Below are positions 1-64,000 of a DNA stretch of 64,000 nt, piece by piece; the stretch's first letter is position 1; every line of letters begins with the position of its first letter. The translations under genes and the position numbers were made by a program. Origin of the DNA: Candidatus Melainabacteria bacterium 17Bon1m (lineage in GTDB: Bacteria; Cyanobacteriota; Vampirovibrionia; Obscuribacterales; Obscuribacteraceae); assembly GCA_032128875.1 (NCBI GenBank), contig JAVLKG010000015.1, forward strand, positions 1 to 64,000, written 5' to 3'. The notes under the pieces were generated by a model that saw only the letters and a program-made list of their open reading frames with translations, was not told the DNA's origin and did no database searches.

Positions 1-352
1 TCGAAAAGCGAAAATGGCAGAGGTTTTAGCTCGTTCTTTTGAGCAGGACCTGCTACATGGTTTAGTGAAGTCATACGAAAAAATGAAGAGCCGGCGATTG
101 CCGGCCCTTCAAATGAAAACTCGGAACCGGGCATGCTCAATCCCGAGTTTCGTCACAGCGTCACACGAAGTAGAAGCAGATGCCGAGGAGAGTGTAGAAC
201 GCGAGCAGGCCCACACCTTCCAGGTTTGTGCGGGCAAACGCTGCTGAAGCGCCTATCGGCAGACTTTCTTGATAGACAAGACGAAACGGCAGCGCAAGCA
301 CCATGCCTGCGCCACCGTGTTCGTCATTTACCGACATGCTTGCGCGGAGCGT

Positions 353-1009
353 TTACTCCTCGCCCGCGACCATGGCGTGCGCACCCCAGAAGAGTTGCGA
401 CTCCATGTAGTCCTCGGCAGTGAACTGCCGCGCAGTGCCGCCGACACCTTCCGGTCGATTGAAGAACGCGGCGTGGTTGCGCGCCATCGCCGGCGGTGCC
501 ATGGGTTCGTCCTTCTCGGTGATGTGCGCGTTGACAGTGATCACCTGCCAATCAGCGTCCACCGTCTCCGGCTCGGACTTTCCGGGTGGCGTCCAGGTGC
601 GCTCTTCGAGCTTCAGTGCATCCTTGTGGTAGAGGATGACGTCCACCCATTTGGACGGCGTCTTCTTGGCGCCGACCACGACCGACTGGATGTACGGCGC
701 TTCGCCGGGCAGACCACCCGGGCGAATGCCGACAGTGCTGCGCACTTCCATACCCGCTTCGAGCTTGACGATGCTGGTGTAGAAGCGACCCTCGCAGACA
801 GCTTCGGGCAGCCTCAACTTGATGATGAGCCCGTCGGGGCGCACCACCGTGACAGCAGCGCCGTCGGCAGCCAGGCATGCGCCGACGAGCTTCAGCAGCT
901 CATCGAACGTGTTGCCCGTCGCCGGCTCGAAGTGCGTGAAACGCGACTTGGCGGTTTGCCGGTACACCATCGGGTTGAGCCCGACCGTGCACGATTTGTA
1001 CTTGCTCAT
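353..1009 (-). CDS. DUF3228-like hypothetical protein
   Basis: 218-aa ORF with GC-rich codon bias and an AAAGGAG RBS. Motifs VDVILY, DADWQVITV, EPMAP, GxGG and ESQLFWGAHA match my recollection of DUF3228. Confidence 0.65.
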   Translation of the reverse strand: MSKYKSCTVGLNPMVYRQTAKSRFTHFEPATGNTFDELLKLVGACLAADGAAVTVVRPDGLIIKLRLPEAVCEGRFYTSIVKLEAGMEVRSTVGIRPGGLPGEAPYIQSVVVGAKKTPSKWVDVILYHKDALKLEERTWTPPGKSEPETVDADWQVITVNAHITEKDEPMAPPAMARNHAAFFNRPEGVGGTARQFTAEDYMESQLFWGAHAMVAGEE

Positions 1010-1119
1010 TCGCTTTGCTCCTTTCTATCAGAGTTTTTCGATTCAGATTCAGGAGTGAGCCACCGGCGGCTGGCAGCGAAACTTGCTGCCAACCGCCCTG
1101 CTTCAACATCCTCCAGCGA

Positions 1120-2652
1120 CTAGCAGCAGTCCTTGCCGCCAGCCACCACGGGCGCCACCGCCGGTTTCACCGAGGAGGCGTCAGCTTCGAGCGAAGCCAG
1201 CGCAGCCTTGATGTCATCCGGCGTCATCTTGCGGTAGTCCTCCACGCGCTCGTCGAACCACTTCTCGGCGCCGGCGGCATCGGTGAATTCACCATCCGCC
1301 TGCGCGTCGAAAGCATGCTCTTTGATGACGCGGAAGATGGGGCCCGGCTTGAAGCCCCTCGCGATGATCATCTTGCCGTCCAGCAACTGCGCAGCGTTGG
1401 GCCGCATCGTCGGGGACGGGTCGTTTCTCATCGCCTCCAGCAAGTTCAGGTAGTACTCCCGGTTGGAGTCTGCCTGGCGATCAGCCAGCGGCCTGCCGGT
1501 ACCCATCGAGTCGGCGTGCTGCATCTTGATCAGGTCCATGATGTCGGGACGCGACATCAACTTGACCATCTTCTTGCGGCTGATCTTCGGGTCGTTGTAG
1601 TCGTGCATCTGCATGTGCAGGCGCACGATTTCCGAGACCCGGTGCGTCGTGTCGGACGACAGCTTCAGCCGGCGGCAGATGACTTTCGCCATCTCGCAAC
1701 CGACCTCGGCATGCCCCTTGTTGCTGACGCGAACCACCTCCTTGCCGTCGATGATTTCGACGCGGGTGGTCATGGTGCGCGGCTTGGCGATGTCGTGGAG
1801 CAGCACGCCGAGCATGAACTCGAACGACTTCTCCGCTTCCATCGCTGCCACCGCAACCACCATCAGGGTGTGCACCCAGGCGAGACCTTCCGGGTGCCAG
1901 ATGGGATCACCCATCGCATTCTCGCCGACCATCTCCAGCATCTCGGGCACGAACTGCGCCATCAGCCCGGTATCCATCAGGATCTCGAGACCGGTGACCG
2001 GGTCCTTGCTGAGCAAGATGCCTTCCAGCTCCGCGGCGATTCTCTCGAACGCGACGCCCGGCCGGAGAGTCGGAGCGTACGTTTTCAGCGCAGCCGTCAA
2101 GGCGGGGTCCACCTTGAAGCCGAGCTTGGCAGCGAAACGCGCCACCCGCATCATGCGCAGGCGGTCTTCGGCAATGCGCTGGGCCGGGTCGCCAACCGCA
2201 CGGATGATGCGGTTTTTGATGTCCTGGCGCCCGCCGAAGAAGTCGAAGATTTCTCCCGTGAACGGGTCTTCGAACATCGCGTTGATGGTCAGGTCACGCC
2301 GCTCCGCGTCCCTCTTGAGCGCTTCCATGGGGTCGAGCCCGCTCAGGAGAATGACGGAGTCAGGGCGACGGTCGTCGCTGTACTGCCCGTCACCGCGGAA
2401 CGTCGCGATTTCGATCTGGACACCTTCGCGCACGACGATGATGATGCCGAAGGCCTCACCGACCAAAAGGCACGTGTCGTTCTTGAAGATTTCCTTGATC
2501 TCTGCAGGAGTTGCGTTGGTCGCGACGTCGTAATCCTTGGGAGTCTTCCTCAGGATTCGATCTCGCACGCAGCCCCCGGCGAACACGGCAAACTTGCCGT
2601 TCTTCTTGAGCTGCCTTACGACAGCCTTGCCGATTCTTCTGTCTTTGTTCAT
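1120..2652 (-). CDS. cca: CCA tRNA nucleotidyltransferase (class II) with HD domain
   Basis: Motifs AGGCVRD, KDYDVAT, EIATFR, RRDLTINAM, EDRLRMMR, ERIAAEL and LLHDIAKP. Start moved to ATG 2652, which has a GGAGGA RBS. Confidence 0.9.
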   Translation of the reverse strand: MNKDRRIGKAVVRQLKKNGKFAVFAGGCVRDRILRKTPKDYDVATNATPAEIKEIFKNDTCLLVGEAFGIIIVVREGVQIEIATFRGDGQYSDDRRPDSVILLSGLDPMEALKRDAERRDLTINAMFEDPFTGEIFDFFGGRQDIKNRIIRAVGDPAQRIAEDRLRMMRVARFAAKLGFKVDPALTAALKTYAPTLRPGVAFERIAAELEGILLSKDPVTGLEILMDTGLMAQFVPEMLEMVGENAMGDPIWHPEGLAWVHTLMVVAVAAMEAEKSFEFMLGVLLHDIAKPRTMTTRVEIIDGKEVVRVSNKGHAEVGCEMAKVICRRLKLSSDTTHRVSEIVRLHMQMHDYNDPKISRKKMVKLMSRPDIMDLIKMQHADSMGTGRPLADRQADSNREYYLNLLEAMRNDPSPTMRPNAAQLLDGKMIIARGFKPGPIFRVIKEHAFDAQADGEFTDAAGAEKWFDERVEDYRKMTPDDIKAALASLEADASSVKPAVAPVVAGGKDCC

Positions 2653-2788
2653 ATCGATTGTCCTCCGGTTAGAGGTTTCGTTACTTGGAACGCTGATGCG
2701 CAACAGCCACGGGGGCTGTTGTGACTGTCTGAGCAATCAGCGCTCGCTGACTGCCGCTTGCTTCTCTCAAGGCAGGCCAAAGGGCGAT

Positions 2789-2872
2789 GCATGGCATCGC
2801 CCCTAAAGGCGAATTACGCATGGCATCGCTCTACAGGCGAATTACGAGTGGCGTCGCCTGAAGGCGAACTAC
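2789..2872. repeat. Three tandem 27-29 bp hairpin-bearing repeats
   Basis: GCATGGCATCGCCCCTAAAGGCGAATTAC / GCATGGCATCGCTCTACAGGCGAATTAC / GAGTGGCGTCGCCTGAAGGCGAACTAC. Confidence 0.85.
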
Positions 2873-2910
2873 CAATCTTGCTTGCCTCTCAAGAGTTCGC
2901 GACGGTCAGT

Positions 2911-3627
2911 TCAGGCTGCGTGCCTGTCTGCCCGCCACTGGTGCCCGCGAAAGAGCCCGCGCACATGCGTGGGGTTTGGCGAGCGGAACGCGTCGTAGTT
3001 ATCGCGGTGCGGACGGTCCCACCAGCGACTCTCCGGCGGCACGTCGCCGTCGAAGACGTAGAAGCCGTCGTGAAGGCGAATGACCTGCAGGCAGATTTCG
3101 CCTTCGAGCGTCGGGTGCACGTAGCTGCCGTCCTTGAGATACAGCTTGTCGCCGCTGCGCCCGAGCTGCTTCATGTCCACGAAACCCCAGCTTCCGCGGG
3201 GGATGGAGTGAAGCTCTCCAGCGAAGCGCGCATGATCGTGACCCCACGCGCAGATGCCGATGATGCGGCCGCCGTGGATGGGATCGCGATGACGTTCGAT
3301 GCCGCGGTTGAGGCTGCGGACATAGACGCCATAGTCGTGCGGGTAGCTGTAGGTGTCGCTGTGGTTGTAGTTCCACCAGCGGTTGGACATGAAGACGTTG
3401 TCGTCGTAGACGTGCACGAGATCTTCCACCTTCACGACTGCGAGAGTCGCATCGTCATCCATTTCGGATTTGACGATGGTTTCGCGCTCGAAGAAAAGGT
3501 GCTCGCCGTCACGACGAAGACGGTTGGGCGATGTCCAGCCGAAGCTGCCGTTGGGCATCCGGTCGATGGAACCCGCATAGGTCGCGAGACCAGCGAAAGG
3601 AAATGCCTTCGAGAGTGCTTTTGTCAT
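2911..3627 (-). CDS. Hypothetical protein with an internal domain duplication
   Basis: Codon-biased ORF with GGAG RBS before ATG 3627. The two halves are similar (AGSIDRMPNGSFGW...LRRDGEHLFF vs AGELHSIPRGSWGF...LGRSGDKLYL). Confidence 0.75.
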   Translation of the reverse strand: MTKALSKAFPFAGLATYAGSIDRMPNGSFGWTSPNRLRRDGEHLFFERETIVKSEMDDDATLAVVKVEDLVHVYDDNVFMSNRWWNYNHSDTYSYPHDYGVYVRSLNRGIERHRDPIHGGRIIGICAWGHDHARFAGELHSIPRGSWGFVDMKQLGRSGDKLYLKDGSYVHPTLEGEICLQVIRLHDGFYVFDGDVPPESRWWDRPHRDNYDAFRSPNPTHVRGLFRGHQWRADRHAA

Positions 3628-4141
3628 CTTCAACTCCATAGTTGAGTGTTTCACAACGCGTCGCATGAAGCCACACCACAAACGTGCTCACGCTGTTGCG
3701 CGAGGGCGTCTCTGGAATGGCTCAGGCAGACAAGCTCCATCACCTGTATCCGCTCTCAAACAAGCTCGAGTCAAACCGAAACCAGCCGAAGCAACATAGT
3801 TGCCGGAGCGGGAGCCCAGAGTGAGAGTCTATGTTTGGGTTTGGATGGATGTACTGACTTAGTTGCAGGTGAAAAAGAGTACTTACGGTGTAGCAGAGCC
3901 TTTGGTTGAATCGGAAATATTCGTGCTTGAAGAAAAAACGCCCGCCTGTGCGTTTCTTAATAGGCCCAGTCATGGTCTTGAGCTGTCACCAATTAGCGTA
4001 CGATCTCGATCTAATTAGTAGAAGCCGCACTAGACTTCCCTTCTCGCCGTTCTGCATAGCCTCGTTAAGCGGCGCTAATGTTTAACGGTTTTGCTCATTT
4101 TCTCGCCTTGTACCCCTCCTCCAATTCGAATTTTGCCTTCT

Positions 4142-4302
4142 CTCCGAAAACCAGGAATTTTTCGGAGTGCTGAGGTCTCGAATCGCCTGACTGGTAAGCG
4201 TTTTCGGGGAAATAGAGATTGGTGTAGGCGGAAAGCCTGAAAAGCCTTGCTGGAGTTTGATATCCGGGCTTTGGTGCTCCGAAAAACGGAGATTTTTCGG
4301 AG
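4142..4302. repeat. Dispersed ~160-bp non-coding element, copy 1
   Basis: CTCCGAAAA-N8-TTTTCGGAG at 4142-4167 and 4277-4302. The reverse complement aligns without gaps to 28450-28610. Confidence 0.85.
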
Positions 4303-4396
4303 TGAAAGGAGGGGGTGAAACTTTGATCTATGCGCGGTCGAGATTCACGCGAGAAAAAGGCAGTGATCAGAAGAAACTTTCAGCTTAATTGATCAA

Positions 4397-4561
4397 GAAA
4401 CTCAAATGCGATTTAAAAAAGCACCTTAGCTTTCAGATCAAAACATCCAATGGGATCTGAAAAAGCATTTTGGTTTTCACTTGAAAAACATCGAATGCGA
4501 CTTGAGAAAGCATCTTGGCCTTCACGTCGAAAACATCAAATGCGATGTGAAATGCATTTTG
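4397..4561. repeat. Degenerate 45-bp tandem repeat, about 3.7 copies
   Basis: Units start at 4397, 4441, 4486 and 4531. Consensus is approximately AAACATCNAATGCGATNTGANAAAGCATYTTGGNYTTCAC. Confidence 0.85.
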
Positions 4562-5170
4562 TTCGTGCGAGCGGAGATGAAACGCGCCCCCGCGTGCCTG
4601 AGCCAAATCACGCGAGCTTTCTTTGCAAAGGAACATTAGAGACTGCGCTAGCTACGTTAGCGGGCGTTCATAAATGCCCGGCATAAGTATTAAGCTCGAA
4701 ATTTAAAAGCTTTTCTGCAAACCAAGGGCCTGTCCGAGTTTCAAAAAAGGCCTAAGAGCAAGCGCCTGCTTGATGCTTTCTTGACTTCCGGGTGTCGCTA
4801 ATGCCTAGTGTGCAAATACCATCTGCATTTCTTCTACAAGAACCACTTCCGATACCGACCAAAAGCTGACACTTAGCGATTCTCCAAACTTCAACCTCCT
4901 GGCTCACACCAGGCTGTGCGAAGACGTGTCGCGTGTTGTCTTTTCGAAGCATTAGCCAACAGGCGCCACTTCGCGCTCCTGGTGAAAGCTTTCGGGTTGG
5001 ACTGAGGCGCGCTCCGTGCGTTTCAGTGATTGGCGGCGGTTGGACGTGGAAGCGTGCAATGGAGCGAAGCAGGCGGCATGGTGCCGTTTGCAATCTGTGT
5101 AAACCGGCAACGCGCGAAGAGGCTCATGTTGAGCCTCTTTTCGTTTAGCCACAAACGAAAGGTGAAAACT

Positions 5171-7234
5171 ATGAATCGTTCCAAGAACAACATCAAGCTG
5201 CCGGTCGGTCGTCGTCTGGGTGCGGTGACGCTCCCCACCGCCACCTCCGCCGGCAACGAACACCACACGCAAGTCGTCGTGGTGGGCAAGGGCACCGAGA
5301 ACTTCCAGTTCCCGAGCCCGACCACGCTCGTCTCCAACGCGCTGCAGCGTGACGAAGCGAAGAAGGCGAAGGGCAAGGGCAAGGGCAAGAGCAAGAGCAA
5401 TAAGGTTCCCAAGGAGCCGGCCGGCAGCAAGCAGATCGTCGACCACGAGACGGCTCTGCAGGAAGCCGAGCGCTTCAAGCACCACACGCCCGTCTCGGCC
5501 GAAACCCGTTCGGCCTGGCAGGAAGCTTCGCCCCGCGCGCAAGCGCTCAAGGCGACTTTCCAGGGCTCGGTCCGTGAGCTGCTCGCCACCATGACCTCCG
5601 GCGCCGACAACGACGAGATCGTTTCGAACCTTGAGGGACTCGGCACGGGCAACCGCGTCATCACGGTCCTGCCGCAGGGCGAGACGAAGGAGTCGTACAC
5701 CGACGGCAAGACCCTGCTGGCGGTGGCGGACATGATGCAGAAGGACATGATGGCTCGTCAGTTCGATGGTCTTTACGAGGCCCGTTTCGGTCGCCTCGTG
5801 ACCGCCGTCGAATGGGCGCTGGGCAACATGGAGTCGGAGTACCAGCCGGCGTTCCAGAGCCTCAATGCTCAGCTCGAGAAGCTCATCGAGAGCTACAAGG
5901 AGGCCCTGCCGAAGCTGATCGCCGAACTGTCGAAGCGCAATCCCGGCGCTCCGCTGATGGCGATCGTGCAGAAGGCGATCGAGCTGCTCGACGAAGAGCT
6001 CGCGCAAATCCTGTACGTCCTGCGGGTGTACACGGACTGCGTGGAGCAGCGTCGTGACGGCAAGTTCGCTCGCCAGCTCAACAGCTGCGCGTTCTTCTTC
6101 AAGTGCGTCCACCAGCTCTACTGGACGGGCGACATGGAGAACGCTCTGAAGGGCAAGGCGACGTCGCCCATCAAGGGCGGCGCCGAGCAGGTCGGTGCGG
6201 TGTTCCTCGCTCGTGTGACGGCGTCGGGGCTGGCGACCATCCCCGGCTCGCGCGGACCGATCGGCGCTCACGCGCTGCAGGTTCCGTACGAGATGCTGGA
6301 CTTCCTCGTCATCAACTTCCCGCTCTTCTGCCACGAGTCCCGGCACAACGTCTACCACGACGTGGTCGGTCTCGAGCAGCAGGCGACGAAGGCGATGCAG
6401 AAGGACATCCTCGCCGCCATCAAGTCCGGTGCGGTCAAGCTGTCGGTGTCGACCATCACCGTCGGCAAGCAGAAGATCCCTGCTGACCAGATGTTCGCGA
6501 AGATCATCACCGACTGGCTCGGCGAGATCGACGCGGACGGCATCGCGGTTCTGTTCACCGGCGAGGCGTTCGGTGACAGCATGATCTCGTCGTTCCCCGC
6601 GATGATGATCCGCGACGCTGCGGTGTCGACGAAGACCAATCTTCTGCGCACCTCGTCGCACTTCGACCTGGTGAAGACGAAGAGCGGCGTCGCGCTGCAG
6701 TTCGAACCGCACCCGGTGGACTACGTTCGCGTCTACTTCGTGGCAGCCCTGTTCGACGAGATCGGCTTCCCCGAAGCCGCCACTCGTCTCAGGAAGCTGG
6801 CCGACTTCGCGGTCGGTGACGAGATTCCGGAGAACATCACGTTCGAGCACTCCGACGAGGAGGGCAAGGTCGACCTCACCATCGAAGTCCCGACCAAGGA
6901 CTTCCTGGCGTTGGCCGCGACCGTGATGAAGTCGCTCATCCGGACCAAGCACGAGGCGCTCGGGGGCAACTCCAACGGCGATCTCGTGATGTGGACTGCC
7001 AAGCGGCAGGAGAAGGTCGTCCTGCTGAAGGACTTGCTCAAGGCCGGCAAGAACGAAGTGCCGACCGACAAGGGTGACATCCACGTCACCTACGTCGCTG
7101 CCGCGGCTATCTCGGCTGTCTTCGACCTCGTTCGCGAGGGCAAGGCGACCGACGATACGCTCAAGCAGGTGAGCGAGAACGCGATGGTGATGCTGGAAAC
7201 CTTGAAGGCGCGAGCCGACAAGGCCAAGGCCTAA
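5171..7234 (+). CDS. Large hypothetical protein, putative HExxH zinc metallopeptidase-like
   Basis: 687 aa from ATG 5171 (AAGGTG RBS) with strong codon bias. Contains CHESRH (HExxH), WLGEIDAD (ExxAD) and HPVDYVR. Confidence 0.7.
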   Translation: MNRSKNNIKLPVGRRLGAVTLPTATSAGNEHHTQVVVVGKGTENFQFPSPTTLVSNALQRDEAKKAKGKGKGKSKSNKVPKEPAGSKQIVDHETALQEAERFKHHTPVSAETRSAWQEASPRAQALKATFQGSVRELLATMTSGADNDEIVSNLEGLGTGNRVITVLPQGETKESYTDGKTLLAVADMMQKDMMARQFDGLYEARFGRLVTAVEWALGNMESEYQPAFQSLNAQLEKLIESYKEALPKLIAELSKRNPGAPLMAIVQKAIELLDEELAQILYVLRVYTDCVEQRRDGKFARQLNSCAFFFKCVHQLYWTGDMENALKGKATSPIKGGAEQVGAVFLARVTASGLATIPGSRGPIGAHALQVPYEMLDFLVINFPLFCHESRHNVYHDVVGLEQQATKAMQKDILAAIKSGAVKLSVSTITVGKQKIPADQMFAKIITDWLGEIDADGIAVLFTGEAFGDSMISSFPAMMIRDAAVSTKTNLLRTSSHFDLVKTKSGVALQFEPHPVDYVRVYFVAALFDEIGFPEAATRLRKLADFAVGDEIPENITFEHSDEEGKVDLTIEVPTKDFLALAATVMKSLIRTKHEALGGNSNGDLVMWTAKRQEKVVLLKDLLKAGKNEVPTDKGDIHVTYVAAAAISAVFDLVREGKATDDTLKQVSENAMVMLETLKARADKAKA

Positions 7235-7282
7235 CCGTCGCCCTGGGGTCTCAGCGCAGGGATGCGCCGAGATATAAAAACG

Positions 7283-7306
7283 GACCGGCGCAATTCCGCG
7301 CCGGTC
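7283..7306 (+). other. Intergenic GC-rich stem-loop
   Basis: GACCGGCGC-AATTCC-GCGCCGGTC. Confidence 0.6.
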
Positions 7307-7402
7307 TTACTGTCTGTGTAACTCGAAGCCGGCATGCGCAGGGGCAGGAGCAAAGTGCTCCTGCCCTTTTGCGTGCGCCGAGAAAAACTGGAGAAATTTC
7401 CT

Positions 7403-8464
7403 ATGGCAGAAATCATCGCAACAGTCGCTGCTTTCCTCGGGGGCGCTTACGCTCTCGTCAAAGGCATTCTCATCCTCGTGCTGCTCGTCGTGTGCATCAT
7501 GGCGGTGATGAGCGTCATCGGTCTTATCGCTTCGCGCGGTAAGTCCGTTTCGAGCAAGTTTCGCAAGAAGCATGGGCTCATGCTCTATCACGACAAGACC
7601 ACCGACGTCGACGTATCGACGGCGATCAAGTGTCGCGAGAAGGGCGGCTATCTCACCGCCGATCCCGCCGATGACGAGAACGCTGCCACTCCCGACGCGC
7701 TCTGCGCCACCGAGAAGCCGGTCGCGGTCCTGCGCTTCACCGGCGATACGATGGCCAACGGACGACACACGTTCTCGCGTCTGGTCGACGAGGTCGTCCT
7801 CAACAAGGCCAAGTTCGGCGGCGTCGTTGTCGTCGTCGAATCGCCTGGCGGCGGCGTCTCGGTGTACGGTCTCATGTACGCCCAGGTGCTCCGTCTCAAG
7901 GACGCCGGGCTGCATGTGCGCGTCTGCGTCGACAACGTGGCGGCGTCGGGCGGCTACCTCATGAGCCTTCCGGCGGACGTCATCATGGCGGCGCCCCTGT
8001 CGATGGTCGGCTCCATCGGCGTCGTGTCCGAGTTCTTGAACTTCCACGAGTTCCTGACCGCCATCGGCATCACGCCGCTGACCCTGACGGCCGGCGCGCG
8101 CAAGCGCACGCTGACTCCGTTCGGTGCGGTCGACCAGGGCAAGATCGACGACTACACCAAGCAGCTCGTCTCCATCCACGACCAGTTCAAGGCGCTCGTC
8201 GCTCGCCACCGGCCCAACGCCAAGTTGGAGCTGGTCGGTGAAGGCGATCACTGGACGGCGCAGGAGTCGGTCGCTCTGGGTCTCGGTCTGGTCGATGAAA
8301 TCGGCACGAGCGCTGACTACCTGCTCAAGCTGAACATGGACCGCAACCTGGTCTTCATCAGCGAGAAGAAGAACCGCTTCGAAGGCGGTCTGCTCAAGCT
8401 GGTGACGGGCAGCCTCGACCACGTGCTCGCCCGCATCGCCGAGCGTACCAACCGGATCAGCTAA
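7403..8464 (+). CDS. sohB: S49 family peptidase (SohB/SppA-like)
   Basis: N-terminal TM segment; motifs ESPGG, YGL, VAASGGYLM, GSIGV, TAGARKRTLT and LGLVDEIGTS. Confidence 0.85.
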   Translation: MAEIIATVAAFLGGAYALVKGILILVLLVVCIMAVMSVIGLIASRGKSVSSKFRKKHGLMLYHDKTTDVDVSTAIKCREKGGYLTADPADDENAATPDALCATEKPVAVLRFTGDTMANGRHTFSRLVDEVVLNKAKFGGVVVVVESPGGGVSVYGLMYAQVLRLKDAGLHVRVCVDNVAASGGYLMSLPADVIMAAPLSMVGSIGVVSEFLNFHEFLTAIGITPLTLTAGARKRTLTPFGAVDQGKIDDYTKQLVSIHDQFKALVARHRPNAKLELVGEGDHWTAQESVALGLGLVDEIGTSADYLLKLNMDRNLVFISEKKNRFEGGLLKLVTGSLDHVLARIAERTNRIS

Positions 8465-8573
8465 CGCTGTCCGAATCCTGTAACCGCGCTGTGTTCAGAC
8501 AAACAGCAAGGTTCTAACCGCGGGCGCTCAACTTCGAGCGCTCGCAAATAGTCTGGTAAGGAGATCTGATCGT

Positions 8574-9623
8574 ATGAATTACAGAAGGTCAACTGCCGAG
8601 GTTGCTCTTGAGCGTGCTCGAAAGCGCCTCTATGCCATCGCCGGCGGAAGCCACGACAGCGGCAATCCGCGCCTGGCGCGCATGACTCTCGCCCAACGCA
8701 TCGAGTTCTGGCAGACGCCGGAATTCAAGGCGTATCTCGCTGCTCTCAAGGCGGCTGGTGTCACGCCCTTCCACCTGAAGGACGTCGACAAGACCCAGGG
8801 CGCCGGTGATGCGTTCACGTTCATGTTCAAGCTGCGCGCCGACGAAGGCTGGTTCAGCCGCCGTCAGCGCAAGACCATCGCCGACTTCCTGCGCGAGCAC
8901 TCCGCCGTCGCCAATCCTTCTCGCAAGGATCTCACTCCGCATGCTCTTTTGCGCGAGTGGATCCGCCACGAGGAGACCGGCGAAGGCATCGAGATGATGG
9001 ACTTCTGGCGCGTCTACTGGAAGTCGCAGCTCGGTCTCACCAAGGCCGAGAAGCTCGCTCAGGTGGAAGCGTGCGCTCCGCTCTACGCCAACAAGGTCTT
9101 CCCTGGTGTCCGCGAGGAAAACCAGTTGCTGACCGAACTCGGCGTCGAGGTGGTCATCGTCTCCAACGGTGACCAAGAGCTCGCGATCGCCATCGCTCCG
9201 CAGATGGGGATCAAGCCGGAGAATGTCGTCGGGTCGCACCTCAGGTACGACAAGAACGGTGTTTCCATCGGCGTGAACCACAGCTACGAGGTGTTCGGCG
9301 ACGACTGGATGACTCGCCCGCAGCCGGGCAAGACGCTGTCGTTCCACTACTGGCTGCATCGTGAGCGGGCGCGGTTCTTCCGCGATCGCATCAACGAAGA
9401 CCGCTTCGTCATCCTCGCACGTGACGGCGACTCCGCCTCCACGGACGGTGGCATGATGGTGCACGGTCACGAAGCCAAAATCGGCAACTTCATGATCGCG
9501 GTTCCGAACGAACCGAAGCGCATCGAGAAGTTCTACCCGATGATGGACAAGTACGGCTGGACTTGCGGCAACTTCATCACCTTGGTGCAGGAGCCGTCCA
9601 TCACCGGCTTCAAGCCGGACTAA
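8574..9623 (+). CDS. HAD superfamily hydrolase/phosphatase
   Basis: Motif I DVDKT, motif II VIVSNG, motif III Lys (PGK) and motif IV GDSASTD; AAGGAG RBS. Confidence 0.75.
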   Translation: MNYRRSTAEVALERARKRLYAIAGGSHDSGNPRLARMTLAQRIEFWQTPEFKAYLAALKAAGVTPFHLKDVDKTQGAGDAFTFMFKLRADEGWFSRRQRKTIADFLREHSAVANPSRKDLTPHALLREWIRHEETGEGIEMMDFWRVYWKSQLGLTKAEKLAQVEACAPLYANKVFPGVREENQLLTELGVEVVIVSNGDQELAIAIAPQMGIKPENVVGSHLRYDKNGVSIGVNHSYEVFGDDWMTRPQPGKTLSFHYWLHRERARFFRDRINEDRFVILARDGDSASTDGGMMVHGHEAKIGNFMIAVPNEPKRIEKFYPMMDKYGWTCGNFITLVQEPSITGFKPD

Positions 9624-9656
9624 CAGCGCGACCGCGGCTGTTTCAAAACTCCTTAG

Positions 9657-9688
9657 ACGGACAGTCGCACGGTGCGGCTGTCCGTTTT
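9657..9688 (+). terminator. Stem-loop followed by a short T tract
   Basis: ACGGACAGTCGCA-CGG-TGCGGCTGTCCGT then TTT. Confidence 0.55.
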
Positions 9689-9712
9689 CGGGCTACTTGA
9701 GGAAACAATCAC

Positions 9713-10231
9713 ATGTACACTCTCTTACTTCTCGGTGCGGTGGGTCTGATTCTCGGTGTCATCGTCGGCGCCAGCATCACGGACGGCTCGAAGATCGCTG
9801 GCGGCATCATCGGTTGCGTCATCGGGCTGGTTGTCGGCTTCATCGGTGCAGCCGTCGGCGGTGCCTTCGTTCCGCAAAAGGATGTCGTCTACGGACCGGC
9901 GAACCTGGTCGCGATGCGCTCTTCCGATGGCGTCTCCGGCACCTTCATCTGGGGCTCGGGCACCATACGGCAGGGCACGTCCTACAACTTCATGATGAAG
10001 CTCGACGACGGCAGCATGACACCGGGTTCGGTGCCGGCTGACAATCTCGTCCGCATCATCGAGGACGAATCCCTGAAGAACACCGGCACCTGGAGCACGA
10101 CCATCCGCGAAGCCGATACGACCTGGCCGTACTACAAGTGGACGCTGTTCAGCAGGGACCGCAACAAGTACGTGAAGCAGGAATTCCGTGTTCCTGTCGG
10201 CACGGTCGTGCAGACCTTCAAGGTCGAGTGA
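9713..10231 (+). CDS. Membrane protein with two Gly-rich TM helices and a soluble beta-rich domain
   Basis: GAGG RBS, hydrophobic GxxxG-rich N-terminus, codon bias. Confidence 0.8.
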   Translation: MYTLLLLGAVGLILGVIVGASITDGSKIAGGIIGCVIGLVVGFIGAAVGGAFVPQKDVVYGPANLVAMRSSDGVSGTFIWGSGTIRQGTSYNFMMKLDDGSMTPGSVPADNLVRIIEDESLKNTGTWSTTIREADTTWPYYKWTLFSRDRNKYVKQEFRVPVGTVVQTFKVE

Positions 10232-10302
10232 CCGAAGTATTCTGCGCAAAGCACCCGGTGGCCAGCGCCTAAGGATTCTTAGCTCAGAGAACATTGCCAA
10301 AG

Positions 10303-10348
10303 CCAAGGCGGCAGTTGCAGAAATGCGGCTGTCCGCCTTTGGTTTTTT
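10303..10348 (+). terminator. Rho-independent terminator
   Basis: Long imperfect GC stem with a GAAA loop, followed by T6. Confidence 0.65.
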
Positions 10349-10923
10349 GGGTGGATATACTAGTGTGTATAGTGTGCCTGCCGGATATTACTGTGCCTTT
10401 AGATCTGGTGGCACCAGGCTGTGCTGATTACAGCCGCTCATCCAATTTGTTCGTGAGTGTTAAGCACGCACCGCCTCTTCACGATACGTTCATGCTTCCC
10501 TCAATATCGTGTAGAGGCGACCTCTCCACCAATCGATGAAATCGGTCCTGATTCGGCCGACAAAATAGCTATGTGCAACTCGAGCCAAAAGCTCGAGTAT
10601 TTTGGCATGGGTGTCACCATATTTGGTGCTTAACTAGCGCGGCTGTGCCAGTTAAGCTTGCGTCTGAAACTTTGAATCTCTGCAGTTGTTCAGAAATTTA
10701 TTAAACGGTCTGCTTGAATCAAATACTTTCACCAGTTACTAGTGGAGTGACATCGTTTTTCTTTTCCAGCAATTAGAACTTCTTCTCTCCAATCACATAC
10801 CCTACAAACGAAGGTCACGTCCGGCGATGAATGTCGCGTGATTGATTACGACTGTTTGATTTGCGGCGTCAATGCCGTTTGCGACAAAAGTCAATTCCAC
10901 CTTTTACCATCAAGGAAAACTCA

Positions 10924-11496
10924 ATGAAGAGAAAACTTTTGATTGCCGTCGTCACTCTTGCGATGGTCTTTCCCGCTCTCGCCATTACAGGCAACGCATC
11001 AGCTCAAAGCGGCGACTATCCCCAACCGCACGTGGACACAATGTCGACTGGCGAGCGTGCAGAAAGACTGGCCGCGGCCCAAGCAAGAGCGCTGGAAATT
11101 GCTGTTCAGATTGCTGAAAAAGATGCCCCGTTCGACGAAGAGTACGCGGCTTACCGGGCAGAGCTGGCAGTGGCTTACGAACCATTCAAGCGGCGCCTTG
11201 AGGCTGTCGAGTCTAAAAAGTTTCAGGCAATGCGCCTTTTGAATGATCAGCGCCTTGCGCTGAGGGAAAGGCACCTGGAAGAAGCGCTTTTGGAAAAGCG
11301 TCGCCAGCTCATTCAGTCATTCGCGGACGAAAGCCAAGCAATCAGGGATGAGTTTGATGTTGCTTTCTCGTATCTGACAAAGAAGAAAGAGGACATCGCA
11401 GCACGTAGGCAAGCCGCAATTGGGGCGCTGTTGGATGAGTTGATTGAAGTCGACTTCGAGATCTTCTCATTGACTCCGCCAGCGGGCTCCAAATAA
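10924..11496 (+). CDS. Secreted coiled-coil hypothetical protein
   Basis: AAGGA RBS; MKRK plus hydrophobic core plus ASA signal peptide; charged helical body. Confidence 0.75.
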   Translation: MKRKLLIAVVTLAMVFPALAITGNASAQSGDYPQPHVDTMSTGERAERLAAAQARALEIAVQIAEKDAPFDEEYAAYRAELAVAYEPFKRRLEAVESKKFQAMRLLNDQRLALRERHLEEALLEKRRQLIQSFADESQAIRDEFDVAFSYLTKKKEDIAARRQAAIGALLDELIEVDFEIFSLTPPAGSK

Positions 11497-11565
11497 GAAA
11501 TCTGGCCAAATCCCCTGCGCTTGAGTAATCGTCAATAAGTCCTCGGACTGCCAATCACAACAAAG

Positions 11566-11595
11566 TGGTGAGACTACGGCCTCACCATTTTTTTT
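11566..11595 (+). terminator. Rho-independent terminator
   Basis: TGGTGAG-8nt-CTCACCA followed by T8. Confidence 0.7.
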
Positions 11596-11816
11596 CGGGG
11601 CTTGTCTGCTAGGATGAGTAGTAGGTGCTGGTGTTTCTGAAATTGGTCGCCGTCTTGCCCCAAAAGTGGACTGAAAATTCTCCTGAAAACCCTGATTATC
11701 ACAGTTAATAACTAAAAGAAATCATGAGCGTATCATTACTAGGTTCTAGCACTAGCTTCTAACTCTAAAACCTCCAAAGCGACGCTCAACCCTCTGGCGA
11801 GACCTGTTTTCTTCCC

Positions 11817-13652
11817 ATGTTTTCCAGGCTAAATGCAACTCAAAAGGGCATGATCCTGGTCATTGTGCCAGTCGTTTTCCAGCTTCTGTTCATCGCGGCA
11901 ATCTACCAGCCGCTGCACAGGTTCTCGCAGTCTCTCGACTCTATGCGCCAAGCAAAAGACATTCTATTTGCTCTTCAGGAAAATGAAATTGAATTGACCA
12001 AGGTGCTCGCTTTCATTGGCGGCAGCGGCGGTAATCTGGGTGGAAAAGAAGGCATGCTTTTGGACAAGCTGCACCGCGGCTTAGTCGCGGAGAGCATCTG
12101 GAAAAACTTCGATCGCACGAAAAATCCTGAGCTCGCGCACGCTGTCGAGCTGGGTGAAAAACTGGAATGGAATTTCGAAAATTTCAAGCGCAAGGGAAAC
12201 GAGCGTTGGTCGCACGGGTTACGGGCATTCCAGAGCTGGATGTTTGGTCCGGGAATCCAGCAGTTTTTCGGCGCTTACAACGACCAAAAAGAGTTGACGC
12301 GAACAGTTCTAGACATCGAGCGTCACACTGTTGCGCAACAACCGGAAGAATTGGCGAGCTTCAAAGCTTCTGTTCTGTTGATTTTGTGGTCGGGCTTTGC
12401 TCTGAGCGTCTGCATCTCTGGGGGGCTTGCGTTTGTGTTTACGCGAGAAATGGTGCTGAGGCTTTCGGCGATCGAAAGGCGAGCATCGTTGTTGGCAGTT
12501 GATAATCCTTCCGCAATAAGCGGCAATGCCGACCCTGGAACAGACGAGATAGCAGAGCTGGATGCTGCGCTCCGTGCTGCATCAATAAAACTCGCTGAAG
12601 CGCGAGCCAGGCAAGCCGTAGTGTTGGACAATTCCGCAGACGTTATCTGCTCTCTGGACGCGCGTCTGAAATTCTCCGCCGTCGGTCAAGCATCCAAGAA
12701 GGTATGGGGCTTTTCACCGGACGAGCTGCTCGGGCAGTCGCTGTTGAACATTATTGCCGGCGACACTGCTGGTAATACCAATAAGATATTTGCAGCGATT
12801 CGAGAAGGTGAGGCAGAAGGTAAGTTAGAAAACATAATTCTGTGCAGTGACGGCACTCAAAAGAACTCTACATGGAGCGTCTCTTGGTCTGCCGAGCGCC
12901 GGCAATTCTTTTGTGTCGTCCATGATGTAACAGAACTGCGCACCATTGAAAAACTGAAGCAGCACTTTCTTTCCGTTGCCAGTCATGACTTGCGCGCTCC
13001 GCTCACCTCTGTAACGTTGAATATCTCTATTATCACGGAAGCACAAGCAGACCAAATAACTCCGGAGGCCAAGCGCGAACTGGAGCGTGTGCAAATCAGT
13101 GCACAGCGATTGAGTTCTCTGGTTAACGAGCTTTTGGAGTTGGACAAGCTCGAAGCAGGAAAGTTCGGTCTGGAGCTGGCTCGGGTCGGTGTTTCCGATG
13201 CATGCGAAGCAGCAAAGACTCTTCTCTTCGGGCTTGCTCGTCAGTCTAAAGTGACATTGGAAGGACCGCGCGGCGATGCGGTGGTGAAAGCAGAAGAAAA
13301 ACGCCTGGTGCAAATCATCACCAATTTGCTGTCTAACGCAATTAAGTTCTCGCCGGAAAACGGCACAGTGACATTGTCTGTTGAAGTTGAAGACGCCAAT
13401 GCATTGATTCGTGTGACAGACAATGGCCCAGGCATTGCACCGGCAGAAGCTTCACTCATTTTCGAGAAGTTCAGTCAAACCAGGAGCGCTGCGACTACAG
13501 AATACAAAGGCACGGGGTTGGGTTTGGCTGTCGTTAAGGCGCTAGTAGAGTCTCATGGCGGAACAGTTGGCGTAGACAGCGAAGTTGGAAAAGGCAGCAC
13601 TTTCTGGGTGAAGCTTCCTCTTGCTACAGGCAACTGGGAGGGCGCTTCTTAA
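11817..13652 (+). CDS. Sensor histidine kinase (2TM-HAMP-like-PAS-HisKA-HATPase), type A
   Basis: H-box SHDLRAP, N-box NLLSNAIKF, DNGPG and KGTGLGL; PAS segment DNSADVICSLD. Confidence 0.95.
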   Translation: MFSRLNATQKGMILVIVPVVFQLLFIAAIYQPLHRFSQSLDSMRQAKDILFALQENEIELTKVLAFIGGSGGNLGGKEGMLLDKLHRGLVAESIWKNFDRTKNPELAHAVELGEKLEWNFENFKRKGNERWSHGLRAFQSWMFGPGIQQFFGAYNDQKELTRTVLDIERHTVAQQPEELASFKASVLLILWSGFALSVCISGGLAFVFTREMVLRLSAIERRASLLAVDNPSAISGNADPGTDEIAELDAALRAASIKLAEARARQAVVLDNSADVICSLDARLKFSAVGQASKKVWGFSPDELLGQSLLNIIAGDTAGNTNKIFAAIREGEAEGKLENIILCSDGTQKNSTWSVSWSAERRQFFCVVHDVTELRTIEKLKQHFLSVASHDLRAPLTSVTLNISIITEAQADQITPEAKRELERVQISAQRLSSLVNELLELDKLEAGKFGLELARVGVSDACEAAKTLLFGLARQSKVTLEGPRGDAVVKAEEKRLVQIITNLLSNAIKFSPENGTVTLSVEVEDANALIRVTDNGPGIAPAEASLIFEKFSQTRSAATTEYKGTGLGLAVVKALVESHGGTVGVDSEVGKGSTFWVKLPLATGNWEGAS

Positions 13653-15571
13653 TGCGATTCTCCTTCAATCTCGTCACTCGCACGATTATTCTTACCGTTT
13701 TGCTAATTCTTGGTCAGCTTGCTTTCATCCTTGTTTTGTCGGATGTTTTGCGAGAATCTCAAGAAAGAATCGAAAAGCAATGGCGCTCTGAAAATCTGAT
13801 TCGATTAACCTTTTCCATTTGCCGTGCGTTTTCTGAATTGGTGATCTTTTCCCATGTCCCGCAGCAGATGCTTGATGTTGCCGGTGTTGACGGTCCTTCA
13901 GCCGTCTCGAAAGCCAAACGAGATATGCAGATTTTGCACGGACTCGCTTCTGTGGACCCGCTGAAACGCGATGCTGTAGTGAAACTCTTAGGTTCGGCAG
14001 GAGTTCTCACTCACACAATCGAGCTGGCTATTCAGGAGAAGGATCGTGCAGCAGGGCAGCCCCTCTCCTATGTTGTGCCCTTCGCTTACCGCAAGATTGT
14101 GAATGACAATGCGGTCATTTTCCTGGACGCCGTGGAAGAAATCGTCGCGATAGAAAAGGTGCAGCATAAGGAAGCACATTCGCACGCCTCTGCATTCTCT
14201 GCTCTCACCGCGACCCTTGTGGCTGCTGCTCTTGCCAGTATTGTTGTGGCAGTTATTCTCGGTTTTGCCTACGCTGTCTCGATCCGGCGCCCACTAAAGC
14301 ATCTCAGTTTGAACGCTAGACTGTTATCTGCGCAGCAAACCCTTTTGCCTGAATTAAAGCAAAACGATGAGTTTGGCAGACTGGATGCACTTTTGCACGC
14401 AACCTCCCGCGAAGTCGAAGCGACAATGATGCAGGAGCGAGAGACGATTGCGAACGCCGCTGACTTCATCTGTGTGCTTGATGAGGAGGGGGATTTCAAA
14501 AGCGTAAATCCATTCGCGCAAAAGATGCTCGGCATCATTCCAGAGGCGTTAATCGGTCAAAATTTGCATGATTTGACGGTTCCTGAAGAAAGTTTGCTTG
14601 CTGATGAGCAGCTACGTTCATCTGTTCAAACTTCTGACATTCGTCAGTTCGAATTGCGCCTCAAGACCGCCACTGGCAGTGTGGTTGACACTCGCTGGTC
14701 CTGTCTTTGGTCTCAAGCCGAGCGCATGATATTTTGCGTTGTTCGTGACGTGACTGAAGATAAGAAAATTGAACAGTTGAAGCAGGATTTTGCCAACATG
14801 ATCAGCCATGATCTGCGCAGTCCGCTTATGGCAATGGGCAATTCATTCACGCTGCTCAAAGCTGGTTTGAAGGGTGAACTGCCGGAAGATGCACTTAAGC
14901 GTATTGATTTGTCAGCGCGCAATGTCGAGAAGCTTATAGTGCTGGTCAATGATCTTTTGGACTTCCAAAAGCTGAAGGCTGGCAAGATGGAACTGCTTCT
15001 CGAAGACGCTTCGCTTCAGTCGATAATCACTGATGCGGCAGATCTTCTGGAAGAAACAGCACGAGACAAGAATGTTGCAATCGAGCTGCCTGAGGGGGAC
15101 ACACGACTGCTTTGCGATAAGAACAAACTGTTGCAGGCTGCTGTCAATCTAATTTCCAACGCGATCAAATTCAGCGGGGAAAACGGCAAGGTAACTGTTG
15201 CGGTACGTTCTACCGAGGACAGAGTAACCTTTGCTGTCACAGACACCGGACCCGGAGTTCCCGCGGATTTTCAACAGAGAATTTTTGAGCCTTTTGAGCA
15301 AGCTCCCTCAGGTAAGAAGAGCGAGGGCACAGGATTGGGACTGGCGATCTGTAAGCTTGTGGTCGAGGCGCATGGCGGTACTATTCGTGCAGAAAATCTT
15401 GCTGATTTTGAAGAGCAGAAAACAACAGCTTCTTCTTCTTCTTCTTCTTCTTCTTCTTCTTCTTCTTCTTCTTCGAGTGGTGAAGCTGCGATAGTTTCAC
15501 ATGGAAGTGTCTTTACTATTGAACTGCCAAGAATTGGTTCATCGGCATCGAATAATGACGGTGGCGGCTGA
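13652..15571 (+). CDS. Sensor histidine kinase, type B, with poly-Ser insert
   Basis: SHDLRSP, NLISNAIKF, DTGPG and EGTGLGL; TAATG overlap with the upstream gene. Confidence 0.95.
   Translation: MRFSFNLVTRTIILTVLLILGQLAFILVLSDVLRESQERIEKQWRSENLIRLTFSICRAFSELVIFSHVPQQMLDVAGVDGPSAVSKAKRDMQILHGLASVDPLKRDAVVKLLGSAGVLTHTIELAIQEKDRAAGQPLSYVVPFAYRKIVNDNAVIFLDAVEEIVAIEKVQHKEAHSHASAFSALTATLVAAALASIVVAVILGFAYAVSIRRPLKHLSLNARLLSAQQTLLPELKQNDEFGRLDALLHATSREVEATMMQERETIANAADFICVLDEEGDFKSVNPFAQKMLGIIPEALIGQNLHDLTVPEESLLADEQLRSSVQTSDIRQFELRLKTATGSVVDTRWSCLWSQAERMIFCVVRDVTEDKKIEQLKQDFANMISHDLRSPLMAMGNSFTLLKAGLKGELPEDALKRIDLSARNVEKLIVLVNDLLDFQKLKAGKMELLLEDASLQSIITDAADLLEETARDKNVAIELPEGDTRLLCDKNKLLQAAVNLISNAIKFSGENGKVTVAVRSTEDRVTFAVTDTGPGVPADFQQRIFEPFEQAPSGKKSEGTGLGLAICKLVVEAHGGTIRAENLADFEEQKTTASSSSSSSSSSSSSSSSGEAAIVSHGSVFTIELPRIGSSASNNDGGG
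15431..15472 (+). repeat. (TCT)14 microsatellite encoding poly-Ser
   Basis: Perfect in-frame TCT run followed by TCG AGT. Confidence 0.95.
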
Positions 15572-17388
15572 TGTTTTCCCGGCTGAACATCACTCAGAAA
15601 GGTCTTTTGATGGTTCTTATACCGGTGGCTTTTCAGTTGCTTTTTATTGCTGCGTTGAATGTCCCGATGAATCGGTTTTCGCATGAATTGGAATCCATGC
15701 GGATCGGCAAGCGAATTCTCTTTGCTATTCAGGAGAACGAAATTGATCTCTCTAAGATGATCTGGGCCCTTATGGTAGGCGGACCACAGGAAAGTATTGG
15801 CTATATCGTCGCATATCATGAGAAAGTTCATCGATTGCATAATTCGTCGCTGTCTTATCAGACGACTGATCCTGAACTCAGCAGGCTGGCTCGAGAAGGG
15901 CGCAAAATCTGGGCTCAGTCTGAAGAAATGTGGGACTCTGCGCCCCCTGGTTCTAATCCGTCCATGGGGATCGGCTGGATTGGCATGCAATCCAGCATGA
16001 AGGGTTTTAAACTCCTAAAAGATCAGCGAATCCTTATGAACAGAGTTCTTGCTATTGAGAGGCAGAAGGTAGCCCAGCAGCCAGAGGAAATCGCAGCTCT
16101 GCGGAATACTCTTGTTCTCTTTTTGTGGTTGGGTTTTGGCGCCAGTTGCCTGATCTCTGTTGCGCTTATGGTGTTCTTTTCTCGCGACATTGTTAATCGA
16201 TTGTCTGTGATTGCCGATAAGGCACAATTGCTCACATTTGGAAAACCAGTGCATGCCGAGTTTTCTGAGGCGGACGAGATTAGTGAGCTTGAGCGCACGC
16301 TCTCCACGACTTCGCTAAAACTGGCTGAAATTCGCAATCGCCAAGCTGTCATTCTCGATAATTCTGCCGACGTAATTTGTTCGCTCGATGCGAAATTCAA
16401 ATTCGCTGCAGTTGGTGAAGCGGCGAGCAAGCTTTGGGGACTTTCTCCGGACCAATTGCTAGGCAAATCAGTCCTGAGTATGTTAACTGCTGATACCGTA
16501 GACAGTACCAGTGCTGCACTAGAGCGAATTGCTTCAACACATGGCGAAGGCAAGGTTGAAAACGTTGTCAAATGCGGTGATGGCAGCTTGAAGAATTCTG
16601 TATGGATTGTTCTTTGGTCGCCAGAAAAGCGCACATATTTCTGTGTCGTGCATGATGTTACCGATTTGCGCAATGTGGAGAAGCTCAAACAACACTTCAT
16701 ATCCGTCGCCAGCCACGACTTGCGGGCACCGCTCACGTCCGTAACTCTCAACGTTTCTATCTTGACTGAATCAATGAAAGAAGAGCTGCCGGCAGGAATA
16801 GTCGGCGAGTTAAACCGCGTCCAGACCAGCGCTCAGCGACTTGCTGACCTGGTCAATGAGTTGCTAGAACTGGATAAATTGGAAGCAGGAAGACTTTCCG
16901 TAGAATTGAAAAGAGTGTTGGCGTCCGATGCCTGCGAAGCCGCTAAAGACTTATTATTCGGGCTTGCGAGGGAAGCCGGCGTCTCTATCGTCATGTCCGC
17001 GAACGACGCATTTGTCATGGCGGAGGAAAAACGGCTTGTGCAGATGATCTCGAATTTGATGTCCAACGCAATTAAGTTCTCTCCCCGCGGTGGAAAAATT
17101 GAGATTGATATTCGCTCCGAAGCGCCATTCGCAGTGATCAGCATCAAAGACGAGGGCTGCGGAATGAGCCCTCAAGAATGCGCTTCTATATTTGAGAAGT
17201 TCAGCCAGGCGCATTCTGCAAAGTCGACTGCGATGAAAGGAACTGGTCTGGGCCTTGCCGTAGTAAAAGCCCTTGCAGAGGCTCATGGCGGGCGAGTTGA
17301 GGTGGTCAGTGCAGTCGGACAAGGCAGCACTTTTTCGCTCTACATTCCACTAGCCTCATCGGATAACACGTCGGAGGTGCAAGCATAG
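15571..17388 (+). CDS. Sensor histidine kinase, type A' (paralog of 11817-13652)
   Basis: Starts MFSRLNITQKG; SHDLRAP and KGTGLGLAVVKAL; TGATG overlap. Confidence 0.95.
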   Translation: MFSRLNITQKGLLMVLIPVAFQLLFIAALNVPMNRFSHELESMRIGKRILFAIQENEIDLSKMIWALMVGGPQESIGYIVAYHEKVHRLHNSSLSYQTTDPELSRLAREGRKIWAQSEEMWDSAPPGSNPSMGIGWIGMQSSMKGFKLLKDQRILMNRVLAIERQKVAQQPEEIAALRNTLVLFLWLGFGASCLISVALMVFFSRDIVNRLSVIADKAQLLTFGKPVHAEFSEADEISELERTLSTTSLKLAEIRNRQAVILDNSADVICSLDAKFKFAAVGEAASKLWGLSPDQLLGKSVLSMLTADTVDSTSAALERIASTHGEGKVENVVKCGDGSLKNSVWIVLWSPEKRTYFCVVHDVTDLRNVEKLKQHFISVASHDLRAPLTSVTLNVSILTESMKEELPAGIVGELNRVQTSAQRLADLVNELLELDKLEAGRLSVELKRVLASDACEAAKDLLFGLAREAGVSIVMSANDAFVMAEEKRLVQMISNLMSNAIKFSPRGGKIEIDIRSEAPFAVISIKDEGCGMSPQECASIFEKFSQAHSAKSTAMKGTGLGLAVVKALAEAHGGRVEVVSAVGQGSTFSLYIPLASSDNTSEVQA

Positions 17389-19214
17389 TGCGCCTTAAGG
17401 TCAATGTGTTTTCTCGTGGATTGATTCTTGTGTCGTTGCCGATTCTCGGGCAGCTGATTTTCATCGTTGTGATTTCTTCAATGATGCAGCAGGCACAAGC
17501 CAATCTTGAGAAACAGTGGAGGGCGGAAAACCTGTTGAGGTCTGCTTTCTCGCTCTGTCGCGAGTTTACGAATACATTCCTGTATGTTCAATTGCCACCC
17601 TTCTTTCGCAACAAAATCGGGCTGGACGTGAGCACTTCGTCTGTTCTTCGCGCGCGCAAAGATGCCGAGCGTATGCGCGCTCTTGCTTCTGATGACCCGG
17701 AGAAGCAGGACTACGTCAATCGCCTTGTTGAATCCACAACCTACATGTTGGATGTGCTGGAAAAGATGGTTGCCACCGCACAAACAATGCCGATGAGCCC
17801 CTGGGGTTACGGCGCTGCTCCGCAAATTGGACCAGGTATGCGAAGTTATGGAACGGTCTTTTTCAATTCCCTTGAAGGTATCGTCAACATCGAGAAGAGC
17901 AAAGAAGGCGCCAAAAGCGACGAAGGCGCTTATGCCAATGCTCGGGCTGGTTTACTTATATTGTCGGGAGTGAGTATCGCACTTGCCGTTTTTGCAGGTT
18001 TTGTTTTTGCTGTTTCGATCAGGCGACCGCTCAAACATGTCAGTGAAAATGGTCGGCTATTAGCGCAACAGAGCAAGCTTTTGCCGCAGCTAGAGAATGC
18101 CGATCAGTTCTCCAAAATAGACGAATTACTCCATGCTGCGGCGCGCGAAATTGAGACCCTTCGCCTGAAAGAGAAGGAAGTAATTGAGAACGCGCAGGAC
18201 TTAATCTGTACTATCGATTGGGAAGGTACATTCCTATCCGCAAACCCATTTGTTGTGCGGATGCTTGGATATGAACCGGAGTTTGTGATTGGTACTAAGG
18301 TGGAGCGCTACGCCGCTGACGAGCAAAAAATCAGCGCCGCCCAGAACATTCATTCTGCTGTCTCTTCTTTGAGCGTGCAAAACTTCGAATTGCAGCTTTG
18401 TCGGTTTGATGGGGCTGTTGTAGATACGCGCTGGTCTTGTTTATGGTCAAACGCTGAGCGAAAGCTCTTTTGCGTCGTCCGTGACATTACTGAAGAGAAG
18501 CGAGTCGAGCGCTTGAAGCAAGACTTTGCTGACATGATAAGTCACGACCTGCGCAGCCCTCTAATGGCGATGGGGAATGCACTGACGCTTATTACAACCG
18601 GTGTCAAAGGTAGTGTACCGTCCGCTGCCAGACCGCGTATTGAAACATCTGCGAGAAATGTTGAGAAGCTCATTGTTTTGGTCAACGATCTTTTGGATTT
18701 TCAAAAACTCAAGGCAGGTAAAATGGAGCTTGTTTTGGAACCTGTAGTCCTGGAAGCGATTATTAGAGATGCCGCTGAACTGGTCTCTGAATCAGCGACC
18801 GGCAAGAATGTACAACTTGATTTGCCGACCGGTGAAACTGTTATCGAGTGTGATCGAAACAAACTCATGCAGACAGCGGTGAACCTAATTTCCAACGCGA
18901 TTAAATTCAGCGGTGAAGCTGGGATGGTTCGGGTCGTCATCCAGAAGAAGCAGAATACAGTTGAGTTCTCGGTCTGTGATACTGGGCCTGGAATTCAATC
19001 GGAGTTTTTGGAAAAGATTTTTGAACCTTTTGAGCAAGCTCCTTCCGAGAAAAAGAAGGAGGGAACCGGTTTGGGCCTGGCGATTTGCAAGCTCGTGGTT
19101 GAAGCGCATGGTGGAAGTATTTCAGCAAGAAACCGTCAAGAAGAGCCAACTATCGACAATCCGCAATGGAAGACAGGTGCTATTTTCACCGTTGTTTTGC
19201 CATTGGAGCGTTAG
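17388..19214 (+). CDS. Sensor histidine kinase, type B' (paralog of 13652-15571)
   Basis: SHDLRSPLMAMGN and EGTGLGLAICKLVVEAHGG; TAGTG overlap with a GTG start. Confidence 0.95.
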   Translation: MRLKVNVFSRGLILVSLPILGQLIFIVVISSMMQQAQANLEKQWRAENLLRSAFSLCREFTNTFLYVQLPPFFRNKIGLDVSTSSVLRARKDAERMRALASDDPEKQDYVNRLVESTTYMLDVLEKMVATAQTMPMSPWGYGAAPQIGPGMRSYGTVFFNSLEGIVNIEKSKEGAKSDEGAYANARAGLLILSGVSIALAVFAGFVFAVSIRRPLKHVSENGRLLAQQSKLLPQLENADQFSKIDELLHAAAREIETLRLKEKEVIENAQDLICTIDWEGTFLSANPFVVRMLGYEPEFVIGTKVERYAADEQKISAAQNIHSAVSSLSVQNFELQLCRFDGAVVDTRWSCLWSNAERKLFCVVRDITEEKRVERLKQDFADMISHDLRSPLMAMGNALTLITTGVKGSVPSAARPRIETSARNVEKLIVLVNDLLDFQKLKAGKMELVLEPVVLEAIIRDAAELVSESATGKNVQLDLPTGETVIECDRNKLMQTAVNLISNAIKFSGEAGMVRVVIQKKQNTVEFSVCDTGPGIQSEFLEKIFEPFEQAPSEKKKEGTGLGLAICKLVVEAHGGSISARNRQEEPTIDNPQWKTGAIFTVVLPLER

Positions 19215-19959
19215 TGAAGAAATGTTCGCCAATGTCTCGGAGCCGCCATCTTCACGGTCGATTCACTCTTTGCGTATTAGAGTAGCGATCACTCTTAGAG
19301 TGAATGGTCTCTCTAAGTCTTCTCGACCTCTCCCAAAAACTGCCAACTCGGTTGCTGCCACAACCGATGCATAATGCCGATCTTCTTGAGTATTTGCTCG
19401 AGTAGGTCGGCTTTTGTGTCACCGTATATAGTGGCGCTCCTCGCGTGATTCGCGTGAGTGTGGGAGCTGCGAGAGTCTCTAATGTAGCTGTTCTTTGTTT
19501 GGATCGCGCGCTAACCTTGCTAGCCCTTTATGTCGTGAGTACTGACTATCTGGTGAGGTGTAAAAGCCGATCACCTTGACCGAGCGCTTTGCTAAATGGC
19601 AATGTTTAGTATCTTTCTTTTCCCCATTCGGTACACGCGACCTCTCTTTCTAAAACACTTAGCCTTCTCGATTCGAGGCGATGTCTTTCAGCACTTCGGT
19701 GTTGCGCGCGTACATGAGGTTTAAAAGAAAGCTTCGCACGGCTTCGTTACACCTTTTCGCCGTGCGAAATAAGTATCACGAGACCCTCTGAAATTGCCGA
19801 TGCGCAGATGGCAACCTTGTTAGCGGATCGCGAGTTCTTTGTAGGGTCGATGCCTTGCATCGCCCTCGACGCAAGGCGTCGACCATACAGAAGGCTTGAG
19901 GACCCGCTTACTAGATTACCGGAAACATCGGCATTTTCATCTTCACAAAGGAGACGAAA

Positions 19960-20661
19960 ATGCGAATGGAATATGTTCTTATCGCGCTGTTGTTTGTCGC
20001 TGCTCTGTTCGGTTCGCGCCGAGTGAAGCCTGTCGAAACGCCGGAAGAAGTCGCTCTTCGGAAGCAACAGGCGAAGGAAGCCGAAGACAACAGGTTCTTC
20101 CGAAACCACTTCGTCGAAAGCTTTTATAGCATTCTGACGGGCATGATCCGGTACCAGGGTCACGCGCGCACTGATGCGTACTGTGCAGGCATCAATCGTG
20201 GCTTTTCCGAGAATCTCATTCGATTCATCGAAGAGCGGCTTGCCAACGATACGGAAGGCGATCTTACGCTCAGTTCAGACATGAAGCTGAAGCGCAGCTT
20301 TGAGGCGCTGGAAAACCAAGAATTGGATTTCATCAGGTTTCAGCAAAGAGTGCATGCCAATGTGGAGATGTTGCGCGATTACATCTTCAATTTGCAGAAG
20401 CTTGCAGAAGGGCTGACAAGCTGGATGGCGGATAAGACGCCTGAGATTCAGAAGGCGGCGACAGGCCTGCTTGAGAGAATCGAGAAGGAAGTAAAGACTC
20501 GGTGGGAAGCTTCGGACAAAATGCTTTCCGACGTTGACGCGGATCCCGTCGGTGATCCAGACGCGGTCGTTACTCCGAAAGTTGCGGAGTTCCGAAACAA
20601 GCTTGTCGAGCTGCGCAGCAAGATTCGCGCAGATCTCGCTGCCAAGGCGAAGTCGAACTAG
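19960..20661 (+). CDS. Membrane-anchored helical hypothetical protein
   Basis: AAGGAG RBS, N-terminal TM segment, coiled-coil-like body. Confidence 0.8.
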   Translation: MRMEYVLIALLFVAALFGSRRVKPVETPEEVALRKQQAKEAEDNRFFRNHFVESFYSILTGMIRYQGHARTDAYCAGINRGFSENLIRFIEERLANDTEGDLTLSSDMKLKRSFEALENQELDFIRFQQRVHANVEMLRDYIFNLQKLAEGLTSWMADKTPEIQKAATGLLERIEKEVKTRWEASDKMLSDVDADPVGDPDAVVTPKVAEFRNKLVELRSKIRADLAAKAKSN

Positions 20662-20693
20662 ATCTCGAACTCGTAATCCGAGGAGAAAGACCA

Positions 20694-20846
20694 ATGGGTC
20701 AGGCGCTTTATTACAATCCGACTGATGGCGGAATTTTGGCAGCTATGATGCTCGTTATGGCTGCTACCATCGTCGCGTCGCTCTTCCTGTTCTTGAAGGC
20801 TTCCTTCCGCTACGTCATTGTGCGTGCACTCTGGTCTTCCGAGTAG
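20694..20846 (+). CDS. 50-aa single-TM small protein (below the ORF-track cutoff)
   Basis: GAGGAG RBS; translates as MGQALYYNPTDGGILAAMMLVMAATIVASLFLFLKASFRYVIVRALWSSE. Confidence 0.65.
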   Translation: MGQALYYNPTDGGILAAMMLVMAATIVASLFLFLKASFRYVIVRALWSSE

Positions 20847-21294
20847 CTCTGAAGTGTGGAGAAGGCGCAGCAAAACTGCGTCTTCTTCCTTTTGTCTGCA
20901 AGCAACGAATTGCAGTAGTAGAACATTTCCAAGCTGAAGGCGTTTATGAAAATGCTTAATAGCCCATTCGCGAGCTTAGCGCAAGTCGCTAGTCTGCGAT
21001 AGGGTGTACATTTCCGTTTAATTGAAACTCCCTGAGATATTCTCTTTTGTTCCATTGAAACTGAAGACTCTTATGCGTTAGCCATAGATATCCATCTCTA
21101 TTCTCTAACTCGAAAGGAAACAGCTAAAAGCTAAGCCCTGACCGACCCTCAACCAGAAAAGTGAAAGTCATTCCTGGCGCTACAGCGTTTAAGTAGCCGC
21201 CGAAAAGCGTTTTGTGACCGCGTTGTGCATGTGTGTCTCATGTGCAGACTGCGGTCTTCTCAGTTTCACAAACCCAAAAACAAAAAGAACAAAC

Positions 21295-21960
21295 ATGAAA
21301 TCGAAACTGTTCAGCTTCGCTCTGGCTTGCGTTGCCGTTGCGACTCTCCTCATCGTGAGCACCACCTCGGCGCACGCCGACTACCCCTACCGTGGGCAGG
21401 TCCAACACGGCAACCACGTCCATCACGGCAACCACGTCCACTATGGACCGAACTACCGTGGGGGCGGCATCAACTTCGGCAGCGGCGTCGGCCTGTCGTT
21501 TGGTCGCGGCGGCGTAGGGCTTAGCATCGGAGGTGGATACGCACCTTCGCGGTTCTACTTCCAGCCGAATCTCTACGGTCCGAACTACGGCCAGAACTAT
21601 CGGAATTACCGTCCGACTTACGTGCCGAATTTCGCCACTCCCTATGTGGTGCCGCGATACAGCAACGGTTCCTATCGCCAGTTTTACATCGACCCGAGTA
21701 ATTACCAGAACAACTCCGTTCCGTACTCGTATCCCACGCCTAACGGCAACGGTGTCGACCGGTACGAGTTTCTCCGGTTTCAGCAAGAAACGCGCCAGCA
21801 ATTGCAGCAGTTGAGCGATCAGCAGCGCCGTTCGGACGCCGAACAGCAACAGCTCGAACGCGGGCAGCAGCAGTTACAGCTCAATCAACAACGGCTCCAG
21901 CGTGGACAGAACGACCTGGAGCGCGAGATGCAGGACATTCAAAATCTGCTGCGTAAGTAG
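21295..21960 (+). CDS. Secreted low-complexity protein (Gly/Tyr/Asn-rich, Gln-rich coiled-coil tail)
   Basis: Signal peptide ending AHA, HGNHVH twice, codon bias. Confidence 0.8.
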   Translation: MKSKLFSFALACVAVATLLIVSTTSAHADYPYRGQVQHGNHVHHGNHVHYGPNYRGGGINFGSGVGLSFGRGGVGLSIGGGYAPSRFYFQPNLYGPNYGQNYRNYRPTYVPNFATPYVVPRYSNGSYRQFYIDPSNYQNNSVPYSYPTPNGNGVDRYEFLRFQQETRQQLQQLSDQQRRSDAEQQQLERGQQQLQLNQQRLQRGQNDLEREMQDIQNLLRK

Positions 21961-22109
21961 CAGGTGTGCTGTCGCTGCCGTCAATTGCTTCCTCTGGCAA
22001 GCGTGTATCGAGTATGGTTGTACCGAGCAGGCTTGCAACGGATGTGTATGTGTCCCGTCATTTTGCCTCCCGGCGTCTAAAAACGCCATTGCATTCAGAA
22101 AGTCTCACT

Positions 22110-22379
22110 ATGTCAACGTCGAAGCGAAATCCTGTTGTTGGTCGCCTTGATACCGCAAGTGGTGGCAAGGACCACGAGCTGCAATTCTACATCGAGGCAA
22201 ATCAGGGTGGTTATGCGTTCGTGATTCGCTCGCAGCATCGTCCGGGAGGCATTCTCGGCCGGCGCTGCACGCTCGACAGCGGGCCGACCAGTCCTGACTA
22301 CGATGAGGTCTATGCTGCTGGATGTGCTGCGTTCGAGAAGGCGAAAACGCCCGTGACTTCTCCAAAGTCTCCTCTGTGA
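22110..22379 (+). CDS. Small hypothetical protein
   Basis: ORF from ATG 22110 with plausible codon usage. Confidence 0.55.
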   Translation: MSTSKRNPVVGRLDTASGGKDHELQFYIEANQGGYAFVIRSQHRPGGILGRRCTLDSGPTSPDYDEVYAAGCAAFEKAKTPVTSPKSPL

Positions 22380-22598
22380 TTACTGAGTAGTTGCAACACG
22401 CCTGTCCTCGCTGAGTGGCGCCAGTCGCGCGGATAGAGTGGGAAGTGAAGTAGCCATGGAAGGCTCTTCGCTTCCTGCTTTTACTTTTTAGCAAATTTCT
22501 AACGACTGCATATAATAAGAAATTTGAAAATGCGAAGGAGAGCGAGCGGACTTCTTGAACGCTCTCCTCGTGTTGAAAATCGGGTACGCTGTCGACCC

Positions 22599-22982
22599 TT
22601 ACTTGGGCATTGCAATCAGGATCGCCAACGGCGTACAAAGACCGCCGACAGCAAGAAGAGAGTAGGCAAGTAAGGGTTTTCGTTTCTCCTCGAAAAGAGC
22701 CATTGCCCAGAAGAGACTGAAGCATCCGACATTCCACAAGCACGTGCCTTTCTTGCCGAACAATATAGCCAGTGATGCTAGAAGGAAGGGTGCAAACAGA
22801 ATCCAAAGCGCGCAAAAGGTTTGCCCAATCGCTGCACTGGCCGGATGCATTCCTTGCGCTGGTGGCTCGGATATCCCCTGCTTCCAGCAAACAATTGCTA
22901 GCGCAAAATAGACATACGCAAGCGGTCCATATGCCAGAGCCGTCAACAACAAATCGAACACTGAAAAGTTGATTTCAAACAT
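22599..22982 (-). CDS. Small multi-pass membrane protein
   Basis: 127 aa with about four hydrophobic segments. Confidence 0.6.
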   Translation of the reverse strand: MFEINFSVFDLLLTALAYGPLAYVYFALAIVCWKQGISEPPAQGMHPASAAIGQTFCALWILFAPFLLASLAILFGKKGTCLWNVGCFSLFWAMALFEEKRKPLLAYSLLAVGGLCTPLAILIAMPK

Positions 22983-23336
22983 AGTTGTCTGCTTGATTGG
23001 ATTTATCGCTTCCCACTACACCTGTCACTCCAACAATGCACGCCTTCCAAACAACAACGCTCCAATCAACAACCTGGAGTTGCTGGCTGAATGCTGTTTT
23101 TTGTGCGACGCAGGGTTTTAGAACTACTGCTTTTCTAAGTGTTGCGGAAGAGATATGTCCTTAGCCTAGAAACTCGTGAGCTCTATTGAAACTCTTTCAG
23201 ACGCCGATTTTGCACAATAGACACGCCCAATGACCTTGTTTTCCAAAGTCGCCTGGCGTGTCTATGAGTGGATTGGTTTATGTCGGCACAACTGGTTGAT
23301 GCTTTTAAGTTGCGCCGGCTGAGCTCAAGATCTGTT

Positions 23337-23669
23337 CTAGTTTGTCTTTTTCACTTCTTCCAAGGCATCTTTCTTCGCGTCTGCCTTGTCCTCAATGGCT
23401 TCTTTTGTTGCTTCCGCTGAAGTTTCTACCTGCTTCTTGGTCAAATCTGCTTTCTCTTCGACCAGCTCTTTGGTGCGATCAGCATTTTCTTCGACCTGAT
23501 CTTTGGTACGCTCTGCAGCTTTATCAACGCTGTCCTTTTGAGCGTCTGCGGTCTTTTCGATTTGCTTTTGCTCTTCGGAAATTTGCTTATCTGCTTCACT
23601 GCTGCAACCGGTCATAACGCCGACTGTCAGAAGGGCCATAAGCGCAAAACTCAAATCTTTTCTATTCAT
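23337..23669 (-). CDS. Lipoprotein with 11-aa amphipathic repeats
   Basis: Lipobox-like VMTGC, six 11-mers, GAGG RBS. Confidence 0.85.
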   Translation of the reverse strand: MNRKDLSFALMALLTVGVMTGCSSEADKQISEEQKQIEKTADAQKDSVDKAAERTKDQVEENADRTKELVEEKADLTKKQVETSAEATKEAIEDKADAKKDALEEVKKTN

Positions 23670-23909
23670 AAAAACAAAAACCTCTGTGGTAACTCAGCTG
23701 GGTGACTAAGCGTACCGCGATTAGTTCCCATGTTTTTGCACCTGACAAGTGGAAAATTTTCATTCCCGAAAAGTTTATATTAAAACATATAGTATAAAGG
23801 GCAGCTTTTTTTACGGGCAAGGAAGCCGGCTGATGCCAACCTCCTTGCCTTGTTCGTCAGTTATAACTCTTGCTGCTCACTGCGAAGCTCGAGATCGACC
23901 TTGGAAGCG

Positions 23910-24311
23910 CTACCTATTTCCGCAGCGCTTCCAATTTTCCTGGACGTCATTGTTGAATCTCTCGCCGCGGGCATCCCACTCTTGTTCACCGAGCTGAAGC
24001 ATGTCCAGAACGTATTGCGTTTCGAGCTCCAACGCGCGGGGCGTTGTACATGCGCGGAAGTCTTCATCTTCCTTGCTTTCGGCTGGGTTCGCTGCATCAT
24101 AGCTCTCGGTATCTGCTTTCCGATAAGCGTAGATGCAATCGCGCTGAGAAGGTCCGGCGGGGCAGGATTGCTGCGTCACAGCCAGTTGCTCGCGAACCAA
24201 CGCATTCTTATCTTCGGCTGCCCGGCTTGGCTGGCTCGATAATAGGCAGAATGAAAGCACGACCGTGAAGATGAGTCCCAAGCCAATGTTGTAGAACTTG
24301 ACGGTGCTCAT
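23910..24311 (-). CDS. Secreted Cys-containing hypothetical protein
   Basis: GGAGG RBS, signal peptide, four Cys in the mature region. Confidence 0.7.
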   Translation of the reverse strand: MSTVKFYNIGLGLIFTVVLSFCLLSSQPSRAAEDKNALVREQLAVTQQSCPAGPSQRDCIYAYRKADTESYDAANPAESKEDEDFRACTTPRALELETQYVLDMLQLGEQEWDARGERFNNDVQENWKRCGNR

Positions 24312-24387
24312 GTGAACCTCCTGGATGTGAGTTTCAGGAATGCTTGGTCGACGACGTTACCCTTAAGCAACCGAGCTCGAATCTAGC

Positions 24388-25314
24388 TCAGGTGTAGGGA
24401 TTTTTGCAGACCCCGGTGCGGCAGTAGAAAACCGCTCCAAGCTTAGAGATTGCGTGGTAGCTTTCGTCTTTCATGGTCGCCATATCGGCAGCAGCTGACA
24501 AAAGCAGAAGGACGAGCTCTTTGACTTTGCCGCCGAATCGTTGGCTCGGATTGTCGCGCCACTTTTTGACTTGCGAGCGGGCTCGCAGAAAAGTCGCTTC
24601 GTTCGTTATGATGCGTTGCCGAAGGTCTTCCGGCAACGGTGCATCTTTGATTTTGCGACGCAGTGGAGTCAGAATTTCGAGCGCGCGCTCCAACTGCAAA
24701 ACCAGCTGACTCAGAACGTACTGACGAGCTTGATAGGCGGTTTGCGGCAGATCGAAATCGCCAAGGTAACCCTCAAACGCTTCGATCATAGCTGCTTGTT
24801 CTTTGATGAAGCGCTCGAGCCGATCTTCAATCTTTCCGCGGTGCGAGAGGCGGAAGACGCCCCGGACGCGTTCTGAAGCTCTCGTCAAGTGTTCTTTGGC
24901 GCCAGAGAGTTCGCGGATTGTAGACCTCAGACTGTTAACCTCAACGCCGCTAACTTGCATGTTGCGCACAATGCCCCACATCTCGTCGTCGAGAATGACG
25001 TCGTGACGTGCGACATCATTCAAAGCTGCGATGACATTGCAGGTCTGCTCTGCCTGGGCCTCGATGCTACTTTCAATACCGTGAAACTTATTGGCGGCAT
25101 ACCAGACATTGGACAGAGCTTTCACTTCCGGCTTGTCGCCAATGAATTCCCCAGCTTCAGTGACAAACTTTCCATCGAGAAACATGCCCCAGGAATCTTG
25201 GTTTCCGGGCTGTGCGCCTCGATCAACTGTAATCGTATGCTCGAAACGATGAATGTCGCGCAGCCACCACAGTGGTTCGTGCTGGGTTTGCTGTTGTTTT
25301 GCATCTGTGCTCAT
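24388..25314 (-). CDS. Hypothetical helical protein
   Basis: 308-aa ORF with GGAG RBS; no motif recognised. Confidence 0.75.
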   Translation of the reverse strand: MSTDAKQQQTQHEPLWWLRDIHRFEHTITVDRGAQPGNQDSWGMFLDGKFVTEAGEFIGDKPEVKALSNVWYAANKFHGIESSIEAQAEQTCNVIAALNDVARHDVILDDEMWGIVRNMQVSGVEVNSLRSTIRELSGAKEHLTRASERVRGVFRLSHRGKIEDRLERFIKEQAAMIEAFEGYLGDFDLPQTAYQARQYVLSQLVLQLERALEILTPLRRKIKDAPLPEDLRQRIITNEATFLRARSQVKKWRDNPSQRFGGKVKELVLLLLSAAADMATMKDESYHAISKLGAVFYCRTGVCKNPYT

Positions 25315-25461
25315 TTCGTTGCTCCAATTTCTTGTTGTGCATAAAGCCGCAAACTAAAGTTGGTAAGAAGTCAGTTTCCTAACGCCTTACCATCTCCAGC
25401 TTGCGGGCAAGCGAGTGCCACGCCGAAGCGCAGCACTCGCCGTTGCATCATTGCGTTCTAT

Positions 25462-26187
25462 TTATTTTGCGAGCAGTCCTTTCGCCTTCTTGACTGAAAG
25501 GAGTGTCTCGACTTCTTGATCGCCGAAGTGTTTCTCGTAACCCGCACCGGGGCATTCGAGCGCCCACTGGTAGAAAGATGCCATGCGAGCGGGATCGCTC
25601 ACAAGCGGTTTTTCCTGGCGCACGGCGTCGAGGTTTTCGACAATTTCCGCCGCCATTTTCTTGTACAGCTTTTCGATGGTCTTGCCGAGCGCGCCGGGAG
25701 TTTTCGCTCCCTGGTACTCAGCCATACCATGAAGTTTCACCACCTTCGTGCGCGGCCAATGAGTGGCCATCAGGTTCCAGGGATCCTGTTCCTGATTGCC
25801 TTCACCAGCAGCGCGGAAGTCGGTGCGAAGAATGACGCTCGGGATGTCGATCATCTTCGCATAAATGAATTCGACCACCGTGCCGGCGTCGAGATTCGAT
25901 CCATCGAAGTTGAAGATCGCCAGATCACACGTCATCACATGCTTCAGGTCGACGTTGCGAATGTCGACCGTGCGGTGCACGGGCTCTTCGAGATCCTGCG
26001 GGAGGACGCACACATAGCGCCCGCGAGAGACCGATTTGATGTACTTGGCCAGAAGGGCGTTTCCGATCAGGTCTTTGTGCGTCCAGAGGTCGCCAGCGAG
26101 ATAAATCGTGTAGGGACGATTACCACGCGTGCGGTTCTTGTGGGCGGCATTGGTCGAGGTCACGGTCGTGTTGTTGAGCTTGGTCAT
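25462..26187 (-). CDS. Nucleoside 2-deoxyribosyltransferase family protein
   Basis: Motifs IYLAG, LPQD, DLAIFNFDG, DAGTVVE, LRTDFR and WNLM. Confidence 0.85.
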   Translation of the reverse strand: MTKLNNTTVTSTNAAHKNRTRGNRPYTIYLAGDLWTHKDLIGNALLAKYIKSVSRGRYVCVLPQDLEEPVHRTVDIRNVDLKHVMTCDLAIFNFDGSNLDAGTVVEFIYAKMIDIPSVILRTDFRAAGEGNQEQDPWNLMATHWPRTKVVKLHGMAEYQGAKTPGALGKTIEKLYKKMAAEIVENLDAVRQEKPLVSDPARMASFYQWALECPGAGYEKHFGDQEVETLLSVKKAKGLLAK

Positions 26188-26947
26188 TAGGACACCTTTT
26201 GCTGTTTGCGCAGGGTTCCCAGATGGCCAAACAAGACCGGACAATGCCGACGGCTCTGTGAAGAACAACAGAGTTTTCATCGCAAATAGCCTTGTTTTGG
26301 CAGCAGGATCATCCCTGTGCCGTCACGCTATTTGCGCCAGGTATCCGTCATCGAGCGAGAGGTCTCGGTCGTGCAGCCCTGACTCAATCAAACGTTTGCC
26401 GCGCCTGCTTCCATACCGGCCGTCGAAGCCTTCCACCACCGGTGGTAAGGGGAATGCTTCGAGAGTGGAAGTCGGATTGGAAGTCGAGGATTGTTTGTGT
26501 GAAACTACATGGCGAACGGTTGATGCCATAAACTACAGTTTTGTTGATGGTAAATCCATCAAAACGTGCTCCTTTAGATAAATTCCTTAGATGTTGCCTG
26601 GCGCAGCTTGCGCCACCGTATATGGTGGCGCAACGCAAGACGCCCGATACGAAGTGTATCGAGCAGCAAGAAATTTTTGAGGTCGGAAAGGAATTAGATG
26701 CAAGGGACAATAATCGGGTGGGCGTAAACTTAGCGTGAACGCAGCAAGCGCGTTAGGAGTATTGAAACGGCTTGTTAACACTAGCGCTCATTACTGAATA
26801 CCATATGAGGTAATAGAAGCGATTTTGAAAGAGAAACGCGAGCATGCCCCAAACGTCGTTGAAATATTTAGATGACCTCCCTGTTCCGAGTCTCACAACC
26901 CGGGCAGTTTGTAGTTACCAAGCCGCAAACCCCACAAGGAGGTCATC

Positions 26948-28192
26948 ATGACGAAATCATATCTCGATACGAGCAAGAAGGAAGCACTACTAGAAGCCCT
27001 GAATCCAGACCTGAAGTTGGTCATAGCCGAAGGCATTAGTGAATATCTCGGTAGAGGTGCACAATTACTTTTGGAATTGCTGATGCAAGCTGAAGTTCAA
27101 ACGCTCTGTGGTAAGAACCATGAGCGCTTTGATGGAAGGGCCTGCGTGCGCTGGGGCGAAGAGGTTGGAACAGCGATCATTGATGGCGCCAAGCGCAGAG
27201 TGAAGCGTCCCAGAGTAAGAGCTCTTCGCACCTTAAATGGTGAGGTTCAGCTCGAAACATACAAGGCCATGAACAGCCAAGAACTGGTGGACGGACCGCT
27301 CACTGCAGCGATTCTTGCTGGAGTATCAAGCAGGAACTACGAAAACATTGTTGCTCGTGGCTTGGAGGCAAAGGGAATCAGCAGTAGCACAGTGAGCCGA
27401 AAGGCAATCGCCGTAACCAAACCAACAGTTGATGAATTCAGAACTCGCAAAATCGATCACCTCGACCTTGTAGTCCTGTTTTTAGATGGTGTAAACGTAG
27501 CAACACGTCAAGTCATCGTCTGCGTTGGCGTTGATAGCGGGGGAAAGAAACATGTTCTCGGGCTGAAGAACGGGGCCACTGAGAACGAATTTGTGTGCCA
27601 AGACTTAATTGACGACTTGAAAGAAAAAGGCTTAAACACAGAGAAAAAATACTTGTTTGTCATTGATGGCTCAAAAGCCTTAGCCAAAACAATTCGAGCT
27701 TCCTTTGGGCCGAATGCGGCAATCCAGCGCTGCCAGGAACACAAGATTCGTAATGTGCAGGCATATCTCCCTCGGAAATACTGGGACGATGTGCGAAAAA
27801 AAATGACAGCGGCGTACAATGAGAAAACTGAAAAGGCAGCATGCGCCCGACTCATGAGCTTGAGAAGCGAACTCATTCCGATTAGCGAAGGTGCTGTAAA
27901 CACACTGACTGAAGGTCTAATTGAAACCCTAACTATCCATCGCCTCAACGTTGTTGGCTCGCTAAAAAAGGCTCTCAGAACGACAAATGCGATCGAATCT
28001 ACCTTCGCATCCGTACGCCGCTACATGCGCAACGTAAGCAGGTTCAGGAGCGAATCTAGCATCGACTTGTGGTTAACGCGGAGTTTGCTAGAAACAGAAA
28101 GACATTTTCGAATCATGCCTGGGCATCGCCAGTTGAATACTCTGAAAAAACGGCTAACAACATACAAAGTCAAAAAACATTCAGATAGCTAG
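26948..28192 (+). CDS. IS256/Mutator-family DDE transposase
   Basis: Motifs LFLDGV, FVIDGSKAL, QRCQEHK and TTNAIES; AAGGAGG RBS. Confidence 0.92.
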   Translation: MTKSYLDTSKKEALLEALNPDLKLVIAEGISEYLGRGAQLLLELLMQAEVQTLCGKNHERFDGRACVRWGEEVGTAIIDGAKRRVKRPRVRALRTLNGEVQLETYKAMNSQELVDGPLTAAILAGVSSRNYENIVARGLEAKGISSSTVSRKAIAVTKPTVDEFRTRKIDHLDLVVLFLDGVNVATRQVIVCVGVDSGGKKHVLGLKNGATENEFVCQDLIDDLKEKGLNTEKKYLFVIDGSKALAKTIRASFGPNAAIQRCQEHKIRNVQAYLPRKYWDDVRKKMTAAYNEKTEKAACARLMSLRSELIPISEGAVNTLTEGLIETLTIHRLNVVGSLKKALRTTNAIESTFASVRRYMRNVSRFRSESSIDLWLTRSLLETERHFRIMPGHRQLNTLKKRLTTYKVKKHSDS

Positions 28193-28224
28193 CCCGCAAA
28201 CAGGCTAACGGTTTGCGACAAACA

Positions 28225-28260
28225 AATGCAGAGCACTGACTAACGCCAGTGCTCTGCATT
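28225..28260. terminator. Perfect 14-bp stem-loop downstream of the transposase
   Basis: AATGCAGAGCACTG-8nt-CAGTGCTCTGCATT. Confidence 0.55.
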
Positions 28261-28449
28261 GCAGCGTCGAAAACCATGAATTTCACTGGCTTAAAGGACA
28301 AAAAAGGTCAAAAAGTTAAAAAAGTGCCTGAGCGTCGCTGAAATTTCCCCTGCTAAGATCCTGGTGGTCAGGGCAGGTCAGGAAAAATCAACGACGCCCA
28401 GGACACTCCCACTCAGGCGATCAGGTTTCCCAAATCACACTTGCTTTCT

Positions 28450-28610
28450 CTCCGAAAAGTCCCAAGTTTTCGGAGCGCCGATACCCAGAATCGACCGCGG
28501 AGCAAGGCTTTTGGAACTTTTCAACAGAGCAGCACCTCAAAAGTCCGCAATACCTTACGGAGCAAGGCTTTTGGAACTTTCGCACTACGAAAACTTACGG
28601 TTTTTCGTAG
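28450..28610. repeat. Dispersed ~160-bp non-coding element, copy 2 (inverted relative to copy 1)
   Basis: Palindromes at 28450-28475 and 28585-28610, plus a 23-bp direct repeat CGGAGCAAGGCTTTTGGAACTTT at 28498 and 28558. Confidence 0.85.
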
Positions 28611-28819
28611 TGCGTGTTCGAACAATAATTCAAGGTGTCCCTGAGAGCTTGTCCCCCCCGCCGCTCCACTACACCTTTTAGTATTAATCATGCCAACGAA
28701 ATAAGATCGAGGTGAAGACCAACAATCAAGAATCGCCCGGCTCACCCGATTCTCCAATAACTAGCCAGCCTAAGAAGAGCAGCAGACGTCCCTGTCTGTT
28801 GCTCTGTAGGACCTTTAGC

Positions 28820-31141
28820 TTAGGCGTGGTTGTCCTGCTCCAAAGCCAGGTAGCGACCGCGCAAATTGTTTATCCGTGCTTCTATGAAGCTGCGCGTAGC
28901 CACATCGAGTGGTTCGGCAGACCAGCCATAAGGGTCTTTCTTGACCTTCTCCATAAGCGCATCCAAGCGTCCGTTAGCCCATTCAGGATGAGCTTCGACT
29001 TCCTGCATCGCTGCCGCAAAAAGCTCAGCAAAACGGTCTTCTCGCATGATTTTCTCCTCGAGCAATTCCCAAAACATCGTCCAGATGCTTTCAGAACGAA
29101 TGAAGAGATTCATGATCCACCAGGTTCTTGCATAGAGAACTTTGGTTTTCAAATTGCACTCTGCGTCAATCAAGTCCTTTTGAGCAGAACCCATCTCTGT
29201 AGAGTTAGTCATGCCGCGCTGCCCCAACGAAATCGGTCCCAATTTCTCAGAACCGTACCAGCGGCCGATTGCACGGTAAATGTTTCCTGCCACCACTTCG
29301 AAGTCGTTGTCTGGTCCCGAGTCTTTAGTGTTGAGAAAGACAAGTTGAGCAGCACTGCCTCCGAAACCGCAAACGGCATCGGCATCTACGTCATCCAAGG
29401 TTTTGGTAAAGGAATCTCGGCTTGGAGTTTTAAAAGTCAAACCACCTGAGCGTCCCCTCGGTTCAACCGCGATGAAACGCACCATTTCATCGGTCCTTCC
29501 CAGAAAGCCTTCGTATGCAATGCCGATCGCATGACCTGCTTCGTGCACTACAGTATTGAAGATTTCCTCAAAGGTCAGGTTTACTTGCGTTTTTACACCC
29601 ATCAAATGCCGCAACAATCCCTCAAAGAAATCCTCCTGGGTGACAGTTGATTTGATGATTTCCTTTATGTCGTCTTCGCTATAGCCTCCCTTTGCTCTCA
29701 GCTTGTCTGCTTCGACCTCAGCCAACTCGTCCGCGTAGAGTGCGGTTTCGTTGACTACGTTTTCCAAATCCGCGCCGGTTAGACCTCCTAAGACACTGGC
29801 TATGGCGTAGAAATTAACGTCTTTAGCTAAGGGCACTTCACGTTTTGCGCTATGCACTTTGAGAATGGCAACGCGTCCGTCCAAGTGTGGAGGGTCGACT
29901 TTGATCTTCCAGGTAAAGCGACCTGGACGAAGAAGTGCTTTGTCCAGGATATCGACCCTGTTCGTGGCACCAAATATCCATAAACCGAAATTCTGATTGC
30001 CGGTGTTTAATCCCTGCAATTCGACCAGAATCTGGTTCAATGTTTGATCCGCTTCCGGATGAGCGACAGGTCCATTCGACCGAGCCCGTCCAACCGCATC
30101 CAACTCGTCAATAAAAATTATGCAAGGCCGTTTGTCACGGGCATCGGCAAACATCTCTCGTACACGGTTTGCACCCAAACCCACGAACATTTCAACGAAG
30201 TCAGATCCGGAAATAACGAAAACCGGCACATTGCACTCTTTGGCCAGAGCTGTAATAAGCAGTGTCTTACCAGTGCCCGGAGGGCCTTCGAGCAAAACGC
30301 ATTGAGGAAGCTTTCCTCCAAAACGAGACTTTTTGCTCAGCGACTGCAGCCGAGTCATCAACTCAGCAGCGGTTACGGACAACGCTCCTTTCTCGTTTGC
30401 CTCCGCACGTTTTGCCTCTTCTTCAGTACGAATTTTTTTGACGACTTCAGCTTGCTCAACTATTTTAAGCTTGAGCTTTTTCATCTGACCGATTGCCTCA
30501 GGAATGCCTGCCACATCCGAAAATCCGTTACCTTTGATGTCTTCCGGATTGACCCACTGCCCAAAAACCTTGTCTGCAACACCTTGAGCATCGCCCAATC
30601 CACCTCGATTCGGGGCGAGCATGCCTTTACCGCGTCCAGCCAGACCACGCCACTGCCCGGTGATCATCATGATTACAAAACCAATAATGATAAAGCCCAG
30701 TGCAAGTTTGGCTATGTACATAACGATCGCCAGCAATCCAGCGAAGAACGAACTTAGCGAACTGGGGTTGTGTCCCAGATCGTTTTCTTCGTCGTTGCCG
30801 TGATGCCCTGCTCCAGTATGCTCATGCTTAATAACGATCTCTAACGGCTTGCCTCCGGTGGTGTCACCAGCGGTGACAACCGTACTACCTTCAGAAAGAG
30901 TGAGCGGCTTTGAAGTCGTTGGCTGCACAGCAGTGGTATCGAGCGCAGGCTTAGATGTTTCTGCATTTTTTGCAGACACTGGATTCATGTCAGGCCAGGC
31001 TGATTGCGACGCTGGAGTGACACCGTTATTGACCTGCTGCGGAGGTCCTTGACTGATTATGCCAGAAGGCATTGTCTGAATGTGGTAAAAAACCGCTCCA
31101 AACGCTACTGCGAAAAACGCAGGTATAAAGTAATTTTTCAT
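28820..31141 (-). CDS. ftsH: FtsH-like ATP-dependent Zn metalloprotease (divergent)
   Basis: Two TM segments, Walker A GPPGTGKT, pore motif FVEMFVG, Walker [17 protein letters not shown] and HEAGH. Confidence 0.9.
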
Positions 31142-32081
31142 AACGAACTCCTAGTTCTCTCCGGAAGCCCTTCGAAAACTCGATTTTCTTGCGTTAAACA
31201 ATCGAGATTGCTCAACGATTGCGAATTAGCGAAAGCAGGTTTTCACCGCACTTCGCCGCCCTCCAGCAGTTGACTCGAGTCAAAGGCCGGAGCAAACTGC
31301 ATCAAAATCAATCTCTCAACTAGAAAGATCGGCCCTTATTCCTTTTGTGCAACCGTGCCTCAGGAAAAGGTTGGCCACCGTCCGAAATTCCGCTTAAAAG
31401 CCTCCAACCGATCGCACCAATGCGATTGAAAAAAACATGATTCGCGAACGAAACGTTGTAGGTGCGAGGGTAAGGGCTCTTTGAAGGAAAGAAGACGGTT
31501 GATTGCAGTCTAAAAAAAGTACGCTGCCGGCGCAATGAAATATTTAGGTTTAACACGCGAGGATGGCTGATTTTAGGGTTGCCGAACTAATCACAGAGTA
31601 AATAACTGATCTAAACGGGCCGATCGTCGAACAAAAAATTGAGACAGTAGCAAAATTTGCAAACCTATCAAAAACTGCCTTCCCAAGCCAAGCGCTTAGC
31701 CCCTCTTGCACCGTCTCAGACAAAAATCAAAAACTGGTAGGTATTCGTCAATAACAAAAAAAACTCTCCTCAGCCCTTCTTTTTCATTTTATTTAGCGGT
31801 TTTGGAAATGTTATTCCAAGAATGCAATTACCGCAATTTCCAATAAGACGAAAACCTCCTGCACTAAGAGAAATAGACAGTCTGAACATTGCATACACCC
31901 TTAGCGGTGTAGCAATGGAGGTCGGCAGTGCGTTGAAGTTGGGTAGAAGCAAAAATTGCGCGTCGCAACGGTTTTACAAAAATCCTGCGCCTTGTTTTTT
32001 CACGCCCAAACATCCTCGAGCACTGGTCTGCAAGCAGGTCGGAGTTCGAGCGCGTTTACCATTCATTTGAGGATTTATGTC

Positions 32082-33191
32082 ATGAAAAACATCATCACAG
32101 AAATACCATGGCGAAGACTGATAAGGGTTGGCAAGCCGTTTTGGGCGTCCGAAGACGGCAAAACAGGCTTTATGTACCTTGTCACAATTCTGCTTCTGCT
32201 GACCGCCAAGACATACTTAGCTGTATTCGTGGTGCGCACGGCAGGCAATTTTATGACGGCTATCGAACAGAAGAGTCTGGGTAATTTTTACCTTTACCTG
32301 ACCTTCTCAATCGTAGCCATTTGTTTCACCGTACCAATAGAGGTTTACTACAACTTTTTAAAAACAAGACTCGCTCTGCTCTGGAGAAATTGGCTGTCCG
32401 AGACATTTATCGACCGGTACTTTCTGCAAAAACTGGGATTACCGATCGAATGTTCTGCAGAAATAGACAATCCTGAGCAACGCATAACGCAAGATGTGGA
32501 CAGCTTTTGCAATTCGTCCGTAAGGCTGTCTATCACCATTTTGGATGCCACTGTCAGCGTTTGCACATTCATGGTGGTGCTCTGGAATCTCTCCGGCACT
32601 CTTGTTTTCACTGTCATCATCTACTCTACAGTGGGGCTGCTGGTTGTATCGCACGTAGGCAGGGCGCTGATTGATCTCAGTAATCGACAGATTGCTGTTG
32701 AAGCTGATTTAAGAGCGAATATCAAAGATGCTCGCATTCAGCTGGAGAAGAGCCGTACAGACGAAAATGGCGAATGTCTGCAAGACTGCGTCAATGAGTC
32801 GAAATTGCGCCTCTCAAGCGTCATGACGACTCTGACAAACATTATGCTCGTGCATAAAAGCATCCAATTATTCACGGGCACATACAACCACATAATGCCG
32901 TTAATACCGGCAGTGATTATGACTCCTGCATATATTGCAGGTGACATAGATTTTGGCGCGATTACACAGGCGGTTCTTGCTTTTACAGCCGTATTCAATG
33001 GCGCGACAGTGCTGATTGGACATTTCGGCGACATCAGCCACTTCGCAGCTATAGTCAACAGACTTGGCACCATGGAAGAAGAAATGAGCAGCGCCGAAAC
33101 CGCATCGTACAGAGACTTCTGCTTGCAGAGAGGACAACATCAATCCGGCAAAGAAAAGGATAGTACTCATGCAAGCGCAGCCTGCAAATAA
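32082..33191 (+). CDS. ABCD/YddA-like ABC transmembrane domain without NBD (SbmA/BacA-like architecture)
   Basis: Motifs WRNWLS, IDNPEQRITQDV, EADLR, GDIDFGAITQA and AIVNRL. The ORF ends with no Walker motifs. Confidence 0.8.
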   Translation: MKNIITEIPWRRLIRVGKPFWASEDGKTGFMYLVTILLLLTAKTYLAVFVVRTAGNFMTAIEQKSLGNFYLYLTFSIVAICFTVPIEVYYNFLKTRLALLWRNWLSETFIDRYFLQKLGLPIECSAEIDNPEQRITQDVDSFCNSSVRLSITILDATVSVCTFMVVLWNLSGTLVFTVIIYSTVGLLVVSHVGRALIDLSNRQIAVEADLRANIKDARIQLEKSRTDENGECLQDCVNESKLRLSSVMTTLTNIMLVHKSIQLFTGTYNHIMPLIPAVIMTPAYIAGDIDFGAITQAVLAFTAVFNGATVLIGHFGDISHFAAIVNRLGTMEEEMSSAETASYRDFCLQRGQHQSGKEKDSTHASAACK

Positions 33192-33358
33192 CGATTTGCC
33201 CAAGAAGTCGAAGCCGCGCTGCAACATCAAAGCTGGTGATGATCGAGAACGGACTCCGCATCGCCAGCAATTTCATCCTTTTTTGCAGCCTTTACTACAG
33301 CTTTTAATAAATACAGACAATTTTTAAAATAGGCTTGGCAGGCTGTTTCTTAAGGATC

Positions 33359-33389
33359 TTCTGACTGAGTTCGATAAACTCAGCCAGAA
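33359..33389. terminator. Stem-loop between convergent genes
   Basis: TTCTGACTGAGTT...AACTCAGCCAGAA. Confidence 0.5.
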
Positions 33390-33587
33390 TTTCCAAAAAT
33401 GCCATGGCAAGATTTACTCACGTTTCACCAGTTATTTATTCTTTCAAATTGCGAAAAACGCTTACGATACGGTTTTTATAGGTTTCAGTGTTCATTTCAT
33501 TACTCCTAAAAAAGTTGCTGGTCGTATCCCTGCGATCAGCAACTAGAAATTACCAACTCATCCAGTGTTGGTGCTTGTTCAACTTTT

Positions 33588-33941
33588 TCAGCGAGCTACA
33601 GTTAGCTCGTAGAATGTCTTCTTTACTGCAAATACGAACTCATCTCCCACCTTTGGAGTAGAAGATAGTCGCAAATGCTTTTCTGTAGAGGGCGCAAAGG
33701 CAAACTTCTCGCCACTGCCTACCCCCTCGATTTCTACTGCAATCGCGGCTGTTCCGGTGGCGCCCGAAGCAGAAATGACATTGGTCACAATAACGTGCTT
33801 ATTTCGCGCTGCAAAACGCTGCAAAGCTGGAGGCTCGACATCGCGGAGCGAATATTCGTGAAAAATTCCAATGCAAAAGGTAAGCACATAAAGTGCGTAA
33901 GGAATAATTTTGTCCTTGAATGACGCTTTTTCTTTGACCAA
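33588..33941 (-). CDS. Small membrane-anchored hypothetical protein
   Basis: TTG start abutting the upstream stop; one TM segment plus a beta-rich tail. Confidence 0.55.
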   Translation of the reverse strand: MVKEKASFKDKIIPYALYVLTFCIGIFHEYSLRDVEPPALQRFAARNKHVIVTNVISASGATGTAAIAVEIEGVGSGEKFAFAPSTEKHLRLSSTPKVGDEFVFAVKKTFYELTVAR

Positions 33942-34394
33942 TTAGCTCTCCGAATGATTGTTACGTTGGCTGCTCCCATCCTCTTTCGGCAGCGTCTTTT
34001 GATTTTCATTTGGCGGCGAATTCTGCCGTTTTACTGCCTGTTCTTTTGCATAGCGATAGCCTTTGAGCAAAATCGCACTGAGCACTGAAACGACATATAA
34101 ACGCAAGCAGTAAGCTAAAACTGCCAGCGAACCGCAAAAAAATGAACCCACAAAATAGAGTATTTCATATGAGTCTAAATACCATCCGGCGACGCCGAAA
34201 AGCAAAGAGAGAAACAGCGCGGTATATGTTATTAAGGCTAAAATCCGTGCCGGTGGCAGTTGGTCGATTGCTATCTCTGTAACTGTTTCGGCAACACCTT
34301 CTTCCGCAAAACTAAGAGCCCATTTCTTCAGTCTCTCTTTCAATGTCACTTGTCGTTTCCTCTTTTCGTTTTCATTTAAAGCAATGAACAGCAA
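33942..34394 (-). CDS. Two-TM hypothetical membrane protein
   Basis: Hydrophobic segments present; start uncertain (a downstream GTG with a GAGG RBS is possible). Confidence 0.6.
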   Translation of the reverse strand: MLFIALNENEKRKRQVTLKERLKKWALSFAEEGVAETVTEIAIDQLPPARILALITYTALFLSLLFGVAGWYLDSYEILYFVGSFFCGSLAVLAYCLRLYVVSVLSAILLKGYRYAKEQAVKRQNSPPNENQKTLPKEDGSSQRNNHSES

Positions 34395-34528
34395 TGCAAG
34401 CGACGCAAAAGCGAAAAATAGAGCCCGCTGTACGGACCATTAATCGCTAACCAAAAGAAGACGGCTCGCACAGTTCGAGTCTTGTGAGTGACTGGAAAAG
34501 CGCGAGCCGACTGAATTATTATTGCGAC

Positions 34529-36871
34529 TTACTTGTAGAAGTTGTCGCGTGACGAGCTGTGCTCGGCGAAATGAGCGCACCCGCGATAGTTAGCTCTGAA
34601 TGGCTCATCACTACAGGCCAAACTCAAATCCTCGCTCAACTCGAAAAGAGTGCGTACACCTCTCTGATCGGCATAACGGATTGGTCCGCCCAGAGAAGGC
34701 GGAAAGCCCGTAGCGAAGACGAAAGCCAGGTCGATGAGATTAGGCTCGTCCACAACACCATCGGCAAGAACTCTAACGGCTTCGTTGACTATCGCAAGAA
34801 CTAGATATTCCTGCACCGATTCAACTGCCATATTGAGGTTGCCCATGCCGCTGAATTGCTTCGCAAGTTGCGGATTCACCTTGGGCAGACGAGTTTTAGC
34901 ATCTCTCACGATGTTTCCCTTATCCCAAAGATAGATGCCGGCGCCGCTTTTCTTTCCGAGCTGGCCCTTCGAGATAAGCCAGGAGACAAAGTCCGTCTCA
35001 GCGCTCGGGCGCGACATCCTTTGCCCATATGCACTGAACATCGAATCAGAAACACTGGAGATGACATCCAGTCCGACTTGATCAAGCAGCGTGACAGGTC
35101 CCATCGGCATACCCAGGTCAAGCATCGCTTTGTCAATCAAATGCGGCGAGACGCCTTTAGACAGAAGCCACGATGTCGTGAGGATGTAGGGTGCGAGGAT
35201 TCGATTGACGACGAAGCCGGGATTGTCTTTGCAGACGATAGGCAATTTTCCCAGCTTCACTGCAATATCCATCGCTGTTGCAACAGCTTCAGGACAGGAG
35301 TTGGCGGATTTACCGACTTCGACAAGTCCCATTTTGCTAACCGGATTGAAGAAGTGAAGGCCGGCAAAACGCTGCTTATTTCGCAGGTTGTCCGACAACT
35401 CCGACAACGACAATGCGGAAGTGTTGGTGAAAAGCCAAAGTTGTTTGCCGCCGTTAGCATCGAATGCGGACTCAATTTTGCGATAACACTCCATCTTGTC
35501 CTGGACGGTCTCGCGCACGGCCTCGATGATAGCGTCACATTGACACAGATCCACGTATTCTGTCGAGGTGAGAAGCTTCGCGATTAGAGCAGGCTTGTCA
35601 TCCAATCGCAGCTTGCCTTCACGAATACGACCGTCGATTAGGTTCGATATTTCCAAGACGGCTTGCTCAAGGGACTTTTCGAAGATATCGACGAGCACTA
35701 CTTTTGCAAATGCTTTCGAGACAATCGCCTCAAAAGCAATCTCGCGACCCATTACACCGGCTCCGACAACACCCAAAGTGCTTACCGCGTGCGGCGATAC
35801 GCCCTGTGGAAATTGCTTGGCTCGGCTCTTATCCTGGAAAATATCCACCATATTTTGCGAAGCCTGCGACATTGCCAGCTCCGCAAAAACAACCGATTCA
35901 TTTCTAAGCGCCTCGGGAAAGGGCAGTTCGGCAGAGCGCATTATCACTTCTGCTGCTTTCAGCGGCGCGATATAACCTTTGCTCTTGCGCTTCACTTCAG
36001 AGACGACACCCTGAGCAAATCGGTCGCGCCCCATTTGACCCGAGTAATTGCGAAGAAGAAGCACGCCGACATCCTTGATCCGCTGGCGCCAGTCCATATT
36101 CGCAAACTGACGCACGGAGGCAATTTCAGACTCTTCGTGTTCGTCCGCCGCCTGACTGGAATCAGTGCTCGCGACCCAAACTCCGGTCATCAGCACCTCT
36201 TGCGCACGAGACATCAGCTGATCTTGCGAAACCACTTCATGGATAAGCCCTTTGGCAAGCGCGTCTTTTGCTCCCACGCTCTCACCTCGACTGATGAATT
36301 CCACGGCTTTCAGAGTATCGCCCATCGCTCGAGGCAAAAGAATACACCCGCCAAACCCTGGAAGGATGCCGAGTTTGACCTCAGGCAAACCCAGATGGGT
36401 AGCCGGATCATCCGTAGCAATGCGGTAGTCGCACCAGAGCGCCAACTCCATACCGCCACCCTGGCACGAGCCGTGTATGGCAGCTAAAGTCGGAATATGT
36501 ATTCCGCGCATACCAAGGCGCCCGAGCACTTTCTTCCCGTACTCAGCAGCGGCAAAAGCATCTGCGATGCTCTGCTCTTGCAGTGCGTCGATCTCATGGA
36601 CATCGGCGCCCGCAATAAAATTGGCGGACTTTCCAGAGCGAATAATCAAGCCAGATCCCGCAGCGTCCTCATCGTTGATGAGGCTTTCGATCTGATTTAA
36701 GCGCCTGTCAATTTCTTGCAACGTCTTCTTACTCAGAAGATTTACTTTGCCCGGCACATCAATGGTCAACACGAATATGCCGTTAGGTAGCAGTTCCATT
36801 GACGTGCAAGAGAAAGGACCACTACCGTCCGTCTGTTTCAATAGAGCGTTCAGCTCCTGATTGGTTTTCAT
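34529..36871 (-). CDS. fadJ: Fatty acid oxidation complex alpha subunit (enoyl-CoA hydratase/3-hydroxyacyl-CoA dehydrogenase)
   Basis: Motifs FIAGAD, GGGMEL, LPEVKLGILPGFGG, GAGVMG, TNTSAL, HFFNP and PGFVVNR. FadJ vs FadB is not certain. Confidence 0.9.
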   Translation of the reverse strand: MKTNQELNALLKQTDGSGPFSCTSMELLPNGIFVLTIDVPGKVNLLSKKTLQEIDRRLNQIESLINDEDAAGSGLIIRSGKSANFIAGADVHEIDALQEQSIADAFAAAEYGKKVLGRLGMRGIHIPTLAAIHGSCQGGGMELALWCDYRIATDDPATHLGLPEVKLGILPGFGGCILLPRAMGDTLKAVEFISRGESVGAKDALAKGLIHEVVSQDQLMSRAQEVLMTGVWVASTDSSQAADEHEESEIASVRQFANMDWRQRIKDVGVLLLRNYSGQMGRDRFAQGVVSEVKRKSKGYIAPLKAAEVIMRSAELPFPEALRNESVVFAELAMSQASQNMVDIFQDKSRAKQFPQGVSPHAVSTLGVVGAGVMGREIAFEAIVSKAFAKVVLVDIFEKSLEQAVLEISNLIDGRIREGKLRLDDKPALIAKLLTSTEYVDLCQCDAIIEAVRETVQDKMECYRKIESAFDANGGKQLWLFTNTSALSLSELSDNLRNKQRFAGLHFFNPVSKMGLVEVGKSANSCPEAVATAMDIAVKLGKLPIVCKDNPGFVVNRILAPYILTTSWLLSKGVSPHLIDKAMLDLGMPMGPVTLLDQVGLDVISSVSDSMFSAYGQRMSRPSAETDFVSWLISKGQLGKKSGAGIYLWDKGNIVRDAKTRLPKVNPQLAKQFSGMGNLNMAVESVQEYLVLAIVNEAVRVLADGVVDEPNLIDLAFVFATGFPPSLGGPIRYADQRGVRTLFELSEDLSLACSDEPFRANYRGCAHFAEHSSSRDNFYK

Positions 36872-36912
36872 GACAGTTCCTGTTTTGTTTGAATGGAGGG
36901 AGCGCAAACTAG

Positions 36913-38148
36913 CTATTCGCTCTTGTAGCGCTTTAGAAGGGCAGCACCGCCAATTCCACCGCCGACGCACAAGGTGCAAATAGCAGTGTCGATTGAGTTG
37001 TCGATGAGCATTTCATAACTGGCAGCACCAATAATTCGCGCACCAGACATGCCTAGTGGATGGCTGAGCGATATTCCGCCGCCGTTATGATTGACTTTAT
37101 CGAAAGGAATTCCCAACCGCTTCAAACAAGCCACTGCCTGTGCGGCAAATGCCTCGTTAAGTTCGAAATAGTCAATTTCAGCTATGTCCATGCCGTGTTT
37201 CGCGAGCAGCCCGTTAACTGCGTTTACCGGTCCCAACCCCATCGATAAGGCGTGCCGACCGCTGAAGTGGAAGTCCACGATTTCTGCAATTGGAGTTAGA
37301 CCCAGGCGCTTCGCCATGCTTTCGGAACACAAAACTAGCGCACAAGCGCCATCGCCCATTCCGCTCGCATTGCCTGCAGTGACAACGCCTGTCCCTGCTT
37401 GATCTCTGAGATCAGCCAGGGCTGCAATGTCTGTCACTCGAGGATGCTCATCCTCAGTTACTAGTCCCACGCCCGGTACAACGATCGGCTCGATTTCCAG
37501 GGCGAGGCGATTACGCTGACTGAGAGCACGGTTTTGGGACATGAGCGCAAACTCGTCAGCGTCTTGGCGCGATACATTCATCAAGTCCGCCACAATCTGT
37601 GCGGTCTTGATCATGTTGAGAGCTTCGGCATCCTTTGACAAAGACAGCGGGCCCAAACCACTTTCGGCAAGACCGATGAAGGGCAACGGACCAAAGAGCT
37701 TCAGCTGCTTGAAGCGTTTCAAAGCCTGCTTGCTCATCTGGCTATAACGGTGTTGTCCCGGTATTATCAGTGGTGCCAGAGACATTGATTCGACGCCCAC
37801 CGCTATCCCTAGATGCGCGTCGCCGCAGGCGATTCGATCAAACACGGCTTGTACGGCTTTCATCCCGGAGGCACATTGCTCCTGCAAAGTGAAGGCTTCA
37901 ATCGATGCAGGCAAACGCGCTTCATTGTAAGCAGAGAAACGAGCCGTATTGGGCTCGAAAAAACTCTGCAACGTGTGACCAAAAGCTATGACGTCAATCC
38001 AGCTCTTGTGTTTGATTCCGGCACGACGAATTGCGCCGGTAAGCGCGTGCGCCCCCAGTTTGGACGGCGGAACTCGGCTGAGTTTCCCACCCAATTTTCC
38101 AATCGGTGTGCGGCTCACAGCCGCAATTAGAACCTTTTGCTTGTTCAT
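36913..38148 (-). CDS. Thiolase (acetyl-CoA C-acyltransferase)
   Basis: Motifs QCASG, TAGNAS, NEAFA, SHPLGMSG and CVGGG. Confidence 0.93.
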   Translation of the reverse strand: MNKQKVLIAAVSRTPIGKLGGKLSRVPPSKLGAHALTGAIRRAGIKHKSWIDVIAFGHTLQSFFEPNTARFSAYNEARLPASIEAFTLQEQCASGMKAVQAVFDRIACGDAHLGIAVGVESMSLAPLIIPGQHRYSQMSKQALKRFKQLKLFGPLPFIGLAESGLGPLSLSKDAEALNMIKTAQIVADLMNVSRQDADEFALMSQNRALSQRNRLALEIEPIVVPGVGLVTEDEHPRVTDIAALADLRDQAGTGVVTAGNASGMGDGACALVLCSESMAKRLGLTPIAEIVDFHFSGRHALSMGLGPVNAVNGLLAKHGMDIAEIDYFELNEAFAAQAVACLKRLGIPFDKVNHNGGGISLSHPLGMSGARIIGAASYEMLIDNSIDTAICTLCVGGGIGGAALLKRYKSE

Positions 38149-38232
38149 GAATTTATCTCGTTCTTTTGAGTTTCGATTGACCGGCGCAGCAAGTCTTTTG
38201 CTACACCGGTCGCTAAGAAGCGCTACCGCGGA

Positions 38233-39804
38233 CTAGCGGAAGAAGCGCTTTAGAGTGTCTTTTACTTCCTCTTCATAGGCCTGCTGACGAGCCGCTTTGA
38301 TTTCGCCTTCATACGTCGCCAGGGTATTCGCATCAGCGACACTGACGGCTTCTCCGCGGGCAATGCGCAGTGCCAAATCAAGTTGTGAGTCTGTTGCTGC
38401 AGTGCCGTCCCTTTTGCTGACGACATCCGGTGTAATTCCAACCCAATCTAAAGCCTTGCCGCCAGCAAGGTACTCCATACAGATGAAGTTAGCCGCATAG
38501 CCATAAGGCAACCCGATAGTGCATTGTCCAACGCCCTTGCCTCGCGTCTGAGCCCCGACAACCACAGCACCTCGTTGTTGTTGAAGAATTCCAGCCATAG
38601 CCTCTGCGCCACTGGCGCTGAATTCGTCCACGATGACGACAATGCGACGATCAAGCGGGAAATGCAGGTCGAACTGCCTGCGATGGGCAGCAGTGTTTCC
38701 AGCCTCCTTTACCACCAGAGCATCCGTCTCCAAAACGAAGTCGGAGCGCACAATCTTGTCACCATCACGCATCATGACACTAGACAAATTGCCCTTCTCC
38801 AGAAGCAACTCACTGCTAAGAAGCACCGCATCGAAGCGACCACCGGGATTGCCGCGCAAGTCCACAATAAGGGCCTTTGCTGCGCAGTCTGCAACGCTTT
38901 CTGCTTCCAGTGTGGATGTTGTGCCGCACAGAACATCAATGGATTTATGCAGGTCATTCGCCACACGCATCGATTCGAAGTGGGAGATGCGCAGATAACC
39001 AACATCATCCAATTTCTTCTCGCTGGTTGTTTTAAAATCGACAATTGCTCGGATCAACTCGAGGTCGATTTTTCCACCTTGTCGCAAAACAGAAAGTTTG
39101 ACCGGTGTGCCTGGTTCACCTCTGATGAGATTAAGGACTTCATCTAGCGATTTACCAGCAACATCTTCACTGCCCACTTTGACTATCACATCACCTTTTT
39201 TCATGCCTCCCTTAAAAGCTGGAGTGCCTTCATCAGGTTCTGCGATCACCACCAGTGGATTATCGCTTTCTATCAATGTTTGGCGCGCTCGGTCTAACTT
39301 CAGCAAAGCAATTAGCTGAGGCGTCGCGTGTTCTGGCAAGCGAATTTGAGAATTGCTCCTTTCGCTCGCAGACAGGGGCATTGCAACACTGGCGCCTATA
39401 CCTGCCAGTTGCCCCTTTTCGATGATCTCATTCTGCTCTACGGCAGAAGGAGTAAAGACGAAATCAAATCGCCCTTTCAGCGACAAAACCATCTCGCTGA
39501 TTGCCTTTAACGTGCCTTCTTCTGTTTCCAGAGCGGACGTCCCATCGAATTTATGCAACCACTTTTGCAAGAAGGCCTGACGGGCACCTCGATTTACTAA
39601 TTCTCGATGCCGCTCAGCGACTGCTAATACCGTGCAGGTGTAAAGCGTTTTTCCGTTGAAGACCGCCTTCTTTGCAGTTTGACACTGCTCGAAAGCGCCT
39701 GCGCTTTTGGGACTTTCTGTTTTCAGATAGTGTGCGCCCAAAAGCAAGACTAAAAATCCCGCCAGAACCCAAAGTCCGTGCGGAAAAAACTTACTTGTTT
39801 TCAT
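38233..39804 (-). CDS. S41 C-terminal processing protease (CtpA-like) with PDZ domain
   Basis: GIGA PDZ loop, DLRGNPGG, SASGAE, TRGKG and GITPD; N-terminal TM/signal segment. Confidence 0.9.
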   Translation of the reverse strand: MKTSKFFPHGLWVLAGFLVLLLGAHYLKTESPKSAGAFEQCQTAKKAVFNGKTLYTCTVLAVAERHRELVNRGARQAFLQKWLHKFDGTSALETEEGTLKAISEMVLSLKGRFDFVFTPSAVEQNEIIEKGQLAGIGASVAMPLSASERSNSQIRLPEHATPQLIALLKLDRARQTLIESDNPLVVIAEPDEGTPAFKGGMKKGDVIVKVGSEDVAGKSLDEVLNLIRGEPGTPVKLSVLRQGGKIDLELIRAIVDFKTTSEKKLDDVGYLRISHFESMRVANDLHKSIDVLCGTTSTLEAESVADCAAKALIVDLRGNPGGRFDAVLLSSELLLEKGNLSSVMMRDGDKIVRSDFVLETDALVVKEAGNTAAHRRQFDLHFPLDRRIVVIVDEFSASGAEAMAGILQQQRGAVVVGAQTRGKGVGQCTIGLPYGYAANFICMEYLAGGKALDWVGITPDVVSKRDGTAATDSQLDLALRIARGEAVSVADANTLATYEGEIKAARQQAYEEEVKDTLKRFFR

Positions 39805-39917
39805 ATATGAGACCTCAAAATCAACAGCATTCAGCTGCAAAAAAGCACCGAGAACTTTTGATTAGCTCTCGATGCGTGAAAAATGTGCCAGCGGATTAAA
39901 ACCGTTGTTGCGTAAAC

Positions 39918-40421
39918 TCAGGGCACATTCGCCGCGACATTGGTGGCGATGAATTGCTTGACCTCATCATCTGTTCGCAACGGTGGTGCGACATTGAGAT
40001 CGTTGCCTTTGAAAACGTAGACCGGATATTGAAGACCGATCGCAGTTTTATTGATCTTCGCCAGCTCCGCTTGCTCCCTTTCGAGCCGCTCAGCGAAATC
40101 GACATTGTCCTTGCTGCTCATCTGGACAAATTTGACCTGCGCAAATCCCTGACGCACTCTCGCCAGAACATCCTTGTCTGCCTTGCATTGCCCTGGTTTA
40201 CACACCTGTATCAGAACATTGCTCGCATTATCCAGCTCTGCAGCATAATCTGCCGGCGTCACCACTTTGATTTCGCCTCCAGTTGCCACAGGCTGTCTAA
40301 CTCCGACAGGGCTTGAGTGCCCACGCCAAAAAGCAGATATCAGCCAGACACTGATAATTAGAAGGCACGCAACCACCTGTGCTGCGAGCGGGAGTCCACG
40401 AAAATACTTTCTTGATGCCAT
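39918..40421 (-). CDS. Membrane-anchored thioredoxin-like fold protein
   Basis: TM segment, then VLIQVCKPGQCK (atypical Cx4C), VKFVQM and the cis-Pro-like YPVYVFK. Confidence 0.65.
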   Translation of the reverse strand: MASRKYFRGLPLAAQVVACLLIISVWLISAFWRGHSSPVGVRQPVATGGEIKVVTPADYAAELDNASNVLIQVCKPGQCKADKDVLARVRQGFAQVKFVQMSSKDNVDFAERLEREQAELAKINKTAIGLQYPVYVFKGNDLNVAPPLRTDDEVKQFIATNVAANVP

Positions 40422-40466
40422 TTTTTTCTCCTGGTGTTTTGGAAACTGCCGTTCGTTTGCAGCAGG

Positions 40467-41294
40467 TTAGACTTGCTCAGAATTGCCAGAAGTGGAAACT
40501 AGCTGTACTGCCTCGCATCGCTTAGATGTTTGCCAATAGCAATACCAGAAGGACGCATAAAGCAGCGTCAAAAGAACACCGGTCGCTGTGCCTTGAGACT
40601 GTGCAATTGTGTCCCACAATCCATGCAAAAAGATGGCTGGAATCACGCCCAATAACATCAGAAAAAATCTGTTGGTGCCCCGCATGAAGTAGGCGATACC
40701 GAGAGTGGCGCCCCAGAAAGAAGCATAAAGAGCGTGCAGAGGCACACGTATAAATGCTCCCAGGAAAAACGCCTCGGCAATCCCTGACTGAATTTGGACA
40801 AGATAGAGATTGTGGTAGATGTTTTCGTATGATGCAAAGCCCAAAGCCGCTGCACAAGCCAGAACTACACCCTCTCGAGGATGTTTGATAGCGTCAGGTG
40901 CCAAATATTTGATCACGATGAGGACAGCAGTCAGCTTAAGCAGCTCCTCCACCAGACCGGCACGCAAAACGAAGTACATGAGCACGTTTCCGGCGGAAAC
41001 AGAAGCAAAGGTGTTATTTAGCGACTCAGCTACAGCGACAATTGCTGGAGCTATTAAGCAAGACATTGAAAAACTAAGAACGACAGGCCAAACCTTTCCG
41101 CCAGCAGCTTGCACCGAGCGTTTTGGCGCTTTGCGAAATTCGGTGAGTCGGCGCGGCAAGCAAAAAACAAATAGCCAGGCCACCGGAACTGCGATAGCAA
41201 GGGTACCGTACATCAAACCAATGTCTCTGCCTGCAAAAACAATGGTGACCAGCGCCAGAGCAATTGTCATAAGACGCAAATTTGTTTTACTCAT
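40467..41294 (-). CDS. prsW: PrsW family intramembrane protease
   Basis: Motifs GLVEELLK, LGFASYEN, PLHA and LHGLWD; GAGGAG RBS. Confidence 0.88.
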   Translation of the reverse strand: MSKTNLRLMTIALALVTIVFAGRDIGLMYGTLAIAVPVAWLFVFCLPRRLTEFRKAPKRSVQAAGGKVWPVVLSFSMSCLIAPAIVAVAESLNNTFASVSAGNVLMYFVLRAGLVEELLKLTAVLIVIKYLAPDAIKHPREGVVLACAAALGFASYENIYHNLYLVQIQSGIAEAFFLGAFIRVPLHALYASFWGATLGIAYFMRGTNRFFLMLLGVIPAIFLHGLWDTIAQSQGTATGVLLTLLYASFWYCYWQTSKRCEAVQLVSTSGNSEQV

Positions 41295-42042
41295 AAAAAA
41301 CTCCTCTTGCCTAAGCAAGACTCAAGGTTGAATCAGTCGCAGACCCCTTGTCTCCACATCGACGCCCAAACCTCATGCCGCAATCGGCATTTAAAGCGTT
41401 CGAAACCGGGAAGCAGTGAAGTTAGGAAGGGCTCTTTGAATGAAAAGAATTGGAGAATTTGGTCCTGACGCTAGCAACAAACTATTGGCATAAACAACCA
41501 AAAGTTTTGTCACTCTTTTATATGACTGACATCATCAAAAGCAGAGCCAGTGCGCAAAATGCGGCTGTAGTGAAGTTCTCCATAGATTGGTTTGACTATT
41601 CAGGCCGGTCCTAAGGAATTTCATCGGACAGTTTCAACTAAGCGAAGTCTCCGTGCGCAGCAAACAACAGTCCCACCAAATTCCAGACAAGCGGCCCGAT
41701 CCCGACATCGCGGCTAATCCATAGTCAAAACTCCAGCGGTCATTACACTTTCAGCCCTCTCTCCCTGACAGGATTTGCTTCAGGTCTCGAATTCGACTGG
41801 AAAAGACGGCAAAGGGATCAACTCCACGCGTTTCTTAAGCCTGGAGACAAACTCACGGTCTCGTCTTTTTTAACGCATTTTGGACACGCTTATCCAATTC
41901 GTCAAGGCTGGCAATAAGCTCAAATCATCCAAAGTGACGCGGCTTCAGGTAAGGAGAATTACTTCTGCCAAAAACCGGGAAAGACAAATCTGCACTTCCC
42001 TTATAATGAGATGTCCGTCTGCGCATGCCGTAGAGAATCAAT

Positions 42043-43515
42043 TTGAATTTCTTACTCAATCTCGAATATCTTCCGCGCCTACCACTGAATAAGCGCTTAT
42101 CGAAGGCATTGCGCAAAGCAATCGAAGAAGGCAGATTGAGGCCAGGCGACGCCCTTCCATCAACCAGAGACCTGGCGACCAATCTCAAGATATCTCGCTC
42201 CACAATTCTGTCTGCAATGGAAGAATTAGTCGAAGAAGGCTTGATCATTGCATTGCCTGGTTCTGGCTACTACGTGAAAGAAACGGATATCGTAGAAGAT
42301 TTCCAGCCGAGTCTAAATTCTGAATTTACCAAACCGCTCAGGTTGAGCGAGTTTGCTAAACGAGTCCGCGATGTACACGCTGAGATGCAAACGCGCTGGT
42401 TGGAAAAGTTGCCTGATATTAATTATGGAACCATACCTAGCACCCTGACACCGCATAAAGAATGGGAAAGAATGATGCGGCGCTATTGCCGGGCGACTGA
42501 CATCGACACCCTCACGCCAACCATTCAACCGTTCGGTTATCCGCCCTTACGAGAAGCAGTTGCAGCGTATCTCCATCGAGCCCGCGCCGTAAAATGCGAC
42601 AACAGGCAGGTCGCTATTTTTTCTTCCAAACAATTACGCTTGGAATTGATCACGAGAATTTTGATAAATCCAGGAGACTATGTGGCTTTTGAAGAGCCGG
42701 CTTACGCAGAAGCGAAGTATCTTCTCAAAGCGCATGGCGCAATAATTCGCCCAGTGGCTACGGACGAGCAGGGTCTTGTAGTGGACGAACTTTTCAAAGA
42801 TGCTACGCCCGTCAAAATGATTTATGTAACTCCATCTCACCAGGATCCAACCGGTTCTGTAATGTCTCTGGAAAGGCGCAAGAAACTGCTCCATTGGGCT
42901 TACAAAACCGGCACGATAATCATTGAAGACGATTATGACTGCGAGTACAGGTACGGCAAAAAAAGTCTTCCCTCCCTTCAAGCCCTGGACGAATTCGATA
43001 ACGTCATCTATTTGGCCTCGATTTGGAAGTCTCTTTCATTAGTCGGTTTTGGTTTTACAGTCTTTCCACGACGCCTGGCAGACGTGGCACAAATGGCAAA
43101 AATGGAAATGGAAAAATACTTGCCGGTCGCCGAGCAAGTTGCGCTTACAGACTTGATTAATGAGGGTCATCTGGAAAAATATTTGCGCAAATCACAAGCA
43201 AAACTGGCATTGCGAAGACAGGAGATGATTTTGGCTCTGGCCAAATATTTCAAGAATCGACTCAGTCTTTTTTCGGAAGGAGCCGGAACGCACCTGGTAG
43301 TGCGGTTTATCAGCACCAGCGAAAACCTAGTGGTAGAAACGGCAAAAGTCGCAGGAATCAGCATCATGAGTACTGCATCCTATTACGAAGAGTCGCCTCG
43401 GCAAGGGGAATTCATGCTTCCCTTCGCCTGCTATCAGAACGCAGAAGTGGACACACGTGTCAAGAAATGGGCTGATGAATTGAAAAAACGGTTAGCAAAA
43501 CATGCCACTAACTAA
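42043..43515 (+). CDS. MocR/GabR-family regulator (GntR wHTH plus PLP domain)
   Basis: Motifs LPSTRDLA, GSGYYV, YVTPSHQDPTG, EDDYD and SIWK. Confidence 0.92.
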   Translation: MNFLLNLEYLPRLPLNKRLSKALRKAIEEGRLRPGDALPSTRDLATNLKISRSTILSAMEELVEEGLIIALPGSGYYVKETDIVEDFQPSLNSEFTKPLRLSEFAKRVRDVHAEMQTRWLEKLPDINYGTIPSTLTPHKEWERMMRRYCRATDIDTLTPTIQPFGYPPLREAVAAYLHRARAVKCDNRQVAIFSSKQLRLELITRILINPGDYVAFEEPAYAEAKYLLKAHGAIIRPVATDEQGLVVDELFKDATPVKMIYVTPSHQDPTGSVMSLERRKKLLHWAYKTGTIIIEDDYDCEYRYGKKSLPSLQALDEFDNVIYLASIWKSLSLVGFGFTVFPRRLADVAQMAKMEMEKYLPVAEQVALTDLINEGHLEKYLRKSQAKLALRRQEMILALAKYFKNRLSLFSEGAGTHLVVRFISTSENLVVETAKVAGISIMSTASYYEESPRQGEFMLPFACYQNAEVDTRVKKWADELKKRLAKHATN

Positions 43516-44959
43516 CTTAGACTTGCAACTAGATCCGTTTTCAAAGATTCCTCTCGGTCGCCAACTGACCGACAAACTGCGTCGAGCTATCATCGAAGAG
43601 CAAATTGCCTCAGGCAGCGTGCTGCCGTCAATCAGAACGCTTGCAACCAAGCTAAATGTTTCGCGCTCTACAGTAATGAGATGCTACGAGGAGTTAGCGG
43701 GTCAGGGATATATCTCAATCACCCCAGGCTCAAACACTTCGGTCTGCAAACGCATGCCTGGCGAGTTAGAGAAAAAGCATTCGCCGCTCGAACTCGAACC
43801 GAATGAGAATTTCACACCTCCTGCACTTTCGCACTACGCCGAAAAACTTCTCTTTGCGGCGCGCGAAGCCCCCGCGCAATCAAAATTCTTTCTCAACTAC
43901 GGAGGACCGCCTTTAGATACGGCTCCCGTAGATCGATGGCGTGAGCTTATAGGCATTCACATAAAGAAGAAGCAAAGCCCACACTGCTCATCCGCTGGAT
44001 ATTTACCGCTGCGAAAAGTCTACAGCGATTATCTTTCGCGCACACGCGCAATAAGATGCGACATATCGCAAGTTTTTGTTTTTACGGCCCGAGAACTGCG
44101 CCTGGATTTGCTGTGCCGCTTGCTGTTGGAGCCCGGTGATGCTGTGGCCGTTGAAAATCCTGGATACCCTGGCGCGAGGCAACGTTTTGCCGTGCATGGA
44201 GCAAAAATTGTGCCTATTCCGGTGGACTACCAGGGACTGGATACAGATTATCTAGCTAATTTGAAAGAAGACATCAAGATGGTTTATTTGACGCCATCTC
44301 ACCACGAGCCTACCGGTGTAGTCATGCCGGCAAGTAGAAGAAAAAAACTGCTCAGTTGGGCGGAATCGAGGGGCGCAATCATTGTTGAGGATGACTACGA
44401 CTCAGAATTTCGCTACGACTCGAGACCAATTGCATCTCTGATGAGTATGGATGAATCGGACTCCGTGGTCCATATTTCATGCCTCTGGAAAACACTATCT
44501 CCCGTTTCGAAATTGGGATTCATGATAGTGCCAAAACGCTTGTCACACATCCTAGCTTGTGCGAAAGCTCTTGTAGAGCGCGAAACACCACCACTTGAAA
44601 CTTTGGTGCTTACTGACTTTATCAAGACCGGCAATCTGGAGAGGATCATCAGCAAAAATCGCAAAATCTACGAATCGCGAAGAAGCTCTCTAGTCAACGC
44701 ACTGAAGACCGCCTTTGCCGAAAAAATTACCATGTCATCCGAAAGTGCAGGCATGGACCTTTTCGTCCGGCTCGATTGCCCCCTTCTTGAAATTGAAATT
44801 CTAAAAATGGCGCAGAAGGCAGAATTACCGATAGTGAGCGCTGCACCTTATTACGTCGACACGCCACCCGGCAAGGAATTTATCATTCCTTTCTCTGAAA
44901 TTCCGGAGCAGGTAGTGGAAGAAAAAGTCAAAAATTGGGTCAAGCTCTTACAAATGTAA
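43502..44959 (+). CDS. MocR/GabR-family regulator (second copy)
   Basis: Motifs LPSIRTLA, YLTPSHHEPTG, EDDYDSEF and CLWK; overlaps the first copy by 14 nt. Confidence 0.92.
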   Translation: MPLTNLDLQLDPFSKIPLGRQLTDKLRRAIIEEQIASGSVLPSIRTLATKLNVSRSTVMRCYEELAGQGYISITPGSNTSVCKRMPGELEKKHSPLELEPNENFTPPALSHYAEKLLFAAREAPAQSKFFLNYGGPPLDTAPVDRWRELIGIHIKKKQSPHCSSAGYLPLRKVYSDYLSRTRAIRCDISQVFVFTARELRLDLLCRLLLEPGDAVAVENPGYPGARQRFAVHGAKIVPIPVDYQGLDTDYLANLKEDIKMVYLTPSHHEPTGVVMPASRRKKLLSWAESRGAIIVEDDYDSEFRYDSRPIASLMSMDESDSVVHISCLWKTLSPVSKLGFMIVPKRLSHILACAKALVERETPPLETLVLTDFIKTGNLERIISKNRKIYESRRSSLVNALKTAFAEKITMSSESAGMDLFVRLDCPLLEIEILKMAQKAELPIVSAAPYYVDTPPGKEFIIPFSEIPEQVVEEKVKNWVKLLQM

Positions 44960-45375
44960 CAGCAGGCGAGCGTGCCTTTCATGAAAGTATAGATTGCCTT
45001 ACAAAGCGGCACACGATTTCTCGCAAAAGCGGCCTCGATGGGTTCGACTTGGAATCTGTATTCGCCCCGCAAAACACTGTGAATACGGGCGTTGCGAGCA
45101 AATCACGCAGCAAGCCAAGTGAAATAATCTGCCACCGCAGGAAAAAGACTGGTGTCGGTATCACCGTCTGTGATACCGCTCTGGTGCAGGTTTGAGAGGA
45201 GTAGACAAAATGCATATTACTGAGATCCTCGGTTTTGCTTATATATTCTTTGCTGCAATTTTTTGCTTTATTCTCACAACTCGAACATAAACCACCAAAC
45301 TAGAAGGTCTGATATGGAAATTGTCGATGTAATGGAATACATTGGTGTCGCAAATCTAGTCGTCATCTTTTTTCT

Positions 45376-46548
45376 GTGGTTAACAGTAATCCGATATCAA
45401 TAATCGAAAAAAGAACTCGCGTTGTTGCAAGCACGTTTATAGCCGCAAGCACCACGATGTTTTTGTTGGGCTCTGCGGCTTTCTCGTGTGCGCAGTGCGG
45501 CCACGGATTTGACGCGCTGAGTAAGGGTCAAATTGCAAAAGCGATTCGACAGTTCAACACCGTAATTCGGGCAAATCCAAGCTGCTCACAAGCTTATTTG
45601 GGCATGGGCGAAGCATTTATTGAACTAAGAAAATATGATGTTGCGAAAGACCAACTCGACCGCGCTCTGGCTCTTGATCCTCGCTCATTCCGCGCCTACT
45701 ATTTAAGAGCCCGAGCCAATCAAGAATTGAAAAATCCTAAGGCTGCGCTAGCAGATGCGTCTATCGCGATAAAACTCAATTCAAAGTTTGCTCCAGCATA
45801 TGCGCTTCGCGCAAAGGCTTACTACGAACTTGTCTACATTTGTTTTAGTAATGACCAGGGTTATACAAAACTTGGACTTGCTGATCTGGATAAAGCAATG
45901 GAGCTGGACCCCTCATTCGCCGAAGGATTTAAAAGTAAAGGGATTTGGCTATTGAGCGAGAAAAAGCACAAAGAAGCTCTCAAATTTCTCGACCGCGCTA
46001 TACAACTTTCGCCACAAGACTCATCGATTTACGGTTACAGGTCTATGGTTTATTCCGAAATCGGAAACTATCCAAAAGCGCTGGCAGACCTGAATAGCCT
46101 TGTGCGAATGCGCCCCAACAACAGAATTAGTTTGATGAGGCGCTCCGACCTTTACTTTCTAATGGGTGATCAAAAGCACGGCTTGGAAGATTTGAGCACC
46201 GCTATTTCTATCAATCCAAAAGACTCATCACTGAGAAATTTACGAGCCTCCGCCTACACAAAGTTGAACCGATTTCCAGAAGCTTTAGCCGACTACTTGG
46301 TTGTTGCAAAAAATAATGCGCTGGATGATGAAGCCTACAAGCACATTGGCGATGTCTATTTCAAAATGGCGAAATACTCGTTGAGCTTTGAGAATTACAG
46401 TAAAGCAATCGAACTAAGGCCTGACTCCCCTGCAAATTACGAAGCACGCAGTATTGCACTAGAAAAACTCGGACGCTTCAAGGAAGCAGCAAAAGATCGG
46501 CAATGCGCTCGTGATGCGAAGGATGCGCCAGCCGAGAAACGCCTTTAA
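45376..46548 (+). CDS. TPR-repeat protein, probably exported
   Basis: Many 34-aa AY..R/A..D...AI.L.P units; hydrophobic N-terminus; start uncertain. Confidence 0.88.
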   Translation: MVNSNPISIIEKRTRVVASTFIAASTTMFLLGSAAFSCAQCGHGFDALSKGQIAKAIRQFNTVIRANPSCSQAYLGMGEAFIELRKYDVAKDQLDRALALDPRSFRAYYLRARANQELKNPKAALADASIAIKLNSKFAPAYALRAKAYYELVYICFSNDQGYTKLGLADLDKAMELDPSFAEGFKSKGIWLLSEKKHKEALKFLDRAIQLSPQDSSIYGYRSMVYSEIGNYPKALADLNSLVRMRPNNRISLMRRSDLYFLMGDQKHGLEDLSTAISINPKDSSLRNLRASAYTKLNRFPEALADYLVVAKNNALDDEAYKHIGDVYFKMAKYSLSFENYSKAIELRPDSPANYEARSIALEKLGRFKEAAKDRQCARDAKDAPAEKRL

Positions 46549-46723
46549 GAGTCGCTGATTTACATGTCTATAGCCCATAGTTCGCCCTTAGGTTGCAAAT
46601 GAATATAACGCGACAACGCGGATCAAACCAGTCCTATTACTTCGGATAGTATTATGCAGATAAGAGGAAAAACCCGAGGAGGGCGACTTGCACCGCACTC
46701 CCCGAGCCTTTCAAGCTGCGTTG

Positions 46724-47605
46724 TTAGGCAGCCTTCGCGACCTTGCCGACGTCCTGCGGGCGCGGCGCGAACCGGTTGCGGACGAGACGTTCGACGACCG
46801 TGTCAGCCAGGCGAGCGAAGGTGAACTTCGTTTCGCCGGCAGCGATCATCGCTTCGAGTTGCGGACGATACCAGAGAATGGCTTCGTCCGTTTCGCGATC
46901 GACATCGGGAATCGTCTCATGAGCTTCCATGCAGAGGTCCAGATATTCCTGAACATCCAGCGTGGCGCCCGTGAGATCGATAGCCTTGCCGCCGGCGTCC
47001 TGCTCGAGCGGGTAGAACCCGAGCGAGAGGTACTTGACGGGCGAACCTTTGCAGGGCTCTCCATCTTTGTCGACAGTCGGCATGCCGGACTGCCAGTAGA
47101 CCGGCAGGCGACCGAACGAGTCGTGCAGCACGTAGAGACCCATGCGAGCCCACAGCACTTCACGATCTTCGGTAGCCAGACCGGCGGCGGCATCAGCCTT
47201 GAGCTGCTCCCAGGACATCTTCGAGCGGTCGTTGAACTCCATGAAGACGTATTTGGCACCGGTCTTACGCCAGTCGTCCGTCGCGATGCGAAGGAGCTGA
47301 CGGAAGTTGGTGTAGCAGCGGGCTTCCGGAGTCAACCAGATGTGTTCGCCCCAGATGAAGCGACCACGGACCTGGTACTGGATGCCGCCTAGCACTTCGC
47401 CGTTCTCAGAGAGAAGGGCGAGCATGTGCCAGTCGAACGAGTCATCGGCGAAGTAGCCTTTGTAGGTGTCGGCGTCTTCGCGCTCGTCTTCATCAGGAAA
47501 CGCGGCTTCAAAGCCAGGCATGTAGGCGTCGAACATCGGCGCGAATTGATCCGACTTGCCACGGAAAAGGGCACGCAGGTCGACATAGTTCTTGATCAGT
47601 TCCAT
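46724..47605 (-). CDS. Putative GNAT-fold acyltransferase
   Basis: Pattern AFPDEDERE, VLGGI, EHIWLTPEAR, VFME, LWARMG and YWQ; strong codon bias. Confidence 0.65.
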   Translation of the reverse strand: MELIKNYVDLRALFRGKSDQFAPMFDAYMPGFEAAFPDEDEREDADTYKGYFADDSFDWHMLALLSENGEVLGGIQYQVRGRFIWGEHIWLTPEARCYTNFRQLLRIATDDWRKTGAKYVFMEFNDRSKMSWEQLKADAAAGLATEDREVLWARMGLYVLHDSFGRLPVYWQSGMPTVDKDGEPCKGSPVKYLSLGFYPLEQDAGGKAIDLTGATLDVQEYLDLCMEAHETIPDVDRETDEAILWYRPQLEAMIAAGETKFTFARLADTVVERLVRNRFAPRPQDVGKVAKAA

Positions 47606-48092
47606 TCTCTTGTTCCTTGCCTAGATTAAAGAAGCCCATTCAGTCCAACCTGCCGTGGTCTCACCTCTTGCATAGCTGCGCTTACCTTTCAGCCCTCAAA
47701 CTGCGATTGCATGTGCAAACGCGCGGCGATAGTCGCGAGGGTTTGAGTAAGCTTAAGTGCAAGGTTCAGCTATTTAGGAGGGTTGATACTTTCGGAAGAT
47801 TCATGAGATGGGTACTTAGTACTAACACTGAAAGCTCGGAAATACCAAGTTTTAGAGAGTTTCCAGGAAAAGCAATCTTGGTCTCTAATCCCGCCGTTAT
47901 TGAGCGTTTTCGCACTTCTTTTAAAACACGGAACACGCACAGCACTGAGCACAGTGGGGAAATCCCCCTCTCATTTGCCACTGCGCGAGCTCAGATAACC
48001 GATTTCTCATAAAGCAAAAAGCGCTCTGGCCATTTGAAAACGGCCCAGCGAAAGTTATGACGCAGCAGTGCACAAGGTTCATTTTCAGCACA

Positions 48093-48118
48093 AAAACGGC
48101 CCCGATGGGGGCCGTTTT
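48093..48118 (-). terminator. Rho-independent terminator (possibly bidirectional)
   Basis: AAAACGGCCCC-GATG-GGGGCCGTTTT downstream of the Csp-like gene. Confidence 0.75.
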
Positions 48119-48159
48119 GAGTGCAATATCTTTGATTTCAATGAAAACTCAAAGGTGAA

Positions 48160-48579
48160 TTATTTAGTCGGGCTGCCGGCGCTGGCAACCTTCTGCATAT
48201 TGCTTGCAGTTTTACGGCATTCATTTGCTGTTGCGAGCATTTTGTCGTCGTTTTTAAATGACTCGCATGTTTTGGCAGCTTCTATGCAAGCTTTTGCTGC
48301 TGTTGAATAAGCTTCTTTTGCATATGCTGAATTACGCGCGCTGAATTCTGAAGCCGTTTTGCAGGCGGTAATGCAGTCCTTAATTACGTTCGTGGTTGCT
48401 GCCTCACCGTATCTACCTTTCTTATCAGTGCAGTATTTAAGTGTCGCTTCGCACCGCTCTGCACAAGCACGTGCATTGCCGAGTGAGATTTGCTCAGTAG
48501 TTTGGGCAAACGCTGCATAAGTGAATCCGGCGGACAGCATGCTACACGCGGCAAGCGTGATAATTGATTTCTTTACCAT
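48160..48579 (-). CDS. Exported four-helix-bundle copper storage protein-like (Csp/DUF326)
   Basis: Signal peptide; CAERC, CITAC, CIEAAKTC and EC spacing; AAGGAGG RBS. Confidence 0.7.
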   Translation of the reverse strand: MVKKSIITLAACSMLSAGFTYAAFAQTTEQISLGNARACAERCEATLKYCTDKKGRYGEAATTNVIKDCITACKTASEFSARNSAYAKEAYSTAAKACIEAAKTCESFKNDDKMLATANECRKTASNMQKVASAGSPTK

Positions 48580-48833
48580 AACTCCTCCTTGTTATGGAGC
48601 TGTCTGTGATTCTTCGCCAACCGGTAAAACCCGCATAGATTCCCGCTTAGAAGCACTTCCGGCCCCGTATTTCTCTTATAAAAAAGTGTGTGCAACAGGT
48701 TGGTGACGGAGCGCCGTCCTGAAAGTGCCCGCTGTGAAAAAAATATTCACGGGAACTTTGCTTAGGTCGCTGGGTCTTAACCCGTGTCGGGAGTCCGGCA
48801 AACGAAATTTCATGAGGAAAGAGGGACAATAAC

Positions 48834-49097
48834 ATGACCATTTTGACGTTTATTTTATTCCTTATTGTCGCGGCAGCTTGCGCGTACCTCGGTGAACTCC
48901 TCGTTCCTGGAACTATCCCTGGTGGCTTTTTCACCTCTGCCATCGTCGGCATTATCGGTGCCTGGGTAGGTAGTTCAGTAATGGGCAGTTTTGGACCGAC
49001 GCTGGCAGGCGTTGCGCTTATCCCCTGTATTTTGGGATCTGCAATTGTAGTCTTCCTGCTTGCACTGGTCTCGCGAGGTCTCCCGCGAAGGGTTTAG
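48834..49097 (+). CDS. GlsB/YeaQ/YmgE family (transglycosylase-associated) membrane protein
   Basis: Motifs PGG, IVGIIGAWVG and ILGSAIVV. Confidence 0.88.
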   Translation: MTILTFILFLIVAAACAYLGELLVPGTIPGGFFTSAIVGIIGAWVGSSVMGSFGPTLAGVALIPCILGSAIVVFLLALVSRGLPRRV

Positions 49098-49153
49098 ATC
49101 TAACACCGAATCAAGGGTTCGGTCTGGTTACGAGCTAGTTGACCAGACCAAGG

Positions 49154-49183
49154 CAAGGGTTTTCACGCAAGTGAAGACCCTTG
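49154..49183 (+). terminator. GCAA-tetraloop stem-loop after the GlsB-like gene
   Basis: CAAGGGTTTTCAC-GCAA-GTGAAGACCCTTG. Confidence 0.5.
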
Positions 49184-49396
49184 TTGCTTTAGGAAGTTGC
49201 CTTGAGAAGTTGTTTGCGAAGTGGTTTTGGGAGTTGTATTTGGATGCTTTAGGTAAAACCTCTCACAATCGCGGCCTGGAAATTGCAATGTTTTTCACTT
49301 TGATCTCAAGCAGGAACCATGGTCCGATTGAGACGTCCCACAACCGTTACCTAGAGCATCGGGACCCGCTTATGTGGGCTTATTTCAGGAGAAACT

Positions 49397-49945
49397 ATGA
49401 GCACTCAATTAGATAACAACAAAAAGACTCTGTCTTCTGTAGACGAATTGCGGCGCAAAGCCAGACAACAGGTCGAAGAAGGCGCTGTCACAGAAGGTTA
49501 TGAGGCTGATCGCAAGCAGATTTTGAAGATGCTCAATGAAGCGCTTGCTACTGAATTGGTGTGCGTACTTCGTTATAGAAGACATTACTTCATGGCTAAG
49601 GGACTGGAATCAGAACCTATCGCCAATGAATTCTTGGAGCACTCCAACGAAGAACTCTCGCACGCCGACAAATTGGCTTCTCGTATTGCACAATTGGGCG
49701 GTGAGCCGGTTTTCAATCCGAATCTCATTTGTGGTCTGAGCCATGCTGAGTACATTGAGACACCGGACCTCAAAGAAATGGTCAAGGAGAATCTTGTTGC
49801 TGAGCGCATTGCCATAGATTCATACCGGGAAATGATTAACTTCGTAGGAACCACTGATTCGACTACTAGAAGAATCCTTGAGGAAATCCTGGCCGTTGAA
49901 GAAGAGCATGCAGATGAGCTCTCCGATCTGCTGACAGACAAATAG
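49397..49945 (+). CDS. Bacterioferritin-like/ferritin-like protein
   Basis: Ferroxidase-type ligands in ALATELVC, EELSHAD, LVAERIAI and EEEHAD. Confidence 0.9.
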   Translation: MSTQLDNNKKTLSSVDELRRKARQQVEEGAVTEGYEADRKQILKMLNEALATELVCVLRYRRHYFMAKGLESEPIANEFLEHSNEELSHADKLASRIAQLGGEPVFNPNLICGLSHAEYIETPDLKEMVKENLVAERIAIDSYREMINFVGTTDSTTRRILEEILAVEEEHADELSDLLTDK

Positions 49946-49955
49946 ATCGTCAATT

Positions 49956-49984
49956 GGGGACAGGCCCTAATTGGGTCTGTCCTC
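49956..49984 (+). terminator. Stem-loop after the ferritin-like gene
   Basis: GGGGACAGGCCC-TAATT-GGGTCTGTCCTC. Confidence 0.55.
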
Positions 49985-50064
49985 TAAAAGACCGTTCGCA
50001 TGCGTGTGACCGCCGGTAATTAATACAAAAAAGCGCATGCAAAAGTTAGTTGAGGAACACGACA

Positions 50065-50343
50065 ATGTTGACGGAAGTAGAAAGAAAACACCTGGCCCGC
50101 ATCCCTTTTATCGCTCACAAAAGCGGTTCGAGGCTCACTTTCATGCCGATAGTTATCGCCTTTTTTGCGATGACGACTATCCTCTGCTTGATGAGCTTGG
50201 TCTTCCATTCAACATTGCCGGTCTCGCAGGTGAGCACGAAGAGTGACATGCCACCTAAATCAGACAAGCTAACCACACGAATCGCGGATAACCTGCCACA
50301 TGCAAGTCCATTCATGTTTCCCTATTTGGAAACGCGATATTAA
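50065..50343 (+). CDS. Small single-TM hypothetical protein
   Basis: GAGGA RBS before ATG 50065; one TM segment. Confidence 0.5.
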   Translation: MLTEVERKHLARIPFIAHKSGSRLTFMPIVIAFFAMTTILCLMSLVFHSTLPVSQVSTKSDMPPKSDKLTTRIADNLPHASPFMFPYLETRY

Positions 50344-50538
50344 AAGCTAAAGGCAGAGTCAGAACGGCGGGCTGCGATGTCGTTTTCTCTTTTTCGCCTA
50401 GCACTTACTACCGGCTGTGGTATTAGTTTCAAAAACCAAAAAACTCCCTGTAGAAAGGCAAGAAAGCGCAGAGAAATCCGCTCAGTGAGCCGACTTCTCT
50501 GCGTCAAAATTTACGACACCAATGCCGACATCAAGATT

Positions 50539-50805
50539 TCACGACCAGAAAATCGTGCAGCCTCGGCGCATGACATTAAATTGAAAAGTCCATTTGCTGC
50601 CGAACTCGGCACGCAGGCGATCTTCCACCGCCGGTGTGACAGTGTTGGTCAGGTCGTTGTAATGCGTCTTGCCGGCGCGCATCGCGTTTTTGATCCCACT
50701 TTTGAAAAGCTCGAAGCTATCGTCTTCGCTCATTTCCACAGGAGACGGTTCTTTCAAAACGCCGCCACGAAGTTCAAATCGGGTTGGAAGTCTTCTCATA
50801 ATCAT
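50539..50805 (-). CDS. Small hypothetical protein
   Basis: 88-aa ORF with AGGA RBS, co-oriented with the upstream gene. Confidence 0.55.
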   Translation of the reverse strand: MIMRRLPTRFELRGGVLKEPSPVEMSEDDSFELFKSGIKNAMRAGKTHYNDLTNTVTPAVEDRLRAEFGSKWTFQFNVMRRGCTIFWS

Positions 50806-50859
50806 TCCTGAAATTCCTAAAATATTGGATGGAATTTGGAGAAAAACACAGTGTAAAAA

Positions 50860-51426
50860 TCAAGGCAGACCTCCGGCGCGAACGTAGCGAATGACCATGG
50901 TTTCCAGCTCGTACGTCGGGGCGTGAAGACCTAGAAGGCAACGCGCAAAGTGAATGCGCATCGCGATTGTTCGCTGAGGCTGCTGCCAACAAGCATGCTC
51001 CTCAACCTTCTTCATGAAGGAGAGATCGGGCTTACCCAGCCGCTTGCGCTCGGAGCAAGTCGCAAAGAAAACCATGAGCGAATCGCAATAGCGCTTATGC
51101 ACAGCGCGGCAATGGTGCCTAAAAACTGCCTTGTCGTGCTCATTTGCAAGTAAACCGACAAAGTAAGCAAAACCAAAGAATGCAAGTTCTCCACAAAACG
51201 CGACCCAATGATCCGCCCAGCCGGCCAACACCGAAAACAACACGCCAAGCCCACCGGCGAGGATTGTCCAGCCGAAGACATGACAGTGAAACTTCGACAT
51301 CTCTTCCTCAGTGGTTTCTTCAAGCCTGCCGTTTTCGATTACAACGGGTGCAAAGATGCCCACTAAGACCACGATGATCGTGGCAAGACAGAAAAAGAGA
51401 TAAGAGCTGCTGAAAATAGATTCCAC
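50860..51426 (-). CDS. Three-TM hypothetical membrane protein
   Basis: GTG start with AAGGGA RBS; hydrophobic N-terminal half. Confidence 0.65.
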   Translation of the reverse strand: MESIFSSSYLFFCLATIIVVLVGIFAPVVIENGRLEETTEEEMSKFHCHVFGWTILAGGLGVLFSVLAGWADHWVAFCGELAFFGFAYFVGLLANEHDKAVFRHHCRAVHKRYCDSLMVFFATCSERKRLGKPDLSFMKKVEEHACWQQPQRTIAMRIHFARCLLGLHAPTYELETMVIRYVRAGGLP

Positions 51427-51914
51427 AAAAATCCCTTCGAAATTAGATTCCAGATTGAAAACTGCTGCCGCCAGATGCGCGCCCCGCTGTCGGGTCGACT
51501 CCAGGCGTCGACTGATTCAGAGTTGGCGCGTGCAACTTCCACGTGGCGCAAAGGCAATGCGCTCGCATGAAGTAGGTGTTTACTTGTGGGGAAGTCGGAG
51601 TTCTTAAGGGCGGCGATCAAGAAAAAAAACTTGTGCAATAAGGGCAATAACCTAAACGCTCATTTATCGACAGCTCAATGTACATTCTGCGATTAGAGAC
51701 ATATTTAAGGGCTTAGATTGCAGAAGCAGTCCGCGCAGGTAAAACCGGACCAGCTAAATTCGATCCAAACGGATCAGGGAAAAGCTGATAGCAAGCTCAT
51801 CCACGTACCTACTATTTGCTGTCGTTTCTGATACAAATACAAAAAAAATCGAAGCGAAAGCACATGGAAATGCAGACGAGAGTGGTTGTCCTCTCGCCTG
51901 CATCCATGGCAGTA

Positions 51915-52412
51915 TCAACCAAAGGTCGAAGCATACGCCTCGTCAATCAGCTCGTGCATCATTGCCAAACGCAGCGAACGATGCTCAGCTTTGAACTCGT
52001 CCACCGTCATGATGTGACGAGTTCCTTCCAGCGGCTCGGCGACGATGGCGTCCACGATTGCGGTCATGATGACCATGTACGTGAGTTCGCCGGGTTCGGT
52101 ACCGTAGAGGTCGGACTCGATGGCGCGCAGGAATCGAAGATTGCGCAGCGTGATGCCGGCTTCCTCCAGGGACTCGCGCCCAGCGGTTTCCTCCAAAGAA
52201 CTTTCGCCCTCGGCGACGTGACCGCCAGGAAGGTCCTTGCCCCGTTTGTCGTCGGTGGCGACCATGGCACCATCCGCGGTGAAGGGAATCACCGAGACAC
52301 TGGTCACCTGGTCGAACGGCGGCACGAACCCAGGCTCGCAGAGCCGGAAGTTGGCTTTACGTCCGCCCTTCGGCGTCCGCTTCTTGTCGGGTCTTGGCAG
52401 ATTTTCAGACAT
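51915..52412 (-). CDS. NUDIX hydrolase
   Basis: LPGGHVAEGESSLEETAGRESLEEAG, a Nudix box with a one-residue insertion. Confidence 0.88.
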   Translation of the reverse strand: MSENLPRPDKKRTPKGGRKANFRLCEPGFVPPFDQVTSVSVIPFTADGAMVATDDKRGKDLPGGHVAEGESSLEETAGRESLEEAGITLRNLRFLRAIESDLYGTEPGELTYMVIMTAIVDAIVAEPLEGTRHIMTVDEFKAEHRSLRLAMMHELIDEAYASTFG

Positions 52413-53179
52413 CAGGAATTACCTCCCGAATTTTCGTCCCGCCCGTAGCTGACTTTCAGAGCGAAGATGACCATCGCCAGAGACAGAAGTCCCCAGACAA
52501 TGCTCCACACAGCAGCAGGAATGCCCGTATAACTCGCCATGTTGGTTGCGTCGGTGAAGGAGCCGTGCGCAGAAAAACCGACCGAAATCTGGATCAGATA
52601 CCAAACGTCGCTCATTGCGCTGAGAGCCGTTTGTCCAGCCAGAATCAGCAAGGTGATGTGCGCGATTGCGGGTGAGAATTTCAGTCCTGCGAAGAACAGA
52701 CCGGCAGAGATTGCCAGCCCGATGCCCAGACTCATGAAGGCTTCACTTCCGTGCCGTGCATCGAACAGCCCGGGGATGATAAAACCGACACAGCAGAGGG
52801 CGAAGAGAACACCCAGGATGTTTAGAACCAGCTTGGCGTTTTCTTCCTTACGACCGAACCAGATAAGCAGCGAGCCGAAGAACGCTGTGCCCATGTAACC
52901 GGCAGACGAGACGAGCGGTCCGATGCCTCCCAGGTGGAAGGTCAGTCCGCCTGCGCCTTCGCCATCCGGAACCATGGTCAGACCAGTGACAGTGCCACCC
53001 GTGAAAAGCGTCATGAGTGCATGTCCGAACTCATGCAAACCAGTCGTGAACGTGCGCAGCGGCATCAGCACCAGATTGATACCCGGATACTGCGTGATGA
53101 AGAAGAACAGGACATTGAGCCCGAGCATGAGCCAGAGCGAGGCTCGTTTGGACGGGGCTGACGAGATCATGCGATTCAT
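52412..53179 (-). CDS. M50 (M50B-like) membrane metallopeptidase
   Basis: Motifs HEFGHAL, GGLT, SAGY and TDA; multiple TM segments. Confidence 0.88.
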   Translation of the reverse strand: MNRMISSAPSKRASLWLMLGLNVLFFFITQYPGINLVLMPLRTFTTGLHEFGHALMTLFTGGTVTGLTMVPDGEGAGGLTFHLGGIGPLVSSAGYMGTAFFGSLLIWFGRKEENAKLVLNILGVLFALCCVGFIIPGLFDARHGSEAFMSLGIGLAISAGLFFAGLKFSPAIAHITLLILAGQTALSAMSDVWYLIQISVGFSAHGSFTDATNMASYTGIPAAVWSIVWGLLSLAMVIFALKVSYGRDENSGGNS

Positions 53180-53330
53180 AGCTAGCCCTTTTCTCAGTTA
53201 GAGAGCGACCTGGCGCCCTCATTAGTTGCGCCGCCAGGGCGCGAAACCACACGCAGGGGCGCTGCATGCGAGCCTTGAGAGGCAGGCGCATGTGCAACCC
53301 CTACGTGCTTTCTTGGATTTCCGCAGGCGC

Positions 53331-54182
53331 CTAGGACGCGGGCTGCGGAGCAGTTTCACCCGGGCGAGCTTGCTGCTCACCCTGATGGTCTTCGTGCGCT
53401 TCGCCGGACGCAGCGCTTTTGACGCGTTGCGTTTGCGGCTTTGACGCGGCCACCTTTGGTTGCTTCAGGAAGACTGTTTCCATCAGCCCCCTGGCGCCGT
53501 TGCAGACCAGCATGCCGTGCGCATCCGTCTGGCTGCCGACATAGTCGAGAGCCATGCGGAAAAACGCGACCGGCTTGCCTTCCTGAACAACATAGGTCGG
53601 CTGCACGCCCCAGACACTCTCCAGGCTATGGAGAATATGACGGCGAGTGCGGACCTTAACGGCGATAGTCGGTTCGTTACTGGCGTTTTCCGCTTCATAA
53701 GGGCTCTTTCCAGTCTTGATGAGCTGGAGGTAAAGCCCCTCTTTCGAGCGAATCACCAGCGGCTTGGGATTGTCGCTCCAGTAAAACTCCTGAAGGACTG
53801 AAGCCGACACCTTGTGTGAGAAAACTTCCAGGCGAGACAGTTGCCCGAGCTCGTCCTGGCCGTTTACGTACACTTTCACCGCAATCGGCTGTTCGCCGAC
53901 GGACTCGGTGTAAGGCGATACGACTCCAGGAATTCCGAATTTCCCGAAGTACTTCCTGCCCAGACGAAAGCCGATTACCCCGAAATAGAGAGCGATAGCG
54001 CCCTCCAGAATGAGGAAAATCGGATTACCGTCAAAGCCGCGATAGATCTCCTGGAAGATGGCGGGGTCGCCAGCCAACCATTGGAGAAACACCACCAGCA
54101 GAGCACCGGCGAGGTAGTACGCCAGAACTGCAGCTGTGATACCGGCCATGGTGGCCAGTAATGTTCGAATGGATTTTGACAT
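53331..54182 (-). CDS. Two-TM hypothetical protein with soluble C-terminal domain
   Basis: AGGAG RBS before ATG 54182. Confidence 0.75.
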   Translation of the reverse strand: MSKSIRTLLATMAGITAAVLAYYLAGALLVVFLQWLAGDPAIFQEIYRGFDGNPIFLILEGAIALYFGVIGFRLGRKYFGKFGIPGVVSPYTESVGEQPIAVKVYVNGQDELGQLSRLEVFSHKVSASVLQEFYWSDNPKPLVIRSKEGLYLQLIKTGKSPYEAENASNEPTIAVKVRTRRHILHSLESVWGVQPTYVVQEGKPVAFFRMALDYVGSQTDAHGMLVCNGARGLMETVFLKQPKVAASKPQTQRVKSAASGEAHEDHQGEQQARPGETAPQPAS

Positions 54183-54615
54183 CCTACATCTCCTGGCATA
54201 GAAGCCGTATGAATGGACCGTCCCGCAAAGCGGCAACGCTCCATAAGTGATTGCAAAACTAAACCTGGTTATTGGTTTTGAGTTCTGAGTTGGAAGCAAA
54301 AAGAATGAAAGAATGATGCTCCAAGAGATTAGTTCTCAAGCTTATTAAGTGCAAGCAGCCAGCCCACCGGCCGGCGCGCTTACACGAATGAAATTTGCGC
54401 TAGCTCAGCTAGAAAATTCTGAGAGCCCTGCCATCTGATTAGTAAAAGCCTTGAATTTTGGGCGTTTGGCAAATTCTATGCAGACTCGATCAACGCTAGA
54501 ACGAGTGAAAAGATTCCTGTGCTGCGACTTATGTGAACTGCAGCAAATCTAGCACTGACGCAGGACATACGCTGCGGTGCGCGGAGTAAGTTGGATGGAA
54601 GGTGAAAGCCTGTGC

Positions 54616-54813
54616 TTAGTTCTTCTGACCGTGCTGCAGACGACCCTCAACCGATGGTTTCCAGATTGCTTCGCAAACGTTGCCGCTGCATGAGCGCTCT
54701 TCGGTTATTTGTCCTGCCGTCCCAAATTGCGATTGCTCTCTGAGATTTCGCTTGCGCGATTGGTCTTTTACACCTGGTGCGAGTTGAAAACTATCCAGGG
54801 ATTCCGAATTCAT
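54616..54813 (-). CDS. Possible small hypothetical protein
   Basis: AGGAG RBS upstream of the ATG; 65 aa. Confidence 0.4.
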   Translation of the reverse strand: MNSESLDSFQLAPGVKDQSRKRNLREQSQFGTAGQITEERSCSGNVCEAIWKPSVEGRLQHGQKN

Positions 54814-55236
54814 CTAAGACTCCTACTAGCCTCGAAATGAGGATTTGCTTTGCACAACGTCGTTTCTTCGGACGAAACGAGGCGCCAAGGTTGTCACGAG
54901 AAAGGCTCGGGTATACCGTTTTACCCCTCTGGCGACATATTAGCAGCGATATTCTACAGATGAGATTGACATACGCTATTAATACTCAGCTAATCATCGA
55001 ACACAATTATCGGTCAAAGACCGAATAAGCCCACTAGAGTGAGCTTTTAGCTTATCTAAAGGTGCGTTACATCAGTTGATGTTGATATATGCTTTTGACA
55101 CCTATTGTGGTGCCGGCATCTAAAAACAAACATCAAGTCTTAATCTTGATCGGCTCACAGTCTGGTTGAATACTGGTTGAATAGATGTAGGCGATAAAAA
55201 GCACCTTTATCCAAATTCCCCAATCGTTCCATATCA

Positions 55237-55761
55237 GTGATAAGTCCAAGAGCAGGAAACCTACCTCAAGCCCTGACCAGTTGCCCGGTTTGCACAACTG
55301 TTCTGATCGTTGCAGAACTGGGCGGTCGCGACAGGCTGGTATGTGAGGTGTGCGAGTTCGTACACTGGGACAATCCAAAACCTGTCACGGCGACGCTCGT
55401 TCCGATGGAATCGGGAATCGTGCTTGTCAAGCGCAAATACGAGCCCTATGTGGGAGACTGGTGCCTTCCAGGCGGCTTTATGGAAGCACGCGAAGAGCCG
55501 GAAGAGTCCGCACAAAGAGAAGTTTTTGAAGAAACCGGATTAAACGTCGAAATTGACCGCCTTGTGGGCGCTCATTCACCAGGAAAAGGCATCAACGTCA
55601 TAATTCTCTTCTACTTAGCCAAGCCTGCTACAGGCTTGATGGTGGCTGGAGACGATGCATCGGAAGTAGCGTCTTTCACGAAAGACTCGCTGCCTGCCAA
55701 TGTCGCTTTTGAATTGCACCGCCGCATGATTGAGCAATTCTTCGATAATTTCAACACTTAA
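55237..55761 (+). CDS. Zinc-ribbon NUDIX hydrolase (ADP-ribose pyrophosphatase-like)
   Basis: CPVC...CEVC zinc ribbon, NPKP, and LPGGFMEAREEPEESAQREVFEETG. Confidence 0.9.
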   Translation: MISPRAGNLPQALTSCPVCTTVLIVAELGGRDRLVCEVCEFVHWDNPKPVTATLVPMESGIVLVKRKYEPYVGDWCLPGGFMEAREEPEESAQREVFEETGLNVEIDRLVGAHSPGKGINVIILFYLAKPATGLMVAGDDASEVASFTKDSLPANVAFELHRRMIEQFFDNFNT

Positions 55762-55831
55762 AATACTGACAAAGCCTGGCTGAAATTGGGGTCAAAGCGT
55801 TGCGCCTGACTCACAACAAAGAGGCACGCTT

Positions 55832-56818
55832 TCAGTTATTGCTTTCAGCGCGCTCGCTGATTCTATCTGCCAGTGCGGTTTCAAGTTCGTCGCTCCTATC
55901 CATGCCATTGCCGATCAGATACCAGCCTTTGGTTGTCTTGATCATAAAGCCTTCCGGCAAAAGCGGCATGGTAGGCTTGACAGAGACGATTTTTTCCCAC
56001 GGCAAGGCGACCGTAAAAAAGCAAGTCTTTATGACGACAAACTCGAGCTTAACCTCGACATTGAGAGGCATCAGAAGGACCATGGCGGTGCGCCAGAGAA
56101 GAATTCCGGTGGCGACCAGGCAGAAAACCAGCACCATCACCGAATCGGACTGATTGCCCTTTTTCAAAGTTTCAACATAGAAAAACCAGAGGACACCCAA
56201 GAAAAGCAATCCGGCAGCCGATTGCGCCATATGCATGGCAAGAATTACAGGATCTTGCCTGAACATTCGATAGGGATTAAAAGAAGCAGAACCGGCAGGC
56301 AGATGGTCCTTAATCCGCTCCAGCAGTTCGTTTAAGTTGTCCAGCCAAACAGGGAATGAAGCTTCGCTGTTCGAGCCTTCCACAACATACCGCGGAAAAT
56401 TCCAGGTGGAACGCTTCACCAATGCCCGCACTTCGCGCCACGCGATAGTTTTTCTTTTGAAAGCAGTGACTGCCGTCAATCCCTCGTCATCAGTGCGCAC
56501 CTTCCATGTGACAAAACCGTAGAAAGGAACAATCGTCGCGGCTCCTGCCGCCATGATGGACATAGCAATTTTCCATGGCAGGGGCAGAATTTGAAACTTG
56601 CCGAGGCAAAGAAAAACAATGGGCAAGATTGCGACAATGATCAAAGCTGCCACTTCCGCCATGATGCGCACCAAAACCATCATCCTTAGCCGATAGTTTT
56701 TCTGTTTGGAAACAGCTTTGCCCGCAGGAGCCGGCTCTACAAAAGCCTCCTGCTCTGTATTGGCTGAATAATCTGGCGACGGATCCTGAGATGGCCCCGG
56801 CGAGGGCTGTTGCGTCAT
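55832..56818 (-). CDS. Membrane protein with two TM-pair plus bacterial PH-like modules
   Basis: Two repeats of 2TM followed by V...G...IAWREV / LPWEKI. Confidence 0.7.
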   Translation of the reverse strand: MTQQPSPGPSQDPSPDYSANTEQEAFVEPAPAGKAVSKQKNYRLRMMVLVRIMAEVAALIIVAILPIVFLCLGKFQILPLPWKIAMSIMAAGAATIVPFYGFVTWKVRTDDEGLTAVTAFKRKTIAWREVRALVKRSTWNFPRYVVEGSNSEASFPVWLDNLNELLERIKDHLPAGSASFNPYRMFRQDPVILAMHMAQSAAGLLFLGVLWFFYVETLKKGNQSDSVMVLVFCLVATGILLWRTAMVLLMPLNVEVKLEFVVIKTCFFTVALPWEKIVSVKPTMPLLPEGFMIKTTKGWYLIGNGMDRSDELETALADRISERAESNN

Positions 56819-56896
56819 CTGAACTTTCCTGAAGAACAAGAACATAATACTGCCCTGAGCGACTACAATTTGCTCAGATAAATTTGGGTTTTATAG

Positions 56897-57418
56897 ATGA
56901 GCGATCTCGAATCGGCGGCATCTGACGTAGAAACAACAAAACCGGTGCACAATACGCGCCGTAAACTAGTGACGGCGTCTTTAATCGTAATTTCGATACC
57001 ACTGGTGGTGGTAGTCGCCGGTATAGTCACAACCTGGTGGCGACCGGTCACGCTGCTGATGCTCTGTCCCGCGCTGAAAGCGATGGGATACAGCAAAATG
57101 GCCGAGCCTATGGCGCTTCGCGCCGTTGAGTTATACGCGCATTCAGACGGCTTGAACAGCAAACTAACCATGACCGCCCTCTGGAACCTCGGTCAAATCT
57201 ATGTCGACAACAACAAACCTGCCAAGGCTGAGCAAGTTTTTCGCGCTATAGCCATCTACAACGCGAAGAAACCGAAAGAGGGACCTATTGCGCCGTATCA
57301 GGTTTTAAGAGCCTGGGGCAAAACGCTGCGCACACTGGGAAGAAAAAAAGATGCTGAGCGCGTAGAAGCCCAACTGGAGCGGACTTCGTCTAAAACACAA
57401 ACAAAAAGTCGCCCCTGA
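56897..57418 (+). CDS. Membrane-anchored short TPR protein
   Basis: TM segment, then ALWNLGQIY...AEQVF and WGKTLRTLGRKKDA. Confidence 0.75.
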   Translation: MSDLESAASDVETTKPVHNTRRKLVTASLIVISIPLVVVVAGIVTTWWRPVTLLMLCPALKAMGYSKMAEPMALRAVELYAHSDGLNSKLTMTALWNLGQIYVDNNKPAKAEQVFRAIAIYNAKKPKEGPIAPYQVLRAWGKTLRTLGRKKDAERVEAQLERTSSKTQTKSRP

Positions 57419-57967
57419 GCAACTTTTTCTGTACACGGTATCGAGGTACCACGCGTGCCGGAGAAGCTCTACAGTAACGGTTCAACTCGGCCGGGCTCCC
57501 CTCCCCTTGTCGAATACCGCTCCGGTTTCTTTCGCATTCCGCACAAAACAAGACAGTAGTCATGACGTCGCGCGAGCACACTTGAACGTAAACAAAGCCG
57601 CCACCTGGCGCGGTTTCGAACGAATTGCACAACTCGCACGAACACATGACATCAACACCTGCCTAAAGATGCAGCAACAGTGGCTTCGAGCGAATTGGAC
57701 AAAAGTTGTCAGCAGAAGATCTTAACAAGTGAGAGCATCTGGGCCGTTTTTTGAACTAATACAAATGCACTTGAAGTAAGCCCTTCGGGATTTCTAGTGT
57801 TCTCTCGTCTCTTTATATTTACTTCTTGATTTCTCTTTCGTCTCTACCCGAAACCTCCTTCTGCTGAGCGCTATTGCTTTTTTTGCCAGGTTTTTTCTTG
57901 GCAGTGATTCATAGCGCCTTCTACAGAACGCCCTTCTGCGCGCTCTCAATAACAACGGAGAAGCCTC

Positions 57968-59410
57968 ATGTCATCTAGCAAAACATCTGGAAAAGGTGGA
58001 AAGCGACGCTTTCGCACCGAGACTGATTCGATGGGTCAAGTGATGGTGCCTGTCGACGCCCTTTACGGCGCGACGACACAACGTGCCATCATCAACTTCC
58101 CCATCAGCGGGCATCCGATGCCCCCTTCGTACATTCACGCCATCGCCGCAATCAAGGCATCAGCCGCCGAAGCCAACGCTCAGCTCGAGCTTCTGGACCG
58201 GCGCACAGCTTTCACGATTGTACAGGCGGCCGAAGAAATCATCGCTGGAAAACACGCGGGCGAATTCCCCATCGACGCGTATCAGACGGGCTCCGGCACT
58301 TCGACGAACATGAACGTCAATGAAGTAATTGCCGCGCGGGCTCGCCAGATTCTCGGCGCGGATCTCGCCGACCGTCACACGGTGCACCCCAACGACCACG
58401 TCAATCGCGGTCAGTCGTCAAACGACGTCATCCCGACTGCGACGCACGTGGCTGCTTCTCTGCTCATCTGCCAGAAGCTCCTGCCCGCTCTCACAAATCT
58501 CGAAAAGGCGCTGAAATCCAAGTCGAAAGAATTTGCCAAGGTCGTGAAGACAGGGCGAACCCATTTGCAGGATGCCACCCCCATCACGCTCGGTCAGGAA
58601 TTCTCGGGATACGCCGCTCAGGTGGCCAACAGCATCCAGCACGTGAAGTACGCCAAATCGCGGCTCAGCTATGTTGCGCTCGGCGGGACGGCTGTCGGCA
58701 CGGGTATCAACGCCCATCCGCAGTTCGCTCGTCTGGCTCTGGCGCGGCTGTCTGAGCGGCTTGGCATTCGCTTCCGCGAAGCCACCAACCACTTCCAGGC
58801 GCAGAGCACGCTCGATGAAGTGGTTGTCGCATCAGGCGCGCTGAAGACCGCGGCGGTCACACTGATGAAAATTGCCAACGACATTCGGCATCTCGGCAGC
58901 GGTCCGCGAGCCGGTCTCGGCGAGTTGAACGTGCCCGAGGTTCAGCCCGGCAGCTCGATTATGCCCGGCAAGGTCAACCCTGTCATCGCAGAATCGCTCT
59001 GCATGGTGTGTGCGAAGGTAATCGGCAATGACGCGACAATCACCGTCGCTGGTCAGTCGGGTCTCTTCGAACTCAACGTCATGCAACCCGTGGCTGCGAT
59101 TTGCTTGATCGAATCGATCGAACTGCTCGCCAATTCTGCCGACAACTTCCGCAATCGGCTGGTCGAGGGTCTCACCGCTACCGACCGCGGACCGCGTCTT
59201 GTCGAAGAGGGTTTGATGCTGGCGACGGCATTGGCTCCCGTTCTCGGTTACGACAAAGCCGCTGCAATCGCACACGAGGCTGCCACCACGGGTGAAACCA
59301 TCCGCCAGGTAGCTCTGCGAGTTTCTGGATTGCCGGAAGATGAGCTCAACAGGCTGCTCGACCCGCTCTCCATGGTGACCAATAAGCCTCAGCGCGGGCG
59401 CCGAAAGTAA
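57968..59410 (+). CDS. fumC: Class II fumarate hydratase
   Basis: Motifs RTETDSMG, QTGSGTSTNMN, HPNDHVN, GRTHLQDA and GSSIMPGKVNP. Confidence 0.93.
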   Translation: MSSSKTSGKGGKRRFRTETDSMGQVMVPVDALYGATTQRAIINFPISGHPMPPSYIHAIAAIKASAAEANAQLELLDRRTAFTIVQAAEEIIAGKHAGEFPIDAYQTGSGTSTNMNVNEVIAARARQILGADLADRHTVHPNDHVNRGQSSNDVIPTATHVAASLLICQKLLPALTNLEKALKSKSKEFAKVVKTGRTHLQDATPITLGQEFSGYAAQVANSIQHVKYAKSRLSYVALGGTAVGTGINAHPQFARLALARLSERLGIRFREATNHFQAQSTLDEVVVASGALKTAAVTLMKIANDIRHLGSGPRAGLGELNVPEVQPGSSIMPGKVNPVIAESLCMVCAKVIGNDATITVAGQSGLFELNVMQPVAAICLIESIELLANSADNFRNRLVEGLTATDRGPRLVEEGLMLATALAPVLGYDKAAAIAHEAATTGETIRQVALRVSGLPEDELNRLLDPLSMVTNKPQRGRRK

Positions 59411-59476
59411 AGCTTGTGCCGATGCTGGTTTTGGCATCAGCATAACGCAGACCTGAAGGTCGCCACAACAACAGGT

Positions 59477-59516
59477 AATTCGCCGGGACGCGCACGGACG
59501 TGCGTTCCGGCGAATT
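59477..59516 (+). other. Strong intergenic stem-loop
   Basis: AATTCGCCGGGACGCG...CGTGCGTTCCGGCGAATT. Confidence 0.6.
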
Positions 59517-59552
59517 CATATCAACGTCCGATATACATAAGGAGTAGTATAA

Positions 59553-60617
59553 ATGGAGCAATTCCACAAGTACGACCCCGCTCAAATGCTCGGGCCGAGC
59601 CCCCTCGCGAAAGCAAGCGATGAGCTCATCCTGACGCACATGGTTTCTCCCCAAGTGAAAGCCCTTCTGGGTCCTGTAACCGGAGGTCGAGTCGAACTCC
59701 GCGATAGTCAGGCCGGCTTTTTCCCCGGGGACGAAGTGTCGAATATCAACGGCAACATCATCAAGGGGCGCGACGGCGAGGCGCTGGTGCGCTTTCCATA
59801 CGTGTCTAGCCTGTACGAACACAAGAACGGCTGCCTGATCATCAAGCGCGACTTTGCGAAGATCAAGGTCTTTGCGTGGCTCGGCGACTGGAAATCCGGC
59901 AAGGCTGACCTAATCCTCAGCAGCGCTCTTCGTGACCGGCGTTACGACGGCACAAAACTCGCCAACGACTGCTCACTGCTCGACTATCCTTACGACGACC
60001 CTGTGCTGTCGAAGCGAATGACGGTCAACGGCGAAACCGCCGACCTCGTCACCGCCGAGACATCGCTGTATAGCTACTTCCCAGGCTCGACCATCGCCAA
60101 AAGCGGTGGCGGCAAGCAGCTCGACGCGTTTATCGCCAAACCGTTCACGTTCATGGACCGGCCCAAACTCTTCCTGCGTTTGTTCAAACGCGCCTGGAAG
60201 CTGGACCGTTTTCCCGGGCAGAACTCAATTCCCATCCCCGACGTTGGCAAACTCGCTCACGCCGGCTGGGAAGCTGTCGCGCGCGAGTGCGGCTTGGACG
60301 CTCTTGAGACGTGCCCCAGCCATTACCACGTCACTCTGTGGAACATGGCAAAGGGCTACACGTTCTCCTATGCAGAGCAAGAAGCGAACATCAACGCCTT
60401 CAAGGCCGGCATCCAGAAGCTCAAGGACAACGGCGTCAGTCTTACACGAGCGCAGGAGGCGTGGGTTTGTGTGCTGAACAGCCTGGAACCGAAGGAGCTG
60501 ATTCCCGAGCACCTTCGCATGGATACTCCGAAGTGGATTCAGACTTGTCTGGATCAGGAGTCCATCTGGCTCGTGAAGCCGCTTTCGGCGAAAGCTGCTC
60601 AACTGCTCAAGAAGTAA
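59553..60617 (+). CDS. Hypothetical protein, possible divergent GNAT-like C-terminal half
   Basis: TAAGGAG RBS and codon bias; FPGQ...G...ECGLDAL...PSHYHV...GYTF. Confidence 0.75.
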   Translation: MEQFHKYDPAQMLGPSPLAKASDELILTHMVSPQVKALLGPVTGGRVELRDSQAGFFPGDEVSNINGNIIKGRDGEALVRFPYVSSLYEHKNGCLIIKRDFAKIKVFAWLGDWKSGKADLILSSALRDRRYDGTKLANDCSLLDYPYDDPVLSKRMTVNGETADLVTAETSLYSYFPGSTIAKSGGGKQLDAFIAKPFTFMDRPKLFLRLFKRAWKLDRFPGQNSIPIPDVGKLAHAGWEAVARECGLDALETCPSHYHVTLWNMAKGYTFSYAEQEANINAFKAGIQKLKDNGVSLTRAQEAWVCVLNSLEPKELIPEHLRMDTPKWIQTCLDQESIWLVKPLSAKAAQLLKK

Positions 60618-60698
60618 GAGCAAGCACGGCAAGACAAATAGCCGAGGCAAATACCGCTAAAAACTCGGCTAGAACACAGCTAAAAATCTCCACAACTC

Positions 60699-60743
60699 AG
60701 CAGAAATTCGCACTTTCACAGGTGTCGAATTTCTGCTTTTTTT
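60699..60743 (+). terminator. Rho-independent terminator
   Basis: AGCAGAAATTCG...CGAATTTCTGCT followed by a T tract. Confidence 0.75.
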
Positions 60744-61066
60744 GGACCAGCATATACTATGCCTTTTAGTATAAACGTTTTGCGACTCAACAGTAAAGTC
60801 ATCAATTTGAAACACCTTGAAGTAAGACTTTAGACAGTGTTCTTCAGTTTTGGACTCAGTGGTAGCTAAAGCTTTCAACTGAGTCTACTCATCACCTGAA
60901 TTAGCACTCAGAGCATTCCTTTTCAGCTTATTAATCTGGGATACAAACAGGTTCTTCACCTATAGGATGCGGGGTTTACGGGTATGAAATCGTAGGTTCC
61001 CCATTGAAAAGGGACCCGCTTTGCTTAAAAATCGCTAAACAGCAAAGCCAGGCACGGTGTTCAAGC

Positions 61067-63409
61067 ATGTACCAGTTAGAAGGCGACAACCAGCAAGCTC
61101 TCGCCCCAAACGAGGCTAAAGTTGCCGAAGCAAAAGAGAAAGCCGCCCAGGGCATGCTCGCTGAAGTTCAAGGCGGTCGCAAAACGACTGCTGTCGTCGA
61201 TACTGCAGAAAGAGATGCGAATCTGCCTCTTTCCGCAATGATGTATTTCGGCGCCATACCGGGAGCTGACAAACCTCCTGAGCCGGTAAAAATGCCGGAA
61301 GCGCCAAAGGGTTTTGCAAACAATTTAGCCAAGTCTTTCACTTATTCGCTTATACAAGCACCTGTCGATGGTTTAAGTCAGCTCGTCGACAAAAGCTTCG
61401 GCTCATCGTGGCAGAAATCACTGCACTTCATGGACGCTCCGGCGCCAGCGAAATACGGCACATCCGATTGGGCAGCACAGCAAATCGGTGGCGCAGGCGG
61501 CATGATCGCGCCTTACTTGCTTTTGCACACCGGTGTTTCAAAAGTAGTCGGACGCGAAGTTCAAACAGCCAACTCCTTAAGCAGAGCCAATATCGGCAGG
61601 TTCGCAGCGCAAGAGTCAGGCATAGCAGCCGTCTCCGGTACGATTTACGGCGGTGTTTTCACACCGGTAAATTCAGCGTCGCAAGACTTCTGGGGCGACC
61701 GCTTCAGAAATGCGGCAACAAGCGGTTTAACATTCGCCACCCTGACCGGCAGCTCAATCGGCTTGCAAGGCTTGGGACGCTCTATGAGCGCTCAAGGACG
61801 CACAGCCTTCGGCGGCATGCTCCAACACGAAGTCGCTGCCGGCGTCTTATCGGCAGTGCCGGCTGGTATCGTTCATGCGGACGGCGGTTCGCTTTTGGCA
61901 GGCAAGGGCCTGGCAACAGGAAAAGAACGCACAGAAGCAATCACCACATTCGCGATGGTGGGCGGCGTCTTTGGCGGCGGTCATCGCTTATTGAACAATT
62001 ACCGAGCTCGCAATCAAGCGACTGAAACGAACGTTCCTGCAGTTGACGCACCAGTCGGAAGCGTGAGAGCCGCAAACGTTTTCATGCTGGGCGAGCGCAT
62101 CACAAAGCCAAGTGAAGCAGCAAAAATGCCTGAGGTGAAAGGCCTCACGGAACAGCCAGCCACTGGTGAGACGGCCAACACCGGTACAAAAGCCGAAGCC
62201 AATCTTCCGCTTCTCGAAGTCGGCAAGCCAACTACACGCTACCAGGGCGTTGAACCAAACGCTATCGTCGAAAGAGTCATCGATACCAAGGGCGGCGGCA
62301 AAATCGTCATGTTCTCGAATGGCGAAAAGGTCGTCGACATCCCCGGCGAGCCCATTCGTACACAGAAAGCAGGTGGACACGTTGTCGTCGAAGCACGCGA
62401 CGGCAAAGTCTCCGAGACTCGCATCAAGAGCCAGATCCCACTTGAAGAAAAGCCGCTGAACGTAGCCAGCGGCGCATACGAACAAATTGGAAAAGACCTT
62501 TCCAATTTCGCAGACCGCCCATTCACACTCGACGGCAGACAATACGCTTCGGTGGAAGCTTTCTATCAAGGGCTGAAGTGGCCTGATGCTGCAAAACGCG
62601 CAGAAGTAGCAGTACTCACCGGCAAAGAAGCAAAATACTCCGCAAGAGAAGCACCGAAATCACAAACTTTCGAGTACGAAGGGCAAACATACAAGCTCGG
62701 CAGCCCGGAGCATCATCAATTGATGAAGCGCGCTATTCGCGAAAGCTTGGAACAAAATCCGGAAGTGATGAAAGATTTTGTGGAAACTTATCCACGACCG
62801 ATCGAGCACAAGACAGGAAGAAGAGAGAATCCACGCTCTGCATTCCCGGGCTCTGCATTCACTCGCATCCTTTCGGAAATCAGAGCAGAATTGCGTGAGA
62901 AGTACGGCATAACCAACGATGCGCCGGCCCCAATCAAACCTGCAGTCGAGGAAAACATGAGCAAGTCGGTCTCTGAAACTCTTCGCGACGTGGTCAGCTC
63001 AGGCAACGCCCCTGAAAGACAAAATCTCGATGTTTACTCGAAAGCAATGGAAAATTCGCCGCATCGCGTCAAGGAATATGTGACAACAGGCAGTGATTCG
63101 GTTGTGATGAAACTGACCGATGGCAATATGCTCAAACTCACAAAAGAAGGCGAATTGCCCCCGGCAAGATCGTTCGACATGCCCGTTGTAGACAAAGGAA
63201 CAGCACTTGCCGATCAAATTACCGTCAATTGGTTCATTCAACCGGAAGCGAAGTCACCAGTTGCACAAGCTGATTTGATGCCATTCTTGCAGAGAATTAG
63301 ACAAGAAGGCTACAGAATGATTGATCCATCGTTGTCTAATTTAGGCTATTACAACGGCGAAGTAAAACTGCTCGATCCCTGGGCAGTTGTAGAAATTCCG
63401 AAGCAATAA
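61067..63409 (+). CDS. Modular protein: Gly/Ala-rich membrane-like region, NADAR-like domain, kinase-like domain
   Basis: NADAR-like LSNFADRPFTLDGRQYASVEAFYQGLK and LMKRAIRESLEQNPE; kinase-like TGSDSVV..LK and DPSLSNLG..VKLLDP. Start (61067 or TTG 61004) uncertain. Confidence 0.8.
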   Translation: MYQLEGDNQQALAPNEAKVAEAKEKAAQGMLAEVQGGRKTTAVVDTAERDANLPLSAMMYFGAIPGADKPPEPVKMPEAPKGFANNLAKSFTYSLIQAPVDGLSQLVDKSFGSSWQKSLHFMDAPAPAKYGTSDWAAQQIGGAGGMIAPYLLLHTGVSKVVGREVQTANSLSRANIGRFAAQESGIAAVSGTIYGGVFTPVNSASQDFWGDRFRNAATSGLTFATLTGSSIGLQGLGRSMSAQGRTAFGGMLQHEVAAGVLSAVPAGIVHADGGSLLAGKGLATGKERTEAITTFAMVGGVFGGGHRLLNNYRARNQATETNVPAVDAPVGSVRAANVFMLGERITKPSEAAKMPEVKGLTEQPATGETANTGTKAEANLPLLEVGKPTTRYQGVEPNAIVERVIDTKGGGKIVMFSNGEKVVDIPGEPIRTQKAGGHVVVEARDGKVSETRIKSQIPLEEKPLNVASGAYEQIGKDLSNFADRPFTLDGRQYASVEAFYQGLKWPDAAKRAEVAVLTGKEAKYSAREAPKSQTFEYEGQTYKLGSPEHHQLMKRAIRESLEQNPEVMKDFVETYPRPIEHKTGRRENPRSAFPGSAFTRILSEIRAELREKYGITNDAPAPIKPAVEENMSKSVSETLRDVVSSGNAPERQNLDVYSKAMENSPHRVKEYVTTGSDSVVMKLTDGNMLKLTKEGELPPARSFDMPVVDKGTALADQITVNWFIQPEAKSPVAQADLMPFLQRIRQEGYRMIDPSLSNLGYYNGEVKLLDPWAVVEIPKQ

Positions 63410-63411
63410 AT

Positions 63412-64000
63412 TTAGTCACGCGGAACAGGAACAGGACCGGTTCCATCAATAACCGGCGTCCAGTCATGATTGCGGAAGCGACGCGGCAATCCGAGACCTG
63501 TGGGAGACTCGATGAAAGCTTGAATCCAAGGGATATTGTTGTTAGGACCGCCATACGGCAATATAAGCGCGCTGCGCACATCTGAAAAGCGATACATCGA
63601 ATTCGACATCATAGTGGTCAAAACGTCTTGCTCATGAGGCGTCAAACTGTTGTAGAAGCGGTTGTTCGGGTGGTTAAGCGGCAGATAGGTGCTCGGACTG
63701 TCCACCACCTTCACGTTCAGGTGCGGCTTGCCGTCTGCTGGGAAAAGATTTGGATAATCGGCTTGATTTGTCCATGGATTTTTTCCACCAGGAACATCAT
63801 GGCGACCCAAAGTTCCAACCGTGATGTCTTGAATGAGCGGCTTGCCATCCTCCATAAACCGGCTTTGCAAGACACTAAAGACGTTCTTTTGATTTTGATC
63901 AAGCAGTTTTGGTATTTGGTGACCACTCATCGCATAGTCATCGATAAAAACGAGACGCTTAGTTTTCAGAGATTCATAAAGCGGTTTCAAGCTGTCCGGC
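63412..64000 (-). CDS. PRTase-CE-like phosphoribosyltransferase-fold protein (5' truncated by the window)
   Basis: PRPP-loop-like LVFIDDYAMSGHQ and C-terminal LILPYGGPNN; the frame is open to the window edge. Confidence 0.65.
   Translation of the reverse strand, partial: PDSLKPLYESLKTKRLVFIDDYAMSGHQIPKLLDQNQKNVFSVLQSRFMEDGKPLIQDITVGTLGRHDVPGGKNPWTNQADYPNLFPADGKPHLNVKVVDSPSTYLPLNHPNNRFYNSLTPHEQDVLTTMMSNSMYRFSDVRSALILPYGGPNNNIPWIQAFIESPTGLGLPRRFRNHDWTPVIDGTGPVPVPRD

Follow-up and report, generated by a model that had tools for sequence, protein, structure and literature searches.

A doublet of inverted hairpin units dispersed between genes in Melainabacteria: a tentative REP-doublet-like repeat family

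Melainabacteria, the sister lineage of the cyanobacteria that lacks photosynthesis, are represented almost exclusively by metagenome bins. The stretch of Melainabacteria DNA considered here, 64 kb in length and referred to throughout as the window, is by its Pfam content an ordinary chromosomal stretch that encodes, among others, a CCA-adding enzyme, an S49 peptidase, histidine kinases, an FtsH-like protease and a fumarase. Four tandem paralogous histidine-kinase genes of 605-639 aa occupy 11817-19214; their stop and start codons abut, and their products carry HisKA and HATPase_c domains together with, in two cases, PAS. Two adjacent paralogous regulator genes of the GntR-aminotransferase (MocR) type, whose ends overlap, are located at 42043-44959. 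The GC content is 55-63% over positions 1-10000 and mostly 46-53% beyond, a step that coincides with neither of the two elements, e1 and e2, that are the subject of this report. No tRNA or tmRNA was found in the window and, in Pfam searches, the window ORFs scanned contain no integrase, resolvase, ParA/ParB or cas domains.

To the left of e1, the minus-strand ORF at 1120-2736 carries PolyA_pol, RNA-binding and HD domains (Pfam; codon scoring), and a 28-bp tandem repeat of three copies (2789-2872) occupies part of the gap that separates the CCA-adding-enzyme gene from the minus-strand ORF after it. As the genes on this side are encoded on the minus strand and the gene to the right (5030-7234) on the plus strand, e1 is situated in a divergent gap of 1.35 kb. 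The same gap harbours a tandem array (Table 1) whose 45-bp units abut without spacers; motifs like TTGGCTTTCAC within these units are reminiscent of the element's GGCTTT boxes. An array of this type occurs in no other family member. Element e2 lies between two 3′ ends, those of a plus-strand transposase ORF and of the minus-strand FtsH-like gene. The transposase ORF is full length and belongs to the IS256 family (Table 1), a finding that, if recombinase is taken in the broad sense, overturns an earlier statement, made in a preliminary description of this DNA, that no recombinase is encoded in the window. It ends 258 bp to the left of e2 and is followed by a hairpin with a 14-bp stem at 28225-28260. 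The candidate inverted repeats of this insertion sequence (IS), at 26854-26883 and 28369-28396, are a weak 30-nt match, do not resemble the hairpin of the element and leave e2 outside; if they are real, the end of the IS would lie approximately 50 bp from e2. Only one instance of an IS next to a REP-like element was observed.

A pattern search of the window with CTMCGAAAA-N8-TTTTCGKAG, allowing up to two mismatches, returned exactly four matches, which start at 4142, 4277, 28450 and 28585. By chance 0.02 would be expected, and none of 100 shuffles reached four. The palindromes form two pairs with a start-to-start offset of 135 in each, and their four 8-nt loops are all distinct in sequence. 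In the fourth, which reads CTACGAAAA...TTTTCGTAG, a C>A change in one arm is matched by G>T in the other. More generally, the window contains 14 perfect hairpins with a stem of at least 9 bp and a loop of 3-10 nt, and four of these are the family palindromes. Each pair, together with the sequence that it encloses and short outer flanks, constitutes one copy of the element; the parts of e1 and e2 are listed in Table 1. A relaxed hairpin match at 43837 was considered as a third copy and dropped, as it sits within a coding ORF, and an nhmmer profile of seven elements (e1, e2 and five from other genomes, see below) detected no third copy in the window.

Table 1. Coordinates of the two elements, of their parts and of neighbouring features in the window
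Feature	Position	Strand	Basis and remarks
e1, element copy 1: doublet of two inverted hairpin units with 6-nt outer flanks	4136..4308		Pattern, flank alignment, profile
e1 hairpin a, CTCCGAAAA-CCAGGAAT-TTTTCGGAG	4142..4167		Exact match; perfect 9-bp stem
e1 spacer, 109 nt	4168..4276		Reverse complement of AGCAAGGCTTTT at 4240-4251; GGCTTTGG abuts hairpin b
e1 hairpin b, CTCCGAAAA-ACGGAGAT-TTTTCGGAG	4277..4302		Pattern match and stem search
45-bp tandem array, 3.6 copies, 74% matches	4392..4552		Alternatively 89 bp x 1.9; located 90 bp to the right of e1, inside the 1.35-kb non-coding gap
IS256-family (Mutator-type) transposase ORF, 414 aa	26948..28192	+	Transposase_mut, E 2.5e-38, profile positions 18-366 of 379; not part of the family
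e2, element copy 2: doublet of two inverted hairpin units with outer flanks	28444..28616		Pattern, flank alignment, profile
e2 hairpin a, CTCCGAAAA-GTCCCAAG-TTTTCGGAG	28450..28475		Pattern match and stem search
e2 spacer, 109 nt	28476..28584		Holds an exact 23-nt direct repeat, 28498-28520 and 28558-28580
e2 hairpin b, CGCACTACGAAAA-CTTACGGT-TTTTCGTAGTGCG	28581..28614		13-bp perfect stem; arms with matched C>A/G>T change; 26-bp palindrome core 28585-28610

When the 109-nt interiors of e1 and e2 are aligned without gaps in reverse complement, 53 of 109 positions are identical. Shuffled interiors give a mean of 28.0 (sd 4.5) and a maximum of 44 in 10000, and random 109-mers from the window reach at most 45. 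The ungapped direct alignment yields a similar count, 51 of 109. A leave-one-out profile, built from the other six elements, covers e1 at full length with 74.0 or 68.7 bits depending on orientation and scores e2 at 67.2 or 63.9 bits, which corresponds to an orientation preference of 5.3 bits for e1 and 3.3 bits for e2. Each interior is similar to its own reverse complement, which makes the element a quasi-palindrome, and for this reason neither orientation of e1 relative to e2 is clearly favoured. The box AGCAAGGCTTTT occurs at register 26 in both interiors and, in e2, for a second time at register 86, where it belongs to an exact 23-nt direct repeat with copies 60 nt apart. In a spacer that is dyad-symmetric apart from this, a direct repeat suggests that e2 recently underwent duplication or conversion in its interior. 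Much of the preliminary description is thereby reproduced: the four palindromes with two offsets of 135 and four different loops; the compensatory change in the last copy, which falls in a perfect stem; the hand count of about 53 of 109, which proved exact; and the shared box at a common register with a second one 60 nt further on. Its claim that the element is present twice and inverted holds for the two copies and, given the near equality of the direct and reverse-complement counts, is not borne out for the inversion.

Related loci were sought in a genome collection using the pattern CTCCGAAAA-N{6,10}-TTTTCGGAG, which matched at least 117 loci. Loops of 6, 7, 8, 9 and 10 nt occur 18, 21, 27, 28 and 25 times over all matches listed, a distribution that looks like background. 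The majority of these matches represent either hairpins of terminator-like form or pieces of other, larger repeated palindromes that occur in bins of Planctomycetota, Nitrospirae and Lachnospiraceae. Among the matches listed, the doublet architecture occurs only in metagenome-assembled genomes (MAGs) labelled Melainabacteria, Obscuribacteraceae or ‘Cyanobacteria bacterium’. Five of the six loci from such MAGs, again among the matches listed, have a second related hairpin 133-153 bp away (L021, 145 bp; L023, 133 bp; L053, 135 bp; L055, 153 bp; L117, 134 bp), and the sixth, L004, is a solo hairpin. A relaxed two-hairpin test on the loci, at least 117 in number, gave ten positives, five of which are the Melainabacteria-type doublets. 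Another, L072, was set aside as a scaffold duplicate containing a run of N, and L064 and L076 were rejected as members of an unrelated family with a spacing of 81-82 nt. Outside the Melainabacteria-type MAGs, L106 has a second hairpin 116 nt away and the pair in L074 is 1712 bp apart. The seven-element profile found no further full-length copy in the window or in the other listed loci. Leave-one-out profiles recovered six of the seven elements at full length with 50-98 bits, and L055 only at its hairpins.

Other repeats share the arm sequence. Nine loci from Planctomycetota bins (L008, L038, L044, L062, L052, L057, L080, L037 and L046) contain a separate multi-copy palindrome of approximately 50 nt, GTCGCCTTTTT-CTCCGAAAAAGGACGYCCTTTTTCGGAG-AAAAAGGCGAC, with the same 9-nt arms at its core; it is often found at contig ends and therefore probably breaks assemblies. 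In one Nitrospirae bin (L013, L040, L079, L101, L109 and L115) the same arms belong to an unrelated repeat family with a larger conserved context, and in one Lachnospiraceae bin (L012, L027, L034, L066 and L084) they lie inside a palindrome of more than 100 nt, also of an unrelated repeat family.

All seven elements are extragenic, lying between called ORFs. By the ORF calls several of them are placed between convergent genes and, in six of the seven, a gene reads towards the element and stops 50-258 nt away. The genes next to the elements are unrelated to one another and include those for an FtsH-like protein, GcvP, a histidine kinase, a TPR protein and the CCA-adding enzyme. In one MAG at least three family loci are present, each on a separate contig (260 kb, 1.9 Mb and 0.8 Mb). 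By Pfam, the flank ORFs scanned for the five elements from other genomes encode neither a transposase nor an integrase or Y1 domain; for one of these elements (L117) the flank comprises only about 300 bases. In tblastn, 35 proteins of the window matched the listed loci, at least 117 in number, at no more than 28-39% identity and over paralogous domains, which carries no information on the taxon. In blastn searches, e2 had no match in a plasmid collection and e1 none in a phage collection. The recurrence of the architecture in at least three other MAGs, beside unrelated genes, agrees with the earlier view that arms and spacing were kept whilst the filler diverged, and that the two copies in the window are not a recent duplication.

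Each element is a tail-to-tail doublet of two diverged, mutually inverted units of approximately 85-90 nt. A unit consists of an outer flank, a hairpin with near-invariant arms of 9-11 bp (CTCCGAAAA and TTTTCGGAG), a loop of 7-9 nt with no constraint on its sequence and a tail of approximately 54 nt that starts TGCCAAAGCC. The outer flank is TGNATG when read outward (CATNCA inward), with G6 in 14 of 14 ends and T5 in 11 of 14; the bounds first given for e1, 4142..4302, therefore enclose the core and fall at least 6 nt short of the ends. The inner flank is TGC.AAA..C, often TGCCAAAGCC. As the outer flank differs from the inner one at both hairpins, the units are asymmetric, and the two units of an element are in inverted orientation. 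Of the nine base pairs of the arms, five are invariant in the 15 hairpins compared (15/15) and the remaining four are retained in 13-14 of 15. The spacers of the seven elements measure 109, 109, 108, 109, 108, 120 and 128 nt, that is, 108-109 nt in five of seven, and share pairwise identities of 36-66%. The closest spacers cross genomes (L053 and L023, 66%; e1 and L117, 59%), whereas e1 and e2, which share a genome, are 48% identical. From centre to centre the hairpins are 133-135 bp apart in five elements, 145.5 bp in L021 and 154 bp in L055; the latter two distances are approximately one and two helical turns longer (about +10.5 and +19-20 bp) but, with seven elements, this may be chance.

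The spacers are weakly dyad-symmetric in six of the seven elements and otherwise free to drift. Compared with its own reverse complement, a spacer matches at 38-56 positions over the seven elements. The match is 38 of 109 in e1, a value reached by 82 of 3000 shuffles, and 48 of 109 in e2, reached by 5; the corresponding shuffle counts for the six symmetric elements are 82, 5, 0, 15, 44 and 11, and the symmetry of the L021 spacer was not significant against 3000 shuffles. Four elements have their peak of dyad matches at shift 0; the peak is displaced to -1 in L023 and to -2 in L055 (0.43 vs 0.41 at shift 0). As DNA, none of the seven spacers folds better than its shuffles (z from -1.56, the value for e1, to +0.95). 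Whole elements treated as RNA do fold better than shuffles, with z of -2.9 to -4.0, because of the hairpin arms; only e1 forms one long stem in its minimum-energy RNA fold and, in the consensus RNA structure of either strand, the arms pair and no internal helix is present. Covariation over the 15 hairpins is not significant, its score being reached by 78 of 500 shuffles and its number of paired cells by 37 of 500. One compensated arm change stands against unpaired changes in L117a (two), L055b (one) and L021b (one, plus a G-U pair). Conservation thus concerns the sequence of the arms; pairing alone would not account for it, and a protein that recognizes the arms is suggested. Six-frame translations of the seven elements revealed no shared frame or peptide and, at the 14 ends, no direct repeat that could represent a target-site duplication extends beyond the conserved outer flanks.

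The element is genuine and subject to selection, but it belongs to a familiar general type. The reading favoured here, held with about as much confidence as doubt, is that e1 and e2 belong to a dispersed, non-coding, extragenic repeat of Melainabacteria (of the Obscuribacterales type) that resembles REP doublets and is kept by a sequence-specific protein; the shared family by itself makes an origin of the window in that lineage probable. Such a protein, acting in trans, would read the hairpin arms and the short flanks, hence their conservation, and the spacer would need to keep only its length. The reader would most likely be an HUH/Y1 transposase that binds hairpins, of the type known from RAYTs or IS200, with its gene at another place in the genome, and this putative enzyme would copy or maintain the doublets. 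In Pfam searches, neither the window ORFs nor the locus flanks scanned yielded a RAYT, a Y1 transposase or an HUH transposase of another type. A secondary use by the host, such as stabilization of RNA 3′ ends between convergent genes, is possible. Besides the missing transposase, the spacers that do not fold, the hairpin covariation that is not significant, the lack of a visible target-site duplication and the position of e1, in a divergent gap and not at a 3′ end, count against the REP-doublet reading. A more far-reaching proposal, which we think improbable, is that the doublet is a lineage-wide Melainabacteria site and not selfish DNA. Its palindromes, 13 helical turns apart with rarer classes at one and two turns more, would then be wrapped or looped over ~135 bp by a host complex, making it a new dispersed nucleoid or topology site; or a new transposase system that reads hairpins would act on it, in a phylum from which no such system is known.

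Several other explanations compete with that of a REP-doublet-like repeat. If the palindromes act as duplex DNA, they could be sites for a dimeric or tetrameric host protein (a nucleoid-organizing protein, a topoisomerase or a regulator) placed ~13 helical turns apart, on the same face, and joined in a looped or wrapped complex. This would accord with arms kept as sequence and not just for pairing, without significant covariation, with spacers that do not fold, and with a centre spacing held at 133-135 bp in five of seven elements despite the divergence of the spacers, the two outliers being displaced by about one and two turns. It is nevertheless rather unlikely. A half-site spacing that varies from 7 to 9 nt, as the loops do, would be poorly tolerated by a rigid dimer; several elements lie between convergent genes, where a promoter is not expected; no candidate binding protein is linked to any copy; and a dyad-symmetric spacer with asymmetric flanks is better explained by inverted duplication of a unit. 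The hairpins might instead act in transcripts, as 3′-end stabilizers, as terminators or as the two ends of a small RNA, and their perfect stems of 9-13 bp, the genes that read towards six of the seven elements and the better-than-shuffle folds of whole-element RNA, though these derive from the arms, are in line with such a role. However, the stems are followed by TG... and not by a U-tract or T run, and a terminator scan did not call the 9-bp hairpins, finding only an alternative 5-bp stem within one of them. A promoter scan found no sigma-70-like promoter at the elements, and no gene reads into e1. Rfam gave no match in the whole window at the gathering score and, at relaxed thresholds over both element regions and three loci, only chance-level matches (E 0.4-3.4); neither conserved internal structure nor significant covariation was observed. 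An RNA-level function is accordingly considered unlikely.

Models based on other mobile or recombining DNA fare less well. The preliminary description had suggested an old MITE, and a related idea is that the element is the end of the neighbouring IS256-family element, with a DDE transposase acting through terminal inverted repeats. Both ends are indeed inverted repeats of ~35 nt (flank plus hairpin), and a full-length transposase ORF lies near e2. Of the four functions first proposed the MITE is the nearest, the element being dispersed and non-coding with inverted ends, but no target-site duplication accompanies it, and the interiors of its two copies in one genome share only 48% identity, far from the near-identity of MITEs that have moved recently. 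In the window and the flanks scanned, the element does not map to the end of a known IS: a transposase ORF was found within ~2 kb of one of the seven elements, with none in the ORFs scanned around e1 and the five elements from other genomes (for L117, within its short flank), and the best candidate IS repeats are unlike the hairpin and exclude e2. An origin as a MITE or IS end is therefore very unlikely. Inverted arms around a short spacer also form the core site of tyrosine recombinases, which the arms of 9-11 bp around 7-9 nt recall, and two copies 24 kb apart could in principle serve as res, lox or dif-like sites for inversion or resolution of the 24-kb segment that e1 and e2 enclose. This can hardly be entertained: since all loops differ in sequence, and some in length, no two elements share a crossover region; the window ORFs and locus flanks scanned encode no integrase or resolvase domain; and the family is spread over different contigs and gene contexts. 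The check for an island boundary placed the GC shift at ~10 kb, at neither e1 nor e2. The res-like site of the preliminary description falls with this model. Its leader-like integration platform finds no cas genes, an array whose units abut without unique spacers and, at e2, no array at all, and the lack of ParA/ParB domains in the ORFs scanned, together with copies on three contigs of one MAG, speaks against its partition site.

The Melainabacteria doublet defines a repeat family in a poorly known phylum. Among open-access main texts, no paper was found to discuss REP, REPIN or inverted repeats in connection with Melainabacteria or Obscuribacter, and the matches listed for the two 9-nt arms as literature text appeared unrelated, as judged by title and abstract. 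As a conserved dispersed repeat, the doublet would provide a marker for binning and strain typing, is a likely source of assembly breaks, and would offer a handle on the hairpin-reading enzyme or DNA-binding protein that would maintain it. In addition, a fixed, non-folding spacer of 108-109 nt is unusual among REP-type doublets and raises the question of how its length is measured.

Amongst known systems, the doublet is similar to MITEs in being small, non-coding and dispersed, with terminal inverted repeats. It differs from them in its lack of a target-site duplication and in the low internal identity between copies (36-66%), and the only IS in the window that might be a parent, of the IS256 family, has weak candidate inverted repeats unlike the hairpin. 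Elements of the IS200/IS605 group and their miniature derivatives carry subterminal hairpins, on the same strand at both ends, and their Y1 HUH transposase reads single-stranded DNA. The doublet likewise has similar hairpins near both ends and a short conserved motif beside each, but its end units are mutually inverted and neither tnpA nor tnpB is found nearby. The BIMEs of enterobacteria are mosaics of inverted REPs with non-palindromic linkers, and their linker motifs bind IHF or gyrase. Shared features are the two inverted REP-type palindromes, a linker that need not fold and an extragenic position, often at gene 3′ ends; there is no sequence relation, and the spacer of the doublet is longer (108-109 nt).

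REP doublets, REPINs as well as BIMEs, come closest to the element. In the sections of the account by Bertels and Rainey (2011, PMC3337134) on which this comparison draws, a REPIN consists of two inverted REPs and a spacer; the REPs are 94-98% conserved, no two spacers are identical, spacing falls into discrete classes (including a 110-bp class in the GII REPINs of P. fluorescens), the spacers form hairpins, and the elements depend on a RAYT transposase encoded elsewhere. Set against the features given in those sections, the Melainabacteria doublet is likewise extragenic, non-coding and dispersed over the chromosome, with two inverted palindrome-bearing units that are nearly invariant, spacers that are all unlike and discrete spacings (108-109, 120 and 128 nt). 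It departs from them in its host lineage, in its perfect arms with a large free loop of 7-9 nt and in the absence of a RAYT from the window ORFs and locus flanks scanned. A single-copy cognate RAYT gene with REPs at its sides and tens to hundreds of elements per genome are the norm for REPINs; two doublets were seen in 64 kb and at least three copies in one MAG. By the same sections, the doublet also differs in its spacers, none of the seven having a hairpin fold and their dyad symmetry amounting to only 35-52%. As this spacer fold is absent, the element is placed beside the REPINs and BIMEs as a variant, and not as a member of either.

Follow-up and report, generated by a model that had tools for sequence, protein, structure and literature searches.

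A Melainabacterial protein joining an AdfN-type NADAR domain to a C-lobe-less kinase-like domain is encoded tail to tail with a PRTase-CE giant

Introduction

What does a NADAR domain do inside a large bacterial protein that also carries a minimal kinase-like domain, and with which partner does it work? The question is raised by an open reading frame in a 64,000-nucleotide stretch of DNA (the window) from Candidatus Melainabacteria bacterium 17Bon1m. NADARs have been described as ribosyl N-glycosidases of riboflavin intermediates and ADP-ribose derivatives (PMC9503650), and T4 gp30.3 has been identified as AdfN, which overcomes DarTG1 by acting as a DNA ADP-ribosylglycohydrolase (PMC11825919). 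The original prediction for this frame, made from the sequence, was a polymorphic-toxin-like scaffold with swappable enzymatic cargo, membrane-inserting or delivered, that possibly counters ADP-ribosylation. Its observations were confirmed by our analysis and its interpretation was partly supported. It had missed two features, a NADAR-kinase cassette that exchanges its N-terminal modules and a conserved convergent gene, and the reading of the locus that we tentatively prefer is a different one.

Results

The frame encodes a protein of 780 amino acids (P0001) between an ATG at 61067 and a stop codon at 63407-63409 on the plus strand. Upstream of this ATG the frame is open as far as a TTG at 61004, but the predicted starts of the homologs P0002-P0004 and P0006 agree with the ATG. 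P0001 is conserved, with full-length homologs at 53-87% identity. The predicted domain layout is real (Table 1) and all quoted motifs lie at the places given: SNF (S479-N480-F481), SVEAFYQGLK (495-504), LMKRAIRESLEQNP (552-565) and ILSEIR (601-606) in the NADAR domain, and GSDSVV (675-680), LK (689-690), DPSLSN (753-758) and LLD (768-770) in the kinase-like domain, designated KIN. There are no paralogs of P0001 within the window and no match to PADLOC models, while a comparison with plasmids gave a single weak match confined to the NADAR part.

Table 1. Features of P0001 and its convergent neighbor in the window
Feature	Residues	Coordinates	Strand	Basis
Whole ORF P0001		61067..63409	+	ORF call; full-length homologs
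N-terminal tail, acidic	1-79	61067..61303	+	low pLDDT, poor conservation
N1, Gly/Ala-rich long-helix bundle	80-320	61304..62026	+	AF2, composition, joined to other C-termini
P/A/T/E-rich linker	321-397	62027..62257	+	composition, low pLDDT, low conservation
HP, beta-hairpin-repeat-like spacer	398-460	62258..62446	+	conserved with NADAR; RHS profile match
NADAR, T4 gp30.3/AdfN family (by sequence)	461-615	62447..62911	+	PF08010, PHROG 652, YbiA 2b3w, alignment
Linker	616-632	62912..62962	+	low conservation
KIN, predicted C-lobe-less protein-kinase-like domain	633-780	62963..63406	+	AF2, Foldseek, family conservation
3' end of convergent partner gene, last 195 codons		63412..63999	-	PRTase-CE C-terminal part; cut by window end

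Sequence comparison places the NADAR domain in the T4 gp30.3/AdfN family, with its catalytic-type residues kept. Pfam PF08010 (Phage_30_3) matched residues 476-601 with E=1.1e-15 (58.1 bits against a cut-off of 36) over profile positions 5-132 of 138, so that the NADAR-like call holds by sequence, and PHROG 652 matched with E=2.6e-20. E. coli YbiA (2b3w) was matched with E=0.003, while the Pfam model NADAR-DarT1 (E=0.009) and the riboflavin N-glycosidase model TIGR02464 (E=0.051; 13.8 bits, cut-off 73.7) gave weak matches. Searching with tblastn matched the domain to 265 phage records, including genes annotated 30.3, and identity to phage gp30.3 proteins is 26-34% over 80-90% of the domain. 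Across 12 proteins E497 and H581 never vary, and K504 is kept in at least 90%. In a Krischvirus gp30.3 the residues aligned to E497 and K504 are E37 and R44. E497 and K504 are spaced 7 residues apart, the same as in AdfN, where E36 and K43 of the T4 protein are functionally important and contact ADP-ribose (PMC11825919). H581 aligns with a His of phage gp30.3 and is assumed to be equivalent to the clade-specific His that replaces a conserved Glu. The usual DxxWG motif had been noted as not evident, correctly: the site reads H581-KTGRRENP in P0001, and YbiA has E-H in the place of H581. Given that gp30.3/AdfN NADARs hydrolyze ADP-ribose off guanine in DNA (PMC11825919), the suggested tie to guanine ADP-ribose becomes sharper than originally claimed.

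The C-terminal domain is predicted to adopt a protein-kinase-like fold lacking the C-lobe but retaining intact catalytic-type residues. The AF2 model of residues 625-780 has a pLDDT of 89.7 and a pTM of 0.83, and Foldseek against the PDB returned 24 matches at E<=1e-3, all of those listed being protein kinases (TMq 0.41-0.54; best match YabT, 6g4j, E=8e-5, TMq about 0.5). The kinase-like call is thus upheld by predicted fold and by motifs, namely G675-x-D677, K690, R701-x-F-D704-x-P, Q725-P726, G748-Y749, D753-x4-N758 and L-L-D770-P. P0001 ends 10 residues past the DFG-like D770, and the model contains no C-lobe helices. Conservation was counted over 164 domain instances in 151 proteins, and K690 is kept in 139/155, D704 in 145/155, D/E753 in 142/152, N/Q758 in 141/150 and D770 in 141/143, the placement of K690, D753, N758 and D770 relative to the predicted strands fitting their assigned kinase roles. 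Q725, at the end of model strand 94-101, is kept in 140/156, and position 677 in the beta1-beta2 turn is acidic in 122 of 152 instances (D in 93, E in 29). The Mg-binding Asn is replaced by Gln in 100/150 instances and the catalytic Asp by Glu in 16/152. Positions 743-752 hold the conserved G748-Y749 and no conserved His.

KIN is a sizeable kinase-like family that is not covered by Pfam. At least 314 cluster representatives have the conserved K, D/E-x4-N/Q and D, and Pkinase, APH, RIO, Kdo, T7 kinase and Kinase-PolyVal models gave no Pfam match in 134 different KIN proteins (77 scanned at E<=1e-4 and 58 at E<=0.5, with P0001 at E<=1). No kinase was found at E<=10 when a KIN profile was searched against PDB sequences, and Atlas offered leads only, to Kinase-PolyVal and Phage_T7_kinase at 0.92. 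No KIN homolog was detected in 50,697 phage records (tblastn, E<=1), and a word-index search for shorter named homologs found two. Host labels among the family members are Candidatus Melainabacteria, Obscuribacterales and Omnitrophota. No other recognizable module accompanies KIN in 99 of the 151 proteins, many of them about 140-170 aa, 10 proteins contain tandem copies, and some copies sit in giant proteins of another phylum. With so many copies standing without a recognized module and some in giants of another phylum, the uses of KIN reach beyond the pairing described below.

Fusions of NADAR with KIN account for 34 of the 151 KIN proteins, NADAR preceding KIN in 29 and following it in 5. 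The fused pair is found behind either of two unrelated N-terminal modules, N1 (as in P0001) or N2, and at two loci (L008 and L009) the domains reside on separate genes that are still neighbors. Recurrent fusion, together with adjacency when split, suggests that the two domains are functionally tied. In a NADAR tree, which carries no support values, the N1 and N2 forms are intermixed, and this points to repeated swapping. NADAR-KIN is itself a fixed cassette that exchanges its N-terminal modules, a property overlooked in the original prediction. The loci contain several paralogs each, with frameshifted copies in L006 and L012.

The N-terminal region was described as Gly/Ala-rich, helical and weakly hydrophobic, and this was borne out: N1 contains 15% Gly and 14% Ala, and its 19-residue Kyte-Doolittle maximum of 1.29 indicates weak hydrophobicity with no classical transmembrane segment. 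AF2 modeled N1 as 6-7 long helices with a pLDDT of about 78-89 over most of residues 80-310 and a dip at 161-180. The preceding tail has a pLDDT below 50 at residues 1-13 and 28-79 and shares only 16% identity between P0007 and P0001, compared with 56% for N1. No Pfam domain was found in residues 1-460, and when the N1 fold was compared with PDB and BFVD by Foldseek, none of the 500 best matches reached E<=1e-3. Weak Foldseek rows for membrane transporters, GPCRs and phage tape-measure or large virion proteins (E>1e-3) were treated as no evidence. Lacking both a transmembrane segment and a fold match, the "membrane-inserting or delivered" part of the original claim was not borne out. Atlas again provided leads only (LPD22, LPD14, P22 gp16 and PT-TG at 0.86-0.90, with PT-TG at 0.86).

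By contrast, the idea of a scaffold with swappable cargo withstood the search that had been proposed for it. Using the N-terminal region as a query found 18 proteins, of which 8 carry NADAR and KIN and 10 carry C-termini of four other, mutually unrelated classes. As N1-KIN and N1-NADAR forms are also present at the loci, N1 occurs in at least seven architectures (NADAR-KIN, KIN, NADAR and the four unrelated classes). One of these other heads, in P0021, looks papain-like by eye only, and PDB sequence searches with the other heads gave nothing useful. Kinship between N1 and N2 was rejected (hhalign probability 0.3%, marginal hmmsearch scores), and N1 had no match within the giant partner proteins described below. 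The predicted P/A/T-rich linker at 321-397 was confirmed through its composition; its conservation is low, and pLDDT is below 50 at residues 320-345, the end of the modeled stretch. The HP spacer that follows, a putative beta-hairpin-repeat stretch, is conserved along with NADAR in many relatives. An HP profile matched the RHS-repeat region of the giant in L008 (E=1.7e-4), and the HP region of one homolog gave a weak Tcp10_C match.

A conserved tail-to-tail partner of the KIN gene, also missed by the original prediction, is a giant gene ending in a PRTase-CE (PRT) module. The fragment in the window contains the PRPP-loop-like LVFIDDYAMSGHQ and PYGGPNNNIP, and shares 43-50% identity with the giant gene ends in L002-L005. 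It scored below the Pfam PRTase-CE cut-off (E=0.0012; 19.3 bits against 27) because the window end cuts the gene, and the giant of L009 reaches that cut-off (30.2 bits against 27). PRT relatives also match PADLOC PRTase_III-A (best E=4.2e-9). The PRPP-loop-like VYxDDYxxSGxQ and PYGGPNNN are invariant in 9 aligned PRT sequences, and a second conserved region precedes the module in the alignment. From these motifs the PRT module of the giants is predicted to be active. PRT forms the C-terminal end of the giants, whose lengths run from 1636 aa to over 2629 aa and whose fronts vary among RHS repeats, annexin repeats, FHA and peptidase-like domains, FHA being found in the giants of L009 and L011.

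A KIN gene lies immediately convergent with the PRT giant, at gaps of 2-146 nt, in 9/9 PRT-holding loci (the window, L002, L003, L004, L005, L007, L008, L009 and L011), each of which has a NADAR within 5 kb. This count comes from one genome-contig scan seeded with the NADAR-KIN half and therefore gives no rate for PRT giants without KIN, and L002-L004 are close kin, leaving about 7 independent lineages. NADAR-KIN without a nearby PRT gene was seen in L013, where 4.6 kb downstream was covered, and in the frameshifted L006. No KIN-PRT fusion exists among 181 collected proteins; neither KIN nor NADAR domains were found inside giants, nor PRT inside KIN proteins.

The rest of the window resembles ordinary chromosome, with genes for a CCA-adding enzyme, FtsH, fatty-acid oxidation and fumarase. 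None of seven ORFs between 52415 and 60614 is conserved at the relatives' loci (tblastn). Pfam detected no ADP-ribosyltransferase family among the neighbors and 42 further window ORFs, and listed no reverse-transcriptase family among 47 window ORFs, the upstream side of the partner gene lying beyond the window. Among the same 47 ORFs no secretion-system gene, signal peptide or known secretion/trafficking domain was seen, nor did Pfam show riboflavin genes on window ORFs near P0001. No Rfam family, retron RNA included, reached threshold in the window, a tRNA scan came back empty, and promoter and terminator scans stayed at chance level. There is no same-strand immunity gene downstream of P0001, where the next gene is convergent.

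Discussion

What could the NADAR-KIN protein do beside such a giant? Retron-type and ShosT PRTase effectors are toxic via PRPP/purine chemistry (PMC12746101, PMC11961720, PMC12961424); ShosT is a toxic PRTase (PMC11961720, PMC12961424), and activation of the retron enzyme, whose signature includes PNNxP and hhhhDDxxxSGxQ, depletes PRPP (PMC12746101). The reading that we favor, tentatively and with somewhat less than even confidence, is that P0001 is the enzymatic counterpart of the neighboring PRTase giant, as its antidote or regulator. The genes would then form a conflict locus on the chromosome of a Melainabacteria/Obscuribacterales-like host, with P0001 as its four-module protein. The PRTase module would consume PRPP and/or make N-(phospho)ribosyl adducts, which NADAR might erase following the type-IV-antitoxin logic of DarG1. 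KIN, using ATP, may phosphorylate either the giant (type-VII-antitoxin logic) or the released ribosyl product, and the FHA phosphothreonine readers in two giants could be cited for the former. A kinase acting as antitoxin by phosphorylating its toxin is known from TakA-TglT (PMC7205606). N1, or N2 in relatives, would serve as a non-catalytic helical module for localization or docking. Counting for the counterpart reading are the domain identities, the kept catalytic-type residues, the NADAR-KIN fusion, the 9/9 pairing with PRT, the invariant motifs and profile matches of PRT, the published precedents for PRTase toxicity, NADAR chemistry and kinase antitoxins, and the FHA domains. Counting against it, N1 joined to four other unrelated C-termini fits an effector carrier better than an antidote, the genes are convergent, unlike co-transcribed classical toxin-antitoxin pairs, KIN-PRT fusions are absent, NADAR-KIN occurs without PRT in L013 and L006, and 99/151 KIN proteins have no recognized partner module. 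Improbable, though worth spelling out, is a fuller three-enzyme ribosyl circuit, in which PRTase-CE would add (phospho)ribosyl to a nucleobase or amine, NADAR would remove it, and KIN would switch the PRTase off or phosphorylate the product.

Sharpening the original view, the main rival reading supposes that N1/N2 exports exchangeable heads from the cell or brings them into a target, where NADAR would strip defensive guanine ADP-ribosylation and KIN would phosphorylate target proteins in the manner of T7 kinase or the kinases of phage and conjugative polyvalent proteins; the giant, itself a multi-effector protein, would then belong to this arsenal as well, and the two genes would be adjacent because their products are delivered together. 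The seven or more N1 architectures, the intermixing of N1 and N2 in the unsupported NADAR tree and the RHS, annexin, FHA and peptidase-like domains of the giants all agree with such delivery, as do the Atlas leads (leads only) for KIN (0.92) and N1 (0.86-0.90). C-lobe-less kinases are moreover known from polyvalent proteins, and in Verrucomicrobium smaller ORFs cluster next to a large primary gene (PMC5512222), and the closest characterized NADAR relative is a phage counter-defense enzyme (PMC11825919). We nevertheless rate delivery somewhat below the counterpart reading, as signal peptide, known secretion/trafficking domain and secretion-system gene are all missing among 47 window ORFs, the surroundings are ordinary chromosome, N1 has no significant structural match, the Kinase-PolyVal model matches 0/134 KIN proteins and its conserved His is absent, no KIN homolog appears in 50,697 phage records, and the constant abutment of KIN on the PRT end is left unexplained. 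Given the many KIN proteins without another module (99/151), the 10 tandem forms reminiscent of immunity-protein arrays, and the substitutions at the Mg-binding Asn (Gln in 100/150) and the catalytic Asp (Glu in 16/152), KIN could alternatively be a nucleotide- or toxin-binding, immunity-like or sensor module for PRT or a nucleotide signal, leaving NADAR as the sole catalytic head. However, Lys, Asp/Glu and the DFG-like Asp are 90-99% conserved, an active-site pattern, and C-lobe-less polyvalent kinases are considered to retain the residues for phosphotransfer (PMC5512222), making this quite improbable. Least credible is a housekeeping role without any conflict, combining a YbiA-like N-glycosidase that clears phosphoribosylamino by-products (riboflavin/purine damage control) with a small-molecule kinase. 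It can draw on the YbiA match, the weak TIGR02464 match and the ordinary chromosomal context, but the best family is gp30.3/AdfN rather than YbiA, the usual DxxWG is absent, module shuffling is rampant with several paralogs per locus and frameshifted copies in L006 and L012, a retron-type effector module is encoded by the paired gene, and no riboflavin genes were seen nearby. We regard it as very improbable.

The locus differs from each known system that it resembles. Like T4 AdfN, the P0001 NADAR passes the PF08010 cut-off and keeps the AdfN-type Glu and Lys, but AdfN stands alone as a phage protein of about 150 aa, whereas this NADAR lies inside a 780-aa bacterial multidomain protein. DarG1 pairs with the ADP-ribosyltransferase DarT1; no such enzyme was seen among the scanned window ORFs, and the conserved neighbor is a PRTase-type module. 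The closest parallel for KIN is Kinase-PolyVal (PF18762), the C-lobe-less kinases that phages and conjugative elements encode within polyvalent proteins (Iyer et al. 2017, PMC5512222). Both have the N-lobe and the catalytic/DFG region with the whole C-terminal subdomain lost, and both share a Gln in the last N-lobe strand, an acidic residue before strand 2, and stand-alone and multidomain forms with small genes clustered beside a giant (PMC5512222). However, KIN lacks the conserved His that, with an insert, comes before the catalytic Asp in Kinase-PolyVal, has its own R-x-F-D-x-P and G-Y motifs and gives 0/134 Pfam matches. Its partner domains (gp30.3-type NADAR, N1 and N2) go unmentioned in the consulted passages of PMC5512222, and the hosts of KIN are Melainabacteria and Omnitrophota, those of Kinase-PolyVal Verrucomicrobia-Chlamydia or Bacteroidetes. 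The partner resembles the retron type III-A PRTase (Retron-Eco11) and ShosT in its profile matches and its invariant PRPP-loop-like and PNN motifs (PMC12746101), but its PRT module ends a giant with a variable front, and its neighbor is NADAR/KIN rather than a reverse transcriptase or DprA-like antitoxin. A constant N-terminal module, exchangeable C-terminal heads and several paralogs per locus recall polymorphic toxin systems. That label is nevertheless not supported for P0001: no domain for trafficking or of pre-toxin type was recognized, an immunity gene downstream on the same strand is missing, the heads are a kinase-like domain and a NADAR, which is a reversal enzyme and not a toxin, and the NADAR-KIN cassette itself swaps N-terminal modules. 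The proposed logic of a product eraser plus a toxin-modifying kinase would be analogous to DarG (type IV) and TakA (type VII) (PMC11825919, PMC7205606), whereas here a giant is the candidate toxin, the candidate antidote carries 320 aa of additional module, the two genes converge, and the pair is known from genes alone.

The gp30.3/AdfN NADAR, so far characterized as a stand-alone phage counter-defense enzyme, is hereby placed in a bacterial protein of several domains, alongside a fixed partner domain. Full activity of AdfN-T4 requires an unknown additional factor (PMC11825919), and the repeated fusion of KIN to AdfN-type NADAR therefore provides a concrete lead for it, even with no phage KIN found. 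Conserved gene order ties NADAR N-ribosyl chemistry to PRTase effectors of the retron type, about whose products and natural antidotes little is known, and if the pairing is functional it would offer a toxin-antidote pair open to testing and a way to approach the role of PRTase-CE. The three-enzyme circuit, if true, would represent a writer/eraser/kinase toxin-antidote or defense system absent from current defense catalogues, built from two uncharacterized carrier modules and a mini-kinase family of at least 314 clusters that had not been curated before. Melainabacteria possess effector-like gene families with combinatorial architecture. The source bacterium is an uncultured, non-photosynthetic relative of cyanobacteria.

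The NADAR domain and the kinase-like domain of P0001

The frame of P0001 is open from a TTG at 61004; starting at ATG 61067, in agreement with the predicted starts of close homologs, and ending with the stop codon at 63407-63409, it encodes 780 aa, and about 450 nt of non-coding DNA lies upstream. The NADAR domain named in the original prediction was correctly called, with residues 476-601 matching Pfam PF08010 (Phage_30_3) above cut-off (E=1.1e-15) and with weak matches to the DarT1-associated NADAR model, E. coli YbiA (2b3w) and a riboflavin N-glycosidase model. NADAR homologs were found in 265 phage records, mainly T4-like, at 26-34% identity. T4 gene 30.3 has been renamed adfN, and AdfN is a NADAR that strips ADP-ribose from DNA, overcomes DarTG1 and requires E36 and K43 for full activity (PMC11825919). 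The spacing between E497 and K504 in P0001 equals that between E36 and K43, and both residues align with their counterparts in a phage gp30.3 and show little or no variation in relatives. The YbiA-type DxxWG site is replaced, the altered stretch surrounding an invariant H581. Judged from its sequence, the NADAR of P0001 is a member of the family for which ADP-ribosyl-guanine activity has been demonstrated (AdfN).

The C-terminal kinase-like domain (KIN, residues 633-780) was not recognised as any family by the sequence libraries searched, including Pfam and PDB sequences. An AlphaFold2 model built on a 10-sequence alignment (pLDDT 89.7) matched the PDB in a Foldseek search, in which all matches listed were protein kinases (YabT, STK16, CDK11, PknB, PknG and others), 24 of them at E<=1e-3 with a TMq of about 0.5. 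Along this model the elements come in an order consistent with a kinase N-lobe, then the catalytic loop, then the DFG region. P0001 ends ten residues past the DFG-like Asp and thus has no C-lobe. Searching 1.84 billion cluster representatives with a KIN profile returned at least 314 relatives (E<=1e-3), and conservation was counted over 164 domain instances from 151 proteins: K690 (139/155), D704 (145/155), Q725 (140/156), D/E753 (142/152), N/Q758 (141/150; Q 100, N 41) and D770 (141/143).

The kinase passages of Iyer et al. 2017 (PMC5512222) describe a clade of kinases, carried by polyvalent proteins of phages and plasmids, that has lost the entire C-terminal subdomain but retains the phosphotransfer residues. 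This clade shows a conserved Gln on the final strand of the N-lobe and an acidic residue preceding strand 2. KIN has the same strand Gln and acidic residue but lacks the conserved His of that clade. The Pfam Kinase-PolyVal model did not match the KIN proteins, and the nearest named language-model atlas clusters, which serve as a lead only, were Kinase-PolyVal and T7 kinase. We file KIN as a separate uncurated family related to the polyvalent-protein kinases. KIN was also seen inside three giant proteins labelled Candidatus Omnitrophota, P0129 (3273 aa), P0103 (2434 aa) and P0179 (4268 aa), the first of which additionally carries a response-regulator receiver and a calcineurin-like phosphoesterase domain.

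Exchange of modules around the NADAR-KIN cassette

Using the N-terminal region as a query, as had been suggested for finding paralogs with differing C-termini, we recovered 18 proteins whose C-termini do differ: NADAR and KIN follow in 8, while the other 10 fall into four classes that show no BLASTP relation to one another and match no Pfam family. The N-terminal module itself (N1, residues 80-320; 15% Gly, 14% Ala) is predicted to fold into six or seven long helices packed as a bundle; pLDDT is about 78-89 across most of residues 80-310 and dips at 161-180. Its hydropathy stays under the classical membrane-helix level in P0001 and 11 relatives, and its fold had no match at E<=1e-3 among the best 500 matches in PDB and BFVD. 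The profile of the hairpin spacer (HP, residues 398-460) weakly resembles RHS repeats.

In some proteins the NADAR-KIN cassette is instead preceded by another N-terminal module (N2), which has no detectable relation to N1, and in others it stands without any N-terminal module. When the 151 KIN proteins were sorted with custom module profiles, 99 had no other recognisable module, 34 had a NADAR (29 NADAR->KIN, 5 KIN->NADAR), 13 had N1, 19 had N2 and 10 had tandem KIN. In a quick NADAR tree, shown without support values, N1 and N2 forms were intermixed and the KIN->NADAR forms fell in a single clade. Side-by-side paralogs were present at two related loci in other genomes, as N1-KIN, NADAR and N2-NADAR at L008 and as N1-HP-NADAR, N2-NADAR and N1-KIN at L009, and per-domain identities indicated that domains are conserved and linkers are not. 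Frameshifted copies at L006 and L012 reflect either gene decay or faulty assembly.

A convergent partner gene with a PRTase-type end

On the opposite strand, an ORF truncated where the window stops carries LVFIDDYAMSGHQ ... PYGGPNNNIP; the terminal parts of giant genes at other loci share 43-50% identity with it. The giants (1636 aa to >2629 aa) have variable front parts and an end, about 450 aa long, that is constant; past it the L011 giant continues for about 550 aa. This constant end (PRT module) matches Pfam PRTase-CE, above cut-off for L009, and the PADLOC model for type III-A retron effectors, PRTase_III-A. The PRTase-like effector of Retron-Eco11 has a PRPP loop ending in SGNQ and a PNNxP signature, and its activation leads to PRPP depletion (PMC12746101). 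A further toxic PRTase is ShosT (PMC11961720, PMC12961424).

In a small sample seeded from P0001, the KIN-bearing gene was tail-to-tail with the PRT module in all 9 of the 9 loci having that module, and a NADAR lay <=5 kb away in each. These nine loci amount to about seven lineages because L002-L004 are close relatives. When the two domains are encoded by separate genes, it is the KIN gene that abuts the giant. No PRT gene was present within 4.6 kb downstream of the NADAR-KIN locus L013 or with the frameshifted copy at L006, and L001, L010 and L012 have HP-NADAR only.

Coordinates of P0001, its partner and other features (gap, KIN gene to giant gene)
Locus	Feature	Coordinates	Strand	Gap (nt)	Remarks
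Window	P0001 gene	61067-63409	+		
Window	Partner ORF	63412-63999	-	2	
L002	Giant			22	
L003	Giant			37	
L004	Giant			22	
L005	Giant			146	
L007	Giant			22	
L008	Giant	77-6484	+	35	Front: RHS and annexin repeats
L009	Giant	12751-17661	-	18	Front: FHA; by eye only, HExxH and PI3/4-kinase-like stretch
L011	Giant	9185-17074	-	98	Front: two FHA and transglutaminase/peptidase-like region
L005	Additional stand-alone NADAR gene	2027-2815	-		Just upstream of N2-HP-NADAR-KIN gene, opposite strand
L006	Frameshifted HP-NADAR-KIN	7468-8703			
L012	Frameshifted HP-NADAR	7905-8668			
Window	354-aa ORF	59553-60617	+		Immediately upstream of P0001 gene
Window	Four histidine-kinase paralogs	11817-19214	+		611, 639, 605, 608 aa
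Window	Nucleoside 2-deoxyribosyltransferase-family protein	25465-26280	-		E=1.6e-10
Window	Mutator-family transposase	26948-28189	+		
Window	Two MocR-like regulator genes	42043-44959	+		GntR and aminotransferase; in tandem
Window	High-G+C blocks	1-10000, 52001-54000, 58001-60000			G+C 0.55-0.63

Neither the NADAR-KIN fusion nor the PRTase pairing was found described in full-text literature on NADAR architectures, NADAR with kinase domains, Melainabacteria NADAR or Obscuribacterales effectors; de Souza and Aravind 2012, reportedly the founding NADAR paper, and the Aravind FTP supplements lie outside that scope and could have such architectures. In PMC9503650 and PMC5512222, the passages on NADAR and on kinases mention neither.

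Possible modes of action

From anatomy, conservation and gene order, which are what was observed, we infer every functional step that follows. We tentatively place ahead of the alternatives a reading in which P0001 is the counterpart of the PRTase giant, and the strict gene order favors it. PRTases form N-ribosyl bonds from PRPP; the giant would be such a writer, and the NADAR an eraser beside it, per DarT-DarG logic. NADARs cleave N-ribosyl bonds, both that of ADP-ribosyl-guanine and those found in riboflavin intermediates (PMC9503650, PMC11825919). KIN would neutralise the putative toxin via phosphorylation, for which TakA-TglT is a precedent (PMC7205606), and the FHA domains in two giants were counted toward this kinase step.

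A second reading, a delivered effector of polyvalent type, sharpens the original prediction of a polymorphic-toxin-like scaffold with swappable cargo, membrane-inserting or delivered. That the N1 heads are exchangeable, that NADAR and KIN both have phage affinities and that the giants look multi-effector all speak for it, and we regard it as possible but doubtful, behind the counterpart reading. At the sequence level the conservation pattern of KIN is that of an active site, and a non-catalytic KIN seems improbable; a housekeeping role for P0001, whose gene keeps the strict order with the giant, would be very surprising.

Homologs and chromosomal setting

The sole public name found for P0001 was an automatic "YbiA (DUF1768 family)" label. 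Full-length homologs share 87, 87, 83, 68, 66 and 53% identity, and a second group (n=5, one labelled Candidatus Obscuribacterales) matches the C-terminal half only (41-51%). A scan of species-representative genomes gave 13 related loci, mostly in MAGs labelled Obscuribacterales, Melainabacteria or Cyanobacteriota, with a generic "delta proteobacterium" label on three and a Chloroflexota label on one.

Elsewhere the window resembles ordinary chromosome and has genes for FtsH, a Nudix hydrolase, a CCA-adding-type enzyme, fatty-acid oxidation and a lyase of the class II fumarase/aspartase family. No P0001 paralog was found in the window, and neither tRNA genes nor Rfam families at gathering threshold were found across its 64 kb (1-64000). 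None of the families in Pfam, NCBIfam, PHROG or PADLOC matched the 354-aa ORF, which has no counterpart in related loci. The nucleoside 2-deoxyribosyltransferase-family gene lies near the transposase; this fold also has an effector role in some defence systems. The histidine-kinase paralogs, arranged head-to-tail with abutting start and stop codons, have HisKA and HATPase_c, with a PAS domain in one. The high-G+C blocks, which hold long ORFs on both strands, stand out from most other blocks at about 0.46-0.54.
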